In this document: piece after piece, positions 1 through 64,000 of the stretch
Layout: every line of letters starts with the position of its first letter
Numbering within the stretch: the first letter of the stretch is position 1
Assembly (NCBI GenBank): GCA_041651035.1
Contig: JBAZKC010000001.1
Coordinates: 62,871 to 126,870, forward strand
Source: Candidatus Omnitrophota bacterium
Lineage (GTDB): Bacteria > Omnitrophota > Gorgyraeia > Gygaellales > Profunditerraquicolaceae
Direction: 5' to 3'
Length of the DNA stretch: 64,000 nucleotides
Made by a program: the position numbers and the translations under genes
Notes under the pieces: generated by a model
What the model saw: the letters and a program-made list of their open reading frames with translations, nothing else
Database searches by the model: none
What the model was told of the DNA's origin: nothing

Positions 1-30
1 AACCCACGCCGTATCTCCCGCATTAATCAT
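1..30 (-). CDS. Ammonium transporter, N-terminal 10 codons only (partial, runs off window start)
   Basis: Reverse complement of 1-45 gives AGGAGG-N5-ATG ATT AAT GCG GGA GAT ACG GCG TGG GTT = MINAGDTAWV. The NxGDTAW motif is typical of Amt N-termini and an SD sequence precedes it. Only 10 aa are visible. Confidence 0.3.
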   Translation of the reverse strand, partial: MINAGDTAWV

Positions 31-56
31 TTCTCATCCTCCTTAGCTAGAGAGCT

Positions 57-85
57 ACACCGGCCTATCCGATAAGGCCGGGTGT
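57..85. repeat. 29-bp REP-like imperfect palindrome ACACCGGCCTATCCGATAAGGCCGGGTGT (copy 1, inverted relative to copies 2 and 3)
   Basis: Exact reverse complement of the 29-mer at 3052-3080 and 3804-3832. Internal stem CCGGCCT/AGGCCGG. Intergenic. Confidence 0.8.
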
Positions 86-162
86 TTTTAATTAAAATAA
101 GCCTGATTAACCAATTGTGTAAAACTAAAACAAAAAAAATCGCCCACTTTCCTTTCAAATTC

Positions 163-342
163 TTAATCTATGTTAAGCTTATCCTTAACTAACTGCGCGT
201 AAATCTTATTTATTCGCCTTGTCTGCAACCATCTTTCTATGGTAGTAACCTGAATGTCAAGTTTTTTGGATAAATCATACAGAGTATAGCCCCTTTCTTC
301 TTTTATTCGCAATATTTTTCTAATTAATTCATTATCTACCAT
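163..342 (-). CDS. Small XRE/Cro-C1-type helix-turn-helix protein (59 aa), absent from the ORF track because it is under 60 aa
   Basis: Manual translation of the minus strand gives MVDNELIRKILRIKEERGYTLYDLSKKLDIQVTTIERWLQTRRINKIYAQLVKDKLNID*. It carries a classic HTH_3 signature (ERGYTLYDLSKKLDIQVTTIERW). The ATG lies 3 nt after the glnK stop. Confidence 0.5.
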   Translation of the reverse strand: MVDNELIRKILRIKEERGYTLYDLSKKLDIQVTTIERWLQTRRINKIYAQLVKDKLNID

Positions 343-347
343 ATGGA

Positions 348-686
348 CTATATAGCTATATTACCCTGCTCTCCTGTGCGTATGCGCACAACATCTTCTA
401 CGTTAGAAATAAAAATCTTGCCGTCTCCGATCTCTCCGGTGAAAGCAGCCTCCCTTATAGCCTTAATGGTTTTATCAAGGTCCGGATCTTTTACCACGGC
501 TTCAATCTTTATTTTAGGCAAGAAATTAACCTTATACTCCCTTCCGCGGAATTGCTCGGTAATTCCTTTTTGGCGGCCATGGCCTTCAATATGCGTAATC
601 ATCATGCCTGGACAGCCCAACGCCTCTAAGGCTCCTGTAACCGCTTCTAACTTTTCTACCCGGATAACCGCTTCTATTTTTTTCAT
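348..686 (-). CDS. glnK: Nitrogen regulatory protein P-II (GlnK/GlnB family)
   Basis: 112 aa. MKKIEAVIRVEKLEAV... with a T-loop RGREYKV and GEIGDGKIFI, the P-II hallmark. Sits immediately downstream of amtB. Confidence 0.9.
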   Translation of the reverse strand: MKKIEAVIRVEKLEAVTGALEALGCPGMMITHIEGHGRQKGITEQFRGREYKVNFLPKIKIEAVVKDPDLDKTIKAIREAAFTGEIGDGKIFISNVEDVVRIRTGEQGNIAI

Positions 687-742
687 CTTTAAGCCTCCCT
701 GCCGCTCCGCTTTTTTATAAGCGGAGCGGCAAAATTAATAAA

Positions 743-2143
743 TTAACTCTGGTTAGTAGTATAAAAATTCGGGTAAGCCGGCGTTCCGTGTTCCGGTATA
801 TCCAGGCCCTTGAGCTCTTCTTCAGGAGAAACCCTGATACCAAAACATTTATCCATCAGCTTAAACGCGATAAACCCGAGGCCAAAAGCCCAAGCTACGC
901 AAACTGCCGCGCCGATGAATTGAGCGGTTAGCTGTCCGTAACCTCCGCCGTAAAACAATCCTCTAACTAATGGCGCGGCTGTTGTGCTGAGCCCATATGT
1001 TCCGTCGGCAAATAAACCTACACTGATAAGACCCCATACCCCGTTTACAGCATGCACGCTCACTGCGCCTACAGGATCATCCACTCCTCTTGCTTCCCAA
1101 AAATACACGCTTATAACTACTAAAGCGCCTGCTATCGCGCCAATAACTACTGCCGCCCATGCCTCTACCCAAGCGCAAGGCGCGGTAATCGCAACTAAAC
1201 CAGCGAGGCAGCCGTTTAACATCATGCCCACATCCCATTTCTTTGTCTTCATAAATACCAAAAGAATAGCAACGGCTGCTCCTGCTGCTGCTGCCAGGTT
1301 CGTATTCACTGCAATAACGGCAATCCTTAATTGATGCGCCGAAAAAGTTGAGCCGGGGTTAAAACCAAACCACCCAAACCACAGTATAAATGTCCCCAAC
1401 GCCGCAAGAGTTATGCTATGCCCGGGGATAGCTTTTGCTTTCCCGTCTTTACCGAATTTTCCGAACCTGGGGCCAAGGACAATAGCTCCTGCCAAACCGA
1501 CAAAACCTCCTATTGTATGCACAACTCCGGAACCGGCAAAATCAACGTGGCCTATACCGAAAGGCAGCTTAGAGAGCCACCCGCCCCCCCAAACCCAATG
1601 CCCATATATAGGATAGATTACTGCCGCTACTGCAAGGCTATATAGAAAATACGCCTTGAATTTCAATCTTTCCGCAACCGCCCCGGAAACAATCGTTGCT
1701 GCTGTTCCTGCAAAAACCAACTGCCAAAAAAACATTAAATATTTACCTACATCATAATTTGCCCCATGTAAAAACCAACCTGTTGTACCGATCAAACCAT
1801 TATAATCATTGCCCATCATAAAAGCAAAACCAATGGCCATAAAAACCAAAGAGGCCATAACAAAATCAATGGTATTCTTGGCCATCAGGTTAGTTGCATT
1901 TTTAGCACGGCAAAACCCTGCCTCAACCATAGCAAATCCTGCCTGCATAAAAAAAACAAGGAATCCGCAAACTAATACCCACACGTAATCAACCGGAGAC
2001 TGCGGATTCTGCGCAAGGGTCTCTGCTCCTGAAGGGTCAGCAGCAAAGGACAAAGAAGAAAATACCATAGAAGCAAACAAACCCGCTGCAACAATTGCCG
2101 CTATCTTAGTACCGGTAAGCCATCTATTTAATCTTTTTTTCAT
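743..2143 (-). CDS. amtB: Ammonium transporter AmtB with signal peptide
   Basis: 466 aa polytopic membrane protein. Signal peptide followed by DYVWVLVCGFLVFFMQAGFAMVEAGF and the twin-His region typical of Amt/MEP. Adjacent to glnK. Confidence 0.9.
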   Translation of the reverse strand: MKKRLNRWLTGTKIAAIVAAGLFASMVFSSLSFAADPSGAETLAQNPQSPVDYVWVLVCGFLVFFMQAGFAMVEAGFCRAKNATNLMAKNTIDFVMASLVFMAIGFAFMMGNDYNGLIGTTGWFLHGANYDVGKYLMFFWQLVFAGTAATIVSGAVAERLKFKAYFLYSLAVAAVIYPIYGHWVWGGGWLSKLPFGIGHVDFAGSGVVHTIGGFVGLAGAIVLGPRFGKFGKDGKAKAIPGHSITLAALGTFILWFGWFGFNPGSTFSAHQLRIAVIAVNTNLAAAAGAAVAILLVFMKTKKWDVGMMLNGCLAGLVAITAPCAWVEAWAAVVIGAIAGALVVISVYFWEARGVDDPVGAVSVHAVNGVWGLISVGLFADGTYGLSTTAAPLVRGLFYGGGYGQLTAQFIGAAVCVAWAFGLGFIAFKLMDKCFGIRVSPEEELKGLDIPEHGTPAYPNFYTTNQS

Positions 2144-2177
2144 AATCCGCCTCCGATTAATGTCCAGAATTTATCTT

Positions 2178-3008
2178 CTAGAAATCAACATCCAGTTGGA
2201 ATGTCACGGTATTCTTTAAATTGGGGTTGTTATATACGTCATAACCTAAAATAACGGAAAAATTATTGTTAAACTTCCAGGCAAAACCGTAGTTCAAAGC
2301 TCCATAGGAGGACTGTGTGCCCTGATAATCCACGCATACCCAAAGCCTATCGCTAATTTCCGACATAACCCTCTCCCAGGCAATCATAGCCCCCGCATTA
2401 TCACGATCACCGTTCTTATCGCGCAATAGCTTGGCATTACCATTAAAATATCCGGCTGACACTCTCCCTAAATTAAGCTTACCTATATTAATTGTCTTAG
2501 CGCCCCTTAAATACCAAACATTATTATTGGTATAATTATGTTTATAGCCCATATCGTAAGCACCAATGGCAAACGCGGGCATATTCTTAAAATATGCGCC
2601 CTCCGGCACCCCAACCTTAAAATGGAAATATACCGGCCACTTATCTAAAGTTGGCCCAAGGCCTTTTTTATAGTCAAACCCTGTTTCAGCTAAAATCTTG
2701 CCCAAAGGAGACCAAAGCTTACCCAATAAGTTCTTTTCAGAGTTATCTGACAATAACCCGGTCATTAAACCATAATCTTGTAAAACAAATAACTTATTGC
2801 CATTACGATCCCTGCTTTCTACAGGAGTATAATTATCCGCATCCAGATGAAATATCCCAAGCGGTTTTACATCGGTAGATGGCGCCCAGATAAGAGTTGA
2901 AGGCGTAGCAAATGCGGTGGAAAAACCAGAAAATGTTAATACTGCAACAACCAACAAGAGAAACTTAAGCCTTTGTAACATTTTTTTCTCCTTTCGTTTA
3001 TTTAACAC
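2178..3008 (-). CDS. Outer-membrane beta-barrel protein, hypothetical (signal peptide, C-terminal Phe)
   Basis: 276 aa. N-terminal signal peptide, alternating aromatic/hydrophilic strands, and a ...VTFQLDVDF C-terminal OMP signature. Confidence 0.5.
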   Translation of the reverse strand: MLNKRKEKKMLQRLKFLLLVVAVLTFSGFSTAFATPSTLIWAPSTDVKPLGIFHLDADNYTPVESRDRNGNKLFVLQDYGLMTGLLSDNSEKNLLGKLWSPLGKILAETGFDYKKGLGPTLDKWPVYFHFKVGVPEGAYFKNMPAFAIGAYDMGYKHNYTNNNVWYLRGAKTINIGKLNLGRVSAGYFNGNAKLLRDKNGDRDNAGAMIAWERVMSEISDRLWVCVDYQGTQSSYGALNYGFAWKFNNNFSVILGYDVYNNPNLKNTVTFQLDVDF

Positions 3009-3051
3009 CCCCGGCTTATCTGTCTGCTGGGTGTGCCGCTTCTACTTCCAT

Positions 3052-3080
3052 ACACCCGGCCTTATCGGATAGGCCGGTGT
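3052..3080. repeat. 29-bp REP-like palindrome ACACCCGGCCTTATCGGATAGGCCGGTGT (copy 2)
   Basis: Identical to 3804-3832 and reverse complement of 57-85. Sits beside a terminator hairpin in an intergenic region. Confidence 0.8.
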
Positions 3081-3094
3081 GTTGCTTTCTGCAA

Positions 3095-3123
3095 CAAAAA
3101 GGCGCTCCTTTAGGGAACGCCTT
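3095..3123 (-). terminator. Rho-independent terminator downstream of the sigma-factor gene
   Basis: Minus-strand hairpin AGGCGTTCC-CTAAA-GGAGCGCCT followed by TTTTTG. Confidence 0.5.
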
Positions 3124-3195
3124 AGTTTATTTTACGCCTCTATGCGTGTCTTACAATACTACAAGTAATAAAAAGATGTAACTGGTAACCTTTTT

Positions 3196-3726
3196 TTATT
3201 CCCGATCAAAATGTTCTTTGGCTTTTTTGCGGATCATCTTTACCGCCTTAACCACGCTGACATGCGAAAGCCCGATCCTCTTACCTATATCTCTGGTAGT
3301 CAGGCCTTCCTTAAGGAACATGAGTATTCTTTTTTCTCGCGGGTTAAAGCCGTTACCCTGGATAGCCTCGGCCAGGAATTTCACGTGCAAGAAATCACGG
3401 CAGTCTTCCTGAGACCCAAATCCTAAATACAATATTTCTTCCAAGGCATTATCATCCTTCTCTTCGCCAACCGGCATATCCAAGCTTATTATATCGGTTT
3501 TTTCGTTGACCTTGCGGATGTAATTCTTTAAATGAAAATAACAACCCTGCAGGATATAACTATCTGATTTATCTGCCAATTTCCCGGAATTAAAATTAGT
3601 CCAGAGATGCAAAAACGCCTCTTGATACAGATCATCATGGTTAAATGACCTGTAACGCCCGTTTAGCTTATAGGCGATTCTTTTTACCGTGGGTGAAAAC
3701 TTTTTAATTAACCCCTCAAACTCCAT
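3196..3726 (-). CDS. Sigma-70 family RNA polymerase sigma factor (ECF/LuxR-like region 4)
   Basis: 176 aa. Region-2-like YQEAFLHLW and a C-terminal HTH LTTRDIGKRIGLSHVSVVKAVK (sigma70_r4/LuxR-type). Confidence 0.55.
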   Translation of the reverse strand: MEFEGLIKKFSPTVKRIAYKLNGRYRSFNHDDLYQEAFLHLWTNFNSGKLADKSDSYILQGCYFHLKNYIRKVNEKTDIISLDMPVGEEKDDNALEEILYLGFGSQEDCRDFLHVKFLAEAIQGNGFNPREKRILMFLKEGLTTRDIGKRIGLSHVSVVKAVKMIRKKAKEHFDRE

Positions 3727-3803
3727 CTTATCTCCTTAAAAAACAATAAGGCGCCCCCTATCCAATCGTTGGATAAAGGACGCCTTAGTCCTGATAGATG
3801 ATT

Positions 3804-3832
3804 ACACCCGGCCTTATCGGATAGGCCGGTGT
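3804..3832. repeat. 29-bp REP-like palindrome (copy 3)
   Basis: Identical 29-mer to 3052-3080. Intergenic, next to a terminator. Confidence 0.8.
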
Positions 3833-3843
3833 GCCTCTCTAGG

Positions 3844-3883
3844 CAAAAAAGGTCTTCCGAGTAATTTCTTACCCAGAAGACCT
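3844..3883 (-). terminator. Rho-independent terminator downstream of hldD
   Basis: Minus-strand stem GGTCTTC ... GAAGACC (7 bp perfect, 18-nt loop) followed by TTTTTTG. Confidence 0.6.
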
Positions 3884-3955
3884 CAACGTCTATTTATTAC
3901 ATCCCTGTAACATGTAAAGCTTAACACAAGATTATGTAATTGTCAATGGTAAATT

Positions 3956-4936
3956 TTACAAATAAGCGCCGTCCTTAAGATACCCTGCGTAATCACGAAT
4001 TGAATCTTCCAGCGAACGGAATGGATGGCCATAGCCGATTTTTCTCAATTTTTCCATTTTCGCCTCGGTAAAGTATTGGTATTTCTCCCGTATCGCCTCC
4101 GGCATATCAATGTACTCTATCTGAGGAGGCTTTCCTAAAGCGGAGAATACCGCTTTTGCCAGATCGTTCCATGCGCGCGCCGAACCGGTACCTAAATTAA
4201 AAATACCGGTTTTATCCGAATGGCTAAATAAATAATACATCACTTCCACCGCGTCCTTTACGTAAATAAAATCCCTCTTCTGCCCGCCGTCTTTGTAATC
4301 CTGCCTGTATGATTTAAACAGCCTGATAGGATCATCTTTGCTTATTGCGGGAAAATTCTTACAGATAATACTCATCATCTCTTCTTTATGATATTCATTA
4401 GGGCCAAACACATTAAAGAACTTAAGGCCAACGGCTTTATTTAAAAAACCGCTGGTTAACATCCAGAGGTCAAACAGGTGTTTTGAATACCCGTAGATAT
4501 TAAGGGGCTTAAGATACAAAAGCTTGTTTTCGTCATCATCATAACCATTGCTGCCATCTCCGTAAGTAGCCGCGGAGGAGGCATAAATGAACCTTGCGCC
4601 ATGGGCCTGCGCCCAGACAGCAAGACGTTTGGAATATTCGTAGTTATTCTTTAAAAGATACGCGGCGTCGTTTACAATAGTAGAGCTGCAGGCTCCCAGA
4701 TGAACAATAGCATTTATGCGCGGAAGCTTGCCTGATTCAAGAATCTCCAGAAAATCATCTTTTTGGATATAATCAATGAACTGCTTGCCGGCAAGATTCT
4801 TCCATTTGCCGCTTGCGTCAAGATTATCAACGATAATTATATCACTGATACCTTCCTGGTTCAGCTTCCACAGGAAACAGCTTCCGATAAAACCGGCGCC
4901 GCCGGTTAAAATGATGGTTTTCTTTGTTTTGACCAA
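3956..4936 (-). CDS. hldD: ADP-L-glycero-D-manno-heptose 6-epimerase
   Basis: 326 aa. N-terminal Rossmann motif TGGAGFIGS and YGYSK catalytic motif. Length and overall pattern match HldD/RfaD. Confidence 0.8.
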   Translation of the reverse strand: MVKTKKTIILTGGAGFIGSCFLWKLNQEGISDIIIVDNLDASGKWKNLAGKQFIDYIQKDDFLEILESGKLPRINAIVHLGACSSTIVNDAAYLLKNNYEYSKRLAVWAQAHGARFIYASSAATYGDGSNGYDDDENKLLYLKPLNIYGYSKHLFDLWMLTSGFLNKAVGLKFFNVFGPNEYHKEEMMSIICKNFPAISKDDPIRLFKSYRQDYKDGGQKRDFIYVKDAVEVMYYLFSHSDKTGIFNLGTGSARAWNDLAKAVFSALGKPPQIEYIDMPEAIREKYQYFTEAKMEKLRKIGYGHPFRSLEDSIRDYAGYLKDGAYL

Positions 4937-4956
4937 CTGAATGTCCCCTTATGTTT

Positions 4957-5295
4957 TTAAGATTGGCCTTTCCTGCTTAAGAATTTACCGATCAGAAGGG
5001 CCAGACAAACAATAACAATGATACCGATTGCCGCTGAAGCTATATAGGCAAGGCTTAAACTACCCAACCCTTTTTCTTCCCATCCCTTAAAAGCGTAATC
5101 AGGGATAGGCGCGCTCCAGAGGCTAGATAATTTCTGAAGCCCCCGCGGAACGTATCCAACTAATTCTTTAAAAGTATCCACCCCCCATTCGCCCCAGGCA
5201 TCACCCGCTTTGAAATGTTCAGGCAGCAGGAGGCCTAAAGGAGAAAGCACAACCAAACCCACGATCCCAAGCCATAATTTTGTAGTAGTCTTCAT
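4957..5295 (-). CDS. ECF-transporter N component (CbiN/NikN-like, PDGLE-type), 2 TM
   Basis: 112 aa, a TM helix at each end. Immediately downstream of the CbiM/NikM gene. Confidence 0.55.
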   Translation of the reverse strand: MKTTTKLWLGIVGLVVLSPLGLLLPEHFKAGDAWGEWGVDTFKELVGYVPRGLQKLSSLWSAPIPDYAFKGWEEKGLGSLSLAYIASAAIGIIVIVCLALLIGKFLSRKGQS

Positions 5296-5297
5296 GG

Positions 5298-5978
5298 TTA
5301 CCTCCTCCCTTCTTTAAGGAGTTCCGGAGATGTTTTTAGTAAATATTTAATAACTAACGCGGTAACCACGGCTTCAACCCAGCCGAATATCAAAATATGC
5401 TCTCCTGCCATTGCCATTATCGCTACCTTTAACCCATAGGGGCAGTAAAGAGCCTGCCCATTTGCCGTATGATGTAATAATGGCTGCAGCCCAAACTCAA
5501 CTCCCGCCAAAAGGGCCGCCATATTAATACCTATATATCCTGCAATGCCAGCCGCGAACACCCTCCTGTTGGAATCTATAGGCGCCCTATAACTAATTGC
5601 CTTATAGACATAATACCCCGCAAAAGGCAATACGAAAGCCATATTAAAACAATTAGCCCCTATCGCGGTAATGCCTCCGTCACCAAATAATAATGCCTGC
5701 ACCACTAAGGCAACGGTTATAGCTATACAAGCTGCCCAGGGGCCAAGGAGTATCGCCACGAGCACGCCGCCTACGGCATGGCCCGTTGAACCTCCGGGTA
5801 TGGGAACATTAAACATCATGATCAGGAAACTGAATGCCGCGCCTATCGCTAACATCGGCACCTGCCGCAAGTTAAGGGTTTTCTTAACTATCCTTGAAGC
5901 TGCTGTCCATATCGGCAGCATCACGGCATAGAAAAACCCGCATGTCGCCGGCCCTAAATATCCATCTGGTATGTGCAT
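5298..5978 (-). CDS. nikM: ECF-transporter substrate-capture component CbiM/NikM (nickel/cobalt)
   Basis: 226 aa starting MHIPDGYL, the CbiM/NikM N-terminal metal-binding signature. Polytopic membrane protein located downstream of nikR. Confidence 0.85.
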   Translation of the reverse strand: MHIPDGYLGPATCGFFYAVMLPIWTAASRIVKKTLNLRQVPMLAIGAAFSFLIMMFNVPIPGGSTGHAVGGVLVAILLGPWAACIAITVALVVQALLFGDGGITAIGANCFNMAFVLPFAGYYVYKAISYRAPIDSNRRVFAAGIAGYIGINMAALLAGVEFGLQPLLHHTANGQALYCPYGLKVAIMAMAGEHILIFGWVEAVVTALVIKYLLKTSPELLKEGRR

Positions 5979-5990
5979 GTTTTTCCCTTT

Positions 5991-6911
5991 CTAAAACGTA
6001 TAAACACCGGTTAGGACCACAGAATCGTTTGCGTCTGTGTTAGTTCCTGCTACTACCCTCTGATAAGCCAAAAGCAACTGGACCTTATCGCAGGACCAGC
6101 CAACACCGGGGACAATAGTAATATAATTAACATTTGAAGAAGGTATCTTGTCGCTGCCCTCTTTTGTATCACCCTGCAGGAAACCATTCATTTCCAGCAA
6201 AAGATTAAACCCTTTGGGCAGGAAATATTCCACTCCCACGTCGTAATTCAAGTAATTGGCGTAACGCGTAGCAACATCGTCAATTACTGTTCGTTGCGGA
6301 AAACTATATACGGCATCAGCATGAAAAATGAACGGCTTAGCCCTTTTTGTCATCAGCACACCCAAACCAGGGTCCCAGGATCCTGAACCCATTGAATCAG
6401 TCCCTAATTTATCCGGATCCAGGTGCTGGTATTTACCGGTAGGCATTAGAAGTTGCAGCATACCGGTTATATTCGGCATCCATTTACCCTCATCAACAGC
6501 GCAGTATCTCAAGAAAAGATAGCTGTCCCCAAAACCGGAATCATGCGCTTTTCCATCTGAAGTTTTAATATAGTTCTCCTGATAAACTACCTGGCCGTCT
6601 ATTTCCAACCTGTCAGTAAGGCCGTATTGCATGAACAATTGCTGCTGATACTGGCTCTTCTTTTCGCCTCCAGGCAGAGAATCATAATGCCCCTCTGAAT
6701 TAAAAGTCCCTCTTGTCTTGTTATAAAAGACAAACGGCTGAATGACAAATTCTCCCTTACTGCATAAAGGCGCAGTCCAGGTGGTAAGCGGGCCTACGGA
6801 AGGCGGATACCACTCTTCCTGGGCTACAGCTGCTTCTTGGGCGGCAACCGGGGCCTTACTAATAATAAAAACGAAAACTACGAAAGTTAAAAGAAGAATT
6901 CTACGTGGCAT
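5991..6911 (-). CDS. Outer-membrane beta-barrel protein (putative transporter, MetA/phenol-pathway-like family)
   Basis: 306 aa with a signal peptide and C-terminal ...LTGVYTF. Lies between nikR and nikM. Confidence 0.45.
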   Translation of the reverse strand: MPRRILLLTFVVFVFIISKAPVAAQEAAVAQEEWYPPSVGPLTTWTAPLCSKGEFVIQPFVFYNKTRGTFNSEGHYDSLPGGEKKSQYQQQLFMQYGLTDRLEIDGQVVYQENYIKTSDGKAHDSGFGDSYLFLRYCAVDEGKWMPNITGMLQLLMPTGKYQHLDPDKLGTDSMGSGSWDPGLGVLMTKRAKPFIFHADAVYSFPQRTVIDDVATRYANYLNYDVGVEYFLPKGFNLLLEMNGFLQGDTKEGSDKIPSSNVNYITIVPGVGWSCDKVQLLLAYQRVVAGTNTDANDSVVLTGVYTF

Positions 6912-6922
6912 CTTTACTCCTT

Positions 6923-7339
6923 TTATTTAATATCCCGCCCCGTTGTAGACATACACAGGGCTGCGTGCTTGACTCCTTTTATTGATTTTAAGCTATCTGC
7001 CAAGGCCTGCGCCTCTTTCGGGGAGCCTTTAACCGCGATGATCTCAAGGCAATTATTATGATCCAGATGGATATGTTGAACGGAAATAATCCCTTTCCCA
7101 AAATCATGCTGAATGTCCATAAGTTTATTCACCAGGCATCTTTTATGGTGATCGTATATAAGCGTGATCGCGCCGGCGATCTCGCCGCCTTCTCGCCATT
7201 GTTTCTGCACAAGTTCCTGGCGGATCAAATCCCTGAAGGCCTCAGAACGAGAAGTGTAATTCTTTGCTTTCGTAAGCCGGTCAAATTTCTCTAATAAATC
7301 TCTCTCCAGAGATACACCGAACCGGACAAGTTTAGGCAT
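6923..7339 (-). CDS. nikR: Nickel-responsive transcriptional regulator NikR
   Basis: 138 aa. N-terminal ribbon-helix-helix (RFGVSLERDLLEKFD) and a C-terminal metal-binding domain carrying His/Cys residues (HIHLDHNNC). Confidence 0.85.
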   Translation of the reverse strand: MPKLVRFGVSLERDLLEKFDRLTKAKNYTSRSEAFRDLIRQELVQKQWREGGEIAGAITLIYDHHKRCLVNKLMDIQHDFGKGIISVQHIHLDHNNCLEIIAVKGSPKEAQALADSLKSIKGVKHAALCMSTTGRDIK

Positions 7340-7406
7340 AATTGCTCCTTTGTGTTACGAATGTCAGAAAAGTAGCATATAATAAATTACATGTCAAGTA
7401 AAAACA

Positions 7407-7438
7407 TGGGGACGGTTCTATCAAAACAGAACTGTCCC
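7407..7438 (-). terminator. Terminator hairpin downstream of znuB (member of the GGGGACGGTTCT...AGAACyGTCCCC family)
   Basis: GGGGACGGTTCT-ATCAAAAC-AGAACTGTCCCC, followed on the minus strand by ATGTTTTTAC. Confidence 0.5.
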
Positions 7439-7447
7439 CTAGATTTA

Positions 7448-8296
7448 TCACCTATTCAACCGCCTTCCTAATAATGCCGAGACGCCATAACAACCTGCCG
7501 CGAAAAGAACGATTGTGGCTCCGGAAGCTGTACCCCAATAATACGATACGATCAGCCCTGTAACACCGGAAAATACGCTTATAATTACTGCTCCTTGAGT
7601 ATATGAATGGATATTACGCGCAAAGTTACGGCTTGCCGCAGCAGGCAAAACCAACAGCGAGTTTATGATCAAGATCCCCGCTAATCGTATTGATATCATT
7701 ACTACTAACGCCAAAAGTATAGTAAAACTTGTCTCTATGAGAAAAACATTTACCGCGCGGCTGCGCGCCAGAGACGAATTAACGCTGGTAAGTATCATGG
7801 CGTTGCCTGCCGCGTACCAATAGACCAGGACAACTATGGCTATTACTAAAAAACAGGCTATTTGCCGCGGGCTGACCGCGAGGATATCTCCGATCAAATA
7901 ACTTGTATATTTAGCAAACCCTCCCTGCCTGCTTAAAATAACAATCCCTAAAGCAACGATAAAAGCGAAAAGCACCCCTAAAACAGTATCTACAGAAGCG
8001 CGGGTCGTATCTTTTAATAGATTTATGGCAACTGCTAAAGCCACCGCTACGGCGATCATCGGCAGTGTTGGGTCCTGAATTCCTAATAGCACGCCTATCG
8101 CTATTCCCGTAAACGCGGAATGGCCTAATACATCGGTAAAGAAAGCCATGCGTTTGTTTACTACCATTGTCCCTAAAAGCGCGAAACACGGCGTGATAAG
8201 CAATACGGCTAAAAGCGCGTTCTTCATGAAAACATAGTGCGTCCAAGCAAACGGAAACATGTCTACTAATCTATACCAGAAATTAATCATGATCAT
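7448..8296 (-). CDS. znuB: Metal (Zn/Mn) ABC transporter permease (ZnuB/TroC family)
   Basis: 282 aa polytopic protein. Follows an ABC ATPase and a substrate-binding-protein gene, with a Fur-family regulator gene upstream. Confidence 0.75.
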   Translation of the reverse strand: MIMINFWYRLVDMFPFAWTHYVFMKNALLAVLLITPCFALLGTMVVNKRMAFFTDVLGHSAFTGIAIGVLLGIQDPTLPMIAVAVALAVAINLLKDTTRASVDTVLGVLFAFIVALGIVILSRQGGFAKYTSYLIGDILAVSPRQIACFLVIAIVVLVYWYAAGNAMILTSVNSSLARSRAVNVFLIETSFTILLALVVMISIRLAGILIINSLLVLPAAASRNFARNIHSYTQGAVIISVFSGVTGLIVSYYWGTASGATIVLFAAGCYGVSALLGRRLNR

Positions 8297-9068
8297 TTTT
8301 ACCGGCTTTTGAAGATTTTAGATTCGGCAAAAGAGAAACATTCCATAAGCTGGGGCCGAATGTTTTTACTAACTTTTCGTTTGAAAGGACTGCTTCGGGA
8401 TTCCCTTCTGCGATTACAGAACGGTCAAGAAGTATAAGCCGGTCAACGTAAGAAGATACCCCCGCTAAATCATGCGTAACCAATATCACCGCAATATCAT
8501 GTTTATTCCTTAGATCGTCTACAAGCTGATAAAAAAGAGAAAGCCCTTTAACATCTACTCCGCTGCCCGGTTCATCCAAAAGCAATAACGCGGGTCCCGG
8601 GGTCATGGCAATAGCAAGCAGTACGCGCTGCAATTCCCCTCCCGAGAGTTCTCCGATCCTTCTTTTAAGCAAATGTTCCGCCGCGAACAAAGATAAAATA
8701 CTCTTCACTCTTTCTAATAGATCCCTGTTAATTCCCATCCATACAGGATAAAAACTTATTGCCGAAACCACGAGGTCTGCTACGCTTATGGGAGAGCTAA
8801 AGTCAAATTGCAGTTTTTGGGGGACATAACCGATCTTAGGCTTTTTAGAGACGCTGCCGCTTATTTGAAATGCTATTCTGCCTTGATAAGGGACCTCTCC
8901 GAGGATCGTGCGTAATAAAGTGGTCTTACCGGCACCGTTCGGCCCCACTATCCCGACTACTTCCCCGCAATTCACATGCACATTGACATTATCGAGTATA
9001 GTATTTCCGCCTAATTTTACTTTCAAATTATCAATCTTCGTGCAGCAGTGCTTACAGGTATTACGCAA
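8283..9068 (-). CDS. znuC: Metal ABC transporter ATP-binding protein (ZnuC-like)
   Basis: Walker A GPNGAGKTT, ABC signature LSGGELQRV and Walker B LLLLDEP. Confidence 0.85.
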   Translation of the reverse strand: MRNTCKHCCTKIDNLKVKLGGNTILDNVNVHVNCGEVVGIVGPNGAGKTTLLRTILGEVPYQGRIAFQISGSVSKKPKIGYVPQKLQFDFSSPISVADLVVSAISFYPVWMGINRDLLERVKSILSLFAAEHLLKRRIGELSGGELQRVLLAIAMTPGPALLLLDEPGSGVDVKGLSLFYQLVDDLRNKHDIAVILVTHDLAGVSSYVDRLILLDRSVIAEGNPEAVLSNEKLVKTFGPSLWNVSLLPNLKSSKAGKNDHD

Positions 9069-9999
9069 AATAACTCTCCCTGCCTGCCGGCAGGCAGGCT
9101 TTTAAATCATTTTCAAATGCCTTCTTTAAAACAACCAGATTGTTTTCCATTATATTGATATACGCCTCACAATCATCCGGCCCGGTTACAGCGGGGTCAA
9201 GCACATATATTTTAGCGCCAGTTTCTTTGGCAATAGCACGGGCCGCTCCAGACGGATATTGCGGTTCGCTGAATAACGCCGGGATCTCGTTTTTCTTTAT
9301 AAGATCTATGGTTTCCGCGAGTTCTTTCGCGCTGGGCTCGCTTCCCGGTTCTCTTTCTACTACAGCCACAATATTCAGCCCGAATTCCCGGGCAAAATAA
9401 GGAAATGCCTCATGAAAAGTAATAACCGGCTTGCCTTTATACGGAGCCAGCTCCAAATGCATCTTCTGCCGCAATGCTTCAAGCTTTGCTATATAGATAC
9501 TGGTATTCTTTTCGTAGAGTTCTTTATGGTCAGGATCAAATCCTGCCATAGCCTTGCCAAAGTTTCCTGCCTGTATTATCGCGTTAGACACACTAACCCA
9601 CACATGTGGATTGCCGCCTTCATTCCCCTTACCTTTGATTAAAGGTATGCCTTCTGACAGCTGAATTACCTTTAAATCCGGATACTGCGCTATAACTTTT
9701 TCTAGAAAAGATTCCATCCCCGCTCCGTTAGCCGCAAAAATCCGCGCGTCAGCAAGTTTTTTCATGTCGTTGGCAGTGAGTGTATAATCATGCAAACAAC
9801 CGGTAAACGGCGGGGTAAGATTCTGGACCAATACCCCAGGCACATCTTTCGTAATATTCCTGGCTGTTATATACACCGGATAGAATGAACTGACGATTTT
9901 TATCCTGTCTGCCTCAGTCGCTTTCACGCTATTGATGCTGTATGGGCCAATCAGCAAAAATAATACTATTAAGAAAACCCTCAAGGAACCCTTACGCAT
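9061..9999 (-). CDS. znuA: Metal ABC transporter substrate-binding protein (ZnuA/TroA family)
   Basis: 312 aa with a signal peptide and His-rich metal site (CLHDYT, NPHVWVS). Confidence 0.75.
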   Translation of the reverse strand: MRKGSLRVFLIVLFLLIGPYSINSVKATEADRIKIVSSFYPVYITARNITKDVPGVLVQNLTPPFTGCLHDYTLTANDMKKLADARIFAANGAGMESFLEKVIAQYPDLKVIQLSEGIPLIKGKGNEGGNPHVWVSVSNAIIQAGNFGKAMAGFDPDHKELYEKNTSIYIAKLEALRQKMHLELAPYKGKPVITFHEAFPYFAREFGLNIVAVVEREPGSEPSAKELAETIDLIKKNEIPALFSEPQYPSGAARAIAKETGAKIYVLDPAVTGPDDCEAYINIMENNLVVLKKAFENDLKACLPAGRESYFA

Positions 10000-10019
10000 G
10001 GTTTTTGCCTATCGTGTAT

Positions 10020-10442
10020 TTACCTGCATACTGAACATAATCCTTCTATATGCAAGGAGTGCCGCTCAACATGCCCTTTTAATTTCTTTTCTATGAACCT
10101 GGAGATCTCTTGGAAATTACAAAACTTTACCTCTTCAACCTTATTACATTTCCTGCAGATAAAATGATGGTGGTCTTCATGCGGATTCTTACACAAGCTG
10201 TAATAAAGCTGCCGGTTCTTATGCTCAACTTTTACTAAAATCCCCGCTTTTTCCAATTCTTGCAGGATCCTGTAAACAGACGGCAGGCCCGCCTTAAGAG
10301 ATATTTTCTTAAGCATATCCCTTATTTCATAAGGCCCCAGGTACCTGCCCTTGTCCAAGAAAAGCTTTATAACCGCTTTTCTGCGGGGAGTTATCTTAAG
10401 GCGGCTTTCTTTTAATATCGATAGATAGTTATTGATGGGCAT
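10020..10442 (-). CDS. zur: Fur-family transcriptional regulator (probably Zur)
   Basis: 140 aa. HHHFICRKCNKV ... HSLHIEGLCSVCR (two CxxC pairs) and a winged-helix N-terminus. Heads the znuACB genes. Confidence 0.75.
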   Translation of the reverse strand: MPINNYLSILKESRLKITPRRKAVIKLFLDKGRYLGPYEIRDMLKKISLKAGLPSVYRILQELEKAGILVKVEHKNRQLYYSLCKNPHEDHHHFICRKCNKVEEVKFCNFQEISRFIEKKLKGHVERHSLHIEGLCSVCR

Positions 10443-10475
10443 GGTATAAATAGAAATGACTTCTATTTATACCAT
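10441..10475. promoter_or_regulatory. 15-bp perfect inverted repeat ATGGTATAAATAGAA-N5-TTCTATTTATACCAT overlapping the zur start codon (candidate Zur/Fur box)
   Basis: Perfect AT-rich 15/15 palindrome. The left arm includes the ATG of zur. Confidence 0.5.
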
Positions 10476-10514
10476 AAATAGCGGAATTTTGTCAAGAAGA
10501 TTACGGGTAAAAAA

Positions 10515-11183
10515 TCATGCTGACTTTTCAGGATGGTGTTTAACAACCTTGGCATTTACCATATAAATAACGTCTTCTGCGATATTGGTGGCATGATCGC
10601 AGATACGCTCAAGGTGACGGGCGATCAAAAGAAGCGGTACGGCACGCGACGCCGTAGATGGGTCTTTACTCATATAGTCCTGGATCAATTCTTTTTGGAC
10701 TAAATTACGCAGCCTGTCTGCTTCTTTATCAAGCAAAATAACTTTTCCCGCTAAATCAGCGTCCTTATTCACAAAAGAATCTATCGCGCATTTTACCATC
10801 TTTTGAGCAAGATCAGTTAATTTTGGGATATCTACTAACGGCTTAAGCATGGGCTTGCCCGTAAGCTCAAGAACCCGCTGGCCTATATCTACCGCCAAAT
10901 CCGCGATTCTTTCTAAATCCGTGGAAATCTTCATGGACATAGTGATAAAACGCAGGTCGGATGCCAAGGGCTGCCTAAGAGCTAATAAATCAAGGCACTG
11001 CTCGTCAATCGCGTTCTCCAACTCATCGATAGCTTTGTCATCTCTAACTACTTTCGTTGCTCTTTCTAAGTTAAGTTCTTTAAGTGCCTCTACTGACTCA
11101 AAAATCGCTGTTTCAGATAATGTTCCCATCTTAAGCAGCTGCTTCTTTAAATCAGTTAATTCTTGATCTAAATGTCTTTCCAC
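10515..11183 (-). CDS. phoU: Phosphate signaling complex protein PhoU
   Basis: 222 aa with two PhoU repeats (DxxxD motifs: ERIADLAVDIG / ERICDHATNIAEDV). Confidence 0.9.
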   Translation of the reverse strand: MERHLDQELTDLKKQLLKMGTLSETAIFESVEALKELNLERATKVVRDDKAIDELENAIDEQCLDLLALRQPLASDLRFITMSMKISTDLERIADLAVDIGQRVLELTGKPMLKPLVDIPKLTDLAQKMVKCAIDSFVNKDADLAGKVILLDKEADRLRNLVQKELIQDYMSKDPSTASRAVPLLLIARHLERICDHATNIAEDVIYMVNAKVVKHHPEKSA

Positions 11184-11184
11184 T

Positions 11185-11583
11185 TTAGGCCTCTTCCTTT
11201 ATAAAACTGGTTACTTTGTTTTTTATCTCGTCCCTGACCCTTCTGAAGAAATCTATATTTTTACCCTTAGGGTCTTCTATATTCCACTGGATATGTTTAT
11301 CCGCGGGCGCAAAAGGGCATATATCCTCACACCCCAGGGTAATTACATAATCAAATTTATTGATGGGGAGCTCGCTGAATCCTTTTGATTTCTGCCCAGA
11401 GATATCAATGCCAATTTCACGCATAACTTCTATCGCGCCCGGATCTACTTCTTGCGAAGGCTTTGAGCCGGCACTATAAGCCTCTAACACATCCGTGCCT
11501 ATATATTTTGCGAAACCCTCCGCGATCTGGCTTCGGCAGCTATTTTCAATACAAACAAAAAGGACTTTTTTCTTCTTTATCAT
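11185..11583 (-). CDS. arsC: Arsenate reductase ArsC (thioredoxin-coupled, LMW-PTP family)
   Basis: 132 aa. P-loop CIENSCRS (CX5R) and downstream TLGCEDIC Cys pair. Close pattern match to B. subtilis ArsC. Confidence 0.75.
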   Translation of the reverse strand: MIKKKKVLFVCIENSCRSQIAEGFAKYIGTDVLEAYSAGSKPSQEVDPGAIEVMREIGIDISGQKSKGFSELPINKFDYVITLGCEDICPFAPADKHIQWNIEDPKGKNIDFFRRVRDEIKNKVTSFIKEEA

Positions 11584-12344
11584 TATCCGAACCTCCCGGT
11601 AATATAAGCCTCGGTCTTTGGATCACTGGGCTTAGTAAATATATCCTGCGTCTTGCCAAATTCAATAAGCTCCCCCATCAAAAAGAATGCCGTATGATCT
11701 GAAACCCTGGCTGCCTGCTGCATATTATGCGTAACGATTACAATTGTGTATTCTCTCTTCAGCTCCGCGATAAGCTCTTCTATTTTAGCGGTAGATATGG
11801 GGTCAAGGCTCGCGCAGGGCTCATCAAACAAAATCACCTTAGATTCAATCGCCAGACTCCTGGCAATGCATAATCTCTGCTGTTGGCCGCCGGAAAGCTT
11901 TAAGGCGCTGTCGCCAAGCCTGTCCTTTACTTCCGGCCATAGTGCGGCTTTCTTCAATGACCACTCTACTTTTTCTTCAATAAATGGCCTGTCCTTGATC
12001 CCGTTTACCTTAAGGCCGTAGCTGATATTATCAAAAATGCTCTTGGGAAAAGGATTGGGCTTCTGAAAAACCATCCCCACCTGCCTTCTAATTTCAACGG
12101 CATCAACAGAAGGATCAAGAATATCCCTGCCGTCTAAATATATCTTACCACTAAGCGTAGTGTTAGGCACTAACTCATTCATGCGGTTTAATAGCCTTAT
12201 GAACGTGGATTTGCCGCATCCTGACGGCCCAATGATCGCCGTAACCTGATTCTTATAGACGTCCAGGTTTATATTTTTTAATGCCTGGGCCTTGCCGTAA
12301 AAGAAATCTACACTTTCTGACTTGATCTTTATCTCGCTATCCAT
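11583..12344 (-). CDS. pstB: Phosphate ABC transporter ATP-binding protein PstB
   Basis: 253 aa. [28 protein letters not shown]. Confidence 0.9.
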
Positions 12345-13185
12345 GAGTTCCTCTCTGTCTTTGCCGGATAAAAATAGCTATTCCTGAAATGATTAAAACC
12401 ATAGCTAAAAGAATGAGGCTTGAGCCATAAGCAATCGCCTTCTGCTTTGCCGGATGGGCTCCTTCAGTCATAAGGGCGTATATATGATAAGGCAATGCCA
12501 TAACTTCACTGAAAATGCTGTTTGGGTAACCACGTTTATAAAAGGCGGCGGCGGTAAAAAGGATCGGAGCGGTTTCCCCGGCTACCCTGCCGATACTTAA
12601 TATAACCCCGGTAAGTATGCCGGGTAAGGCTGTCGGTAAAACAATTCTCTTTATCGTCTGCCATTTGCTCGCCCCTAAGGAAAAAGAGGCTTCGCGTATT
12701 GAATGTGGAACGGCTATAAGGGCTTCCTGTGAAGCCGAGATAACCAGAGGAAGTGCTAAGATCCCCAGAGTAAGGCTGCCTGAAAGTATGGAAACTCCGA
12801 AACCGAAGAATTTGACAAACACCGCCAAACCAAAAAGGCCGAAAACAACCGAAGGAACTCCGGCAAGATTATTGATGCTGATACGGATAATATTGACCGC
12901 GATAGTTTTAGGAGAATATTCGCACAGGTATATAGCGCAGGCAAGGCCTAAGGGCACCGCAAAAAGCATTGAACCTAAGATTAAATAAAATGTGCCTACG
13001 ATGACCGGGGCGATCCCTCCTTCTGTCATGGCATTACGCGGCGCCTGGGTAAGGAAATCCCAGGAAATTACCTGTATCCCCCTGGTAAATATAAAATAAA
13101 TAATTATTCCCAGGAAGAAAAGAGTAATAAACATGCAAAGGAACAGAAAAAAGAACCCTGTATTCTGGATAATCTTTGCTTTCAT
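12337..13185 (-). CDS. pstA: Phosphate ABC transporter permease PstA
   Basis: 282 aa permease with an EAA-like loop. Confidence 0.85.
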
Positions 13186-14066
13186 CCGCTTAGCCCCAGC
13201 TTTATCCGGAACTTGCTCGATACAATTTCAGCAATAATATTAAAAACAAACGTAATCAGAAATAGAATAAGCGCGATAGCAAACAAGGCGTGATAATGCA
13301 AGCCTCCCATGGGCGCTTCTCCCATTTCCGCCGCAATTGCCGCTGTCATCGGACGTACCGGCTCTAAGAATGAGTGCGGTATTACTGCCGCGCCTCCGGC
13401 AACCATTAAGACAGTCATAGTTTCCCCTATCGCCCGGCTCATTCCTAAAATTACAGCCGTGGAAATCCCGGAGCCTGCCGCCGGTATTACCACTTGAGTC
13501 AAAGTCTGCCACCTGTTTGCTCCCACGGCAAAAGAGGCCTCCCGGAAAGAGCGCGGTACATAACTTAAAGCATCTTCGGCAATACTACAAACAGTAGGGG
13601 TCGCCATTATACCGAGTATCAGGCTTGCGTTTAAAGCGGTCATCCCGGTAGGAAGATTTAATATCTTCTGAATAAAAGGGGTAACTATAACCATACCGAA
13701 AAACCCGTAGACAACCGAGGGGATACTGGCCAGAAGCTCAATAAGCGGCTTTAAAAATTGCCTTTGCCGGAAACCTGCCAGTTCATTCAAATAAAGCGCG
13801 CTGCCTACGCCTAAAGGCACACAAACAAATATTGACCCTACAGTCACCCAGGCCGAAGCTAAAATCAAAGGAAGTATACCAAATTCCGGGGGGCTATAAG
13901 TGGGATACCATAACTTGCCAAAGAGAAAATCCTTAACGCTTATTTTTGAGAATATGGGCAGGCTCTCTTTAAAAAGGACAAAAACTATGCCCACCAAGAA
14001 TACCAATGAAGAAAAAGCAAGCATAGTAAATATCCATCTGTATAATTTTTCTTTTATACGGGGCAT
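13182..14066 (-). CDS. pstC: Phosphate ABC transporter permease PstC
   Basis: 294 aa permease. Order is pstS-pstC-pstA-pstB. Confidence 0.85.
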   Translation of the reverse strand: MPRIKEKLYRWIFTMLAFSSLVFLVGIVFVLFKESLPIFSKISVKDFLFGKLWYPTYSPPEFGILPLILASAWVTVGSIFVCVPLGVGSALYLNELAGFRQRQFLKPLIELLASIPSVVYGFFGMVIVTPFIQKILNLPTGMTALNASLILGIMATPTVCSIAEDALSYVPRSFREASFAVGANRWQTLTQVVIPAAGSGISTAVILGMSRAIGETMTVLMVAGGAAVIPHSFLEPVRPMTAAIAAEMGEAPMGGLHYHALFAIALILFLITFVFNIIAEIVSSKFRIKLGLSG

Positions 14067-14088
14067 AGCATCCTTTCTTAAAGGAGGT

Positions 14089-14113
14089 GCGGCAGGCTTA
14101 TTAAGCCTGCCGC
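14089..14113 (-). promoter_or_regulatory. Intercistronic stem-loop between pstS and pstC (GCGGCAGGCTT-ATT-AAGCCTGCCGC)
   Basis: Perfect 11-bp stem with a 3-nt loop and no trailing U-run. Its position resembles the processing/stability hairpins known in pst operons. Confidence 0.4.
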
Positions 14114-14138
14114 GTTGTCAGGTAATGAGTAAACGTTT

Positions 14139-15023
14139 TTATTTTAACCCGACATAACCTTGAGTCTCTACTAACTCCTGGCCTTTCTTACTTTTTACAA
14201 AATCAAGGTACTCTTTTGTAATCCCTTGGGGCTTGCCATTGGAATACATAAAGAGCGGACGAGTTACAGGATATTCCCCTGAAAGAACCGTATCCCTTGA
14301 AGGCATAACCCCGTCAATTTCAATAGGCTTAAGCTCTCCTGACATAAAACCTAACCCCACATAACCAATTGCCTGCGGAGTCTGGGCTATGATTTGGGCA
14401 ACAGCCTGATTTGAAGCTTGCATCAAAGCTCCAGGCATAACTTTTTCCCCCTTCATAACCAATTCCCCAAAAGCCTCAAAAGTTCCGCTGGAAGTATCGC
14501 GGGAAACAACCACTATCTTGCCGGGGCTACCCCCTAATTGAGACCAATCAGAGATTTTCCCGGTAAAAATATCCCGGGCCTGCTTCTTAGAAAGCTTGAA
14601 TATTGAATTGGACTTATTTACCACTACCGCAATACCGTCCATAGCCACGATATGGGCAACAGGATCCCTTCCGTTTACGGCTGCCTTTTGTATTTCCGTA
14701 TCTTTTATCGGCCGGGACGCGTCGGCTATATCGCAAGTCCCGTCAATAAGGGCGGCAATGCCTACGCTTGAGCCGCCTCCGCGCACGGATATATCCGCGC
14801 TCGGATTATTATCCATAAAGACCTCGGCGGTCTTCTGGGCTATAGGAAGCACGGTCGTAGAACCAGCCAAAACAACCTTTTCCGCATAACATGGAATAGC
14901 TAGGCCTAAACCTAATATTCCTATCAGCGCCAACATTCCCAATCTTTTCATTTTATCTCTCCTTATTATTTTATTACTACGCCAATATTCAAGCCCCGCC
15001 CGGAAAACGCCGGGCGAGGCCAT
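14139..15023 (-). CDS. pstS: Phosphate ABC transporter substrate-binding protein PstS
   Basis: 294 aa. Signal peptide and a PBP fold with STTV, SRDTSSGT and GSGAG-like phosphate-binding segments. Confidence 0.85.
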   Translation of the reverse strand: MASPGVFRAGLEYWRSNKIIRRDKMKRLGMLALIGILGLGLAIPCYAEKVVLAGSTTVLPIAQKTAEVFMDNNPSADISVRGGGSSVGIAALIDGTCDIADASRPIKDTEIQKAAVNGRDPVAHIVAMDGIAVVVNKSNSIFKLSKKQARDIFTGKISDWSQLGGSPGKIVVVSRDTSSGTFEAFGELVMKGEKVMPGALMQASNQAVAQIIAQTPQAIGYVGLGFMSGELKPIEIDGVMPSRDTVLSGEYPVTRPLFMYSNGKPQGITKEYLDFVKSKKGQELVETQGYVGLK

Positions 15024-15036
15024 TATTAATTAATGG

Positions 15037-16323
15037 TCAAAACTTCATATTCCAGTCAACCTGCACCAAAGTCTCCGGGGCCTTTGCCGATGTTCCCAGG
15101 ATATTCCATGAACGGTATACATCCACACCAAAAGACGTATTCTTGGCTAAGCCGAAGGTTAAAGCGCCTTCATGGCTTCTCATGCCTGTTTTACCGCCGT
15201 AACGGTCAGAATCAGGCAATACATCCGGCACAGAATCCTTCTCAAGCATAGCGTAGATATACCTGAATTGCCAATCTCCCCATTTCTCAACTTTATCATG
15301 CCCAAATTGGAATCCCAGAGAAAAACCTGTATTATCATTCTCGGCAGCGAGGTTATTCACATATTCGCCGAAGAACTTTAACTTTTCAACATTCAATCCG
15401 GCTGCCTTAAAAGGCTCCTTTATGCTGAATTCCAAAGCAGGGCTGATCATCTGAAAATTATACGTCCAATTTGCTCCGGATTTGCTGTTAGTATTGCTTT
15501 TATACCAGGCCGCATTCGGATAAGCGTTATTTTTGGTGTTAAATGAATAGAAGGTAAAGGCCCCCTTTACCCCAAGATCATCATTAATCTTATAAGTGAC
15601 GCCTGGCTGGGCCATATAACCCATAATGGGATTGTTGGAGACGTTATCATCGTCCTCTTCAATTAAGGCGCCTGTGTTCATGAAGAATTGCGTGTCAGGC
15701 CCAATGGCCTTATTTATCTTTACCACGCCGCCTTCCGGAGTTATATCAGTATCCCAGATCAAATCAGTCGGCTCCCAAAGCGCGTCGTTTAAAAGCATTT
15801 TACCGCCGACAAATTCCAACGAAGGCAATGGCGTGTATTTGGCATAGGCGTAATCAAGCCTGATCCCCATTTTAGACGACATCCCGCTGTCTTCTTTACC
15901 AAAAGTGACATTGGTGGAACGCGGATCTCCGTTGCTGCTTGTCGCTATCCCGATGCCTGCTAAAAGCTTTTCATTTATCTTGCTTTCCAGGCCAAGGCGC
16001 GCGCGGACGCGGCCGACTTGCGTATCTTTGGCGTAATCATTACTCGCGTTTTCATGCTGGTATTGATACCTTAGACGCAGGTCTCCTTTGAGCTTGATAT
16101 TCTGAACCCAGGCCGGTAAAGAGGCGGATTTACCCGTAGCAACCTCTTTTTTCACCTGCTCCTGTGTTTCAATCTTCACCTGCTGTGCTTCCGCGCCGGT
16201 TAATACTCCTTTTTCCACTAATTTCTGAAGTAATATATCAACCTCTCCAGCATACAATAGAGCTGTCCCTGAACATGCTGCCATAAAACCCAACAGCACA
16301 GTTACGGCTAAACACTTTTTCAT
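15037..16323 (-). CDS. Outer-membrane porin, phosphate-selective (OprO/OprP-like)
   Basis: 428 aa. Signal peptide, an N-terminal coiled-coil-like segment, beta-barrel pattern, and C-terminal ...VDWNMKF. Immediately upstream of pstS. Confidence 0.55.
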   Translation of the reverse strand: MKKCLAVTVLLGFMAACSGTALLYAGEVDILLQKLVEKGVLTGAEAQQVKIETQEQVKKEVATGKSASLPAWVQNIKLKGDLRLRYQYQHENASNDYAKDTQVGRVRARLGLESKINEKLLAGIGIATSSNGDPRSTNVTFGKEDSGMSSKMGIRLDYAYAKYTPLPSLEFVGGKMLLNDALWEPTDLIWDTDITPEGGVVKINKAIGPDTQFFMNTGALIEEDDDNVSNNPIMGYMAQPGVTYKINDDLGVKGAFTFYSFNTKNNAYPNAAWYKSNTNSKSGANWTYNFQMISPALEFSIKEPFKAAGLNVEKLKFFGEYVNNLAAENDNTGFSLGFQFGHDKVEKWGDWQFRYIYAMLEKDSVPDVLPDSDRYGGKTGMRSHEGALTFGLAKNTSFGVDVYRSWNILGTSAKAPETLVQVDWNMKF

Positions 16324-16409
16324 TCCCTACCTCCTTCTTTGTTATAGTTACGAATCATCTCTACCTTATTAATTACTGGCTGCGCTTTATTAATTTTTAC
16401 CCCCCTTTC

Positions 16410-16862
16410 TTAAATAGGCCTGCGTATGCCCCCTCCTCCGGGGGTTTGCACAATATAATCCTTATCCCGTATCACGGCTAATTCCTTAATGGTCTCCATT
16501 AAACCCCTCACGTTAAAAGGTTTGGTAATATACTGATCCGCCCCTACGAGATTGCCGTAGATTTTATCCTGGGACTCGGCCTTGGCAGTTAGGATGACCA
16601 CAAACGTCTTAAAAGCAGCCCGATTTTCCTTAATGGATTTACAAATATGGAATCCGTCAACGCCCGGGAGCATAATATCAAGGACCACTATATCGAAAAC
16701 CTCCTTGGCGAGCCTATCTTGCGCCGTAAACCCATCATAAACGGATTCCGAACTAAAACCATTCTTAGAAAGGTTGTAGGAAATGAGCCTGTTAATGCTC
16801 TTGTCGTCTTCAACGACCATTATTCTTTTTTGTTTTTTTACTGCTTCCTTATCAGTCATCAT
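16410..16862 (-). CDS. Single-domain response regulator (CheY-like receiver)
   Basis: 150 aa. DD acid pocket, phospho-acceptor D in VLDIMLPGVDG, and K in ITKPF. Confidence 0.7.
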   Translation of the reverse strand: MMTDKEAVKKQKRIMVVEDDKSINRLISYNLSKNGFSSESVYDGFTAQDRLAKEVFDIVVLDIMLPGVDGFHICKSIKENRAAFKTFVVILTAKAESQDKIYGNLVGADQYITKPFNVRGLMETIKELAVIRDKDYIVQTPGGGGIRRPI

Positions 16863-17082
16863 CTGCCTCTAAGCAAACTGTTGGTAAAACTCATCCATGA
16901 CCTTCGACTCATCATTGATAATGGTCTTGATATAACCCGATATCTTCCTTATGAAATTTTTCATAATCTTGTACATAGTTTTTTTCTTCATTTTACTTAC
17001 ATTAGAAGTTTACAAAATTAATGTTACAAGATCATTAAGGTAAGGTGAACTTTCCGTGAACTTTTTATTATTGATTAAAAAC

Positions 17083-17120
17083 AAAAGGACGGCTCTGTTA
17101 AGACAGAACCGTCCTTTTTA
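17083..17120 (-). terminator. Rho-independent terminator downstream of phoR (GGACGGCTCTG-TTAAGA-CAGAACCGTCC + T-run)
   Basis: 10/11-bp stem flanked by A-run and T-run. Same hairpin family as 7407-7438. Confidence 0.55.
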
Positions 17121-17140
17121 TCTTATCCGGTCGGGAATTA

Positions 17141-18904
17141 TTACGCTAGGGGGATGGTAAAACTAAAGGTCGAACCAAGGCCGAGTTCTGATTTAACCCA
17201 GACCTGGCCTTCGTGGGAAGAAACGATGTGTTTGACAATGGACAATCCAAGGCCTGTACCGCCGAGCTCGCGGGAGCGGGCTTTGTCTACGCGGTAGAAT
17301 CGTTCAAATATGCGGGGAAGATCCTGTTCTGAAATGCCTATCCCGGTATCCGTAACATCAATCTGCAAGGCGCTGCCGGCTGCCTTAACAGATACAGTTA
17401 CCAGGCCTCCTTCAGTAGTATATTTTATGGCATTATCCAGGAGATTGATCATTACCTGAAGAAGCCGCGCTTCATCCGCCTTGATCTTAGGAAGCCCTGA
17501 AGGTATGTTTAACTTTAACGTGATTGACTTCGCCTTAGCCTGACTCTCTATAACTGCTGCAACCCGTTTTATAAACGCAGCAGGCTCAAGCGCTACAAAA
17601 GACATCTTTAATTTCCCGGATTCTATTTTGGACAAATCCAGGAGATCATTGATCAACTGGCTGAGGCGGTTTGAATCCTGATAAATAATATTTATGAATT
17701 CTTTGGCGTTATCCTTATCCTCAAGAGCGCCTTCTAAAAGAGTTTCAGCGTAACCCTTAATGCTGGATATGGGAGTACGTAATTCATGGGATACATTGGC
17801 GACAAAATCCTGCCTTATCTTCTCAAGGCGCCTTAATTCGGTAATATCATGGAAGACCAATATCGCCCCTTCAAGTTTATTGTTACGCATGATCGGCACG
17901 CCGTTTACTTTAAGGATCTTTTCCTCTGGCGTATTGACAGCAATTTCTTCGGTCGCAAGATGCTGCTTTCCTTTCAAGATCCTATCCACCATTTCCCCTA
18001 TGGCGCTGTTCCTAATGACCTCAAGCGGTTTCTTTCCTTCGGGGCTTGAATCCAAAAGAAAGAATTTCCTTAAAGAAGGATTCATTAAGATGATCCTCTC
18101 CTTCTCATCAATGACAATGACTCCTTCAAACATGCTTGATAAAACCAGATCCAGTTTTGCCCGTTCAGAATTTATATTCTCAATCTTGTCTTTTATCTCC
18201 TCCGACATAGTGTTTAACGCCCGGGCAAGCTCGCCAATCTCATCCCGTGCACGAATGGATACTTTCCTGGAAAAATCTCCTTGCGCCATGGCTTTGGCAA
18301 TTGAGGACATCTGGCTAAGCGGACGCGATACGGATACAGACACCAGGACAGTTAAGCCAAGACTTAGCAGTAAAATGACTAGAGCGCTCGCCCCCACCAC
18401 CCTGCGCATCCCTGCCTCAAGCAGATCTATATCACGCAGCGGGACAGAAAACCGTAATAGGCCTCCTGATTTATCTTTACCGAAAGGAAGCGCCATATAA
18501 AGCATATCTTTCTTAACGGTGTAACTAAAACGCTTGCTTATACCCAAACCCTTGACTATGGCTTCTTTGATTTCAGGCCTGTTGGCGTGATTCTCAACAG
18601 TAAGCAGCTGCTCTCTAGTTAAATCCGTATCGCCCAATATTTTCCCATCCAGGCCGATAATAGTCGCGCGCAAGTCCAGTGTTTTACCCATTTTTACCGC
18701 AAACTGCTGAAAATCAACGGGGTCTCTTAACGATACCTCTAAAAAGTCTTTACTTAAGGAAAGCTGATGCTTGATATTATTTACGGCGCTGTCTTCAACG
18801 TAGGGCTTAAGGTGGGTAACCAGATAAAAGTATCCGGTTGAAACGGCTAAAATAAGGATAAAGCAAAAAACAAAAGCCAGTTTCCAGTGTAGTTTAATCC
18901 TCAT
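17141..18904 (-). CDS. phoR: Sensor histidine kinase PhoR-like (TM, HAMP/PAS, HisKA, HATPase)
   Basis: 587 aa. H-box HELRTPISSIKGYAETL and G-boxes DTGIGI / GGTGLGLSI. Overlaps phoB. Confidence 0.8.
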   Translation of the reverse strand: MRIKLHWKLAFVFCFILILAVSTGYFYLVTHLKPYVEDSAVNNIKHQLSLSKDFLEVSLRDPVDFQQFAVKMGKTLDLRATIIGLDGKILGDTDLTREQLLTVENHANRPEIKEAIVKGLGISKRFSYTVKKDMLYMALPFGKDKSGGLLRFSVPLRDIDLLEAGMRRVVGASALVILLLSLGLTVLVSVSVSRPLSQMSSIAKAMAQGDFSRKVSIRARDEIGELARALNTMSEEIKDKIENINSERAKLDLVLSSMFEGVIVIDEKERIILMNPSLRKFFLLDSSPEGKKPLEVIRNSAIGEMVDRILKGKQHLATEEIAVNTPEEKILKVNGVPIMRNNKLEGAILVFHDITELRRLEKIRQDFVANVSHELRTPISSIKGYAETLLEGALEDKDNAKEFINIIYQDSNRLSQLINDLLDLSKIESGKLKMSFVALEPAAFIKRVAAVIESQAKAKSITLKLNIPSGLPKIKADEARLLQVMINLLDNAIKYTTEGGLVTVSVKAAGSALQIDVTDTGIGISEQDLPRIFERFYRVDKARSRELGGTGLGLSIVKHIVSSHEGQVWVKSELGLGSTFSFTIPLA

Positions 18905-19589
18905 CTTCCTCCTTGCATCTATAACCTAATCCTCTAACCGTCTCAATCAAACGCCCCATCTTACCAAGTTTTTCCCTGAGGCGTTTGATATGGGTATCAA
19001 CAGTGCGGGTGAATACATCGGAATGGACATCCCATACATCAGAAAGCAACTGGTCACGCGACTGGATACGGCCGTTTCTCTCTATAAGAGTAACCAGGAG
19101 TTTAAATTCCATGGGAGTAAGCTCTACTTCTTTGTTATTTACCGTAACCTTGTGTTTTGGCACGTCTATCGCCAGCGCGCCCCGCTTAATAATACCTTCT
19201 GAGGCGCCTTCGGTTTTACCTCTCCTTAAAATTGCTTTTACGCGCAGCATCAGTTCGCGCGGGCTGAATGGTTTCACTACGTAATCATCCGCGCCAAGCT
19301 CTAAGCCGACTATCCTGTCCACCTCTTCGCCTTTGGCAGTAAGCATCAGAATAGGGATATTTTTAAGCCTGCTGTCCTGTTTTATTAAACGGCAGACCTC
19401 AAAACCGTCTATTTTAGGAAGCATGATGTCTAAGATGATTAAATCCGCGCTTTCCTTGCTTAACATGTCCAGCGCTTCTTCGCCGTCGCCGGCTATAGAG
19501 CAATCATAGCCGGACTTCTCCAAATTATATTTTATTAATTTAGAGATATGCTTATCATCTTCTATGGCCAGTATTTTTTCTTTGCGCAT
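18894..19589 (-). CDS. phoB: OmpR/PhoB-family response regulator
   Basis: 231 aa. Receiver domain plus a winged-helix C-terminus (...VWDVHSDVFTRTVDTHIKRLREKL). Confidence 0.85.
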   Translation of the reverse strand: MRKEKILAIEDDKHISKLIKYNLEKSGYDCSIAGDGEEALDMLSKESADLIILDIMLPKIDGFEVCRLIKQDSRLKNIPILMLTAKGEEVDRIVGLELGADDYVVKPFSPRELMLRVKAILRRGKTEGASEGIIKRGALAIDVPKHKVTVNNKEVELTPMEFKLLVTLIERNGRIQSRDQLLSDVWDVHSDVFTRTVDTHIKRLREKLGKMGRLIETVRGLGYRCKEEDED

Positions 19590-19661
19590 ATTGACCCCTG
19601 CTTTTATGCTTATTGTATCATCCCGAATTTGAATCTCAAGAACAATTGACGCGGGTGTTTT

Positions 19662-20609
19662 TTAATGCGCCGGAGATAATGTTACCGTTGCCCATAACTG
19701 AAAACCTTCTTCCGGAGATATATCCAGCCCCATCAGCCCGCCTGGAGCAGCGCGGCCGCCATCTTTACCCGCTATATCCATACCAGACATTGATATTTCT
19801 AATCCTAAACCTATCTGTTTACCCGCCTTTGTTTCTATAGCATACGGATGTTTCATTGACTTTGTAAGTGGAACTTTAAGCTCATAAACAAAATAATCAT
19901 TTTCCTGCCCTACTTTCGCCTCAATGCCAAGTTTTTCAGCTTCTTCCAGAGATAACTCCTTCATAGGCCTGCCGTCATTAAAGAAGCTCCCCGGAGGGCC
20001 TTCTCTCTTCTCCAGGGCATGCCCTTCTTTACCGGCTTCTCCCGAGGGCGGCCTGCGATGTTTATATTTATCCTTAGGCTCAGCCGGACCGCTTATAATC
20101 TCCAACTTTCCCTGCAACCCTTCAAGGGTCTGGAGGCGTTTATTAAAATCCTTGTCCCTCCATCTTTCTTTTTCTCTGTCTATTAAACCGCTTTTATCTT
20201 CCTGATCCCGCCAATCCAGGCTCGCGTCCCTTTTTTTATCTTCTATGGACATTCCCATTCTTTTTAAACCAGCGGGGAAACGTATTCCGAATACTTTATT
20301 TTTTCCGGCCCCTGGATCAAACCAGGCCGTAAAACCCGATTCCATTATTTTGGTTTCTATTCCCCGGTTCCTGGTAATCAGGCAAATATATAAATAATCA
20401 TTATCATTAAGCAAATTAATAAGCACCTTTTCTTTCTCGTTGTAATATGACCCCGTGCCCGCCCAGTCCGTATATTTTCCGTCTATAGCTATCTGGCGGA
20501 GGCGCCAATCGCTGTTAAGCTCTAAACCGCTGCCGCAGCCGGACAACACTAAACAAATAAATAAAAGTAATATAGGTAATAAACAAAAGATTCGACGATT
20601 ATTTTCCAT
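19662..20609 (-). CDS. Hypothetical lipoprotein
   Basis: 315 aa. Lipobox LSGCGS and a charged K/E/R-rich middle region. No recognisable domain. Confidence 0.45.
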   Translation of the reverse strand: MENNRRIFCLLPILLLFICLVLSGCGSGLELNSDWRLRQIAIDGKYTDWAGTGSYYNEKEKVLINLLNDNDYLYICLITRNRGIETKIMESGFTAWFDPGAGKNKVFGIRFPAGLKRMGMSIEDKKRDASLDWRDQEDKSGLIDREKERWRDKDFNKRLQTLEGLQGKLEIISGPAEPKDKYKHRRPPSGEAGKEGHALEKREGPPGSFFNDGRPMKELSLEEAEKLGIEAKVGQENDYFVYELKVPLTKSMKHPYAIETKAGKQIGLGLEISMSGMDIAGKDGGRAAPGGLMGLDISPEEGFQLWATVTLSPAH

Positions 20610-21177
20610 ATAAAACCCTTAATTGTTCAACGGTCGGATGCCCGGGATAATATTCGCCTTGCGGCCCTGTATAACCATCTTTCTGTTTAACCAGCGTAAC
20701 AGCAGTATAGCTGCCGTTTGAATTAGGGACATTGATTATTACTGTTTCTCCGGATATTTTCTGTGGCTGCGTAACACTAACAGCAGGAGATACGACTACA
20801 GCACCAGTGCTTACTACAGGAGCCGAGACAACAATATATCCTGAAGGACAAACTGTATAATAGATATTATCATAATAATAGTAACTAACGCCTCCGATTA
20901 TAATAGTCCTGTACCCGGCAGGAAGAACCGTAACGATAGCCCCTACAGGAGGAACGTCAACAAGGATCTCGAATAAACCAAAGAATATTGGCCTGTAGAA
21001 CCTGCCGTCGTGATAACGATATCTTTCCTGCCTTAGTTCAATATTCTCCGGGCCCCTGCGAGGACCATCCGGCCCACCCGTGCCCGGGCGGGCAAAAGCA
21101 TTTGTTGACTGCGTAAATAAAATCAAGCTAAAACACAATGCCAGCCAAGACTTCCTAAGAACAGTTCTTTTATCCAT
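20599..21177 (-). CDS. Hypothetical secreted protein (Tyr-rich YYYYDNIYY segment)
   Basis: 192 aa with a signal peptide. No recognisable domain. Confidence 0.45.
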   Translation of the reverse strand: MDKRTVLRKSWLALCFSLILFTQSTNAFARPGTGGPDGPRRGPENIELRQERYRYHDGRFYRPIFFGLFEILVDVPPVGAIVTVLPAGYRTIIIGGVSYYYYDNIYYTVCPSGYIVVSAPVVSTGAVVVSPAVSVTQPQKISGETVIINVPNSNGSYTAVTLVKQKDGYTGPQGEYYPGHPTVEQLRVLYGK

Positions 21178-21194
21178 CTTCCGCTCCTTTTTGA

Positions 21195-23168
21195 TTATTC
21201 ATACCTTAACGCCTCAATGGGATCAAGCTGGGAGGCCTTTTGGGCAGGCCAAAGGCCAAATACTACCCCGACTATTAAGGAAAATACAGTGGCTAGAATT
21301 ACTGAAGACAAATAAATCCTGACTGACCAACCGGCTATAAGAGTTACCAATACAGCCGCGCCGCTGCCAAGCATAACGCCGGCCAGGCCGCCGATGAGCG
21401 ACATTAATACCGCCTCAATAAGGAATTGCACCATAATATCTTTATTATTGGCACCTATGGCTTTACGCAGGCCTATTTCACGCGTACGCTCAGTTACCGA
21501 TACAAGCATGATATTCATAATGCCTATGCCTCCCACTAAGAGCGAAATAGCGGCAATCGCCCCGAGCAAAAGAGACATTGTCTCGGTAGTAGATTGAAGG
21601 GTTTTCTTGATATCGGACATATTGCGGATGCGGAATGAATCCTTTTGGTCGTCGGTAATCAACCGATGCTGTTTTATAATAATTTTGCTGATTGATTCTT
21701 CAGCTGCATCGATCGTATCCGGCCCCCTTGCCTCCACATAAATAGAATCTACATATTGCTTACCGAGTACCCTGTACATAGCAGTATTTATGGGAATAAG
21801 CACTATGTCGTCCTGATCCTGCGGCCCGCTTGAACCCTTTGCCGGTAAAATACCGATGACTTTAAAATTAACTAGGTTTATCTTTATGGTTTCACCAATA
21901 GGATTAGATGCTCCAAATAGCTCCTTCACTACGGTGATACCAAGCAGGGCTACTTTGTCTCTCAATCTTACCTCTTCCTCGGTAAAAAACCTGCCGATTG
22001 TCGGCACAGCCGAACGCAACTGCGCATATTCAACTCCTACCCCTTCGATCTTGGTATTCCAGTTGTTGTTCCCGTAAACTATTTGCCCTCTCTCCGAAAC
22101 CGACGGGCTTACCCTGCTCACAGAATCATTAAGTTTCTTAATCTCTTCTACATCCTGAAGAGTCAGGCGCGTAGTTGTCCCGGACTGCAGAGCTACCCCA
22201 CCGGATCTCTGGGCGCCGGGACTGACGATAAGAAGGTTAGAACCTAACGAAGCCAACTGCTTCTCAATAGATTCTTTGGAACCCTGGCCGATTGCCAGCA
22301 TCGCGATAACCGCGGCCACGCCGATAAGTATGCCAAGGATGGATAAAAACGCGCGCGTCTTATGCGATAACATCGCCGAAACCGCTTGCTTCAGATAATC
22401 CAGGAATTCCATACCCCCTTTAGCCGCGCTTGCCGACCTTGATAAAATATTCTTTACCATATCTTCCTGAATACCGGCTCCGGACATTTTTATCTCACCG
22501 GAAACAGTCTTATCGGAAATAACCTGGCCGTCGCGCATAGTAATGATCCGCTTGGCATGCGCCGCGATCTCATTTTCATGAGTAACAACAACAATGGTTT
22601 TCCCTTTTCTGTTAAGCTCTTTTAATATGGAAATTATCTCTTCTTTACTTTTTGAATCAAGGTTCCCGGTAGGCTCGTCGGCAAAGATTACCGGTGGATC
22701 ATTAACCAGGCTTCTGGCAATTGCCACCCTTTGTTGCTGGCCTCCGGACATTTCATTCGGGCGATGGAACATCCTGTCTTTTAAACCAACTTCTTCCAGC
22801 TCTTTTGCGGCCCTTTCTTTTAAATGCTTTTTACCGGCATAAACTAAAGGAAGTTCAGCATTCTCCAAGGCTGTCATCTTCGGCAGTAAATGGAACTGCT
22901 GAAAGACAAAACCAACCAACTGGTTCCTGACTAAAGCCAGCTCCTTATCTGTAAGCCCTGTTACATCTTCGCCTCCCAAAGAATACTTTCCTGAATCCGG
23001 GCGGTCTAAAAGCCCCAGCACATGCATCAGCGTAGACTTCCCCGAACCGGAAGCGCCCATAATAGCGACAAACTCTCCGGAGGAGATCTTAAGCGACACG
23101 TCACGTAAAGCCTCCACCTTAACATCGCCCATCTGATAAGTTTTATATAAGTTTTTCGCCTCAATCAT
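21195..23168 (-). CDS. macB: MacB-type ABC exporter (fused ATPase + FtsX-like permease)
   Basis: 657 aa. N-terminal ABC ATPase ([29 protein letters not shown]), a periplasmic domain, and a C-terminal 4-TM permease. Confidence 0.85.
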   Translation of the reverse strand: MIEAKNLYKTYQMGDVKVEALRDVSLKISSGEFVAIMGASGSGKSTLMHVLGLLDRPDSGKYSLGGEDVTGLTDKELALVRNQLVGFVFQQFHLLPKMTALENAELPLVYAGKKHLKERAAKELEEVGLKDRMFHRPNEMSGGQQQRVAIARSLVNDPPVIFADEPTGNLDSKSKEEIISILKELNRKGKTIVVVTHENEIAAHAKRIITMRDGQVISDKTVSGEIKMSGAGIQEDMVKNILSRSASAAKGGMEFLDYLKQAVSAMLSHKTRAFLSILGILIGVAAVIAMLAIGQGSKESIEKQLASLGSNLLIVSPGAQRSGGVALQSGTTTRLTLQDVEEIKKLNDSVSRVSPSVSERGQIVYGNNNWNTKIEGVGVEYAQLRSAVPTIGRFFTEEEVRLRDKVALLGITVVKELFGASNPIGETIKINLVNFKVIGILPAKGSSGPQDQDDIVLIPINTAMYRVLGKQYVDSIYVEARGPDTIDAAEESISKIIIKQHRLITDDQKDSFRIRNMSDIKKTLQSTTETMSLLLGAIAAISLLVGGIGIMNIMLVSVTERTREIGLRKAIGANNKDIMVQFLIEAVLMSLIGGLAGVMLGSGAAVLVTLIAGWSVRIYLSSVILATVFSLIVGVVFGLWPAQKASQLDPIEALRYE

Positions 23169-23170
23169 TT

Positions 23171-24157
23171 TTATAGCGGACCGCTGTCCTTATTTTTTTT
23201 CGCGCTGGGCATCTTAGGTAGAAATGGATTGCTGCCTGTGCTGCTTGAAGGCAGGACGTATTTAGTGGTTGTAATGAGCAATTTATCCGAAGCTGTTATG
23301 CCTGAGAGAACTTCGTAATTCTTGTCATCCGTGATCCCCACTTCAATAACGCGCTTGAGCGGATTCTGGCTGCCTTCCTGTTTTACCAAAACATAGCTTT
23401 CGTTATTTTCTTTACGCACCGCGCTAACCGGCACAAGTAAAGCGTCTTCCTTGCCCTTAACCTTGAAATCCACTGTCGCGTTCATCCCTGAGCGGAAGAA
23501 TTCGGGTATCTTATCAGGAAGGAGGTCAACTTTATATATAGTTACATTATTTACAGTCTCTGACTCGTAATATATATGCTCAACAATGGCGTTAACTTTT
23601 ATATCCGGATACGCGTCAAGACTGATCACCGCGTTTTGATTAAGTTTGACCTTGCCTATATCTGTCTCATCAACCTGAGCCCGCACAATAAGTTTATCGG
23701 AAAGTACTACTACCGCGCTGGATGTGGTAACAGTTTGGCCTGGCTGCGTAGTAGCCACGATAACTTCTCCGTTGATCGGGGCCAATAACGCTATGGGCTT
23801 ATAAACTTCCTTCCAGTATTTTAACTGTTCTTCTCCTTTGCCGCTTGCTGAATCAAGGAGTGCTGCCCTTTCCGTAGAACTCATCCAGGCTAAAGTCTGC
23901 CCGGTTTTCACGTTATCACCCTCTTTAACCAGAATACTTTCCACGCGGCCGTTGACCGGAGGCATTATTTCAAGGCGGTTCTTGGGGTAAACTGTACCAG
24001 TAGCTGAAATAACCTCCCATATAGGCCCCTTCGCAAGGCCGATCTCGCTTAGCACTTCCGAAGTACCTTGGCCTCCCTTTATTTTTATCATAACTAAAAT
24101 AGAAACAGCCGCCAATATCAATATAATAACAAAAAGGAACTTTATTTTTTTAGTCAT
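23171..24157 (-). CDS. macA: Periplasmic adaptor (HlyD/MacA family membrane fusion protein)
   Basis: 328 aa. N-terminal TM, coiled-coil and beta-barrel pattern. Sits between the TolC-like and MacB genes. Confidence 0.7.
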   Translation of the reverse strand: MTKKIKFLFVIILILAAVSILVMIKIKGGQGTSEVLSEIGLAKGPIWEVISATGTVYPKNRLEIMPPVNGRVESILVKEGDNVKTGQTLAWMSSTERAALLDSASGKGEEQLKYWKEVYKPIALLAPINGEVIVATTQPGQTVTTSSAVVVLSDKLIVRAQVDETDIGKVKLNQNAVISLDAYPDIKVNAIVEHIYYESETVNNVTIYKVDLLPDKIPEFFRSGMNATVDFKVKGKEDALLVPVSAVRKENNESYVLVKQEGSQNPLKRVIEVGITDDKNYEVLSGITASDKLLITTTKYVLPSSSTGSNPFLPKMPSAKKNKDSGPL

Positions 24158-25520
24158 ATTCTAACGTTTCTCCTTTCGCCTGGATCCAGCCTGCCTCAGC
24201 CAGTAGCGCATTCGCCCGGGCATTTAAATACGTGTTCTTCTGTTTCACTAAATTATCCTCAATAATAGTCCAATTATCAAAAGTGATAAAGCCTATGGAA
24301 TATTCCGCCTGGGCGATCCTGGAACGCTCTTCTGTAGCGATCAGGGTTTTATATTGCACATCCACATTGGCAATCGTATCCTGGAGATCAGCCCATTTCT
24401 GCTCTAATGTCAGGACGATACTGTCTCTGGTGCTTCTTTCATTTTCCTTAAGCTGGTTTAAGTAGGCCTTAGCTTGGGAGACCTGCGCTGACCTTAGCCC
24501 TCCTTCAAATATAGGCAAGGATAACGTAAGCCCCAAGTTCCATTGATCACCCTCCGGTGACCAATGTGTACCGGCCTTATTAGCTCCTGCCGCTCCTGAA
24601 AGCGTAGGATAAAAATCCGCGTAGGCTGCTTTTAAACTAAATTGTGCCGCATTTGCCTGGGCAATAATCTGCTGTAATGACGGGTTATTCTTGGCTATGG
24701 TTTCAAAATCCGGTTTCGCTTTTGCGGTATCGCTCACCTTAAAATCTCCTTTTACTGTCATCGGAGAGAATTTTATCCGGCCCATCTCCTTTATAAGCTG
24801 CCGCTGGCTAACTTCAACGCTTCTTTGAGCTTGAAGTATCTGGTATTGCGCGTCAGCTAAATCCGCCTCGGCCGTTAACAAAGCGCCCTTATGTTCCAGG
24901 CCTGATTCATATCTTAAGGTGATCAATTCAAGATTACTTCTCCTGATATCATATATCTGCTGCGTGATCTTGAGTAATTCCTGAACCTTCAACAAACTGA
25001 TGTAGGCGCTACGCAACCTATACCTTACCGTAGCCGAAGTATACTTGAAATTCTGCTTTGAGGCATTTATATTCTCTGCCGCGGCCTTGACATTGCTTAT
25101 TGTTTTCGTGCCGTCAAATATAAGCTGCGTGCCGGTTAAGCCATAACCATAAGAATCAGCAACTGAGCTGCCCGCGCTGGAGCCGCTAGAATCCGTCCTG
25201 CCTGTTGAGGCGGTCAGGTCAGCGTCAACTTGAGGATAAAGCGTACTAGCAGTAATCTTTTTAGCAGCTTCGGATTGTTTCACTTCCTCTTGGGCAGCGA
25301 TCAGATCAGGATGGTTTTTTGCCGCTTCCTTAATACACTCCTGCCAGGTAAGGGTTTCTTCGGCTATCGCGGGATTATAAGCAATAAATACGAAAAGTGG
25401 GATTATGAAATATACCTTAAAATACCTAAGCATAATTATATTAAGCCTTTTTTGATAATTCATTTTCTGACCTGAGATAATTTTATATACAACCAGGTGG
25501 AGAGATACGCATCTTTCCAC
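24150..25520 (-). CDS. TolC-family outer membrane efflux protein
   Basis: 456 aa with a signal peptide and two OEP repeats with coiled-coil heptads. Confidence 0.7.
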   Translation of the reverse strand: MERCVSLHLVVYKIISGQKMNYQKRLNIIMLRYFKVYFIIPLFVFIAYNPAIAEETLTWQECIKEAAKNHPDLIAAQEEVKQSEAAKKITASTLYPQVDADLTASTGRTDSSGSSAGSSVADSYGYGLTGTQLIFDGTKTISNVKAAAENINASKQNFKYTSATVRYRLRSAYISLLKVQELLKITQQIYDIRRSNLELITLRYESGLEHKGALLTAEADLADAQYQILQAQRSVEVSQRQLIKEMGRIKFSPMTVKGDFKVSDTAKAKPDFETIAKNNPSLQQIIAQANAAQFSLKAAYADFYPTLSGAAGANKAGTHWSPEGDQWNLGLTLSLPIFEGGLRSAQVSQAKAYLNQLKENERSTRDSIVLTLEQKWADLQDTIANVDVQYKTLIATEERSRIAQAEYSIGFITFDNWTIIEDNLVKQKNTYLNARANALLAEAGWIQAKGETLEYD

Positions 25521-25552
25521 CTGGTTAAACTAATATATGATACTCATTACTC

Positions 25553-26056
25553 TTAAGGCAGAGGAACTTCTTCGCCTGGACCCGGACCATACCCTTTCTC
25601 CGGACCGCGTCTCCCTTCCGGACCCCTGGACCCACCACAACCTTTCTTGAATTCACTCAACAACGCCTTGAACTTCTCCTGCTGCTGAGGAGTAAGAATA
25701 CTCATGATCTGGTTGTCGCCTTTGTTTTTAATCTCGGCCATAGTGCCACGAATACTCTTGCCCACCTCTTCGATATCCTGCCGTGCTTTCTCTAATATTT
25801 CAGCAACTTTTGCTCTCTGTTCTCCGTTAAGATCCAGCTTGACCGATAGCATATCAATGAGACTGCCGCGGCCTGCCCTCTCTCCGTGCTGCCTTGGGCC
25901 ATACCCCATAAAACGTTCCGCCTTTTCCGCGAACCTCGGCCTTCCCAGGCCAAGACATGGCAGGCCTCTCTTATTAGCTACTCCTGCCCCAACCAATACT
26001 CCTGCTAAAACACACAAAACACCGAATACTGCCAAATACACCGTGTTCTTATTCAT
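25553..26056 (-). CDS. Spy/CpxP-family periplasmic protein (LTxxQ motif)
   Basis: 167 aa. N-terminal TM/signal, an LTPQQQEKF motif, and a Gly/Pro-rich tail. Immediately downstream of an ECF sigma/anti-sigma pair. Confidence 0.5.
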   Translation of the reverse strand: MNKNTVYLAVFGVLCVLAGVLVGAGVANKRGLPCLGLGRPRFAEKAERFMGYGPRQHGERAGRGSLIDMLSVKLDLNGEQRAKVAEILEKARQDIEEVGKSIRGTMAEIKNKGDNQIMSILTPQQQEKFKALLSEFKKGCGGSRGPEGRRGPEKGYGPGPGEEVPLP

Positions 26057-26083
26057 GTGATCACCTCCTTCTTCACTTATTTT

Positions 26084-26530
26084 CTAGACTCCCGCTCCCA
26101 ATATCAACCCTAAAGCGATCTCTGTTGTCGTTTGAGTCCCGCTTAATATATGCTCCTCTAGTGAATATTTGTCTACAGTCTGGCTGGAACTTAAAATCAG
26201 CAATATTATTGATAATGCGACCGCGGCAACAGGGACAGGAATAAGCCTGCGCGAAAGATTACCTATGCCGGTAAACCAGGAGAGCTTTTCTTCCGCGAGC
26301 CGCTCATCGGCAATCTCTTCCTTCAAACGATAAACCAGATAATCCTGCGGCAGGAACTTACGTTCCTTTTCCAGAATAAGCTTCTTAACCCGGCTAAGTT
26401 CCGATAGTTCCTTCTTGCAAAAAGAGCAGCTATCCAAATGTTCCTTAACCAAAGCGGCATCGGCAGCGCTGTCTATCTCATTATCAAGATACCCGGATAA
26501 TAATCTTTTTATCTTAGCGCAACTCTTCAT
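26084..26530 (-). CDS. Anti-sigma factor (zf-HC2/ZAS type, single TM)
   Basis: 148 aa with HLDSCSFCKK and a TM helix near the C-terminus. Translationally coupled to the ECF sigma gene. Confidence 0.6.
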   Translation of the reverse strand: MKSCAKIKRLLSGYLDNEIDSAADAALVKEHLDSCSFCKKELSELSRVKKLILEKERKFLPQDYLVYRLKEEIADERLAEEKLSWFTGIGNLSRRLIPVPVAAVALSIILLILSSSQTVDKYSLEEHILSGTQTTTEIALGLILGAGV

Positions 26531-27087
26531 ATCTGTCCCTCTCCTAGTTTTAACAGTTCCCCTTTAAGAAACTGCCTGGCGCGATAAATTCTTGATTCTA
26601 CCGTACCGATACTGCAACACAACACTCTGGATATTTCCAGATAACTCAAGCCTTCTATATCTTTAAGAACTACTGCGGCCCGGTATTTAACAGGAATACT
26701 GCCCAAGGCCTTCTGGACAATCGCTACCCTTTCTTTAGCCAGCAAGGCTTCCTGAGGGCATCCATAAGCAGCAGCGCTTTTGGCAAGAGCCCCCTCATCG
26801 TTGATAAAATTCTTTCTTTTGCGCAGGAAATCATAAGCGGTATTTACGACAATACGGTAAAGCCAGGTCGAAAACCGGCAGCGCTGTTTAAAAGAACTTA
26901 AGCTATGGTAAACTTTCAAAAATGCCTCCTGCGCGATATCTTCACTCTCTTTGTCTTGCCCGATAAGCGAATAAACGATATTCAAGGCCCTGTCCTGGTA
27001 TTTCCTGACCAATATCTCAAACCCTTTTTCTTCCCCGCCAAGAAATTGCTCTACATAAACTAAATCTTCATCCATCTGGCTTTTCAT
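26527..27087 (-). CDS. ECF sigma factor (sigma-70 family, RpoE-like)
   Basis: 186 aa. Region 2 (FSTWLYRIVVNTAYDFLRKRK) and region 4 (LSYLEISRVLCCSIGTVESRIYRARQ). Confidence 0.85.
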   Translation of the reverse strand: MKSQMDEDLVYVEQFLGGEEKGFEILVRKYQDRALNIVYSLIGQDKESEDIAQEAFLKVYHSLSSFKQRCRFSTWLYRIVVNTAYDFLRKRKNFINDEGALAKSAAAYGCPQEALLAKERVAIVQKALGSIPVKYRAAVVLKDIEGLSYLEISRVLCCSIGTVESRIYRARQFLKGELLKLGEGQI

Positions 27088-27138
27088 ATATTAGACGTTA
27101 AAATCAGACATTTATTCCAAATTATTTAAAGAAAAGGA

Positions 27139-27888
27139 TCACGTTTCCAGCCTATTAAAAAGATACGTCCCTATCATGCCTAAGGCGGCGATCCCCACAG
27201 CCAAAACCAAAATATCCAGCAGCAAGACAAATTCCGCCTTCCCCCCAAAAGCATACTTTAACAAGTCTATGCAATAAGTGACCGGATTAGCTCTTGCCAG
27301 TACTCTGATAATCCCCGGGAAATTCTTGATGGGAAATAACGCGCCGGATAAAAAAAACATCGGCATAACTAAAAGGTTCATTATGGTTGGAAAAGACTGC
27401 ATATCGTCAAATTTTGAAGCAAGGCTCGTGCCTAAAAGACTGAACAAAAGCGCCATCAGGAACATAAGTATAACCGCCGGCGCAAATAACGCCCAGTTAA
27501 AGATCCTAAAACCCATCAGGCAACCAACAGCAATTACAATTAACCCCTGGAATGTGCTTATGGTGGCACCCCCCAGGCATCTGCCGAACAACAGGCTCGT
27601 TCTTGATACCGGGGCTACCAGGGTCTCTTTTAAGAAACCAAATTGTTTATCCCAGATCAAAGACATCCCGTTCATTACGGAACTAAATAAAATCGTCATT
27701 CCCACTATGCCGGGAGTTAAATATTGTATGTAATTACCATCACCAGCTTGTTTAAATGTCGGGCTCAGGCCGAAACCAAGAGTAACCAAGAATAATATCG
27801 GCTGGGCAAGGGTACCGGCCATTCTTTGTTTATTCCTGAGATACTCCTTAATCTGCCTTTCCCACATGACCATTAGCGCGCTATTCAT
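27139..27888 (-). CDS. ABC-2 type transporter permease
   Basis: 249 aa, 6 TM. Coupled to the upstream ABC ATPase gene. Confidence 0.7.
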   Translation of the reverse strand: MNSALMVMWERQIKEYLRNKQRMAGTLAQPILFLVTLGFGLSPTFKQAGDGNYIQYLTPGIVGMTILFSSVMNGMSLIWDKQFGFLKETLVAPVSRTSLLFGRCLGGATISTFQGLIVIAVGCLMGFRIFNWALFAPAVILMFLMALLFSLLGTSLASKFDDMQSFPTIMNLLVMPMFFLSGALFPIKNFPGIIRVLARANPVTYCIDLLKYAFGGKAEFVLLLDILVLAVGIAALGMIGTYLFNRLET

Positions 27889-28697
27889 CTTTTAAACCTT
27901 TTCCTCATTATAGCTACGCGGTCGGCGGGTTGTTCCCTGATATCATAGCCGGTTAATTTAAGGAACGCTTTCTCCAGGGAATCCGCTTCCGACTTCCTCT
28001 TGATTTCTTCGGAAGATTCTTCAATCAATATCTTGCCCCTATCAATGATCGCGATGCGTGTAGCAGCCTTCTCCGCTTCATCAAGGTTATGCGTAGTAAA
28101 GAATATGGTAACACCCTCCTCCTTATTTATTTTATTTATATGCGCCCAGAAGAAATTCCTTGTCTGGATATCCAGGCCCAGCGTAGGTTCATCAAGAAAC
28201 AAAATCTTTGGATGGTGTAACAATCCCCTGGCAATCTCAACCCTTCTTTTCATCCCCCCGGAAAAGTTTTTTACTAGATCGCGCTTTCTGTCAAGCAGGC
28301 CTACATTATCCAGAAGTTTCTCAATCCTGATTTTTCTTTCTGCTCCGGGGATTTTATAAAGGACCGCGTGGTAATAAAGGTTTTCATACGCGGTTAAGTC
28401 ATCGTCTAAAGTATGATCCTGGAATATAACCCCTATGGAACTTCTGACTTCATCCTTCTCGGTAAGCGCGTCAAACCCGCCTACTTTCATACTGCCTGCG
28501 CTCGGAGACAGGATGGTTGTGAGCATTTTAATAGTAGTGGACTTTCCCGCTCCGTTGGGGCCGAGAAAAGCAAAAATCATACCTTCCGGCACCGAAAATG
28601 ACACCCGGTCTACCGCGCAGAAATCCCCAAAATTTTTAGTAAGATTATTTACTTCTATCATGTTCATTTGATTTATACGCCCCGGAAAATCCGGCAT
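27885..28697 (-). CDS. ABC transporter ATP-binding protein (ABC-2 exporter type)
   Basis: GPNGAGKST, FSGGMKRRVEIAR, LFLDEPT. Confidence 0.85.
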   Translation of the reverse strand: MPDFPGRINQMNMIEVNNLTKNFGDFCAVDRVSFSVPEGMIFAFLGPNGAGKSTTIKMLTTILSPSAGSMKVGGFDALTEKDEVRSSIGVIFQDHTLDDDLTAYENLYYHAVLYKIPGAERKIRIEKLLDNVGLLDRKRDLVKNFSGGMKRRVEIARGLLHHPKILFLDEPTLGLDIQTRNFFWAHINKINKEEGVTIFFTTHNLDEAEKAATRIAIIDRGKILIEESSEEIKRKSEADSLEKAFLKLTGYDIREQPADRVAIMRKRFKR

Positions 28698-28702
28698 CCT
28701 GC

Positions 28703-28996
28703 TTATGTAATTTCCTCCAAACCCCAGACAAAAGCCTTAATTCCTTCTTTGCCAAGTTTATTACGCAGTTCCCGCACGCAAAGAAGGAATTGTCCCTCTT
28801 GCGCCTCATCAGCTGCTATCAAAATAATATTATTCCTGCCGGGCCAGATATCATCTCCCAGGTGTGTTCCCGAAGCCTCGCCGCGGCCAAAAGCCCCGTT
28901 GATTTTGGTGTAATTCTTCAAGGCGCTTTTTTTCATAGCCTGCCCTACTTCTTCTTCAATCGCTTCATTATAAGAAACCAGAATCATTTTTTTCAT
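28703..28996 (-). CDS. Small hypothetical protein (97 aa) directly upstream of the RND pump gene
   Basis: No recognisable motif. May belong to a small alpha/beta family linked to heavy-metal efflux, but I cannot confirm this. Confidence 0.35.
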   Translation of the reverse strand: MKKMILVSYNEAIEEEVGQAMKKSALKNYTKINGAFGRGEASGTHLGDDIWPGRNNIILIAADEAQEGQFLLCVRELRNKLGKEGIKAFVWGLEEIT

Positions 28997-28998
28997 AA

Positions 28999-31900
28999 TT
29001 AAGCTCCGTTAGAATTATTTTTCTTTATTCTCTCCTCAAATACCGCATATAACGTTGGCACGAATAACATGGTGACGAAAGTAGAAAGCGTCAAGCCGCT
29101 GACCATGGTAATACCTAAAGGCTGCCACATCTCCGATCCTTCGCCTGTAGATATAGCCATAGGCAATAAACCTACCAAAGTAGTAATGGTAGTCATAAGC
29201 ACCGGCCTTAATCTTTCCTTCCCTCCTATAGTAACCGCTTCAAGCATAGAAAGGCCTCTTGCCCGCAATATATTTATATAGCTTACCAAAACAATGGCAT
29301 TGTTTACCACGACCCCCATCAACATGACAATGCCTAAGAAACTATAAATATTCAACGTAGCGCCGGTTAATATGAATCCCAGGATTACGCCGGTAAAGGT
29401 AAAAGGAATAGCGAACATAATAATAAAAGGGTCTATCAAAGACTCAAACTGCGCTACCATAACCATATAGACCAAAACAGCGCCTAAAATAAGCAAAAGC
29501 ATTAAATCGCTGAAAGCCTTGGACTGCTCTTCAATTGAACCTCCGAATTCTATCGTAACATCAGAAGGTATGGTCATTTTACGCAATTCATTCTTGATAT
29601 CCTCGGTAACTTTACCCATCGGCCGTTTATAAGTATTGCATTCTACCCTGGCCACCCTTTCCCTGTTCTTACGTTCAATCTCAAGCGGGCCGCTTGTTTC
29701 ATAGACCCGCGCGATACTGCTTAATTTCACCTGTTTTCCGCTATCAGGGGAAACAATTGACAGGTTCTTTACATCTTCCGGATTTGCCCGGAATTTTTCT
29801 TCCAAGCGCACATATATATCATATGTCTCGCCTTTCTCGCGATATTTTGTGGCTGCTATTCCATCCACAAAGGCCTTGACGCTGTCGGCAATTGTGCTCA
29901 TATCAATTCCCAATGCCGCCGCTTTCTCGCGGTTTACCTCAATCCTTATTTCGGGGCGGTTTATTTCCCGGGAAATCGTTACATCTACGGCGCCGGGGAT
30001 CTTCTCCATGGCTTCTTTCAATTTATTAGCAACGCCATCGGTAGCTTCAAAAGAATGCCCTATAATTTCAACCTGGATCTGCTTGCTTGTTGAACCGGTG
30101 ATCATAGTAAGTATGTTTACGGGGCTGCTTGTTGAAATGTCTGTCTTTACGACGCCGGGGATCTGCTTGATCTTGTTCCTGACGATCTGCGCTATTTCTT
30201 TGGAAGAACGTTTTCTTTCCGTCTTTGGCAGCAGCTTAGCGCCCCCTCCTATAATATGGCTTCCAGTAGAATGCCCCATTACCGCGCCTAAACCTGTACT
30301 CTGGCCAAACCGCACATAAAGAAACCTTTCCTCGGGGACATCGCGCTTTAAGATATCTTCTATCCGGATTGCTACTTTATCGGTCTCTTCAACCCGCGTT
30401 CCTATCGGCAGACTAACGTTGGGACGGACATATCCGCTGTCTTGTTCGGGGATAAATTCAGTGCCGATGAACTTTGCCCAAAATAAGCTTATGGCAAATA
30501 TCCCTATAAATCCCAATATCACGATTTTCTTATGGCGCAGGCACCAGGCTAAACTCTTTGCGTACAACTCTTCCCAGGATTTAAACCAGTTTTCGGAAAT
30601 TTGATAAAACCTCCCGAAAAACTTATTTCTTTTATTGCCGCCATTATCGACCTTAAGCCACTTGGAACAAAGCATCGGGCTGAAAGTCGCGGCAGTAAAA
30701 AGAGAAGCTATAAGCGTGACCGTTACAACCATTGCCAGATCTCCGAAGATAATGCTTATAACTCCTGTAGTAAAAAGCATAGGGAGAAAAACAACTATAG
30801 TAGTAAGGGAAGACGCGGCGATGGACAAAAACATCTCCGATGTCCCGAAAATAGCCGCTTCCCTCGGCTTTTGCCCTCTATCAAGATGCCGGGATACGTT
30901 ATCCACAACTACTATAGCGTTATCCACAACCATGCCTATAGCGATGATCAAAGAAGAAAGGCTGATAGTATTTATGGTCTTTCCGCTTATGAACAAATAG
31001 ATAAAGGCTATTAATATTGAAAAAGGAATAGTAAAAGCAATGACCAAGCTCGGCAGGAACCGCCTTAAGAAGAACCAAACTACCAAAATTACCAAAACGC
31101 CGCTTTGCCAAATTGTGTTTTTTAATGTGTTCAGTGAATCAATAATATCTTTTGAGCCATCCATTATAACGGTGATCTTTACATCATGGGGCAATGTTTT
31201 TTCCAGCTGCTTTAGCTTATCTTTAATGCGCGCGGCAACTTCAACCGTATTGCTGCCGCTTTGCTTCTGGATCATCATCAGAAGTCCGTCTTTTCGGCTT
31301 ATCCGGACAAATTCGGTCATTTCTTTGTAGCCATCTTCAATCCTGGCTACATCCTTAAGATAAATAAGATTGCCCTTGCGCTTGCCCAGTATAACCAATT
31401 TTATTTCATCGGGAGTGGCAAACTCTCCGGGGATACGCAGGAGATAATCAGTAAGGCCGGATTTTATATTACCGGCTGGTTGAGATACGTTCTCTTTTTT
31501 TAAAGCCTCTTTTATATCCAGAATGGAAAACCCATATCCTTCAAGTCTGTACCTGTCTATCCAGATATTGATCTGCCGCTGCAGGCCTCCAATAAGCTGA
31601 ACTGTGCCCACTCCGGCGATCTGCTGTAAAGGGTCCACTACTTTCTTATCAATTAGATCGTATAAGCCGGGATAACTCTCAACGGCGGTAATTCCCACAA
31701 AAAGAACCGGCATATTTGAAGTATTAAACTTGAAAAGATACGGATTATCCATTTCATCCGGGATATCGGGAAGGTTTTTCTTGGCCAGGTCAATCCGGTC
31801 GCGGATATCATTGGAAGCCTCATCAAGGTTTGAATTCCATTTGAATTTAAGCGCGATTACCGATATACCTTCCATTGAACGCGAAGTGATCTTCTCTAAA

Positions 31901-32127
31901 CCGGGAGTAGTGGATAGCTGATTTTCCAAAGGCTCGGTTACCTTTATTTCTACGTCTTCAGGGCTGGCACCGGAATAAGTAGAGACTACAGAAATAGACG
32001 GAGCTTCTATTTCAGGCATTGAATCTATGCTTAAACGGCTAAGGCTATAGAATGCCAAAATGAGCACCGCTGAGAAAATCATTAAATTCGTAAACGGCCT
32101 TTTAACGCCGAATTCTGGTAGATTCAT
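28999..32127 (-). CDS. RND efflux transporter (AcrB/CzcA superfamily)
   Basis: 1042 aa, 12-TM with two large periplasmic loops. N-terminus FTNLMIFSAVLILAFYSL...IDSMPEIEAP. Confidence 0.9.
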   Translation of the reverse strand: MNLPEFGVKRPFTNLMIFSAVLILAFYSLSRLSIDSMPEIEAPSISVVSTYSGASPEDVEIKVTEPLENQLSTTPGLEKITSRSMEGISVIALKFKWNSNLDEASNDIRDRIDLAKKNLPDIPDEMDNPYLFKFNTSNMPVLFVGITAVESYPGLYDLIDKKVVDPLQQIAGVGTVQLIGGLQRQINIWIDRYRLEGYGFSILDIKEALKKENVSQPAGNIKSGLTDYLLRIPGEFATPDEIKLVILGKRKGNLIYLKDVARIEDGYKEMTEFVRISRKDGLLMMIQKQSGSNTVEVAARIKDKLKQLEKTLPHDVKITVIMDGSKDIIDSLNTLKNTIWQSGVLVILVVWFFLRRFLPSLVIAFTIPFSILIAFIYLFISGKTINTISLSSLIIAIGMVVDNAIVVVDNVSRHLDRGQKPREAAIFGTSEMFLSIAASSLTTIVVFLPMLFTTGVISIIFGDLAMVVTVTLIASLFTAATFSPMLCSKWLKVDNGGNKRNKFFGRFYQISENWFKSWEELYAKSLAWCLRHKKIVILGFIGIFAISLFWAKFIGTEFIPEQDSGYVRPNVSLPIGTRVEETDKVAIRIEDILKRDVPEERFLYVRFGQSTGLGAVMGHSTGSHIIGGGAKLLPKTERKRSSKEIAQIVRNKIKQIPGVVKTDISTSSPVNILTMITGSTSKQIQVEIIGHSFEATDGVANKLKEAMEKIPGAVDVTISREINRPEIRIEVNREKAAALGIDMSTIADSVKAFVDGIAATKYREKGETYDIYVRLEEKFRANPEDVKNLSIVSPDSGKQVKLSSIARVYETSGPLEIERKNRERVARVECNTYKRPMGKVTEDIKNELRKMTIPSDVTIEFGGSIEEQSKAFSDLMLLLILGAVLVYMVMVAQFESLIDPFIIMFAIPFTFTGVILGFILTGATLNIYSFLGIVMLMGVVVNNAIVLVSYINILRARGLSMLEAVTIGGKERLRPVLMTTITTLVGLLPMAISTGEGSEMWQPLGITMVSGLTLSTFVTMLFVPTLYAVFEERIKKNNSNGA

Positions 32128-32159
32128 GTTTTACCCTTTCTTAGAATAATTTATTATTT

Positions 32160-33059
32160 TTACTGCCCTATCAATACCAAAGCTCCTTCATATAGCTGCT
32201 GCTGGCCCATTACCACTACCATATCGCCATCCTTCAGGCCGTCAACAACTTCACAATACGCTCCTTGCCGGACGCCTGTTTTAATGCTTTTCTGGCAGGC
32301 AATATTGTCTCTGATAATATACACATACGCCTGCGGCTCTTTACCCATGATCGCTTCTTTGGGGATTACCACGGCGTTTTCATGCTCTTCCAGAACCAAC
32401 TGCACCTGAACGAACATACCGGATTTCAAACGATGGTCGCTGTTGGAGATGGTTATTTCTATCGGGGCAGTGCGCGTTTCAAGGTCCAATACCGGGCTGA
32501 CTTTTGAAACAGTGCCGGTGAATTTTTCATCCGGATAAGCCTGAAGGCTCATTTCAGCGGATTGCCCAAGATTGACTTTCGGCAGATATTCTTCCGGAAT
32601 ATCTAAGTCAACGCGCACCTTATCCATATTCACGACTAAAGCTACGGGGTCCTGGATCGTCACGTTTGTTCCTATATCCACATAAACCCGGCCTATAGTG
32701 CCGGTAAGCGGGCTTTCTACGGGGGCCTTTTCAAATTTAAAGCCAACTTCATCCCTGTCAACATAAACTATCACATCGCCTTTCTTTACGCTGCTGCCTT
32801 CGTCTAAGACTTTTTCAATGATCTTTCCGTTAACTTTAGGATAAACCTTAGCCTCATCCAGGGCTTTGATGTCTCCGGCGTAATCAAGGGTATTCTTTAT
32901 GCCTTGAAGTTCTACCCGTATTATCTTAACGGGGATGGTTTCTTTTTCAACTACGGCCTCTTTTTTAGGCTGGCATCCTGAAAGAACAAAGACAGCAATA
33001 AATATCAGGATTCCACCTAAAGAAGAAATTGTTTTCTTGGACATTTTTCTACTCCTCAA
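32160..33059 (-). CDS. RND efflux membrane fusion protein (periplasmic adaptor lipoprotein)
   Basis: 299 aa with lipobox LSGCQ and a biotinyl-like / beta-barrel pattern. Confidence 0.8.
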   Translation of the reverse strand: MRSRKMSKKTISSLGGILIFIAVFVLSGCQPKKEAVVEKETIPVKIIRVELQGIKNTLDYAGDIKALDEAKVYPKVNGKIIEKVLDEGSSVKKGDVIVYVDRDEVGFKFEKAPVESPLTGTIGRVYVDIGTNVTIQDPVALVVNMDKVRVDLDIPEEYLPKVNLGQSAEMSLQAYPDEKFTGTVSKVSPVLDLETRTAPIEITISNSDHRLKSGMFVQVQLVLEEHENAVVIPKEAIMGKEPQAYVYIIRDNIACQKSIKTGVRQGAYCEVVDGLKDGDMVVVMGQQQLYEGALVLIGQ

Positions 33060-34635
33060 TTTTCACGTCGTTTTTAGCCAGAGTAAGCCCGGCTGACTTA
33101 TCTAAGTTTATAAGGGCGATATTATAATCAATTAACGCCTGCACGTAATCAAGCTCTGATTGAGATAATTTATCCTGATAATCCAGTATATCGTGCGTTG
33201 AAACATGCCCTGTCGCGTAACGTTCCTTTTGCGCCTCGTAGTTCTGGATCTCTTTTTCCCTGGAAAGCTTAGCTACTTCAACCTGGCGGTACTGGGTTTT
33301 CGTAAGCCTAACCTTATCTCTGACCTCCAGAATGATATTCTGCTCCAGTTGCTTAAAAGCTAATAATGCCTGGGCTTTTTCAAGCTTACGCTGGTCATAT
33401 TTTGCCCTCTCAGCGCCGCCCCAGGGTATGCTCACCTTAACTCCGGCACTCCAGTCCTGATAATTTGAATTGGATTTTCCAAGCGCCGACTGATAATCTT
33501 GGCCTAATCCGTTTAAGCCAAGGCTGCCCACTAAGTCAATTATAGGCAAGAGGGTGTTTTTCTCAGCCATAATCTTAATATCATGGCTTTCCAAATTGAT
33601 TTTTCCGGCTTTATAGTCCGGCCTGTATTGAAAAGCGTCCTTGAGGCTCTTGAGCAAATCCACTTCCCGCCGGATAAATTCAGGCTTATCTATCAACTCT
33701 ATTTGCGCGTTCCAAACTTCCGGGTCATCCACCAGCCCGATTACAAGTTTCAAATCATCCTCCGCCTTTTTAAGCGACGCTTCAGCGGAAAGCACGGCTT
33801 TTTCTCTCTGGGCTGCGGCGGCTTCGGTTTCTAATAAATCAACCGAACTAATCAGACCCTTGGCATACCTGGCTTTGTTTATTTCTACCAGATCCCTTGC
33901 CCGCTCATGCGAAAGCCTATCTATTGAATACTTCTCCAGATAAAATATATAATTATAGTAGGCGGTCTTAGCTTTACTGACAATATCCATAACCGTATTT
34001 ATAAAGCCTTCTTCCGACGCCTTTTGGTTGTTTCTGGCAACCATTATATCGGCCGTATTTACCGCGGCCCCGAAACTCCTGAATAACGGCTGGGTAATTG
34101 TAACCTTCGGTTCGGTTGCATAATAAGGATTATAAATTTGATACGATGAATCACTCTTATACCGCTCATTCAGGAACTCAACATTATACTTGGTACCTGT
34201 AGTCAGCTTTCCGGACACTCCGATATTAAAGGTTGTGTCCTGGGAATTAAATTTATCCGCTCCTTGTAAAATACTTGACGCTATTTCAGTTTCATCATGG
34301 ATGTTGAATTCAGACGTTAGGGTAGGCTCAAAAGCCGCCCTGGCTATCTCTATATCATCTTTTCTTAGTTTCGGCTCTATCTTCTTTATCAATATGTCTT
34401 TGTTATTCTTTAATGAATACAGTATGCAATCAACCAGTCCGATCCTTAATACCTTACTCTGGACACCGCTGGCGATAAAAAGCGTCTTCTCTATTTCTGC
34501 CTGCCTCAGGCTGTCTCCGGGTTTATTAAAACCCCTATCGGAAGCAAAGAAGGCGCGGGGAGAAATTAACAAAACTAACAGCAGCGCTGATAAGACGCGG
34601 GTGGTTTTAACAAAAATGTTCCTGGCATTACTCAT
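33049..34635 (-). CDS. TolC-family outer membrane factor of the RND system
   Basis: 528 aa with a signal peptide and two OEP repeats. Confidence 0.75.
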   Translation of the reverse strand: MSNARNIFVKTTRVLSALLLVLLISPRAFFASDRGFNKPGDSLRQAEIEKTLFIASGVQSKVLRIGLVDCILYSLKNNKDILIKKIEPKLRKDDIEIARAAFEPTLTSEFNIHDETEIASSILQGADKFNSQDTTFNIGVSGKLTTGTKYNVEFLNERYKSDSSYQIYNPYYATEPKVTITQPLFRSFGAAVNTADIMVARNNQKASEEGFINTVMDIVSKAKTAYYNYIFYLEKYSIDRLSHERARDLVEINKARYAKGLISSVDLLETEAAAAQREKAVLSAEASLKKAEDDLKLVIGLVDDPEVWNAQIELIDKPEFIRREVDLLKSLKDAFQYRPDYKAGKINLESHDIKIMAEKNTLLPIIDLVGSLGLNGLGQDYQSALGKSNSNYQDWSAGVKVSIPWGGAERAKYDQRKLEKAQALLAFKQLEQNIILEVRDKVRLTKTQYRQVEVAKLSREKEIQNYEAQKERYATGHVSTHDILDYQDKLSQSELDYVQALIDYNIALINLDKSAGLTLAKNDVKIEE

Positions 34636-34644
34636 GTTTTTATC

Positions 34645-34887
34645 TTATTTGCCTTTGGAAATCTCTCTCTTTAAATTCGTTACGTGTTTCTCAAAAAGCT
34701 CTAAAACCTTGCTAAATTCGTCTTCGGGTATAATACTGATTATCCTCTCATGGTTAGGTGGGCCGGAGATGGCTATCACGCTGTCTCCCGGCTTAATATT
34801 CATCATCTTCCTGGCTTCCGCGGGAATAACGATCTGGCCTTTTGTGCCTACCGGTATCTTACCGAAAAACTTAGGGAATTTGCTCAT
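34645..34887 (-). CDS. AbrB/MazE/SpoVT-family DNA-binding protein
   Basis: 80 aa. GQIVIPAEARKMMNIKPGDSV swapped-hairpin motif. Confidence 0.7.
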   Translation of the reverse strand: MSKFPKFFGKIPVGTKGQIVIPAEARKMMNIKPGDSVIAISGPPNHERIISIIPEDEFSKVLELFEKHVTNLKREISKGK

Positions 34888-35059
34888 TTTTATCCTCTCT
34901 TCCTTTATAATTGCCTTAGCATATATTTATCTTGGTATGACTGGTATGAAAAGTATTACTTTCTATACAAAACATACCACATCCATGCTTATTTGTCAAT
35001 ATTTTTTTATTTTGGGAAGCGATTTGGCTGGAAACGGAGCCGCGGGATAGCGGGCTGGT

Positions 35060-36346
35060 TTATTTAAATATCTCCGCTAAGTCATTCTCTGGCGTAGTGA
35101 TTAATTTTAATCCGAATCTTTCCTGTATAAGCTTCAGCACGTTCGGCGAAATAAATGCCGGGGCGGTCGGGCCGACGCGTATCCCCTGGATATTCAGGTA
35201 TAATAAGGTAAGCAGTATCGCCACCGCCTTCTGTTCAAACCAGGAAAGGATTATAGAAAGCGGGAGCTCGTTTATGCCGCAGTTAAACGCCTTAGATAAC
35301 GCGGATACCAGTTGTATGGCCGAATAGGCATTGTTGCATTGGCCGATATCTATTAACCGCGGGATGCCGTCAATTTCACCGAAATCCAGCTTATTAAAAC
35401 GGTATTTACCGCAGGCAAGCGTAAGGATAAGGCAATCTCCAGGCACATTTTTAGCTAATTCAGAGTAATAGTTACGCCCCGGCTTTGCCCCATCGCATCC
35501 TCCGATCAAGAAAAAACGCCGGATCTTGCCTGCCTTTACCGCTCCTATGATCTTATCGGCAATACTTAAGATCGCCGTGTGGTGAAAACCGGTCATGACC
35601 GCCTTACCGGGCTTATCGGGAAGCGGCGGCAAAGATTTCGCTTTAGTAATTAACGCGGAAAAATCCCTATTATTTAAGTGCAAAGCACCTTCTACTCCGG
35701 TTATACCTATGGTAAATAAACGGCCCAAATAGGTATTCTCCGGCGGGATCAATACGCAGTTAGTGGTAGCTAAGATCGCTCCGCTGAATTCGTTAAATTC
35801 TTTTTTTTGTTCCTGCCAGGCGCCGCCGTAATTACCCGCGAGATGTTTAAATTTTTTTAATTCTGGATAGCCATGCGCGGGAAGCATCTCCGAATGAGTA
35901 TAAATATTTACTCCCGTGCCCTCGGTCTGTTTAAGCAGCTCATAAAGGTCCAGTAAGTCATGGCCGGTCACTAAGATACCCGGGCCCTTACGCGTTCCTG
36001 TATCAACCAGCACAGGCGCGGGATTACCGAATCTCTGCGTGTGCGCCTTATCCAGGAGTTCCATTATTCTTAAATTCATCCCGCCGCATTTTAAAACCAT
36101 CTCTATATATTGTTCGGTATTAAAGCTTACGTTGGTTATGGTCTTAAACAATGCCTCATGCATGAAGGCGTCTACCACCTCATCCCTGGCGCCGAGTTCC
36201 CTAGCATGGAACGCGTAGGCAGCTATACCCTTTAAACCAAATAATAATAGATCTTGCAGGCTTTGAATATCCGCGCTCTTGCCGCAGACGCCGATCTTTG
36301 TGCAGCCGCTTCCGCCGGCTGTCTGTTCACACTGGTAACAAAACAT
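35060..36346 (-). CDS. hcp: Hybrid cluster protein / hydroxylamine reductase Hcp (short class-3-like form)
   Basis: 428 aa starting MFCYQCEQT...GCTKIGVCGK (CX2CX8CX5C cubane motif). Hybrid-cluster ligand pattern downstream. Confidence 0.85.
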   Translation of the reverse strand: MFCYQCEQTAGGSGCTKIGVCGKSADIQSLQDLLLFGLKGIAAYAFHARELGARDEVVDAFMHEALFKTITNVSFNTEQYIEMVLKCGGMNLRIMELLDKAHTQRFGNPAPVLVDTGTRKGPGILVTGHDLLDLYELLKQTEGTGVNIYTHSEMLPAHGYPELKKFKHLAGNYGGAWQEQKKEFNEFSGAILATTNCVLIPPENTYLGRLFTIGITGVEGALHLNNRDFSALITKAKSLPPLPDKPGKAVMTGFHHTAILSIADKIIGAVKAGKIRRFFLIGGCDGAKPGRNYYSELAKNVPGDCLILTLACGKYRFNKLDFGEIDGIPRLIDIGQCNNAYSAIQLVSALSKAFNCGINELPLSIILSWFEQKAVAILLTLLYLNIQGIRVGPTAPAFISPNVLKLIQERFGLKLITTPENDLAEIFK

Positions 36347-36347
36347 T

Positions 36348-36752
36348 TTAATCCTCCTTTAACAAAGAAGCCAGGGTAAGGCTCTTTAATTCAGATACAA
36401 CATAGCGTTCAATATTACTGATCTTCTTCCTTAACGGGCAGGTAAGCCGGTTTGGGCAAGGCCTTCGTTTTAAAAGGCATTCGTTAAGCCTAAATTTTCC
36501 CTGAAAAACTTCCATTAGTTCCAATAAATAAATCTTTTTAGGATCCGCCGCCAGGCTGAATCCGCCGCTTTTGCCTTTAATTGATTTGATGATACCTTTT
36601 TTATTCAGCGCCTGCAGTATCTTGCGCAGGAACGGCCGGGGAATCCTTAATTTTCCGGCTAATTCTCCGGCAGAAACCACTGCTTTCTTAGACGAAGCAA
36701 TAGATGCCAGCGCCCTTACGGCGTAGTCCGTATCCCTGGTAATCAGTTTCAT
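36348..36752 (-). CDS. Rrf2-family transcriptional regulator (NsrR/IscR-like, 3-Cys)
   Basis: 134 aa. N-terminal wHTH plus CPNRLTCP...C cysteines. Immediately upstream of hcp. Confidence 0.8.
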   Translation of the reverse strand: MKLITRDTDYAVRALASIASSKKAVVSAGELAGKLRIPRPFLRKILQALNKKGIIKSIKGKSGGFSLAADPKKIYLLELMEVFQGKFRLNECLLKRRPCPNRLTCPLRKKISNIERYVVSELKSLTLASLLKED

Positions 36753-36777
36753 TCTACTCTCCTTATTCTTGGTTATA

Positions 36778-36798
36778 ATGATACCACAAGAGTATCAT
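36778..36798. promoter_or_regulatory. Inverted repeat ATGATAC-N7-GTATCAT in the Rrf2-hcp promoter region (candidate operator)
   Basis: 7-bp perfect arms overlapping a TATAAT-like hexamer. Lies 26 bp upstream of the Rrf2 start codon. Confidence 0.35.
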
Positions 36799-36857
36799 TT
36801 GTCAAGAAAAAAATACTTCGAGCTCTTACCCTCCCGCTCTCACCTTGCCCTTAGGGA

Positions 36858-37232
36858 TCAAATAACTATTTTCTCGATACATCTGATAAGTTCCTCCGTG
36901 GTTACCGGCTTAGCCAGAAAATGGTATCCGTTAATAAGCCCTTTGCCTTTTTCTACATCCTCTTTCGTGGCGATCGCGGTTAGAAAAACTATAGGAATAT
37001 CCCTGGTAGACTCATCATCATTAAGCTGGAAAGCTACATCTCCGCCATCCATATCCGGCATAACGATATCCAGTAAGATCAAGTTAGGTTTAAATTCCTT
37101 GACGGCGGCAAGGACATTTAACCCCTCATTCTCTGTCCTTACTTCATAGCTGCCAGCTGCCTCGAGATTTATTTTTACTAAATGCGTAAAATCTGCTTCA
37201 TCGTCAACAATTAATATCCTCTTCTTAGCCAT
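36858..37232 (-). CDS. Single-domain response regulator (CheY-like)
   Basis: 124 aa. DDE pocket, D in LLDIVMPDMDG, K in AKP. Confidence 0.8.
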   Translation of the reverse strand: MAKKRILIVDDEADFTHLVKINLEAAGSYEVRTENEGLNVLAAVKEFKPNLILLDIVMPDMDGGDVAFQLNDDESTRDIPIVFLTAIATKEDVEKGKGLINGYHFLAKPVTTEELIRCIEKIVI

Positions 37233-37250
37233 ATCTCCACCTCTCTCTTT

Positions 37251-38933
37251 CTATAGCTTAAATATCAAAACCACTCTTACTCCGTTTTTATCTTGTTTAT
37301 TCTCTATTCTTATTATTCCTTTGTGTAGATCCATTATAGCCTTGACAATAAAAAGCCCCAGCCCTGTCCCCCCTTTTGCGCGTTTTGTGGTAAAAAAGGG
37401 TTCGTATACCTTAGGTAAAATGCCTTCGAGTATCCCGCACCCTGTATCTTCGATCTTAACAATAACTGCTTTTCTACCCGGTTTAAAAACATCTTCCTTG
37501 TTATTACCCGCGCCGATATCAACCCCGGTCAGCTTCTTGGCATAGGCCACTATCTTTAACCGGCCTCCGGCAGGCATGGCATCTATAGCATTCATGAGCA
37601 GATTTACAAATACCTGCTCAATCTTATTCTTATCCAGATTAACAGGCGGCGTGTTCTTATCAAGGTCTTCAATTAATTCGATCTTATTCTGCCCGAGAGA
37701 ATTATTTACCAGCAATACTGCCTGTTCTATAGCTGAATTAAGATTTACGGGCTCAAACTCTACTGTCGATAAGGCGGCAAAATCCAGCAGTCCTTTTATA
37801 ACTCTGTCGGCGCTATGGACCGCGCCTCTCATATAGCTTAAAGTCAAAGAAACATTTTTACTATGGGATTCGACATCACGGGAAAGACAATCGATCCCCT
37901 GGGATATTATTGCTAACGGATTCTTTACTTCATGAGCTACCCCGCTTGCTAACCTTCCCACCGTTTCCATTTTCTCCGCCTGGATAAGCCGGGATTGAGC
38001 CTCTTTTAAACTGTCATACGCCTTTTTAATTTCCGCCTCTGCTTGTTTGCGCTCGGTGATATCGCGGCCTTCGGGGATCAGGAAAATGACTTTTCCAGAT
38101 CCGTCCTTAACCGGTTTGAGCGAAAAATCCACAAAATGCAGGGTCCCGTCTTTGGCAGGATGCGTTGCTTCAAAACGGACAAATCCCCCTCTAGCCACGC
38201 TCTTTACTGCCTGACGAAGTTTATCCTGCAGCTCCGGAGAATGCGTCCACCAGGGAGTTTCCCAGAATGGCTTGCCCAAGACGCTGGATGCCTTAATATC
38301 GTTCAATTCCAAAGCCGACCTATTCACCTCGATCAGGATGCCGTCAATTGTCAATAGTCCGATAAATTGAAAAGATTGATCAAAGATAGCGCGTAATTTT
38401 ATTTCGTCTTGCCGCAATGCCTCTTCTGTAGCCTTAAGCTCAGTAAGGTCCTGGATCGTCTCTATAGCGGCGATCATCCTGCCGGCAGGCCCGTAAATAG
38501 GGGCGGCATCAAATATTATATACCTGCTCTTGCCTCCTAAATTATGATGCCAGCCTTCAGCGCGTAAGCCGTCAGGCACAAGAACAGACTTCGCGTAGAC
38601 CGCGTAAAGTTTATCCAACCCCCTGGTTTTATTATCGATAACTAAGTCCGCCAGGCAGGGACGCCGATCTTTATAAAAAGCCTTCCAATGATCACTGGTA
38701 CCTATTAAGCCTTTTGACTTTATGCCGGTAAGCTCCTCGCATGCCGCATTCCAGGAAACAATTTTATGCCCTAGATCAACAACAAAAGTAGCTACCGCGG
38801 AACCCTGTATTATAGACCCTATGATCCTCTCTTTTTCTAAGCCCTCGCCGGTATCCTTACACCCGTTTTTAAGGCTCCCCACCCGCTGTTTCATCTTTCT
38901 ATCCAGGTTTGTTTTTTTGGGCATTTTCTTCAC
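37251..38933 (-). CDS. PAS-domain sensor histidine kinase (soluble)
   Basis: 560 aa with tandem PAS-like segments. H-box GVAHEVKNPLAIISQG and G-boxes DTGCGI / GGTGLGL. No obvious TM helix. Confidence 0.8.
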   Translation of the reverse strand: MKKMPKKTNLDRKMKQRVGSLKNGCKDTGEGLEKERIIGSIIQGSAVATFVVDLGHKIVSWNAACEELTGIKSKGLIGTSDHWKAFYKDRRPCLADLVIDNKTRGLDKLYAVYAKSVLVPDGLRAEGWHHNLGGKSRYIIFDAAPIYGPAGRMIAAIETIQDLTELKATEEALRQDEIKLRAIFDQSFQFIGLLTIDGILIEVNRSALELNDIKASSVLGKPFWETPWWTHSPELQDKLRQAVKSVARGGFVRFEATHPAKDGTLHFVDFSLKPVKDGSGKVIFLIPEGRDITERKQAEAEIKKAYDSLKEAQSRLIQAEKMETVGRLASGVAHEVKNPLAIISQGIDCLSRDVESHSKNVSLTLSYMRGAVHSADRVIKGLLDFAALSTVEFEPVNLNSAIEQAVLLVNNSLGQNKIELIEDLDKNTPPVNLDKNKIEQVFVNLLMNAIDAMPAGGRLKIVAYAKKLTGVDIGAGNNKEDVFKPGRKAVIVKIEDTGCGILEGILPKVYEPFFTTKRAKGGTGLGLFIVKAIMDLHKGIIRIENKQDKNGVRVVLIFKL

Positions 38934-39364
38934 TCAACCCAGCAGCAACGGCATTTATGGGTTGTGCTTGCGGGAACAGAGCATTCTCCGAAGAAACTTT
39001 GTCCCGTGCCGATAGAAACAGCTACACAGGTCTTATCCATCTGGCCGCAAAAAACATCCCCTGTTTCTCCGGCAGGGCGCCCGTCATAATTAGCGCACTT
39101 AAGGCTCGGCCATTTACTGCGGCAATCTTCCCCTATGCAGATATTCTGCGCTTTTATTTTACCCTGGCTTTGATCTTCCTGGCTGGTATTAACCTTGGCT
39201 TTACTTTCAGCTTTGGTTGTATCCTGGGATGTGGTTGAACTGTTATCTTCTTGCGTATAAGATATCCCCTGCAGTTTCTTACTATCCATATAACCTTCAG
39301 AATGAGCGTAAACGGGGATAAGGATAAATACAGCTATCAGCATGACCCAAATAGAGATCTTCAT
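38930..39364 (-). CDS. Secreted cysteine-rich small protein (9 Cys in the C-terminal 70 aa)
   Basis: 144 aa. Signal peptide, an S/T/Q-rich linker, and a Cys-rich C-terminus ending KCRCCWVE. Its stop overlaps the histidine kinase start. Confidence 0.45.
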   Translation of the reverse strand: MKISIWVMLIAVFILIPVYAHSEGYMDSKKLQGISYTQEDNSSTTSQDTTKAESKAKVNTSQEDQSQGKIKAQNICIGEDCRSKWPSLKCANYDGRPAGETGDVFCGQMDKTCVAVSIGTGQSFFGECSVPASTTHKCRCCWVE

Positions 39365-39380
39365 AAATACTCCTTTCCTT

Positions 39381-40139
39381 TTATTTATTAAAGAGCAGTT
39401 TAAAAGGCAGCCAGGCGATCTCTAAAGCGCCTTTTGCTCCGGCTTTTGCCGTGCCCAATGCGGCATCTACCGTGTCGGTAACATTAGAAACGATCGGCCT
39501 GACAGTCAAATTGACCAACCTGCCGATATCCGTGTTTTGTATTGCTTTATAAATTACCAACCTCATTAACTCATCGCCATCTTTAAGGTCAATAAAAAGC
39601 TGATTCTTCATATTGATGGTATATTTGTGTGTTTGCTTAACGGCGGCGGCATAGTTTGTATAATTCACCTCTTTGATACTCAATATCAGCGTATTAAGAT
39701 ACGGGGATGTTTTATCTTCGGAAGGGGCTTCCTCTTCCTTGATCGGGATCAATTCTTTAATATTTATCCTGCCCTGCTGGTTTTTTACGACATTTAACCG
39801 CTCCAGGTCCAAAGCTACCAGATAAATATTCGGCTTTTTGCTCAACACCATCTCCAAGGGGTCCCAGATAAGGCTAAGCGAAGCTATATAAGCAAGCTCA
39901 TCTTCGTTAAATCCTTCGGGATTATGTATGGTTATCCCTTCTGCCTTAACAAAGGTCAGAAGCGGAGATAATTCCAGTTTCTCTATTGTAACATTTATCC
40001 CTAAATCCCTTTCTATCCTGCGCTCAATTAAATCCTTAGCCTTGATATTTTTTATCATCCAAAAAAGCGCAAAGGATAAAACAGCTATAATCAAGAACAC
40101 TATCCCCAGAAAGGTGATAATTTTTTCTATAATTTTCAT
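39381..40139 (-). CDS. Membrane-anchored hypothetical protein
   Basis: 252 aa with a single N-terminal TM. No recognisable motif. Confidence 0.45.
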   Translation of the reverse strand: MKIIEKIITFLGIVFLIIAVLSFALFWMIKNIKAKDLIERRIERDLGINVTIEKLELSPLLTFVKAEGITIHNPEGFNEDELAYIASLSLIWDPLEMVLSKKPNIYLVALDLERLNVVKNQQGRINIKELIPIKEEEAPSEDKTSPYLNTLILSIKEVNYTNYAAAVKQTHKYTINMKNQLFIDLKDGDELMRLVIYKAIQNTDIGRLVNLTVRPIVSNVTDTVDAALGTAKAGAKGALEIAWLPFKLLFNK

Positions 40140-40157
40140 AACTTCCCTCTTTGCCCC

Positions 40158-41366
40158 TTAAACACAGGCCTCTTGCCCGAACGGCGCTATGACTTTCTCA
40201 AGCATGCCATTCATATGGGCAAGGAACATTCCATAATTCGTAATCGGGACTCCCGCTGCCTGCGCGTAAGCTATCCTGCTCATCATTTCTCTCCTGTTAA
40301 GCATGCATCCTCCGCAGTGGATAACTAAGGCATAGCTGCTTAAGTCGGCAGGAAAATCGTAACCAGATACATACTCAACGATAACCCCGGGGAATCTTGA
40401 TTTTATCCACTCTGGGATAACAACCCTGCCTATATCATCGCCTACAGGATGATGGGTACAGGCTTCGGAAATTAAAACCTTTGCTCCCGGCTTTAATTTA
40501 TCTATGTGAGAAGCCCCCTCCACCAAAACATCCAAATCCCCTTTATATCTGGCGTATAATACGGAAAACGTGGTAAGGGGAATATCCTTAGGAACTGTTT
40601 TTCCTACTTTATCCAGTATCTGCGATTCCGTAATTATAAGCTGCGGATGAGATTTCAGGCTGCCGAGAGTTTTCCCCAACCCTTCTTCTTTTACCATCAT
40701 CACAGAACAGTCATTATCAAGAATATCCCTGATAGCCTGGACCTGCGGAAGCTTAAGGCGGCCCTTGGGGGCTTCCATATCTAACGGCGCTACCATCAGC
40801 ACCAGATCCCCGGGCAACAGCATATCCTTAAGTATGGTTTTCCTCTCGTAATCATCCGGCGAGAGCTCAACTATTTTCTTGCGTAATTCAACGACACCTG
40901 AACCCTTAAGCGCGCTTACGCATACGTAATTTATTTTTTTAGACGACAGGCCCTCTAAAAGGCCAGCATCAACACTGCCTTCATCCGTCTTATTGACCAC
41001 AACTAATAAAGGTATACCCCTGGCCTTGGTCTCTTTTATAAAATTAAGCTCGTAGTCTCCTAAGCACCCCGACCTTTCCACCAGCAGAAGAGCTACATCC
41101 GCCTTATTGAGGATCTTATATGCCTTTTTAACTCTCATATCCCCGACTTTTCCGGAATCGTCAATACCTCCGGTGTCTATAACCACAACAGGTCCTATAT
41201 CGTGTATTTCCATCGCTTTATAGACCGGATCCGTAGTAGTCCCCGGAAGATCTGAAACAATAGCTATATCTTGTCCGGTTATAGCGTTTATCAAAGTAGA
41301 TTTGCCGGTATTCCTCCTGCCGAAAATACCTATATGCATCCTGTTGCTTAAAGGTGTCTTGTCCAT
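40158..41366 (-). CDS. hydF: [FeFe]-hydrogenase maturation GTPase HydF
   Basis: 402 aa. G1 GRRNTGKST, G3 DTGG, and C-terminal cluster motif CTHHP...HCGGC. Confidence 0.85.
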   Translation of the reverse strand: MDKTPLSNRMHIGIFGRRNTGKSTLINAITGQDIAIVSDLPGTTTDPVYKAMEIHDIGPVVVIDTGGIDDSGKVGDMRVKKAYKILNKADVALLLVERSGCLGDYELNFIKETKARGIPLLVVVNKTDEGSVDAGLLEGLSSKKINYVCVSALKGSGVVELRKKIVELSPDDYERKTILKDMLLPGDLVLMVAPLDMEAPKGRLKLPQVQAIRDILDNDCSVMMVKEEGLGKTLGSLKSHPQLIITESQILDKVGKTVPKDIPLTTFSVLYARYKGDLDVLVEGASHIDKLKPGAKVLISEACTHHPVGDDIGRVVIPEWIKSRFPGVIVEYVSGYDFPADLSSYALVIHCGGCMLNRREMMSRIAYAQAAGVPITNYGMFLAHMNGMLEKVIAPFGQEACV

Positions 41367-41377
41367 TTCTCTCCTCC

Positions 41378-42463
41378 TTAATTTGACAAACGATGTTTTT
41401 TAATTGAATGGCCTATGGAATAATCTATAAAACGCCCGGCCAATCCCGCTTTTTCGCTCATACATAAAACGCATTTTTCCGACGTTTCGCTTATGCAGGC
41501 TTTACCAGGGTATATTTCATACAGGCTTTTATAGCGCGCGGGAGTAAAATTAGGCATAAGGACGTTGGCTCCGGATTTAAGCCCTTCTATCCTGTAATCC
41601 GCGCCCGCGCTGCCTAATGCCGTCGTTGCCGGCATATGCGCGTCTTTAGTAATTATGCGCGTTAAGGCGAGCACCTTTAGTGTTAGCTGCACATCCCCGG
41701 CTGCCTCATTTGCAAAACCCGTGCAAGGATGCGGTATAAACGGCCCTATCCCGATCATATCAAAATTATTTTTCTGCAAGAATAGAATATCCCTGGCTAG
41801 AGAATCAATGGTCTGTCCCCTCAAACCGACAAGTATGCCTGAACCGACCTGATATCCGAGAGAGAAAAGATTATCCAGGCATTTAAGGCGAGTCGCTAAC
41901 TGCCTGCCGGAATGCGCCTGAGAATAGATATCGCAATCAGTAGTTTCTATTTTTAGAAGATACCTGTCTGCCCCGGCCTCTCGCCATAATTTGTATTCAT
42001 ATAAAGATTTCTCACCTACGGAAAGAGTAACCGCCAGGTCAAAGCGCGCCTTTATCTCTTTTATAAGCCCTGCCAGCCAGATAGGCTCCAGTTCATCATC
42101 CTCCCCCGACTGTAAAACTACCGTCTTGACATTCATCGAGCTTAAGCAGGCGACAGCGCTGAGTATTTCATCAGCAGGCATTCTGTAACGGCCGGCTTTA
42201 GCGTTTTGATTATTTAAGCCGCAATAAAAACAACTGTTACCGCAATAATTGGAAAACTCAACTATACCTCTTAAAAAAATGCCTCTGCCTACAAATTTTT
42301 CCCTTACTTTATCGGCAAACAAAAACAGGCATTCTATATCATCTTTATCCTGTAGCAGGAGAAAGTGTTTTATCTCCTCAAGACTATCCTGCGGATCACT
42401 GTAAATTTTATCTAAGATACCTTCTAATGTTGCGGCTGAGCTAAACATAAGAATCCCTAGCAC
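41378..42463 (-). CDS. hydE: [FeFe]-hydrogenase maturation radical-SAM protein HydE
   Basis: 361 aa. CGNSCFYC radical-SAM motif and a C-terminal CX7CX2C. Confidence 0.85.
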   Translation of the reverse strand: MLGILMFSSAATLEGILDKIYSDPQDSLEEIKHFLLLQDKDDIECLFLFADKVREKFVGRGIFLRGIVEFSNYCGNSCFYCGLNNQNAKAGRYRMPADEILSAVACLSSMNVKTVVLQSGEDDELEPIWLAGLIKEIKARFDLAVTLSVGEKSLYEYKLWREAGADRYLLKIETTDCDIYSQAHSGRQLATRLKCLDNLFSLGYQVGSGILVGLRGQTIDSLARDILFLQKNNFDMIGIGPFIPHPCTGFANEAAGDVQLTLKVLALTRIITKDAHMPATTALGSAGADYRIEGLKSGANVLMPNFTPARYKSLYEIYPGKACISETSEKCVLCMSEKAGLAGRFIDYSIGHSIKKHRLSN

Positions 42464-43814
42464 CTTTATCTATCGCCTCAAAAAATACGCTTAATTCAGA
42501 CTGCGCGACAGCGCCTAAGCTGGCCCGCTCTTTTATTATCAGATCATAACCGGCTTTCCTGACGCCGGCTGAAGCAAAATCGTCAAGATATTCTTTTAAG
42601 GTAACCAGGGCGTTAAAACTGCATTTATGTTTTATCAAGCCCGGCTTTGCCAAATTCATAAAGGCTTCTCCGGTGCGCTCTTTTCTGTAACAGGCCGCGC
42701 AGAAACTGGGGATATATCCCTGCCCGATCAAAGCTCCAATTACTTCTTCAAGGCTGCGCTGGTCGCCGATACAGAATTGGACATTGGTATCGGCGTTATT
42801 ATCAGAAGAAGAATACCCGCCGGGAGATGTCCTTGACTCAGCGCTTATCTGCGATATACCGAAACCGCAAAGTTCATCCCGTAGATCCGCTGCCTCCCGC
42901 GTAGAAAGTATCATTCCTGTATACGGCACTGCCAGGCGCAGGACCGCTACTACCTTTCTAAATTCGTCATCTGATACCGGATGCGGAACCTTAAAACCCG
43001 TCCCTCCGGCAGGTTCAATCCTGGGTACGGAAATAGTATGGGGCCCGACCCCGAAGCGCCCCTCAAGATGCTCAACATGAGAAAGCAATCCCAGCGTCTC
43101 AAATTTATAATCATACAGGCCGTAAAGAACACCCATACCGATATCGTCTATTCCGGCCTCGTAGGCGCGGTCGATAGCATCTATGCGGTCATCCGGATCG
43201 CTCTTAGGCCCAGCCGGATGCATCAGGCGGTATGTCGGCTCATGGTATGTCTCCTGGAATAACTGATAAGTGCCGATACCGGAGTTTTTAAGTTTTCTAT
43301 ATTCATCTACCTTAAGCGGAGCGCAATTGACATTTACGCGCTTTATCGTATGGGCTCCAACATGAGTATCATAGATAACTCCCACTGCCTGGGTATAATA
43401 ATCTACGTCGCCAGCTTCTTCTCCTCCAAGTATAAGCATACGTTTATGGCCGCGCTTAAGCAGCCACTGTGTCTGCTGGCGTATTTCATCCATACTGAGC
43501 CGGCGCCTTTTTGTTACCGGGTTATCCGAGCGGAAAGCGCAATACAGGCAGCCGTTTACGCAAAAACTGCTGACATAAAGCGGGGCAAAAAGCACCACCC
43601 TTCTTCCGTATATGGCGTCTTTAACAAAATTTGCCGCGGCAAATATCTTTTGGATATATTCCGGATCCGTAACCATAAGCAAGGCGGCGCCTTCACTTAA
43701 AGTCAAACGGTTAAGCTTTCTGGCCTTATCCAGGATCCTATCCAGCAGGCGGCTATCAAATTTTGCCGCATCACTTAATAAATTATTTATTTTCTCTTGG
43801 TCTATATAAATCAT
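42441..43814 (-). CDS. hydG: [FeFe]-hydrogenase maturation radical-SAM tyrosine lyase HydG
   Basis: 457 aa. CVNGCLYC and a C-terminal CAACX22C motif. Confidence 0.85.
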   Translation of the reverse strand: MIYIDQEKINNLLSDAAKFDSRLLDRILDKARKLNRLTLSEGAALLMVTDPEYIQKIFAAANFVKDAIYGRRVVLFAPLYVSSFCVNGCLYCAFRSDNPVTKRRRLSMDEIRQQTQWLLKRGHKRMLILGGEEAGDVDYYTQAVGVIYDTHVGAHTIKRVNVNCAPLKVDEYRKLKNSGIGTYQLFQETYHEPTYRLMHPAGPKSDPDDRIDAIDRAYEAGIDDIGMGVLYGLYDYKFETLGLLSHVEHLEGRFGVGPHTISVPRIEPAGGTGFKVPHPVSDDEFRKVVAVLRLAVPYTGMILSTREAADLRDELCGFGISQISAESRTSPGGYSSSDNNADTNVQFCIGDQRSLEEVIGALIGQGYIPSFCAACYRKERTGEAFMNLAKPGLIKHKCSFNALVTLKEYLDDFASAGVRKAGYDLIIKERASLGAVAQSELSVFFEAIDKGARDSYV

Positions 43815-43838
43815 TTTATAACCAGCTTCTGATCTTAT

Positions 43839-44090
43839 TTATTCGGATTTACTTAAACCCGATTTTACTGAAACTCCGGCAATTTTACCGAGCTTACCGG
43901 TTAATGAGCCCAATTCATCAGTAGTAGTATCCACGATCAAAACAATAACACTTAACTCTTTCTTAACATGCGGGATGCCCATACGTCCGATAATTAATCC
44001 GGAAAATTCGGTAAGGATATTGTTTATGAGCGGTGCCGCTTTCTTACGATTATGAATAATAATTCCTACGAAACCTAAACGCTTTTCCAT
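43839..44090 (-). CDS. TM1266-like small ACT-fold protein (putative iron-only hydrogenase system regulator)
   Basis: 83 aa. GFVGIIIHNR...RMGIP...VIVLIVD...LTGKLGKIAGVSVK pattern. Sits between hydA and hydG, as is typical for this family. Confidence 0.6.
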   Translation of the reverse strand: MEKRLGFVGIIIHNRKKAAPLINNILTEFSGLIIGRMGIPHVKKELSVIVLIVDTTTDELGSLTGKLGKIAGVSVKSGLSKSE

Positions 44091-44139
44091 ATTACCTCCC
44101 GATGCCCCGCGCTAATAAGCACCTTGCCTAAATACGTAC

Positions 44140-44190
44140 ACAAAAAATTCCAACCCGCTGTTGAATAAATCCTAGAGAAAGGTTGGAATT
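44140..44190 (-). terminator. Terminator downstream of hydA (10-bp perfect stem AATTCCAACC/GGTTGGAATT, 25-nt loop, then T6)
   Basis: Hairpin followed by TTTTTTG on the minus strand. Separates hydCBA from the maturase genes. Confidence 0.5.
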
Positions 44191-44306
44191 CATTTCTTAC
44201 CTCCCTTAGGCTTAGATCTTTTAATCCTTACCGCAGGATGCTAAATTATATTACCCACCACTAAAGTATCGACAGTCCGCTAAAGTCCAGCGGCGAGCAT
44301 TTGCAA

Positions 44307-46058
44307 TTATTTGGCGTAAATCGGCCTGGCCTTATAATGCGCATGCAGAAGTTTTTCCGACTTCTCACCCAAAGGCTTGCCTAAAAATTCCTTATACAAT
44401 CTTTTTACATACGGATTCTGATGGCTGCAGCGAATCTGTTTCTGGTCATCATCCTGATACAGTGCCTGCGCCCTTTTAATTCTCAACTCATCTGTAACCA
44501 TATAAGGCTGGCCGCCGCCTCCAACGCAGCCGCCGGGGCAAGCCATAACTTCAATAAAATGATACGGCATCTCCTTACCGCTGCTTTTGGCTTCTCTAAC
44601 CTTATTTAAAATATACTCCACATTGCCTAATCCATGGGCAATGGCAATCTTGAGTTTTTTCCCTTTAATTCCAATCTCAGTCTCTTTAACCCCTTTTAAG
44701 CCGCGCACATTCTCAAATTCTACGTTCTTTAATTCTTCCCCGGTAACAAAATAATGCGCCGTCCTTAATGCCGCCTCCATTACGCCTCCGGTAGAACCAA
44801 AAATTACTCCTGCTCCGGCATATTCTCCTAAGATACTATCGCATTCCTCATCGGGAAGACTATTAAAATCTATACCCGCCTGTTTAATCATACGCACCAA
44901 CTCCCTGGTACAAAGAACGGTATCAATGTCCTGATAACCGGAAGCAAACATTTCGTCATTGCGGGTAATCTCATACTTCTTAGCGGTGCAGGGCATGATT
45001 GAAACCATAAAAATCTTAGCAGGGTCAATCTTATTCTTCTGGGCATAGTAAGTCTTAGACAAAACTCCCAATATTTCATGCGGAGATTTACAGGAAGAAA
45101 AATGTTCAATCATATCCGGATAGAATTTTTCCATAAAATCCACCCAGGAAGGACAACACGTAGTAATTAAGGGAAGCGGCCTGTTTCCATGTAAGAGCCT
45201 TTCTTCAAATTCACTGGCCTCTTCCATAATCGTAACATCCGCAGCAAATGAAGTATCAAAAACCGCGTGGAACCCTAAACGCCTTAATAAGGCATAAAGT
45301 TTTTTAGTAAAATTTTTGCCCACATAACCAAAGGCTTCGCCTATTGAAACCCTGACCGCCGGGGCAATCTGCACCACGCAATATTTATCCGGGTCCTGCA
45401 ATGCCTTCCAGGCCTGGGCAGTATGATCATGCTCGACAAAAGCCCCGGTAGGACAATGCGCTGAACACTGGCCGCAACGCACGCAGGGAGAATCCGCCAG
45501 CTGTATATCCCCGGCAGGAGAAATGCGGGTTTTCATCCCTCTTTCCAGAAATGACAACGCCCATACATCCTGCGCCTCCTGGCAAACATGCACGCACCGT
45601 CCGCAGAGAATACATTTTTTCGGGTCCAAATCAACAGCCTTTGTAGACCTATCTATCGGCAGATCCCTTAAAAACTGCGGAAATGATTCTTCTTTAATTC
45701 CGAAATCTGCGGTTAACTTCTGCAGTTCGCATTCGTTATTTCTGGCGCATTTAAGGCAATCATTAGGATGATTTGACAGGATTAGTTCAATCACCGTCCT
45801 TCTGATCTCGACAATCTCCGGGTCATGCGTTGTAATATCCATACCTTCTTCAAGCGGAGTACAACAGGAACGCAACATCTTATGCGAACCCTTATTTTTA
45901 ACAATGCAAATTCCGCAGGCTGCCGAAGCAGGCAAATCAGGATGCTTACAAAGAGTAGGGATTTTTATCTGCACTCTTTTAGCTGCTTCTAAAATGGTAG
46001 TTCCGGCTTCTACCCTTAATAAAATACCATTGATTTTTGCTTTCACTATTTTTGTCAT
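44307..46058 (-). CDS. hydA: [FeFe] hydrogenase catalytic subunit HydA (bifurcating-type, with N-terminal 2Fe-2S and 4Fe-4S domains)
   Basis: 583 aa. H-cluster motifs L1 TTCCPSW (DNA checked), L2 MPCTAKK, L3 EVMACPGGCVGG. N-terminal ferredoxin-like Cys clusters. Confidence 0.9.
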   Translation of the reverse strand: MTKIVKAKINGILLRVEAGTTILEAAKRVQIKIPTLCKHPDLPASAACGICIVKNKGSHKMLRSCCTPLEEGMDITTHDPEIVEIRRTVIELILSNHPNDCLKCARNNECELQKLTADFGIKEESFPQFLRDLPIDRSTKAVDLDPKKCILCGRCVHVCQEAQDVWALSFLERGMKTRISPAGDIQLADSPCVRCGQCSAHCPTGAFVEHDHTAQAWKALQDPDKYCVVQIAPAVRVSIGEAFGYVGKNFTKKLYALLRRLGFHAVFDTSFAADVTIMEEASEFEERLLHGNRPLPLITTCCPSWVDFMEKFYPDMIEHFSSCKSPHEILGVLSKTYYAQKNKIDPAKIFMVSIMPCTAKKYEITRNDEMFASGYQDIDTVLCTRELVRMIKQAGIDFNSLPDEECDSILGEYAGAGVIFGSTGGVMEAALRTAHYFVTGEELKNVEFENVRGLKGVKETEIGIKGKKLKIAIAHGLGNVEYILNKVREAKSSGKEMPYHFIEVMACPGGCVGGGGQPYMVTDELRIKRAQALYQDDDQKQIRCSHQNPYVKRLYKEFLGKPLGEKSEKLLHAHYKARPIYAK

Positions 46059-46060
46059 AT

Positions 46061-47803
46061 TTATTTTTTAAGAATTGCTTTAAATTTACAGACATCAAAA
46101 CAACGTCCGCACTTTATACATTTCTCCGAAACAATACTATAACCTGATTCCTTGTCCCCGCTTATCGCCTGGACCGGGCAGTTAATCATACACAATCCGC
46201 AGCGCTTACATTTATCTGCCATTATATTATAAGTCACTAGACTGCTGCATTTGCCCGCCGGGCATCTCTTATTTAAAATATGCTCATTATACTCAGGTTC
46301 AAAGTATTTTAAAGTAGAAAGTACCGGATTTGAAGCAGTCTGGCCCAACCCGCACAAAGATGCTTTCTGCATAGCCTGGGATATTCTCCTTAATTGCCCC
46401 AAATCCTCAGGCCCACCTCTTCCTTCAGAAATCTTTGTTAGATAATTAAGCATCTGAAAACCGCCGATACGGCAAGGCGCGCATTTCCCGCAGGATTCTT
46501 CCACGCAAAAGCCCAGATAAAATTTAGGGATATCCACCATACAATCATCGTCATCCATAACAATCATCCCGCCTGAGCCCATGATCGAACCTAACTTTTG
46601 CAGATTTTCATAATCAACCGGGGTGTCTAAAAGCGATTCGGGGATTACTCCTCCGCTTGGACCCCCAGTCTGTACTGCCTTTATCGGCTTGCCGGATAAT
46701 GTCCCGCCGCAGATATCCATTACAATTTCTCTCAAAGTCGCGCCCATGGCGATCTCAACTAATCCTGAATTTTTAACTTTTCCGGTTACCGCAAAAACCT
46801 TTGTTCCCTTTGAAGTTTGCGTGCCAATCTGGGCAAACCACTTGCCACCTTTTGAAACAATCACCGGTATATTGGCTAAGGTCTCAACATTATTAATGAC
46901 CGTGGGTTTTCCCCATAATCCTTTTACCGAAGGATACGGCGGACGCGGGTGGGGGGTTCCTCTCCTACCCTCAATAGAAGAGATTAACGCGGTTTCTTCT
47001 CCGCAAACAAAAGCCCCGGCACCTAACCTTATATCTAAATCTAAATTAAAAGAACTACCTAAAATATTCTTTCCCAATAATCCATAATCATAGGCCTGCT
47101 TGATTGCTTTATTAATCCTTTCAACTGCCAGAGGGTATTCCGCGCGGATATAGAAATATCCCTTGGAAGCCCCGATAGCAAAAGCAGCGATGATTAAACC
47201 TTCAATAACAGAATGCGGGTCACCCTCTAAAACGCTTCTGTCCATATAAGCGCCGGGGTCGCCTTCATCGGCGTTACAGATGACAAATTTATCGGTAGAG
47301 GCGACCTCGCGGGCAAAATTCCATTTCATCCAGGTTGGATATCCCGCGCCTCCTCTTCCCCGGATACCGCTAACCTTTATTTCTTCAATTAATTTTTGCT
47401 GGCCCAAATCACCAAGGACTTTCTTTAAAGCCAAATATCCGCCGCAGGCAATATATTCTTCAATACTCTCCGGGTCAATATTACCGCAATTACGCAAAAC
47501 AATCCTGAGCTGCTTGGCCTTGGACCTAAAAACCAGATCCTCAATAACTTTACCCTGGCCTAAAGTAGTATCAATTATTCTTTTAATATCCGCGTCCTGG
47601 ACATTAACATAGGTGATCTTATCCGGCAGGATCTTAATCACTAATCCCTTGTCATATACGCCGATATCAGCTACCCTGACTACTTGAATCTGCGAATGCA
47701 GATTGCCTTCCCGAAGATAATCCAATAGGCGGGTGTAAAACTCGCGCGTCTTATCCTGCCTCTTTAAATCCGTATCTTTTACTAAAATAACCTTAGTATA
47801 CAT
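46061..47803 (-). CDS. hydB: NuoF-like flavoprotein subunit HydB (NADH/FMN binding, C-terminal 2x[4Fe-4S])
   Basis: 580 aa. GRGGAGYPT, a 4Fe-4S CxxCxxC...C, and a C-terminal ferredoxin domain. Confidence 0.85.
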   Translation of the reverse strand: MYTKVILVKDTDLKRQDKTREFYTRLLDYLREGNLHSQIQVVRVADIGVYDKGLVIKILPDKITYVNVQDADIKRIIDTTLGQGKVIEDLVFRSKAKQLRIVLRNCGNIDPESIEEYIACGGYLALKKVLGDLGQQKLIEEIKVSGIRGRGGAGYPTWMKWNFAREVASTDKFVICNADEGDPGAYMDRSVLEGDPHSVIEGLIIAAFAIGASKGYFYIRAEYPLAVERINKAIKQAYDYGLLGKNILGSSFNLDLDIRLGAGAFVCGEETALISSIEGRRGTPHPRPPYPSVKGLWGKPTVINNVETLANIPVIVSKGGKWFAQIGTQTSKGTKVFAVTGKVKNSGLVEIAMGATLREIVMDICGGTLSGKPIKAVQTGGPSGGVIPESLLDTPVDYENLQKLGSIMGSGGMIVMDDDDCMVDIPKFYLGFCVEESCGKCAPCRIGGFQMLNYLTKISEGRGGPEDLGQLRRISQAMQKASLCGLGQTASNPVLSTLKYFEPEYNEHILNKRCPAGKCSSLVTYNIMADKCKRCGLCMINCPVQAISGDKESGYSIVSEKCIKCGRCFDVCKFKAILKK

Positions 47804-47824
47804 AAATTAGTTTTTTCCTCTTCT

Positions 47825-48172
47825 TTAAACTAATACCTCAAAAATACAATCATTGACCAGCATCTTGGAGATAACATGCTTTTCCAGTATCTTTATGGCT
47901 ACCTCTTTATTCACTGTGCCATAGACTACTGAAGGCAGGCCTACAACACTTACCTCCACCAGCGGCTCGGCATAACAGGAGCCTGCGCAGCCGCATTTCT
48001 TGATCTGGATCTGCAGGTTCCTCTTTTTTACTTCCTCAACAAAAAAATTGAAAACATCTTCGGCTCCGGCGGCAATCCCGCAACTACCCATGCCCACCTT
48101 AATCCAATCTTTGGGCTTATCAGTTGAGGCCTTATTCATCTTTTCTAAATCGCCCGGGGTTAACTTATTCAT
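47825..48172 (-). CDS. Thioredoxin-like [2Fe-2S] ferredoxin domain protein
   Basis: 115 aa with four Cys (GSCGI...KCGCAGSC). The same domain is fused to the N-terminus of the 1048-aa NuoF-like protein in the neighbouring operon. Confidence 0.6.
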   Translation of the reverse strand: MNKLTPGDLEKMNKASTDKPKDWIKVGMGSCGIAAGAEDVFNFFVEEVKKRNLQIQIKKCGCAGSCYAEPLVEVSVVGLPSVVYGTVNKEVAIKILEKHVISKMLVNDCIFEVLV

Positions 48173-48178
48173 AATCAG

Positions 48179-48652
48179 TTATTCCTCTTTAATATATTTG
48201 GATAAGATATCGGCAATCTCATCCTTTTTTACCTTACCGTATACTTTATTATCAATCATCACGACAGGGGCTAAACCGCAACAACCCAGGCACCTGACCA
48301 CATCCAGATGAAAAAGACCGTCCTTGGTAGTCCGGCCTTCTTTGACGCCTAAAATATTTTTTATTTCATCCAGGATTGCCGCCGCCCCCCGTAAATAACA
48401 GGCTGTCCCCATGCACAAGGCAATGCGATGCTTACCAGGAGGAACCAACTTAAAGAAATTATAAAAAGTAATTACCTCATAGATCCTGGCCAGCGGGACA
48501 TCTAACATCTTGGATAATTCCAATGACAACTCCCGCGGCACATAACCATGATGATTCTGGATCTCATGCAGGATCATGATTAAATTGCCTTCTTTGCCTT
48601 TCCATTGTTCTACAAGGCTGATCAATTCCGGATTAAGTTTCTTATGTTCCAT
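48179..48652 (-). CDS. hydC: NuoE-like [2Fe-2S] subunit HydC
   Basis: 157 aa. CMGTACYLRG...CLGCCGLAPV Cys pattern of the 24-kDa subunit family. Confidence 0.8.
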   Translation of the reverse strand: MEHKKLNPELISLVEQWKGKEGNLIMILHEIQNHHGYVPRELSLELSKMLDVPLARIYEVITFYNFFKLVPPGKHRIALCMGTACYLRGAAAILDEIKNILGVKEGRTTKDGLFHLDVVRCLGCCGLAPVVMIDNKVYGKVKKDEIADILSKYIKEE

Positions 48653-48789
48653 GGCTTAAGATTATTTTATTTCTATATATGATCTTTAAGTTCTTACTTT
48701 GTCTTTCTTAGAAGGGACTAAAGGCAAGAAACTCCAAAATCAGCGTAGAAATTTTACCATATCTCATCTAAAAAACAAGAGAAATCTTA

Positions 48790-50568
48790 TTAACGGGCTT
48801 CTTCTCTTTGAGTATATTGCGTATGCAATAAATGATGAGATTTCTCACCTAAGGGCCGGTCTAAAAACTCTTTGTATAAAGCCTGCACTGCCGGATTTTC
48901 ATGCGACTTTCTAAGAGGTTTATTTTTATCCTCCCGGTAAATTGCTTCCATCCTCTTTAACCTGATTTGGTTATCCGTAGGAATCGGCTGGCCTGCGCCT
49001 CCCAGGCATCCTCCGGGACAAGTCATAATCTCAATGAAGGCGTAAGGTGAATGGCCTGCTTTAACCTCCTCTAATAACGTACGCGCATTGCTTAAACTAT
49101 TAGCTACAGCCACCTTAAGTTTTAATCCGTCAATATCTACCTCGGCAACCTTAATGCCGTTTAGCCCCCTTAATTCCATAAAATCCAGCTTCTGGAGCTT
49201 TTTGCCTGTAAGCACTTCATAAGCTGTCCTTAATGCCGCCTCCATTACCCCTCCGCTTGCTCCGAAGATTACCGCAGCTCCTGTAGAGATGCCTAAAGGC
49301 TCATCAAAATCTTCACCTGCTAAGTTTACAAAATCAATCCCCGCCTCTTTAATCATAGAACTTGCTTCCCGGGTAGTCAAAACATAATCCACGTCGTAAA
49401 ATATTTCATCATCTTTAAGCTTCAATTTGTCTTTCCAATAACCAAATGCGCTTTTCATCTCAGGGCGCCTTGCCTCAAACTTCTTAGCGGTGCAGGGCAT
49501 GATCGAAACAACAACTATATTCCTGGGGTCAAGATGGCACTTCTCGGCATAATAAGTCTTGGCAATTGCCCCGAACATCTGCTGAGGGGATTTGCAGCTG
49601 GAGACGTGGCCCAATGCCTCCGGAAAAAAATGCTCGGCAAATTTTATCCATCCCGGAGAACAGGAAGTTATCATAGGAAGCAGCCCTTTATTTTTTATCC
49701 TGTCAATCAGTTCATAACCTTCTTCCATAATCGTCAGGTCAGCGGAAAATTGCGTATCAAAAACTTTTGTAAAACCTAATTTGCGTAAACTTTGGGCTAA
49801 TTTAGCCGTAACCAGGCTGCCTGCCGGCATGCCGAATTCTTCGCCGATTGCCGCCCTTACCGCAGGGGCAACCTGGACAACTACAAATTTCTTCGGGTCA
49901 GATAACGCCTGCCATACATCTTCTGTAGAATTTTTTTCAGTGATCGCGCCCGTAGGGCAAACTAAAAGGCATTGGCCGCAGTTAACGCATACGCTATTTG
50001 CCAGGCCAGAATCAAAAAATGTGGTTACCTTACTGGCCTTTCCGCGTCCGGAGAAATCAATCGCCTTAACAGTCTGGATAGCAGAACAAACAGCAACACA
50101 ACGGCCGCATAAAATACATTTATTAGGATCTCGAATAAGTGAGACGGAGGTAGTATCCAGGGGCAGCTCTATTTTTGTTGCCTTGGGAAAGCGCACTTCC
50201 TTTATTCCCATATCAGAAGCCAGTTTTCTTAATTCGCAGGTCTGGCTCCTGTCACAACAAAGGCAATCCTTAGGATGCCCGGCTAAAAGTAATTCTAAAT
50301 TTAATCTTCTGGCATTCCTTACGCGGGGGGTATTGGTAAAAATCTCCATCCCCTGGCTTACAGAAGTAACGCATGAACGCAATAAGGTCTTGGCTTTTTT
50401 TACCTCCACTAAGCAAATTGAACAGGCAGCCTCCTGGTTAATATCTTTTAAATAACACAGCGTGGGGATATTAATTCCGGCTTTTACGCAAGCTTCCAAA
50501 ATGGTCAAAGAAGCTTCGCATTCATAAGCCTTGCCGTCAATTTTTAAAGATATTTTTCTTTCTTCCAT
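48790..50568 (-). CDS. Second [FeFe]-hydrogenase-like catalytic subunit (HydA2) with L1 variant TSCSPGW
   Basis: 592 aa with the same domain layout as HydA. L2 MPCTAKK and L3 EIMTCPGGCLGG are intact. L1 reads TSCSPGW, with Ser (TCT) at the position aligned to the cubane-ligating Cys of CpI. The codon was verified on the DNA at 49657-49659. Confidence 0.8.
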   Translation of the reverse strand: MEERKISLKIDGKAYECEASLTILEACVKAGINIPTLCYLKDINQEAACSICLVEVKKAKTLLRSCVTSVSQGMEIFTNTPRVRNARRLNLELLLAGHPKDCLCCDRSQTCELRKLASDMGIKEVRFPKATKIELPLDTTSVSLIRDPNKCILCGRCVAVCSAIQTVKAIDFSGRGKASKVTTFFDSGLANSVCVNCGQCLLVCPTGAITEKNSTEDVWQALSDPKKFVVVQVAPAVRAAIGEEFGMPAGSLVTAKLAQSLRKLGFTKVFDTQFSADLTIMEEGYELIDRIKNKGLLPMITSCSPGWIKFAEHFFPEALGHVSSCKSPQQMFGAIAKTYYAEKCHLDPRNIVVVSIMPCTAKKFEARRPEMKSAFGYWKDKLKLKDDEIFYDVDYVLTTREASSMIKEAGIDFVNLAGEDFDEPLGISTGAAVIFGASGGVMEAALRTAYEVLTGKKLQKLDFMELRGLNGIKVAEVDIDGLKLKVAVANSLSNARTLLEEVKAGHSPYAFIEIMTCPGGCLGGAGQPIPTDNQIRLKRMEAIYREDKNKPLRKSHENPAVQALYKEFLDRPLGEKSHHLLHTQYTQREEAR

Positions 50569-53500
50569 CTAATTACCTTCTTTGATATCGCACCTCAAAC
50601 ATCTATTTGCTTCAGCGCAGGCCTGCTTTAAAGATAACCCCAAAGAAACCTCTCTAAAATTATTCTGCCTCTTTTTTATTTCCAGTTTCCCGCTCTCCTC
50701 TTTTTTAGATGCCTTTACCCCTAAGGGAACCTGGGATTTATATGAAAATTTACGTAAGAGCCTCGGGAACCTGTCTTCTTTACTTAAGGCCAGGTCAATT
50801 GCCCTGGCAGCTTTTTTACCATCAGACATTGCCTCAACCGCAGTCCCCGGCCCCATAACTAAATCCCCTCCGGCATAAACTTTATCCAAACTGGTCTTTA
50901 AATTAAACCTCCCTGCTTTAACTGTCCCATCCTGATTAATTAGAATGCCGCACTCCTTAATAAACTCCGCATCTACTCTTTCTCCGATTGCCAGAATTAC
51001 AGTATCACAGGGGATCTGAAAGACTTCATCAGTGGCAACCGGCTTTCTTCTTCCGGAGAGATCATAATCCCCTAAAGCCATTATCGTCGCGCTTATTCCA
51101 TTGACCTTGCCGCGGGCATCTGCCTTTATGGCTTTGGGGCCGGCTAAAAATATAAATTTAACACCCTCTAATTCCGCCCCCTTGATCTCATCTTTATTTG
51201 CCGGCATATCTTCTTTCTCTCTGCGATAAACAATAGTTACGTCACTACCTAACCTTAAAGCTGTACGCGCGGCATCAACCGCGACATTACCCGCGCCGAT
51301 TATTACCACCTTTTTCCCAATAGGCGGCTTTTTACCAACTGCTACATCTTCCAGGAATAAAATGCCTGATAATACCCCTTTAAGATTTTCTCCCGGAATG
51401 CCTAAACCCATACTCTTATAAGCCCCGGTTGCCAGAAATACGGCATCCGACTCTTTGATCTTGCTTTGTAAATTGCGCGCGCTGATTCTTTTGTTACATA
51501 AAATCTTCGCCCCCATCTTCTGCACAAAAGAAATTTCTTTCTTTAATACTGACTTTGGCAGCCGGTATTCCGGGATACCATAGCGTAAAACTCCCCCCGG
51601 CTCGGGATTAGCTTCATATATGACAACATCGTGGCCGAGACGGCTAAGATAAAAACCCGCAGTTAATCCGCTGGGCCCCGCGCCGATTATAGAAATCTTC
51701 TTGCCGGTTTTTGGTAATCTTTCCTTAAACAGGCCCTGGATAATTTTTGCTTCCTGCTTACCTTTATATATACTATCGGCAATATACCTGTGGATTTCTC
51801 CCTGCGAAACCGGATAATCAATATCCTCCCTGCGGCAGCGCATTTTACAATGAAAATGACAGATCCTGCCAGTGGAAGATGGAAAAGGGTTATCCCGGAT
51901 AATACACTCAAACGCCTCGGTTAATCTGTCTTCTTTAAATAATTCCAGAAAACCGGGGATATTCATATGCAATGGGCAGCTATTCTCACAAGGGGAGATA
52001 AAAAGTTCTGAACATATCCCGCCGTCACAACGCTGCTGTTGGATATGCTCCTCATATTCAGGCTTAAAATATCTAAGCGTAGTAAGCACAGGATTTGGCC
52101 CGGTTTGACCTAATCCGCAAAGGGCGGTATCTTTAATTGTAGCCCCTAAATCCTCTAAATCCTCTAAATCTTTCTGAGTAGCCTTACCTTTTGTGATATT
52201 AGTCAGGATGTTTAAGCTTTGGTTTAACCCTTCCCGGCAAGGAGTACATTTACCGCAGGATTCGCTGGTTGTAAATTCAGTAAAATAACGCGCCACATCA
52301 ACCATGCAATTATCATCATCCATTACTACCATGCCGCCGGATCCCATGATCGCGCCCAAAGAAGCCAGATTTTCATAATCAATCGGGGTATTAAATAATG
52401 ACGGGGGGATGCATCCTCCGGAAGGCCCGCCGCTCTGTAAGGCCTTAATCTTTTTATTTGTGCCGGTTCCTGCGCCGATATTATAAATAAGTGTCTGTAA
52501 AGTTGCTCCCAGGGGCAATTCCACCAATCCGGTATTTTTTATCTTGCCCACGAGAGAGAAAACTTTAGTTCCGGAACTATTCTGGGTTCCTGTCTGCGTA
52601 AACCAATCCGCCCCCTTGGCAATAACAACCGGGATATTGCTCCAGGTTTCGACATTATTAATATTAGTGGGCTTATCCAGATACCCTTTTTGCGCGGGAA
52701 ATGGCGGACGGGGAGTAGGCCTCCCCGAACGGCCAGCAAGAGAAGAAATTAAAGCCGTTTCTTCTCCGCAAACAAATGCGCCGGCACCTTCTACTAACTG
52801 CAGGTTAAAAGAAAACCCGCTATCAAATATATTCTCGCCCAAAAGCCCGTAATCCCGGGCATCAACAATTGCTTTTTTTATCCGCTCGACTGCCAAAGGG
52901 TATTCTGCGCGCACATAAATGATCCCGGAAGAAGCTCCCATCGCATATGCGCCGATAATCATTCCTTCTAAAAGCATGTGCGGGTCGCTTTCGCCTTCAT
53001 TACGGTTCATATACGCGCCAGGGTCTCCTTCATCAGCATTACAAATAATGTATTTTTCGCTTGAATTTTCCTTACGCATCAATTCCCATTTTATCCCGGT
53101 GGGAAAACCTGCCCCTCCCCTGCCCCTTAACTTTGATTTTTTTACTTCCGCGATCACAGCTTCCGGTTTAAGATCTCTTAGAACACTTAACAAGGACTGG
53201 TATCCACCTACGGCAATATATTCCTCTATATCTTCAGGGTTAATCAAACCGCAGTCCCTTAAAACAATTTTTTTCTGCCACTTAAAGAATGGGATCTTGT
53301 CCCAATCGGATATCTGCTTGAATCCTTTACCGTAAGAAACCTGTCCGGTAATATGATCCCAGGACTCAATTTTGCATAACGCTCTCCTGGGATTAATATT
53401 ATTACTACTCAACTCTTTAACTATAGATTCTACGTCTTTAGGTAAAACCGAGTTTAAAATAACCAGGGGTTTGCCGGGTAAGGAAATGTTAACTAACGGC

Positions 53501-53715
53501 TCTTGGGCGCAAAAACCAAAACAGCCTACTTTAGTAAGTAAGGCCGGAACTTTTCTTTTATCCAGAGCGGCGCGAAATGCCTGAAATACCTCCTCTGCGC
53601 CATTACCAATACCGCAGGTCCCCATCCCTACTGCGATACGTGGCTTATTCGGCAATATTTTCGCCAGGCCTTTTTCTCTGATTATCCTTAAATCTTCGGC
53701 GTTTTTGATTTTCAT
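50569..53715 (-). CDS. Fusion protein: thioredoxin-like [2Fe-2S] + NuoF-like (FMN/NADH, 4Fe-4S) + GltD/NfnB-like FAD/NAD(P)H oxidoreductase
   Basis: 1048 aa. N-terminal GMGTCGIG...KVGCFGFC, then GRGGAGFPT and CGKCTPCREG, then a GltD N-terminal Fe-S region (CxxxxC...C...CHFHCKMRC) and two dinucleotide folds (IIGAGPSGLTAG, VIIGAGNVAVDAART). Confidence 0.8.
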   Translation of the reverse strand: MKIKNAEDLRIIREKGLAKILPNKPRIAVGMGTCGIGNGAEEVFQAFRAALDKRKVPALLTKVGCFGFCAQEPLVNISLPGKPLVILNSVLPKDVESIVKELSSNNINPRRALCKIESWDHITGQVSYGKGFKQISDWDKIPFFKWQKKIVLRDCGLINPEDIEEYIAVGGYQSLLSVLRDLKPEAVIAEVKKSKLRGRGGAGFPTGIKWELMRKENSSEKYIICNADEGDPGAYMNRNEGESDPHMLLEGMIIGAYAMGASSGIIYVRAEYPLAVERIKKAIVDARDYGLLGENIFDSGFSFNLQLVEGAGAFVCGEETALISSLAGRSGRPTPRPPFPAQKGYLDKPTNINNVETWSNIPVVIAKGADWFTQTGTQNSSGTKVFSLVGKIKNTGLVELPLGATLQTLIYNIGAGTGTNKKIKALQSGGPSGGCIPPSLFNTPIDYENLASLGAIMGSGGMVVMDDDNCMVDVARYFTEFTTSESCGKCTPCREGLNQSLNILTNITKGKATQKDLEDLEDLGATIKDTALCGLGQTGPNPVLTTLRYFKPEYEEHIQQQRCDGGICSELFISPCENSCPLHMNIPGFLELFKEDRLTEAFECIIRDNPFPSSTGRICHFHCKMRCRREDIDYPVSQGEIHRYIADSIYKGKQEAKIIQGLFKERLPKTGKKISIIGAGPSGLTAGFYLSRLGHDVVIYEANPEPGGVLRYGIPEYRLPKSVLKKEISFVQKMGAKILCNKRISARNLQSKIKESDAVFLATGAYKSMGLGIPGENLKGVLSGILFLEDVAVGKKPPIGKKVVIIGAGNVAVDAARTALRLGSDVTIVYRREKEDMPANKDEIKGAELEGVKFIFLAGPKAIKADARGKVNGISATIMALGDYDLSGRRKPVATDEVFQIPCDTVILAIGERVDAEFIKECGILINQDGTVKAGRFNLKTSLDKVYAGGDLVMGPGTAVEAMSDGKKAARAIDLALSKEDRFPRLLRKFSYKSQVPLGVKASKKEESGKLEIKKRQNNFREVSLGLSLKQACAEANRCLRCDIKEGN

Positions 53716-54275
53716 TTCCTGCTCCTGCGCGGAGAAATACCTTTAACAATCTTACGCATTTTCTCCTTAGTCATGTGGCTATAAATATTCCCATCCACCT
53801 CAACTACCGGGGCCAGCGCGCACTGGCCAAAACAGGCAACGGTTTTAATCGTGAATTTATTATCCTTTGTTGTCAGAGATGGTTTGCCGTCTTGGCTGAA
53901 ATCATCTTCCTTAAAGCCAAATAAATTAATCAAAAAATCCAGCAGGTTTTTTGAACCGCGCGTATGGCAGGCTGTCCCGCGGCAGACAATAATCGAATGC
54001 TCTCCTTGCGGCTTAAGGTTAAAGAAGGCATAAAAAGTAATAATATTATAAATCCTGGATAAAGCTATGTTGGTTTCTTGGGCAATATACTCTAAGGTGC
54101 TTTGAGTAAGATATTTATGCTGATTTAATTTCTGGGCTTCTTCTAATATCCCCAAGATGCTTCCCGGCTTGCCTTGATACCTGGAAATAATTATATCTAA
54201 CTTTGTTTTGTCCTGTCCTAACCCTAAAAATTCTTCTTTTTTATCTTCAACCTTAATCATTTTATTTAGCTTCAA
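53712..54275 (-). CDS. NuoE-like [2Fe-2S] subunit
   Basis: 187 aa. CRGTACHTRG...CFGQCALAPV. Confidence 0.8.
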   Translation of the reverse strand: MKLNKMIKVEDKKEEFLGLGQDKTKLDIIISRYQGKPGSILGILEEAQKLNQHKYLTQSTLEYIAQETNIALSRIYNIITFYAFFNLKPQGEHSIIVCRGTACHTRGSKNLLDFLINLFGFKEDDFSQDGKPSLTTKDNKFTIKTVACFGQCALAPVVEVDGNIYSHMTKEKMRKIVKGISPRRSRK

Positions 54276-54910
54276 TTTTTTGTTACTTTAGTCTTTTCGA
54301 TGATATTAACGAAATAAATAAGATTCTCCAGCTCTATCTCAAGATTTACATTATTTATAACGCAGCCTTCTTTCTCTTTTAACTTTATAGGGGCAAAATT
54401 CAATATACCCTTTATGCCTCCGGAGATCATTTCATCCGCTACCGACTGAGCTCCTGCTTCCGGCACAGCGATAATACCAACCTTAATGTTCTGCTTTTTA
54501 ATAAACTCCTTAATGTCCTCCAGTGCCAAAACAGGGATATCCGCCTCAGGATTCAATTTAGCCGGATCATTATCAAAACAAGCGACGATCCTAATGCCTT
54601 CTTTTTCAAAACCTTTGTATTTTATTAAAGCGGTACCCAGTTTTCCTTTGCCAGCCAGAATAACCTTTTGCACCTCGTTCTTGCCGAGGATGTTATTCAT
54701 CTTGTCCAGTAATTCTTCTATTTTATAACCGCCTCTCTTATTGCCGGAAAGGCCGAAAATAGAAAAATCTTTCCTGACCTGGGAAGATGTTACATCAATG
54801 GCATCGGCGAGATTATCCGAGAAAACTTTTACAAATCCTAAGTCTTTCAAGCGATAAAGCGCGTTTTTATACCGGGATAGCCTTATAATGCAGTTTTTGT
54901 TTGTGATCAT
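54272..54910 (-). CDS. rex: Redox-sensing transcriptional repressor Rex
   Basis: 212 aa. N-terminal wHTH (RLSRYKNALYRL) and a Rossmann GKGKLG NADH-binding domain. Confidence 0.85.
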   Translation of the reverse strand: MITNKNCIIRLSRYKNALYRLKDLGFVKVFSDNLADAIDVTSSQVRKDFSIFGLSGNKRGGYKIEELLDKMNNILGKNEVQKVILAGKGKLGTALIKYKGFEKEGIRIVACFDNDPAKLNPEADIPVLALEDIKEFIKKQNIKVGIIAVPEAGAQSVADEMISGGIKGILNFAPIKLKEKEGCVINNVNLEIELENLIYFVNIIEKTKVTKN

Positions 54911-54911
54911 A

Positions 54912-54929
54912 TTGTTATTTTTTTCACAA
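54912..54929. promoter_or_regulatory. Rex-box-like palindrome TTGTTAT-TTTT-TTCACAA immediately upstream of the rex ATG
   Basis: Matches the 18-bp TTGTGAA-N4-TTCACAA Rex consensus at 16 of 18 positions. Confidence 0.5.
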
Positions 54930-54973
54930 TATATTTTAATTATAACGTCAGCTATATTTTTGTCAAGGATTTT

Positions 54974-54991
54974 TTGTGATTTATTTCACAA
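54974..54991. promoter_or_regulatory. Rex-box palindrome TTGTGAT-TTAT-TTCACAA
   Basis: Matches the Rex consensus at 17 of 18 positions. Lies 64-81 bp upstream of the rex start. Confidence 0.6.
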
Positions 54992-55017
54992 TAAGTAAAA
55001 ATGAACTTATTCATTTA

Positions 55018-55533
55018 TTACGCTCCTTTTTGTAGAAATGATAGCAATGATTGTATGATTACCAGCGGGCTTGGCGGGCACCCCGGAATATGTAATACCA
55101 CCGGTAATATATTTCCTACCGCGCCTTCGACATAATAAGAATCTTTAAAAATCCCGCCATTTAACGCACAGTCTCCGGCGGTAATAACAAATTTGGGCTC
55201 AGGCATGGATTCGTAAGTCTTTTTTAACGCCAGGCACATATTCTTAGATACGGGGCCGGTAACCAAAAGCGCGTCTGCGTGGCGCGGAGAAGCAACGAAA
55301 TTTATCCCGAACCGCCCTAGATCGTAAATAGGGTTATTCGCCGCGGCGATCTCCGATTCACAGGCTCCGCAAGAACCGGAATCTAGCTGGCGTATATGCA
55401 AAGACCTGCCGAATCTTTTCCGGATCAAAAGCTTCAATTCCGGTCCGGCTGATTCTATCTGGCGGGATAATCCCGGCTCAATATGCCTGGTTACAACGCC
55501 TTTTAATATCCTATTCCTTAATATATGTATCAT
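55018..55533 (-). CDS. NuoB / group-4 hydrogenase small-subunit-like protein (proximal 4Fe-4S Cys retained)
   Basis: 171 aa. SCGAC...GDCALNGG...IPGCPP. Confidence 0.75.
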   Translation of the reverse strand: MIHILRNRILKGVVTRHIEPGLSRQIESAGPELKLLIRKRFGRSLHIRQLDSGSCGACESEIAAANNPIYDLGRFGINFVASPRHADALLVTGPVSKNMCLALKKTYESMPEPKFVITAGDCALNGGIFKDSYYVEGAVGNILPVVLHIPGCPPSPLVIIQSLLSFLQKGA

Positions 55534-55536
55534 ATT

Positions 55537-57114
55537 TTATAGGTCATTGCCTGAATACGACAGATCAAAACTCTTATTGCAAAGCGGAAAATCCGGGATT
55601 ATGTTTCCTAATACAGCGTAAGATAACCCCTGCCAATTAAAAAAAGAAGGGTCTACAACTTTACACCGCCTGATCTGCCCCGTGGGATCTGTCTTAAGCC
55701 AATATAAAACAGGACCCCTCCATCCTTCCGAGTAACCCAGAGCACTTCCTCCTCTTGGCTTTAATTCAGAAGTAATTTCTCCGTCCTTATTAAGCTTGCG
55801 CGCGAACTCTTCAATTAAACGGCAGGATTCTTCAAATTCCAGGACCCTGATCCGCAGCCTCGCTAAAACATCTCCTGATTCTTGTAAGGCCATTTTGAAT
55901 CCAGCTTCCTTGTACACCCCGGAAAAATATTTTCTTAAGTCCATAGGAATGCCGCAGGCACGGGCGGAAAGTCCGACTGCTCCCAGGTCTTCAGCTGTTT
56001 TCCTACGCAACAGGCCTGTAGTATCTACCCTATCCATAAAAGAAACACTGGAATAGAGTATCTTGGTTAATTCGCTAAAGTCCTTCTTTAGGCTCTTAAG
56101 AGACCTCAAAAGCATTTGTTTCTTAGTTTCATCTATGCCTGTTAAAACTCCTCCTACTGTATTAACATTTTTAAGGTACCTGCTCCCGGTAAGCTTATCG
56201 TTTAACTGGAGCATACTTTCCTTAATAATAGAGGCGTAGGCGGCCGGAAAACTAAACCCTACGTCAAGGGCGATGCCGCCGATATCGTTTACATGATTAT
56301 ACATGCGTTCCAGCTCAAGAAAGATAGCTCTTAAATAAGCGGCTTGCGCGGGAACCGATACTCCGAAGATCTTCTCTGCTGCCTGAGTAAACGCCAGGCT
56401 GTGCGCGAAACTTGAATCTCCTGACACGCATTCTGATAGCCTTACCGCGTTACGGCAAGGCTTGCCTTCAAATATCTTTTCTACCCCTCTATGGGTAAAA
56501 CCTAAGCGGATCTCTAAATTTATTATCGGCTCTCCGGCGACGCTAAAGCGGAAATGCCCGGGCCCGATAATACCGGCATGCACCGGGCCAACAGGGACTT
56601 CAAATACTCCCACTCCTTCAACCCTATCAAACTTATATTCGCTTAACTGCCCGGGATCCATTTTCTGAAAATCCTTGCGCAAAGGAAAATTATCCGGCGG
56701 GCAAACTTCATCATGCAGGCGCAGCCGCCTTAGATCGGGATTACCTTTAGGCTCAATACCGAACATCTCCCGTATCTCTCGCTCGAAAAGGCTGGCTGAA
56801 TATACGCTTTTAGCCAGCGAATCAAAACAAGGATCATCCTGCGGAATATCCATACTGACAATGATCCACTGGCTTTTTTTCAAATTCAAGAATACGGAAT
56901 TGATTACGAACTTAGCCGAATCCCCGCGTTCATCACAGGCAAACAGCATCATTACCGAAGAAGGAAGTATTTTATGCAGTAAAAGACAGGTGTCTTTGAA
57001 ATCCTGCGCCCTTACCTTAATGGTTATTTCATCAGGGTAATCCCGCGAAACCGAAAGCGCGTTAAAACCGGGAATTTTATTTTTTATACCGGCAATAACT
57101 TCTGAGCTATCCAT
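55537..57114 (-). CDS. NuoC-NuoD fusion / HycE-HyfG-like large subunit lacking the C-terminal [NiFe] CxxC (Ehr-like)
   Basis: 525 aa. N-terminal NuoC-like (~150 aa) plus a NuoD/[NiFe]-large-subunit fold. N-motif region RLSECVSGDSSFAHS has a single Cys. The C-terminus reads VVDPSFFNW where hydrogenases have DPCxxC. Confidence 0.7.
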   Translation of the reverse strand: MDSSEVIAGIKNKIPGFNALSVSRDYPDEITIKVRAQDFKDTCLLLHKILPSSVMMLFACDERGDSAKFVINSVFLNLKKSQWIIVSMDIPQDDPCFDSLAKSVYSASLFEREIREMFGIEPKGNPDLRRLRLHDEVCPPDNFPLRKDFQKMDPGQLSEYKFDRVEGVGVFEVPVGPVHAGIIGPGHFRFSVAGEPIINLEIRLGFTHRGVEKIFEGKPCRNAVRLSECVSGDSSFAHSLAFTQAAEKIFGVSVPAQAAYLRAIFLELERMYNHVNDIGGIALDVGFSFPAAYASIIKESMLQLNDKLTGSRYLKNVNTVGGVLTGIDETKKQMLLRSLKSLKKDFSELTKILYSSVSFMDRVDTTGLLRRKTAEDLGAVGLSARACGIPMDLRKYFSGVYKEAGFKMALQESGDVLARLRIRVLEFEESCRLIEEFARKLNKDGEITSELKPRGGSALGYSEGWRGPVLYWLKTDPTGQIRRCKVVDPSFFNWQGLSYAVLGNIIPDFPLCNKSFDLSYSGNDL

Positions 57115-58541
57115 AATATATCCTTTTTTATAAACGGAAATACGATCCCTAAAGCCAAGGTGAGAGAAAACAAGAATAAAAATGCCAGTTTCCCGCTTAA
57201 CGGCTCCCCTGTTATAGCCATAGCCTTGGGAAGGTTACCAAAAAGCATCTTTCCGAAATGATAAATGAATGCCCCGAAAATAACCGACAGAAATAATAAT
57301 AACAGGGCGGCTGTTAAGTATGAACCGTTAGTGAACGCGGAAATAACGATCAATATCTCGCTTACGAATATGGCAAACGGCACAAACCCTGTAAGCGCAA
57401 ATACCCCCATCAATACCATAACGCCCGTAAACGGCATTGCCTCAATTACTCCCCTGATAGCGTTCATATTATGTTTCTTATATGCGCTGACAATATTACC
57501 CGCCCCGAAGAACATAATCGACTTAGCCACAGCGTGATTAAGGACATGCATGGCCGCCCCGGCAATGGCCAAAGGCGAACCCAGGCCAAAACCGATGACA
57601 ATTATTCCGACGTGTTCAATGCTGCTGTAGGCAAGAAGGCGTTTTAAATCTTTTTGGACCAGGATAAATCCGCAGGATATAACCAAAGAAACTAAACCCA
57701 GCAAGGTCATCAAATGCGCAAAATACGCGAAACCCACGCCCTTGATTACGATAATGCCAAACCTTAAAATGGCGTAGATAGCCGTCTTTAACAAGACGCC
57801 GGAAAGCAACGCACTTATCGGAGCGACTGCCTGACTGTGGGCATCGGGTAACCAGGTGTGCATCGGCGCAAGGCCTGCCTTTGTCCCGTATCCGACAAGG
57901 ACAAAGATAAAGGCGATTTTCAGGATATTTTTATCCAATATGTGCGCGACAGGAACCATATCTGACCAATTCAAACTCTTAGACAAGCCGGAAATTGAAA
58001 AAGCGTAGGAAAAAAGGATCGTCCCTAAAAGTGCCAGGATTATACCCGCTGAGCAAATAATAATATATTTCCAGGCGGCCTCGACTGATTCCTTGGAATT
58101 ATAAAACCCTACCAGGAATGCAGAAATAAGCGTAGTCATTTCAATAGCCGCCCAAAGCATGCCTAAATTATTAAGCGCGGGGACAAATAGCATAGAAAAA
58201 CAGAATAGATTAAAAAGAACATAATAAACTTTCGCCTTCTTTTCGGATACCATTCCTTTATGGATATCCTTATTGATGTAGCCGATAGAATAAAGCGCGG
58301 CGGCAAAGGCTACTACGGAAATAACAAAAATAAAAAAAACGCTTAAGACATCCAGATATATAAAATTACCGCATAGTTTAAGGCTTCCTGATAATACTAT
58401 ATTCCTAAAAAGCAGAATAGCCTCGGACAGCACAACCAGGTACCCCAGACTATTGGCTACCCCATAAACCTTCTGTTTCTTAATAAACAGCGCGGCTAAT
58501 GCGAGTAAAACAGGGATACTCAAGATAACGAATATCTGCAT
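57084..58541 (-). CDS. NuoM/N-MrpD-like antiporter-type membrane subunit (HyfF-like)
   Basis: 485 aa. GTKAGLAPMHTWLPDAHSQA motif. Confidence 0.8.
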   Translation of the reverse strand: MQIFVILSIPVLLALAALFIKKQKVYGVANSLGYLVVLSEAILLFRNIVLSGSLKLCGNFIYLDVLSVFFIFVISVVAFAAALYSIGYINKDIHKGMVSEKKAKVYYVLFNLFCFSMLFVPALNNLGMLWAAIEMTTLISAFLVGFYNSKESVEAAWKYIIICSAGIILALLGTILFSYAFSISGLSKSLNWSDMVPVAHILDKNILKIAFIFVLVGYGTKAGLAPMHTWLPDAHSQAVAPISALLSGVLLKTAIYAILRFGIIVIKGVGFAYFAHLMTLLGLVSLVISCGFILVQKDLKRLLAYSSIEHVGIIVIGFGLGSPLAIAGAAMHVLNHAVAKSIMFFGAGNIVSAYKKHNMNAIRGVIEAMPFTGVMVLMGVFALTGFVPFAIFVSEILIVISAFTNGSYLTAALLLLFLSVIFGAFIYHFGKMLFGNLPKAMAITGEPLSGKLAFLFLFSLTLALGIVFPFIKKDILWIAQKLLPV

Positions 58542-58545
58542 AAAA

Positions 58546-59178
58546 TTATCCTTTCAAACGCGAAAGCTTATTTACGTCAATATGCGTAAAGAGCTTGTTA
58601 ATCCTGTAGACAAACAAACCCATAATGATTACACTGACGAATACATCCAGAAATATGGCGATCTCTACAAAAAACGGCATGCCTCCTGAAACAAACGAAG
58701 CAAACAAAAATACCCCGTTTTCCATTACCAAAAGCCCGGTTACCTGGGTAAAAGCCTTCATACGCGATACCATGAGAAAGGCTCCGATAAGAATCACGGA
58801 AAAAGCTACTGTAATGGCGGCCAATCTGTAATCACGGCTAAAACCTAAAGCCCCGGAGAAGATCCATGAGAGATAAGTAAGTATGAATGCTACGAGTAGT
58901 GAAAGCTGCGCGTTGACAAAAAGGCCAAGGCCCTGGTCTACGCTTATCTTTTTGGCTACCTGGCTTAAAACACGGGGTATTATTAAAACTTTTAGAAGCA
59001 AAATGAGCAGGGCGATAAAACATAGATCCACCTGCTTTTCCGCAAATCCGGTAAATAAGGTTGCCAGAAAAATAAAAAACGACTGGTAACGGAAACTGCG
59101 TATCAGCGCCGGCACCCTTTTGGCGATAACCATAAGGTATGTCGTGATTAAAACTCCAAATAGGATCACCTCTCTCAT
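58546..59178 (-). CDS. HyfE-like small membrane subunit
   Basis: 210 aa, ~6 TM. Its position within the Hyf-like gene order supports the call. Confidence 0.5.
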   Translation of the reverse strand: MREVILFGVLITTYLMVIAKRVPALIRSFRYQSFFIFLATLFTGFAEKQVDLCFIALLILLLKVLIIPRVLSQVAKKISVDQGLGLFVNAQLSLLVAFILTYLSWIFSGALGFSRDYRLAAITVAFSVILIGAFLMVSRMKAFTQVTGLLVMENGVFLFASFVSGGMPFFVEIAIFLDVFVSVIIMGLFVYRINKLFTHIDVNKLSRLKG

Positions 59179-59179
59179 A

Positions 59180-60100
59180 TTAAACTCCCAGTACCGCGCA
59201 TACTACCGCGATAACTCCTAATATAAAAGCAAAACCCAGGAAATCGGCTACCCGGAATAACCGCATCTTTGCTACCGTTACTTCTACCAGGGCCACCGCG
59301 GCTGCTATAATGATTATTCTGATTAAATACCATAAAACCCAGAGAGCCGATTGTACCGGACCGCTGATAGCCGGCAAGCCGATAGGAAAGATTACCTGCG
59401 CGATCAAAAAGAATAAAACCATCTGTTTTATATAGGAAGCCGCTTCTATAATAGCAAGTGACCTGCCTGAATACTCCAAAACCATCGCCTCATGCACCAT
59501 GGTCAACTCAAGATGCGTTTCCTGGTTATCCACCGGCACACGGGAAGTTTCCGCTAGAGTAACAAGGAATAATGTTGCTGAGGCGGCAAAGGAAGAAACC
59601 GATACCGGATGCATGCCGCTAAAAGCCGTAATATCCGTAGAGCCGAATTCTAAAGACAACGAGAATATTGCCAAACAAAGCGCCGGCTCAACCAGGCTTG
59701 AGATAAACATTTCTCTGGATGAGCCCATCCCACCAAAAGCGCTTCCAGTGTCTAGCGCCGCAAGCGCCAGGAAGAAACGGCCTAAGGCAAAAATAAATAT
59801 CAAAACCAGGAAATCACCGATGTGGAGCGCGGGACTGGAGAAAATGAATACCGGGATAAATAAAGCAGCGGCCAGTGAAGAAGAAAATACCACAAAAGGG
59901 GTTACCCTGAATATCCAGGAGGCAGTATCTGAGACTACTTCTCCTTTTGAAAAAAACTTAGCTAAATTATAATAAGGCTGAAAAACACTCTGGCCTTTAC
60001 GCATCCTGATATTATTCTTTATCCTGGTGATCAGGCCGCTTAAAAGCGGGGCTAACCCGATAAATAAAATCAATTGTGAAATAAACAATACGATCTTCAT
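59180..60100 (-). CDS. NuoH/HycD/HyfC-like membrane subunit
   Basis: 306 aa with a conserved RxxxGQSVFQPY-like loop. Confidence 0.75.
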   Translation of the reverse strand: MKIVLFISQLILFIGLAPLLSGLITRIKNNIRMRKGQSVFQPYYNLAKFFSKGEVVSDTASWIFRVTPFVVFSSSLAAALFIPVFIFSSPALHIGDFLVLIFIFALGRFFLALAALDTGSAFGGMGSSREMFISSLVEPALCLAIFSLSLEFGSTDITAFSGMHPVSVSSFAASATLFLVTLAETSRVPVDNQETHLELTMVHEAMVLEYSGRSLAIIEAASYIKQMVLFFLIAQVIFPIGLPAISGPVQSALWVLWYLIRIIIIAAAVALVEVTVAKMRLFRVADFLGFAFILGVIAVVCAVLGV

Positions 60101-60104
60101 TTTC

Positions 60105-62012
60105 TTAAAAATTACGCATAAATATTATCAATAATAACACCGTAACAAAAATATACCCCAGATACAGATGGATACTGCCCGGCTGGATCCTTCTCATAGA
60201 CTTCGCTGTCTTAAAAACCAAAGCAAGCATAGGATCATAAATATATTTCTTAAATACCTTTGTCGTATGCGTCTCATAGGTAAAAGATTTGACATGGTAA
60301 AACGATTCTCTTACCTTTTGCGTCCGGCGGTAAGGCAGCAAGAAGAAACTAAAGGCGATCCTGAATGGTTTTGAAAAAGCCGTCGCGGTGTATTCGTTAC
60401 GCGGGCCTGTTTTATAGTAACCACAGTCCCAGGTCTTATATATTACCGCCTTTCTCCTGCTGAATAACTTATATATCATAAAACCCGACAGCCCCAACAG
60501 GACCAAAATTAACCCCAGCAAAGGCATAGAAAGATAAATACCTTTTCCTGTCTGCGGGCTTAAGGTAAAGTTATTGACAGAAAAATTCATCTTACTGATA
60601 TCTAACCCCGCAGCCGCACCTGCGACTTTTGCCAATAATTTTACGATTCTTACGGCGGCCAATCCGAAAATAACGGTCAAAAACGACAAGAAAAACATGC
60701 CTGCTTTCATGGATAAAGAAACTTCTTTTGCGTCTTTGGCATAATGGCTTCGAGGCTGAGCCAGGAAGGTTATTCCGAAGGCCTTTACAAAACAGGCAGC
60801 GGCCAAGCCGCTGGTTAAAGCCAGCATTGCCGCGCATATCCCCAGAAAAAGCTTAACCCCTCCTGTTACGTTAAGAGCTCCCAAAAAGAACGCCTGTAAA
60901 GTCAACCATTCGCTTACAAAACCATTAAGGGGCGGAAGAGCAGAAATCGCCATCGCGCCTAATAAAAAATACACCGCTGTCTGCGGCATTTTCTTAATCA
61001 ACCCCCCTAACTTTTCCATATCGCGGGTCCCGGTGGCCTTATATACGCTGCCGGCGCACAAAAACAGGAGTCCTTTAAAAATGGCGTGATTTATTAAATG
61101 ATACAAACCGGCGATCAAAGAAAAAACGGCTAAATAAGGCAACTTCAGGCTGATAAAAAACATTGCCAGCCCTACCCCTAACAAAATTATTCCAATATTT
61201 TCTACGCTGTGATACGCGAGCAGCCTTTTGATATCATGTTCCATAAGCGCATAAATTACTCCTACCAGGCAAGAAATCACCGCAAGGATCAGGATTAAAA
61301 CTCCCCACCAGGAAGAATTTACGCCGAGAATAAAGATCACAAACCGGATTATTCCGTAAATGGCAGTTTTGATCATTACGCCCGACATAATACTGGAAAT
61401 ATGGCTCGGCGCCTGTGGATGGGCGTAGGGCAACCAGATATGCAAAGGCACGACGCCGGCTTTAGTCCCGAATCCGGTCAAGAGCAATAAAAATACGGTG
61501 TTTTTAGTTCCCAGGGGCATGGTTTGGCAGGCATTCTTTATCGCCAGATAATCAAAAGAACCCGAGTATCTATACATGATCAGGAACGCGGCTGTTAAGA
61601 AAGCAGTGCCGATGTGCGTCATTACGATATAAATCATGCCCGCGTTTATGGATTTCTCGTGTTTTGTATCAAATACCACCAGAAAATAGGAAACCAGAGA
61701 CATGATCTCCCAGAACACCAGGAAAGCCAGGACATTGTTTGTAGTAACTACCAACGCCATGGACAATACAAAGACAAACAATAAAAACCAGGCAAGTATT
61801 ATTTTGGCAGGCGGATAGTGGCTATCTTCTGCCGCGGGAGGATTACCCTTCGGCGAAAAGTAACCAATAGAGTAAACAGCAGATGGCAGAGAAATAACGC
61901 AGATCACAAAAAGGAAGAATAAGGAAAGCGGATCAAATAAAAAGAATTGTTTTCCCGGGATATCCATCATTAAAACCCAAAGGCCATATAAAAAGTAAAA
62001 AACCTTCATCAA
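60105..62012 (-). CDS. NuoL/HyfB-like antiporter-type membrane subunit
   Basis: 635 aa. GTKAGVVPLHIWLPYAHPQAPSHIS motif. Confidence 0.8.
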   Translation of the reverse strand: MMKVFYFLYGLWVLMMDIPGKQFFLFDPLSLFFLFVICVISLPSAVYSIGYFSPKGNPPAAEDSHYPPAKIILAWFLLFVFVLSMALVVTTNNVLAFLVFWEIMSLVSYFLVVFDTKHEKSINAGMIYIVMTHIGTAFLTAAFLIMYRYSGSFDYLAIKNACQTMPLGTKNTVFLLLLTGFGTKAGVVPLHIWLPYAHPQAPSHISSIMSGVMIKTAIYGIIRFVIFILGVNSSWWGVLILILAVISCLVGVIYALMEHDIKRLLAYHSVENIGIILLGVGLAMFFISLKLPYLAVFSLIAGLYHLINHAIFKGLLFLCAGSVYKATGTRDMEKLGGLIKKMPQTAVYFLLGAMAISALPPLNGFVSEWLTLQAFFLGALNVTGGVKLFLGICAAMLALTSGLAAACFVKAFGITFLAQPRSHYAKDAKEVSLSMKAGMFFLSFLTVIFGLAAVRIVKLLAKVAGAAAGLDISKMNFSVNNFTLSPQTGKGIYLSMPLLGLILVLLGLSGFMIYKLFSRRKAVIYKTWDCGYYKTGPRNEYTATAFSKPFRIAFSFFLLPYRRTQKVRESFYHVKSFTYETHTTKVFKKYIYDPMLALVFKTAKSMRRIQPGSIHLYLGYIFVTVLLLIIFMRNF

Positions 62013-62156
62013 CTGATAAGCTCAGCTAACAAAGGTTTCTCGTTATTTTTAGTCCAGACCCACCTTTAAACTCGGGACTATTTTATTATGGTTATATGCT
62101 ACCACTTCCTCCAGCTGGAATCAAGAATAAAATCAGGGACGCTTCTTGACCCAATC

Positions 62157-62212
62157 GGGGGACGTTTCTTCAGCTAAAGCCTGCCTGCCGGCAGGCAGGC
62201 GAGATCTGTCCC
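62157..62212 (-). terminator. Composite hairpin element: GGGGACGTTTCT ... [22-bp perfect palindrome GCCTGCCTGCCGGCAGGCAGGC] ... AGATCTGTCCCC
   Basis: The outer arms match the 7407-7438 hairpin family. The embedded GC palindrome (62179-62200) also occurs at 9079-9098. Located downstream of the 62213-62632 gene. Confidence 0.45.
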
Positions 62213-62632
62213 CTAAAAAGAAGTCCTGGAACGGGATCTGCGGCGAAGAAACAGCATTATCCTGGCTAAGAAAATAATCATAATAAACACAAAACTTAAG
62301 CTGCGCAGGCGCCTTAAAATGGTTATCTGGCTCTTCTTCTCTTCAACGATATTGCTCAGGAATTTTTCCGGGTCTTTTATACCCGCCAATTCCTTCTTGA
62401 AATCACCGGCTTCTCTTAGTCCAAAACTGGGCTTATCATCAGAGAACACCCTCTTTAATTCATCCTCAAGCCCCTTCTCCGCTCCTACCTGATAAGCAAC
62501 AAGCAATTTATCATAGAGGTATATTTGCGCGCCATAACGCATAATCTTTCTTACCGCGTAAATGTTGGCAAATAAAAACAGGAATGAAAGCAGCACCATG
62601 ATAAATATGTTTATTTTTCTTTCGTTATCCAT
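62213..62632 (-). CDS. Hypothetical small membrane protein
   Basis: 139 aa with TM helices at both ends. Confidence 0.4.
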   Translation of the reverse strand: MDNERKINIFIMVLLSFLFLFANIYAVRKIMRYGAQIYLYDKLLVAYQVGAEKGLEDELKRVFSDDKPSFGLREAGDFKKELAGIKDPEKFLSNIVEEKKSQITILRRLRSLSFVFIMIIFLARIMLFLRRRSRSRTSF

Positions 62633-62641
62633 AAATAACCC

Positions 62642-63769
62642 CTAAACTATTTTTTTCCTGAATCTGAGCGTACTCATAGTTATTGCTATAAACCCCATGA
62701 CTAAAAGCGGCAGGAATTGGATCCATAATACCTCCATGCCTACGCCTTTTAAAAATATCCCCCTGATAATAACCAGAAAATACCGCATGGGGTTGATGAA
62801 TGTAAACCACTGGATAAGCTGAGGCATATTGGCTATCGGATAGGCGAATCCGGAAAGCAGGAATGTCGGCATATAAAACAAAAAAACCGACATCATGGCT
62901 TCTTGCTGTGTTGAAGCTATGGTAGAAATAAAAAGCCCCGCGCCTAAAGTGGTGAATAAATATACGCAGGTAGCCAGCGCAAGCAACAACAAACTGCCCC
63001 TAAACGGGATATGGAACCAGAATACGCCCACCGTTGTGATTAAACTGCATTGGATAAGCGCGATCACACCAAACGGCAGGAGTTTGCCAAAGATGAGTTC
63101 AATCGGCCGTAAGGGGCTGACAATAAGCTGCTCCATAGTACCAATTTCCTTTTCCCTGACAATAGCCATAGCCGTCAAAAGAAGCGACATAATCGTCACA
63201 ATAGAGGCGATTACCCCGGGAAGGTAATAATTACGGGAAATAAGGTTTTCGTTAAACCAGGCGCGGTCCCTCAAATCAACATTTGGAACGCCCGATTCTA
63301 TTCCCAAAGCAGCGGCATCGCTTTTAAGCAGGTCATACTGAAATTTGCTCATGATCGTATTGGCGTAGCCCGCGATGATCATCGCGGTATTTGAATCTGA
63401 GCCGTCAAGCGCAAGCTGCGCGTTGGCGTCTTTACCCGCTTTAATATCCCGGCCAAACCCGCGGTCAATGCGTAACACCGCACTCACTAAGCCCTTATCC
63501 AGGACGCGGTTCTCTTCATTTTCACTATAGATGTAGTATTTGGGGACAAAATATTTAGAATAAGTAAACCTGCGCAGAAGTTCACGGCTTTCCTTAGTAT
63601 TATCCTGATCGTAAATAGCAGTAGGTATGAAATCAATATCCTTATTAGCGGCATACCCAAAGATGATTATCTGCAATATCGGAGAAACCAGAATAACGGT
63701 TTTCATCCGCGGGTCGCGCAATACCTGCTTGAATTCTTTGATCAGCACAGCCTTTATTCTCTCGAACAT
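62642..63769 (-). CDS. ABC-2 family transporter permease
   Basis: 375 aa. Large extracytoplasmic N-domain followed by 6 TM. Confidence 0.7.
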   Translation of the reverse strand: MFERIKAVLIKEFKQVLRDPRMKTVILVSPILQIIIFGYAANKDIDFIPTAIYDQDNTKESRELLRRFTYSKYFVPKYYIYSENEENRVLDKGLVSAVLRIDRGFGRDIKAGKDANAQLALDGSDSNTAMIIAGYANTIMSKFQYDLLKSDAAALGIESGVPNVDLRDRAWFNENLISRNYYLPGVIASIVTIMSLLLTAMAIVREKEIGTMEQLIVSPLRPIELIFGKLLPFGVIALIQCSLITTVGVFWFHIPFRGSLLLLALATCVYLFTTLGAGLFISTIASTQQEAMMSVFLFYMPTFLLSGFAYPIANMPQLIQWFTFINPMRYFLVIIRGIFLKGVGMEVLWIQFLPLLVMGFIAITMSTLRFRKKIV

Positions 63770-63770
63770 C

Positions 63771-64000
63771 TTAGAATACCTTCTTCCTGAATTTTTTTAT
63801 TGCCAGGCCGAACATAATAAACGCGAACAATAATAGAAAAACTGCTTCATTCCACATCACGCCCAAGCCGTTACCCTTTAAGAATATCCCCCGCAATATA
63901 ACTATATAATAACGCGCGGGGATAAGATATGTAACCGCCTGGACTACCTGCGGCATATTAAATATAGGATAAATGAATCCCGAAAGAAGCATTGTCGGTA
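63771..64000 (-). CDS. ABC-2 family permease, C-terminal part (paralog of 62642-63769; probably extends beyond the window)
   Basis: The C-terminal 73 aa are ~60% identical to the C-terminus of the neighbouring permease (…FLKGxGxxVxW…). Confidence 0.55.
   Translation of the reverse strand, partial: PTMLLSGFIYPIFNMPQVVQAVTYLIPARYYIVILRGIFLKGNGLGVMWNEAVFLLLFAFIMFGLAIKKFRKKVF

Follow-up and report, generated by a model that had tools for sequence, protein, structure and literature searches.

A six-gene operon assigned to the Ehr family in a Candidatus Omnitrophota genome, with a large subunit devoid of Ni-Fe cysteines

Here, we describe a membrane complex encoded by a six-gene operon in a Candidatus Omnitrophota metagenome-assembled genome, found in a 64,000-nucleotide stretch of DNA (hereafter the window). 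The genes are almost certainly ehrABCDLS and thus encode the six subunits of an energy-converting-hydrogenase-related (Ehr) complex. The Ehr family is already named and widespread and comprises Cys-less relatives of group 4f-type [NiFe] hydrogenases; its function is described as unknown in the literature (PMC10284858, PMC6349859, PMC7894505). The complex, though descended from [NiFe] hydrogenases, is itself neither a hydrogenase nor complex I. We propose that the complex may be an ion translocator that is modulated, rather than driven, by its remaining Fe-S cluster, and give this explanation as a whole, Ehr identity included, a probability of roughly 0.45.

Operon structure and family assignment

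The six open reading frames (ORFs) are intact, lie on the minus strand at 55018-62012 and are spaced by 1-4 nt, except that ehrD and ehrL overlap by 31 nt (Table 1). Their order is HyfB/NuoL-like, NuoH-like, HyfE-like, HyfF/NuoN-like, NuoC-D fusion and NuoB-like, in agreement with a preliminary description of this DNA, which had also called the complex Ehr-like. Both points were borne out, the former by Pfam/NCBIfam E-values of 1e-20 to 1e-191 for the six families and the latter by the match to the ehrABCDLS architecture. EhrA carries a 10-aa insertion absent from aligned homologues, and its real start is probably Met15/16 (61965-61970), judging from the same homologues. Directly upstream of ehrA is a 139-aa ORF (62213-62632), with no cysteine and no Pfam match; between it and ehrA is a GC-rich palindrome, the probable 5' boundary of the transcription unit, and on its far side are genes for ABC-2 permeases. 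Directly downstream of ehrS is rex, as already described, and no strong terminator was found between the two.

Table 1 Features of the ehr operon and its borders (positions within the window).
Feature	Position	Strand	Description	Evidence
ehrA	60105..62012	-	HyfB/NuoL-type antiporter-like subunit, 635 aa from TTG start	PF00361 2.4e-59; NF005086 HyfB 4.3e-191
ehrB	59180..60100	-	NuoH/HycD/HyfC-type membrane anchor, 306 aa	PF00146 1.6e-31
ehrC	58546..59178	-	HyfE-like membrane subunit, 210 aa	NF008556 9.5e-21, under its cutoff; BLASTP E. coli HyfE 1.5e-13
ehrD	57084..58541	-	HyfF/NuoN-type antiporter-like subunit, 485 aa	PF00361 1.2e-44; NF005044 HyfF 2.1e-132
ehrL	55537..57114	-	NuoC-NuoD fusion, HycE-like large subunit, 525 aa	PF00329, PF00346, PF00374; HycE 7z0s_E 6.5e-58
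EhrL L1-motif equivalent CVSGDS	56413..56430	-	residues 229-234	HycE R239->Cys229, C241->Ser231, C244->Ser234
EhrL L2-motif equivalent FDLSYSGNDL	55540..55569	-	residues 516-525, extreme C-terminus	HycE C531->Ser519, C534->Gly522
EhrL Gly184	56563..56565	-	in place of hydrogenase proton-relay Glu (HycE E193)	alignment
ehrS	55018..55533	-	NuoB/HycG/MbhJ-type small subunit, 171 aa	PF01058 1.9e-27; MbhJ 2.3e-33, HycG 1.2e-32
Palindrome	62179..62200	.	perfect, 22 nt, GC-rich, past the upstream 139-aa ORF	sequence
Rex-box-like site	54974-54991	-		1 mismatch
Rex-box-like site	54912-54929	-		2 mismatches
Sigma-70 promoter	-35 54961-54966; -10 54939-54944	-	between the two Rex-box-like sites, directly upstream of rex	12/12

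GTDB species representatives carrying the Ehr architecture numbered at least 598, and ABCDLS is the dominant gene order among 80 loci from many phyla. The closest 50%-identity representatives are mostly Cys-less and share a Ser...Gly replacement in the large subunit, and in a rough neighbour-joining tree the query is nested within the Cys-less block. The complex of Geobacter sulfurreducens (EhrA-D, L and S; GSU0739-45), whose names EhrA, C, L and S fit the window's genes (PMC7894505), shares the six subunit types, the A B C D L S order, the large subunit without CxxC but with the Ser...Gly replacement and an 'SGD' motif, and the small subunit with four cluster cysteines. EhrA is a single gene in the window and is split in some other Ehr lineages.

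The former Ni-Fe site

Residue alignment with HycE, MbhL, Nqo4 and NuoCD showed 0/4 Ni-Fe cysteines in EhrL, with Ser, Ser, Ser and Gly instead, and revealed no CxxC pair that had been missed by eye. Their absence, as claimed in the preliminary description, therefore stands, but part of its basis was a misplaced motif: VVDPSFFNW (residues 486-494, 55633-55659), which had been taken to replace DPCxxCxx[HR], corresponds in the alignment to HycE RAATYANW. The only Cys of the L1 region, C229, had been noted and takes the place of the conserved L1 arginine, not of a ligand, while Asp233 is the aspartate of the Ehr-specific 'SGD'. The last residue of EhrL corresponds to HycE R537, and the protease-cleaved C-terminal extension is missing. 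Judging from these residues, EhrL cannot bind Ni-Fe.

The replacements themselves are conserved: Ser519 and Gly522 occur in 100% and 99% of 119 Omnitrophota homologues, and each in 78/79 sequences across phyla. The former site is a pocket of Ser231, Asp233, Asp284, Ser519 and Gly522 (Ser-Asp-Asp-Ser-Gly), with 91-99% conservation of these residues in bacteria and archaea. E. coli HycE (PDB 7Z0S) is the best match of EhrL both in sequence (6.5e-58) and in structure (TM 0.93; AF2 model, pLDDT 88.6). Residue alignment gave no EhrL equivalents of the complex I quinone-site His/Tyr (H224/Y273). At the proton-relay position, Gly is found in 98% of the 119 Omnitrophota homologues and Glu in 76/79 Cys-less large subunits of the fetched loci; the three with Gly are Omnitrophota (L004-L006). 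The pattern used for the genome scan favoured Glu-containing sequences. The Gly184 replacement is a signature of the Omnitrophota clade, which differs from other Ehr complexes by Gly (98%) for the near-invariant Glu of the beta1-beta2 loop and Cys (90%) for the L1 Arg.

The small subunit and the missing relay

EhrS retains four cysteines, as previously stated: C55, C58, C122 and C152 match the cysteines that hold the proximal cluster in MbhJ, HycG and NuoB and make up the hydrogenase-type CxxC...C...C ligands for one [4Fe-4S] cluster. All four are retained in 7/7 compared Omnitrophota loci and in 64/72 Cys-less loci having a small subunit (about 89%); among 81 small subunits in total, 72-76 have the cluster cysteines. 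In eight lineages, 2-4 proximal-cluster ligands are replaced, and the pocket, the antiporter residues and the whole operon are retained.

EhrS has no fused ferredoxin domain, and no NuoI-, HyfA- or HycF-type 2x[4Fe-4S] protein or domain is encoded in or beside the cluster, including upstream beyond 62012. This absence had been recognised earlier, and it is not unusual: the module is missing in 68/79 Cys-less Ehr clusters, for which its absence is normal. A NuoI-type module is present in 6/7 loci with a Cys-containing large subunit vs 11/79 Cys-less ones, so that loss of the NuoI relay goes with loss of Ni-Fe, in a count of loci without phylogenetic correction.

The membrane arm and related complexes

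Both antiporter-like modules have complete and conserved Glu/Lys/Lys/Glu sets, consisting of Glu102 (TM5), Lys184 (TM7), Lys215 (TM8) and Glu368 (TM12) in EhrA and of E134, K221, K252 and E395 in EhrD. In EhrB, E138 (NuoH E157), D191 (D213), E198 (E220), E209 (E228) and R280 (R293) are 96-100% conserved among 73 homologues, and the conserved residues of EhrC are K63, E153, E172 and D178. Positions separating Cys-less from Cys-containing complexes are located in the EhrL pocket; EhrB has none, and EhrS has one conservative Glu/Asp site.

The Cys-containing group 4f-type relatives compared (putative 'Ehf'; Thermincola, Desulfotomaculum, Peptococcaceae and Negativicutes) share the six-gene order and about 40% identity in the large subunit, and their membrane and coupling subunits are indistinguishable from those of the window's complex at conserved positions. 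They differ in having the four Ni-Fe cysteines and, in 6/7 cases, a fused or separate NuoI-type ferredoxin domain. The window's gene order is also that of hyfB-C-E-F-G-I of E. coli hydrogenase 4. Compared with Hyf/Hyc, however, HyfA/HycB, HyfD, HyfH/HycF and the HycI/HycH accessory genes are missing, and EhrL lacks the Ni-Fe ligands, the proton-relay Glu and the C-terminal maturation peptide.

Complex I and the MBS/MBX complexes of Pyrococcus share the NuoB/C/D-type cap, the NuoH-type anchor and Mrp-type antiporter modules with the window's complex. Complex I likewise has no Ni-Fe cysteines, but the window's complex lacks its three-cluster chain, N-module and quinone His/Tyr, and EhrS has CxxC where NuoB has tandem CC. 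In contrast to MBS, the proximal cluster of EhrS keeps four Cys and EhrL has no vestigial Ni-Fe cysteines (PMC8165549). Mrp antiporters share a pair of MrpA/MrpD-like subunits that bear the canonical Glu/Lys set and, in our proposal, secondary ion translocation without net chemistry; they have no NuoH-type subunit, NuoB/C/D cap or Fe-S cluster, all of which the window's complex has, and the latter has no MrpB, C, E, F or G.

The rex and [FeFe]-hydrogenase neighbourhood

The perfect sigma-70 promoter between two Rex-box-like sites (consensus cited in PMC6391272) is that of rex and of the hydrogenase genes that follow it; it marks the 3' boundary and lies outside the Ehr complex. Neither in the window nor in six other Omnitrophota loci does a Rex box (<=3 mismatches) occur in the 350 nt preceding ehrA. 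The rex/hyd neighbourhood is found at 0/7 other Omnitrophota loci, all of which have the six genes but unrelated flanks, and 0/80 loci of other phyla have rex, nuoE, nuoF or hydA nearby; one locus (L091) shares the upstream synteny with the window and not the rex-hyd block. The adjacency to rex and the two [FeFe]-hydrogenase operons is specific to this genome, and the suggestion that it hints at the role of the complex is not upheld. The ehr genes are a self-contained unit, which the rex/[FeFe]-hydrogenase genes do not accompany elsewhere and do not visibly regulate. No recurring partner family was found in the ehr flanks.

Proposed mechanism and alternatives

In the mechanism that we propose, to which we give slightly less than even odds, the membrane arm (NuoH-type E-channel, HyfE and two antiporter-like modules) would move H+ and/or Na+ across the membrane. 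The former Ni-Fe pocket would have been rebuilt into a hydroxyl/carboxylate site of Ser231, Asp233, Asp284 and Ser519, with Gly522 giving space, and would load protons or cations into the E-channel, to the exclusion of redox chemistry. The EhrS cluster, exposed at the usual NuoI location, would be the redox input, receiving its electrons straight from a soluble carrier of low potential (ferredoxin, for example), and would modulate or gate transport without handing electrons to a bound substrate. We favour such a translocator because the NuoI relay is lost with Ni-Fe, the pocket is conserved, the antiporter residues are intact, and eight lineages lack the last Fe-S cluster with all else unchanged.

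Somewhat less probable is a primary redox pump. Here, a low-potential Fe-S protein (reduced ferredoxin or another) would dock on EhrS instead of NuoI and reduce its [4Fe-4S] cluster, electrons would exit to an acceptor in the remodelled pocket or to a second soluble carrier, and the exergonic step would drive H+/Na+ pumping as in Ech, MBH and MBS. In its favour, the characterised relatives are all redox pumps (PMC8165549), the EhrB coupling loop and both antiporter modules are intact, 11/79 Cys-less complexes have a NuoI-type relay, and Geobacter Ehr proteins are commoner on formate (PMC7894505). The retention of cluster ligands in most Cys-less complexes and all compared Omnitrophota copies fits electron throughput no less than gating. 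Against a pump are the absence of acceptor-type residues (Cys thiolates at ligand positions, quinone His/Tyr), the full four-Cys ligation of the cluster, unlike in MBS, the lack of a conserved cis donor or acceptor gene in 87 loci, the eight lineages without cluster ligands and the joint loss of NuoI and Ni-Fe.

Two schemes with partner enzymes are improbable. One, built on the hint in the preliminary description, places Ehr in a complex-I-like assembly with the Rex-controlled [FeFe]-hydrogenase modules next to it (a NuoE-like protein, a NuoF-GltD fusion and a HydA that has NuoG-like domains), coupling H2/NAD(P)H/ferredoxin to ion translocation. The shared strand, the adjacency, the gap between ehrS and rex without a strong terminator and the homology of HydC, HydB and HydA to NuoE, NuoF and NuoG agree with it, but the adjacency does not recur, rex has its own promoter and Rex boxes, and a NuoI-type bridge to EhrS is absent. 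The other, slightly less probable still, in which a molybdopterin formate dehydrogenase from elsewhere in the genome feeds formate electrons to Ehr, was proposed for Margulisbacteria and Saganbacteria (PMC6349859), has been suggested for Geobacter, and agrees with proteomic and transcriptomic correlations with formate and formate dehydrogenase (PMC7894505; bioRxiv 10.1101/2025.08.29.672306). However, an FdhF-like gene is absent within 10 kb in 87 Ehr-type loci and throughout the window, and the Ehr of Margulisbacteria, like that of Firmicutes, carries a NuoB-NuoI fusion (PMC6349859, supplementary note 4) that the window's complex lacks. It is hardly credible that the genes encode a hydrogenase working through unconventional ligands or a true complex I, or that they are a decaying pseudo-operon. 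Pfam NiFeSe_Hases and Complex1_49kDa matches and the NCBI product name 'NADH-quinone oxidoreductase subunit C' point to the first two, but the hydrogenase features missing from EhrL contradict the one, and the absent quinone His/Tyr, CxxC instead of tandem CC and the absence of NuoA, I, J and K contradict the other, the NuoE/F-like genes belonging to the neighbouring hydrogenase unit under its own promoter. Decay is excluded by the six intact ORFs and by the 99-100% conservation of the replacement residues among 119 homologues.

Within the proposed ion translocator, the pocket of the Omnitrophota may work differently from the family consensus because the clade has lost the beta1-beta2-loop Glu. 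The NuoI-type relay kept by 11/79 Cys-less complexes suggests that, for these lineages at least, the delivery of electrons is important. The rise of Geobacter Ehr proteins on formate (PMC7894505) and the acid-pH induction of a Methylocystis group-4f complex together with formate dehydrogenases (bioRxiv 10.1101/2025.08.29.672306) are compatible with a redox role.

Gene organisation and subunit assignment

The ehr operon consists of six closely packed minus-strand genes, which the ORF listing of the window returned at exactly the coordinates of the preliminary description (see table). The intergenic gaps measure 1-4 nt, and genes 4 and 5 overlap by 31 nt, an overlap found again in every Omnitrophota homologue locus examined. 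Subunit families assigned from Pfam and NCBIfam matches bear out the families and the Hyf-like gene order proposed there, and the gene set corresponds to hyfB-C-E-F-G-I of the E. coli hyf operon (A B C D E F G H I).

Coordinates and assignments of the features discussed (L090 and L004 are Ehr loci of other Omnitrophota)
Feature	Sequence	Position	Strand	Assignment	Length	Family match
Palindrome GCCTGCCTGCCGGCAGGCAGGC	window	62179-62200		perfect, GC-rich	22 nt	
ehr operon	window	55018-62012	minus	ehrA-B-C-D-L-S		
Annotated ehrA start	window	61965-62012	minus	TTG		
ehrA	window		minus	HyfB/NuoL-like	635 aa	NF005086 (4.3e-191)
ehrB	window		minus	NuoH-like	306 aa	PF00146 (1.6e-31)
ehrC	window		minus	HyfE-like	210 aa	NF008556 (9.5e-21)
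ehrD	window		minus	HyfF/NuoN-like	485 aa	NF005044 (2.1e-132)
ehrL	window		minus	NuoC-NuoD fusion	525 aa	PF00346, PF00329, PF00374
ehrS	window		minus	NuoB-like	171 aa	
rex promoter	window	54912-54991		sigma-70, TTGACA-16-TATAAT, with flanking Rex-box-like sites		
rex stop/NuoE-like gene start	window	54272-54275	minus	overlap		
Fusion gene	window	50569-53715	minus	NuoF-like (FMN, SLBB, 4Fe-4S) + GltD/NfnB-like	1048 aa	Fer4_20, Pyr_redox_2 (GltD/NfnB-like part)
Second [FeFe] set	window	44307-48652	minus	HydC-B-A, conventional HydB	580 aa (HydB)	
Maturase genes	window	40158-43814	minus	HydG, HydE, HydF		
Hybrid-cluster (prismane) protein gene	window	35060-36346	minus			
ATP synthase genes and ehr operon	L090	1-5012		F-type alpha, gamma, beta, epsilon		
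Apparent group-4 hydrogenase cluster	L004	16678-21578				

The cluster had also been described as lacking a NuoI-type gene, and indeed no NuoI/HycF-type 2x[4Fe-4S] subunit or domain was found within it, as an EhrS fusion or as a free protein of the window. When all window ORFs of at least 40 aa were scanned for motifs, CxxCxxCxxxC pairs turned up only inside the two HydA and one HydB proteins, the gap between ehrL and ehrS is 3 nt, and the 139-aa ORF upstream of ehrA, beyond which lie ABC-2 permeases, has neither a Cys nor a Pfam match. These three observations together leave no NuoI-type gene, the position upstream of ehrA included.

The annotated ehrA start is probably too far upstream, since the homologues begin near Met15/16, and around EhrA residues 53-66 there is a 10-residue insertion (within SPKGNPPAAEDSH) that six Omnitrophota homologues lack. 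The palindrome GCCTGCCTGCCGGCAGGCAGGC lies in the interval from the 139-aa ORF to ehrA, in surroundings of 43% GC; it has no T-run and is therefore absent from the terminator-scan list. The minus strand carries all family-assigned genes of the window as well as the main run of ORFs that reach 120 aa or more, and from 1 to 64000 every 2-kb bin has a negative GC skew, so that the window is presumably a long co-oriented stretch of one replichore arm.

Metal sites and structure of EhrL and EhrS

The best match of the large subunit EhrL among PDB sequences is HycE of the E. coli formate hydrogenlyase (phmmer, 6.5e-58, residues 82-524), and residue equivalences were taken from this alignment and from MAFFT alignments with HycE, HyfG and NuoCD. 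None of the four Ni-Fe ligands of HycE (C241, C244, C531 and C534) is present in EhrL, which has Ser231, Ser234, Ser519 and Gly522 in their places. The N-terminal HycE motif RVCGIC pairs with CVSGDS, where both ligands are Ser and a lone Cys229 sits at the Arg position, and the C-terminal DPCYSC pairs with DLSYSG, right at the C-terminal end. The loss of all four cysteines, noticed in the preliminary description, therefore stands, and the alignments revealed no CxxC pair overlooked by eye; part of the reasoning was nevertheless wrong, as VVDPSFFNW, there taken for the ligand-motif counterpart, pairs with HycE RAATYANW. In 119 Omnitrophota homologues, conservation reaches 99-100% at positions 519 and 522 and 77-79% at Ser231 and Ser234.

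Other catalytic features are missing as well. EhrL terminates at the equivalent of HycE R537, which we take to be the endoprotease cleavage site, and thus has no maturation peptide, HycE extending further C-terminally; hyp genes for [NiFe] maturation are absent from the 64-kb window. At the position of HycE E193, presumably the proton-relay residue of [NiFe] hydrogenases, EhrL has Gly184, so that the hydrogenase beta1-beta2-loop Glu is missing, and the quinone-site residues H224 and Y273 of E. coli NuoCD are replaced by Ile183 and Gly232 (MAFFT). The small subunit EhrS has kept its four cysteines, as had been claimed: C55, C58, C122 and C152 correspond to the ligands of the proximal cluster in MbhJ, HycG and NuoB, and the spacing of C55 and C58 is that of a hydrogenase-type CxxC (C55-x-x-C58), not of the tandem CC of complex I. 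The AlphaFold2 model of EhrL (pLDDT 88.6, pTM 0.91) has HycE as its top structural match (7z0s_E, TM 0.93, rmsd 2.6 A), and its pLDDT falls below 50 only at the beta1-beta2 loop (178-184) and in the last three residues.

Family membership and distribution

The name Ehr reportedly goes back about twenty years, to Coppi (2005), and the discussion of a 'missing link' is said to be that of Marreiros et al. (2013). The Ech-hydrogenase-related complex of Geobacter sulfurreducens (GSU0739-45) has the same architecture as the window complex and the names EhrA, C, L and S (PMC7894505). Membership of the window complex in Ehr is well supported by this Geobacter-type architecture and by the defining CxxC loss. 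Genomic papers describe Ehr as group 4-related, close to group 4f, lacking CxxC motifs and of unknown function (PMC6349859, PMC10284858, PMC7304191), with a phylogenetic placement next to group 4f (PMC10284858). In the literature searched, no paper assigns an activity to Ehr, and neither Ehr nor group 4f appears there as the subject of biochemistry or structure determination, the mentions being genomic, proteomic and transcriptomic, which agrees with the earlier statement that the function is unresolved.

More than 100 EhrL homologues share 70-78% identity, the named ones being labelled Omnitrophota or Omnitrophica. With 1.84 billion cluster representatives searched exhaustively by HMMER, 907 homologues fell below 1e-30; among the best 150 of these, 20 have all four cysteines and about 110 lack them. 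The common Cys-less pattern replaces HycE C241 by Ser/Ala, C244 by Ser/Thr/Glu/Asn, C531 by Ser and C534 by Gly. In a rough NJ tree EhrL groups with the homologous large subunits P0121 and P0200 deep within the Cys-less block, and its nearest representatives are Cys-less.

One genome of each GTDB species was scanned, which confirmed at least 598 Ehr loci in bacteria and archaea, with the Omnitrophota variant under-sampled because the peptide pattern contains the loop Glu; exact-protein look-ups of seven Omnitrophota homologues were added to offset this bias. For comparison, 80 of the loci were kept, from Nitrospirota, Acidobacteriota, Verrucomicrobiota, Rokubacteria, Firmicutes, CPR phyla, Thaumarchaeota, Methanomassiliicoccales and others. 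Gene order is exactly ABCDLS in 34 of 83 loci and S-ABCDL in 15; further loci are variants of ABCDLS in which genes are split or doubled. Two Nitrospirota loci (L020 and L063) contain two complete ehrABCDLS copies in same-strand tandem, whose large subunits differ at the second ligand position (Ser vs Thr).

Omnitrophota Ehr is a residue-level variant and not a new architecture. Among 119 close Omnitrophota homologues, the position of the beta1-beta2-loop Glu (HycE E193) is Gly in 98% and the Arg of the N-terminal motif is Cys in 90%, while the loop Glu is kept by 76 of the 79 Cys-less large subunits of the fetched loci, the three with Gly being from Omnitrophota (L004-L006). Cys512 is present in 99% of the Omnitrophota clade and is also common elsewhere (29/79).

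The rex and [FeFe]-hydrogenase neighbourhood

Downstream of ehr on the same strand follow rex, a NuoE-like gene, a NuoF-GltD fusion gene, HydA, a second HydC-B-A set and HydG, HydE and HydF, the three maturase genes lying directly after the second hydrogenase operon. The 107-nt spacer between ehrS and rex contains a sigma-70 promoter with 12/12 consensus positions, flanked by the Rex-box-like palindromes TTGTGAAATAAATCACAA and TTGTGAAAAAAATAACAA, which have 1 and 2 mismatches, respectively, to the Rex consensus TTGTGAANNNNTTCACAA (cited in PMC6391272). With at most 3 mismatches to this 18-bp consensus, the window has 7 sites compared with 2.8 expected, and matches to a 20-bp Rex pattern with a 6-nt spacer are at chance level in the window. 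Since the promoter lies between Rex boxes and the rex stop overlaps the NuoE-like hydrogenase gene at its start, rex looks like the first gene of an [FeFe]-hydrogenase operon, and Rex appears to autoregulate this rex-hydrogenase unit. The adjacent NuoE/F-like genes are part of the hydrogenase unit, which has its own promoter, and not of ehr. Read-through from ehrS into rex may occur, as there is no convincing terminator between them.

The co-location had been taken as a hint at a role in ferredoxin/NADH-linked ion translocation, and as such a hint it is not borne out by comparison with other genomes. In seven other Omnitrophota loci the identical six-gene block has unrelated flanks, comprising MnmA/NadA; DMT, MscS and trehalose genes; LexA; pyruvate kinase; glycine cleavage genes; ATP synthase genes; and arsenic/cation efflux genes, and one locus (L091) shares the upstream ABC-2 synteny of the window without the rex-hyd block. 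In the 80 loci from other phyla, neither rex nor nuoE, nuoF or hydA occurs nearby. The co-location is thus not evidence of a functional link, and it is by accident of gene order that 'Rex + hydrogenase + Ehr' stand side by side in this genome. Nor does a Rex operator (TTGTGAANNNNTTCACAA, at most 3 mismatches) occur in the 350 nt preceding ehrA, whether in the window or at six other Omnitrophota loci. With the neighbourhood unconserved and the operator missing, a hydrogenase partner under Rex control was rejected. The window complex is a member of a known and widespread family; its residue signature is specific to its clade, and its neighbourhood is incidental.

The fusion of a NuoF-like with a GltD/NfnB-like part suggests that the first [FeFe] set is an NADPH-linked or otherwise non-standard HydABC. 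The hybrid-cluster protein gene is flanked by efflux and sensor-kinase genes and is apparently unrelated to ehr. In L090, a metagenome contig, the ehr operon begins 60 nt after the same-strand ATP synthase genes.

Possible function of the complex

Group 4 [NiFe] hydrogenases (Hyf/Hyc/Ech/Mbh) have four Ni-Fe cysteines, a relay Glu and a NuoI/HycF subunit, and the window complex is without all three; with 0/4 ligands, Gly184 in place of the relay Glu and no maturation peptide, an active hydrogenase was rejected. Complex I was rejected likewise, as the quinone His/Tyr of NuoD and the tandem Cys-Cys for N2 in NuoB are both missing (CxxC instead), and as the six genes, with HyfE replacing J/K, stand against a complex I operon with NuoA, I, J and K and the NuoEFG module. 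MBS/MBX has a three-Cys proximal cluster with an open Fe, two vestigial Ni-Fe cysteines and the NuoI-type MbsN (PMC8165549), whereas the EhrS cluster has four Cys, EhrL lacks the vestigial cysteines and NuoI is absent. All structurally characterised relatives (MBH, MBS, NDH and complex I) contain a three-cluster chain (PMC8165549), while the window complex would have a single cluster. The likeness to Mrp lies in MrpA/D-like subunits with TM5 Glu, TM7 Lys, TM8 Lys and TM12 Glu/Lys, but Mrp has MrpB, C, E, F and G and no cytoplasmic Fe-S cap, in place of which the window complex has a NuoH-type subunit and an EhrL/EhrS cap.

The antiporter residues TM5-Glu, TM7-Lys, TM8-Lys and TM12-Glu are complete in both EhrA (E102/K184/K215/E368) and EhrD (E134/K221/K252/E395), and the acidic E-channel and loop residues of EhrB are kept in 96-100% of 73 homologues. 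Positions that separate Cys-less from Cys-containing complexes, the latter being group 4f-type hydrogenases, lie only in the EhrL pocket (Ser231, Asp284, Ser519, Gly522 and the 'SGD' Asp233), apart from a single conservative change in EhrS; EhrB has none. The EhrL pocket residues are 91-99% conserved over bacteria and archaea, and a pseudogene reading of the operon was rejected. When separate genes and small-subunit fusions are both counted, a NuoI-type two-cluster module goes with 6 of 7 Cys-containing large subunits, against only 11 of the 79 that are Cys-less (Fisher p = 1.6e-4, without phylogenetic correction). In eight loci (L011, L016, L035, L043, L058, L070, L076 and L080, from several CPR lineages, a Methanosarcina and others; 7/8 with S-ABCDL order) two to four proximal-cluster Cys are replaced by Asp, Thr, Glu or Gly, and yet the operon is complete in these loci, with its pocket and antiporter residues retained; judged by their sequences, they would be complex-I-superfamily assemblies without any Fe-S cluster. 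The proximal-cluster ligands are retained in all Omnitrophota loci compared. Around 87 loci, probes for Rex, NuoE, NuoF and HydA were negative, an FdhF probe found no formate dehydrogenase gene within 10 kb, and unsupervised clustering of the flanking ORFs returned no recurring gene family that would be a real partner, what it recovered being mostly alternative-frame shadow ORFs of high-GC genomes.

These patterns describe Ehr as a hydrogenase-derived machine in which the electron relay was lost stepwise, with the membrane arm and a remodelled, oxygen-ligand-rich pocket kept by strong selection. Because the relay is shed and the membrane arm and pocket are kept, we favour a model in which the conserved function would be ion translocation. 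In this model the pocket would be a loading site for protons or cations, and the single [4Fe-4S] cluster of EhrS would act as a redox input modulating transport; ion loading, gating and ferredoxin docking are all steps that we infer. The main rival, a ferredoxin-driven primary pump with an unnamed acceptor, is nearly as likely as this model, since about 89% of the complexes conserve the cluster ligands and a minority keep the NuoI relay; the stepwise relay loss speaks for the ion translocator. In a bolder reading, to which we give roughly three chances in ten, Ehr complexes, that of the window included, would not be oxidoreductases but a third functional class of the complex I superfamily beside redox pumps and Mrp, namely hydrogenase-derived H+/Na+ translocators, in which the former Ni-Fe pocket would form a conserved Ser-Asp-Asp-Ser loading site for ions or protons and the remaining cluster would be a redox sensor tuning transport to the ferredoxin pool. 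If this reading holds, the Omnitrophota variant (Glu to Gly, Arg to Cys229, conserved Cys512) might add a second switch through thiols near the cluster. The loss of the NuoI relay together with Ni-Fe, the conserved pocket and the apparently cluster-free lineages are testable constraints on Ehr function, although not decisive ones. Uncultured Omnitrophota are a poor system for settling this function, and the family-level patterns are suited to work in a tractable organism.

Implications for annotation

EhrL is labelled 'NADH-quinone oxidoreductase subunit C' at NCBI, and the ehr cluster should be annotated neither as complex I nor as a hydrogenase. A phylum-wide survey of Omnitrophota scored complex I by PF00346 (PMC10066038), which EhrL matches, so that Ehr clusters may have been counted as complex I there and the respiratory capacity of Omnitrophota may be overestimated.

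In the Omnitrophota genome GCA_030650425.1 (L004), an apparent separate group-4 hydrogenase cluster lies 5 kb downstream of ehr, with Fer4_11, NADHdh, Oxidored_q6, Complex1_30kDa and a NiFeSe_Hases/49kDa large subunit, preceded by two oxidoreductase genes; if this cluster is genuine, Ehr and a true Ech-type enzyme would occur in one genome.
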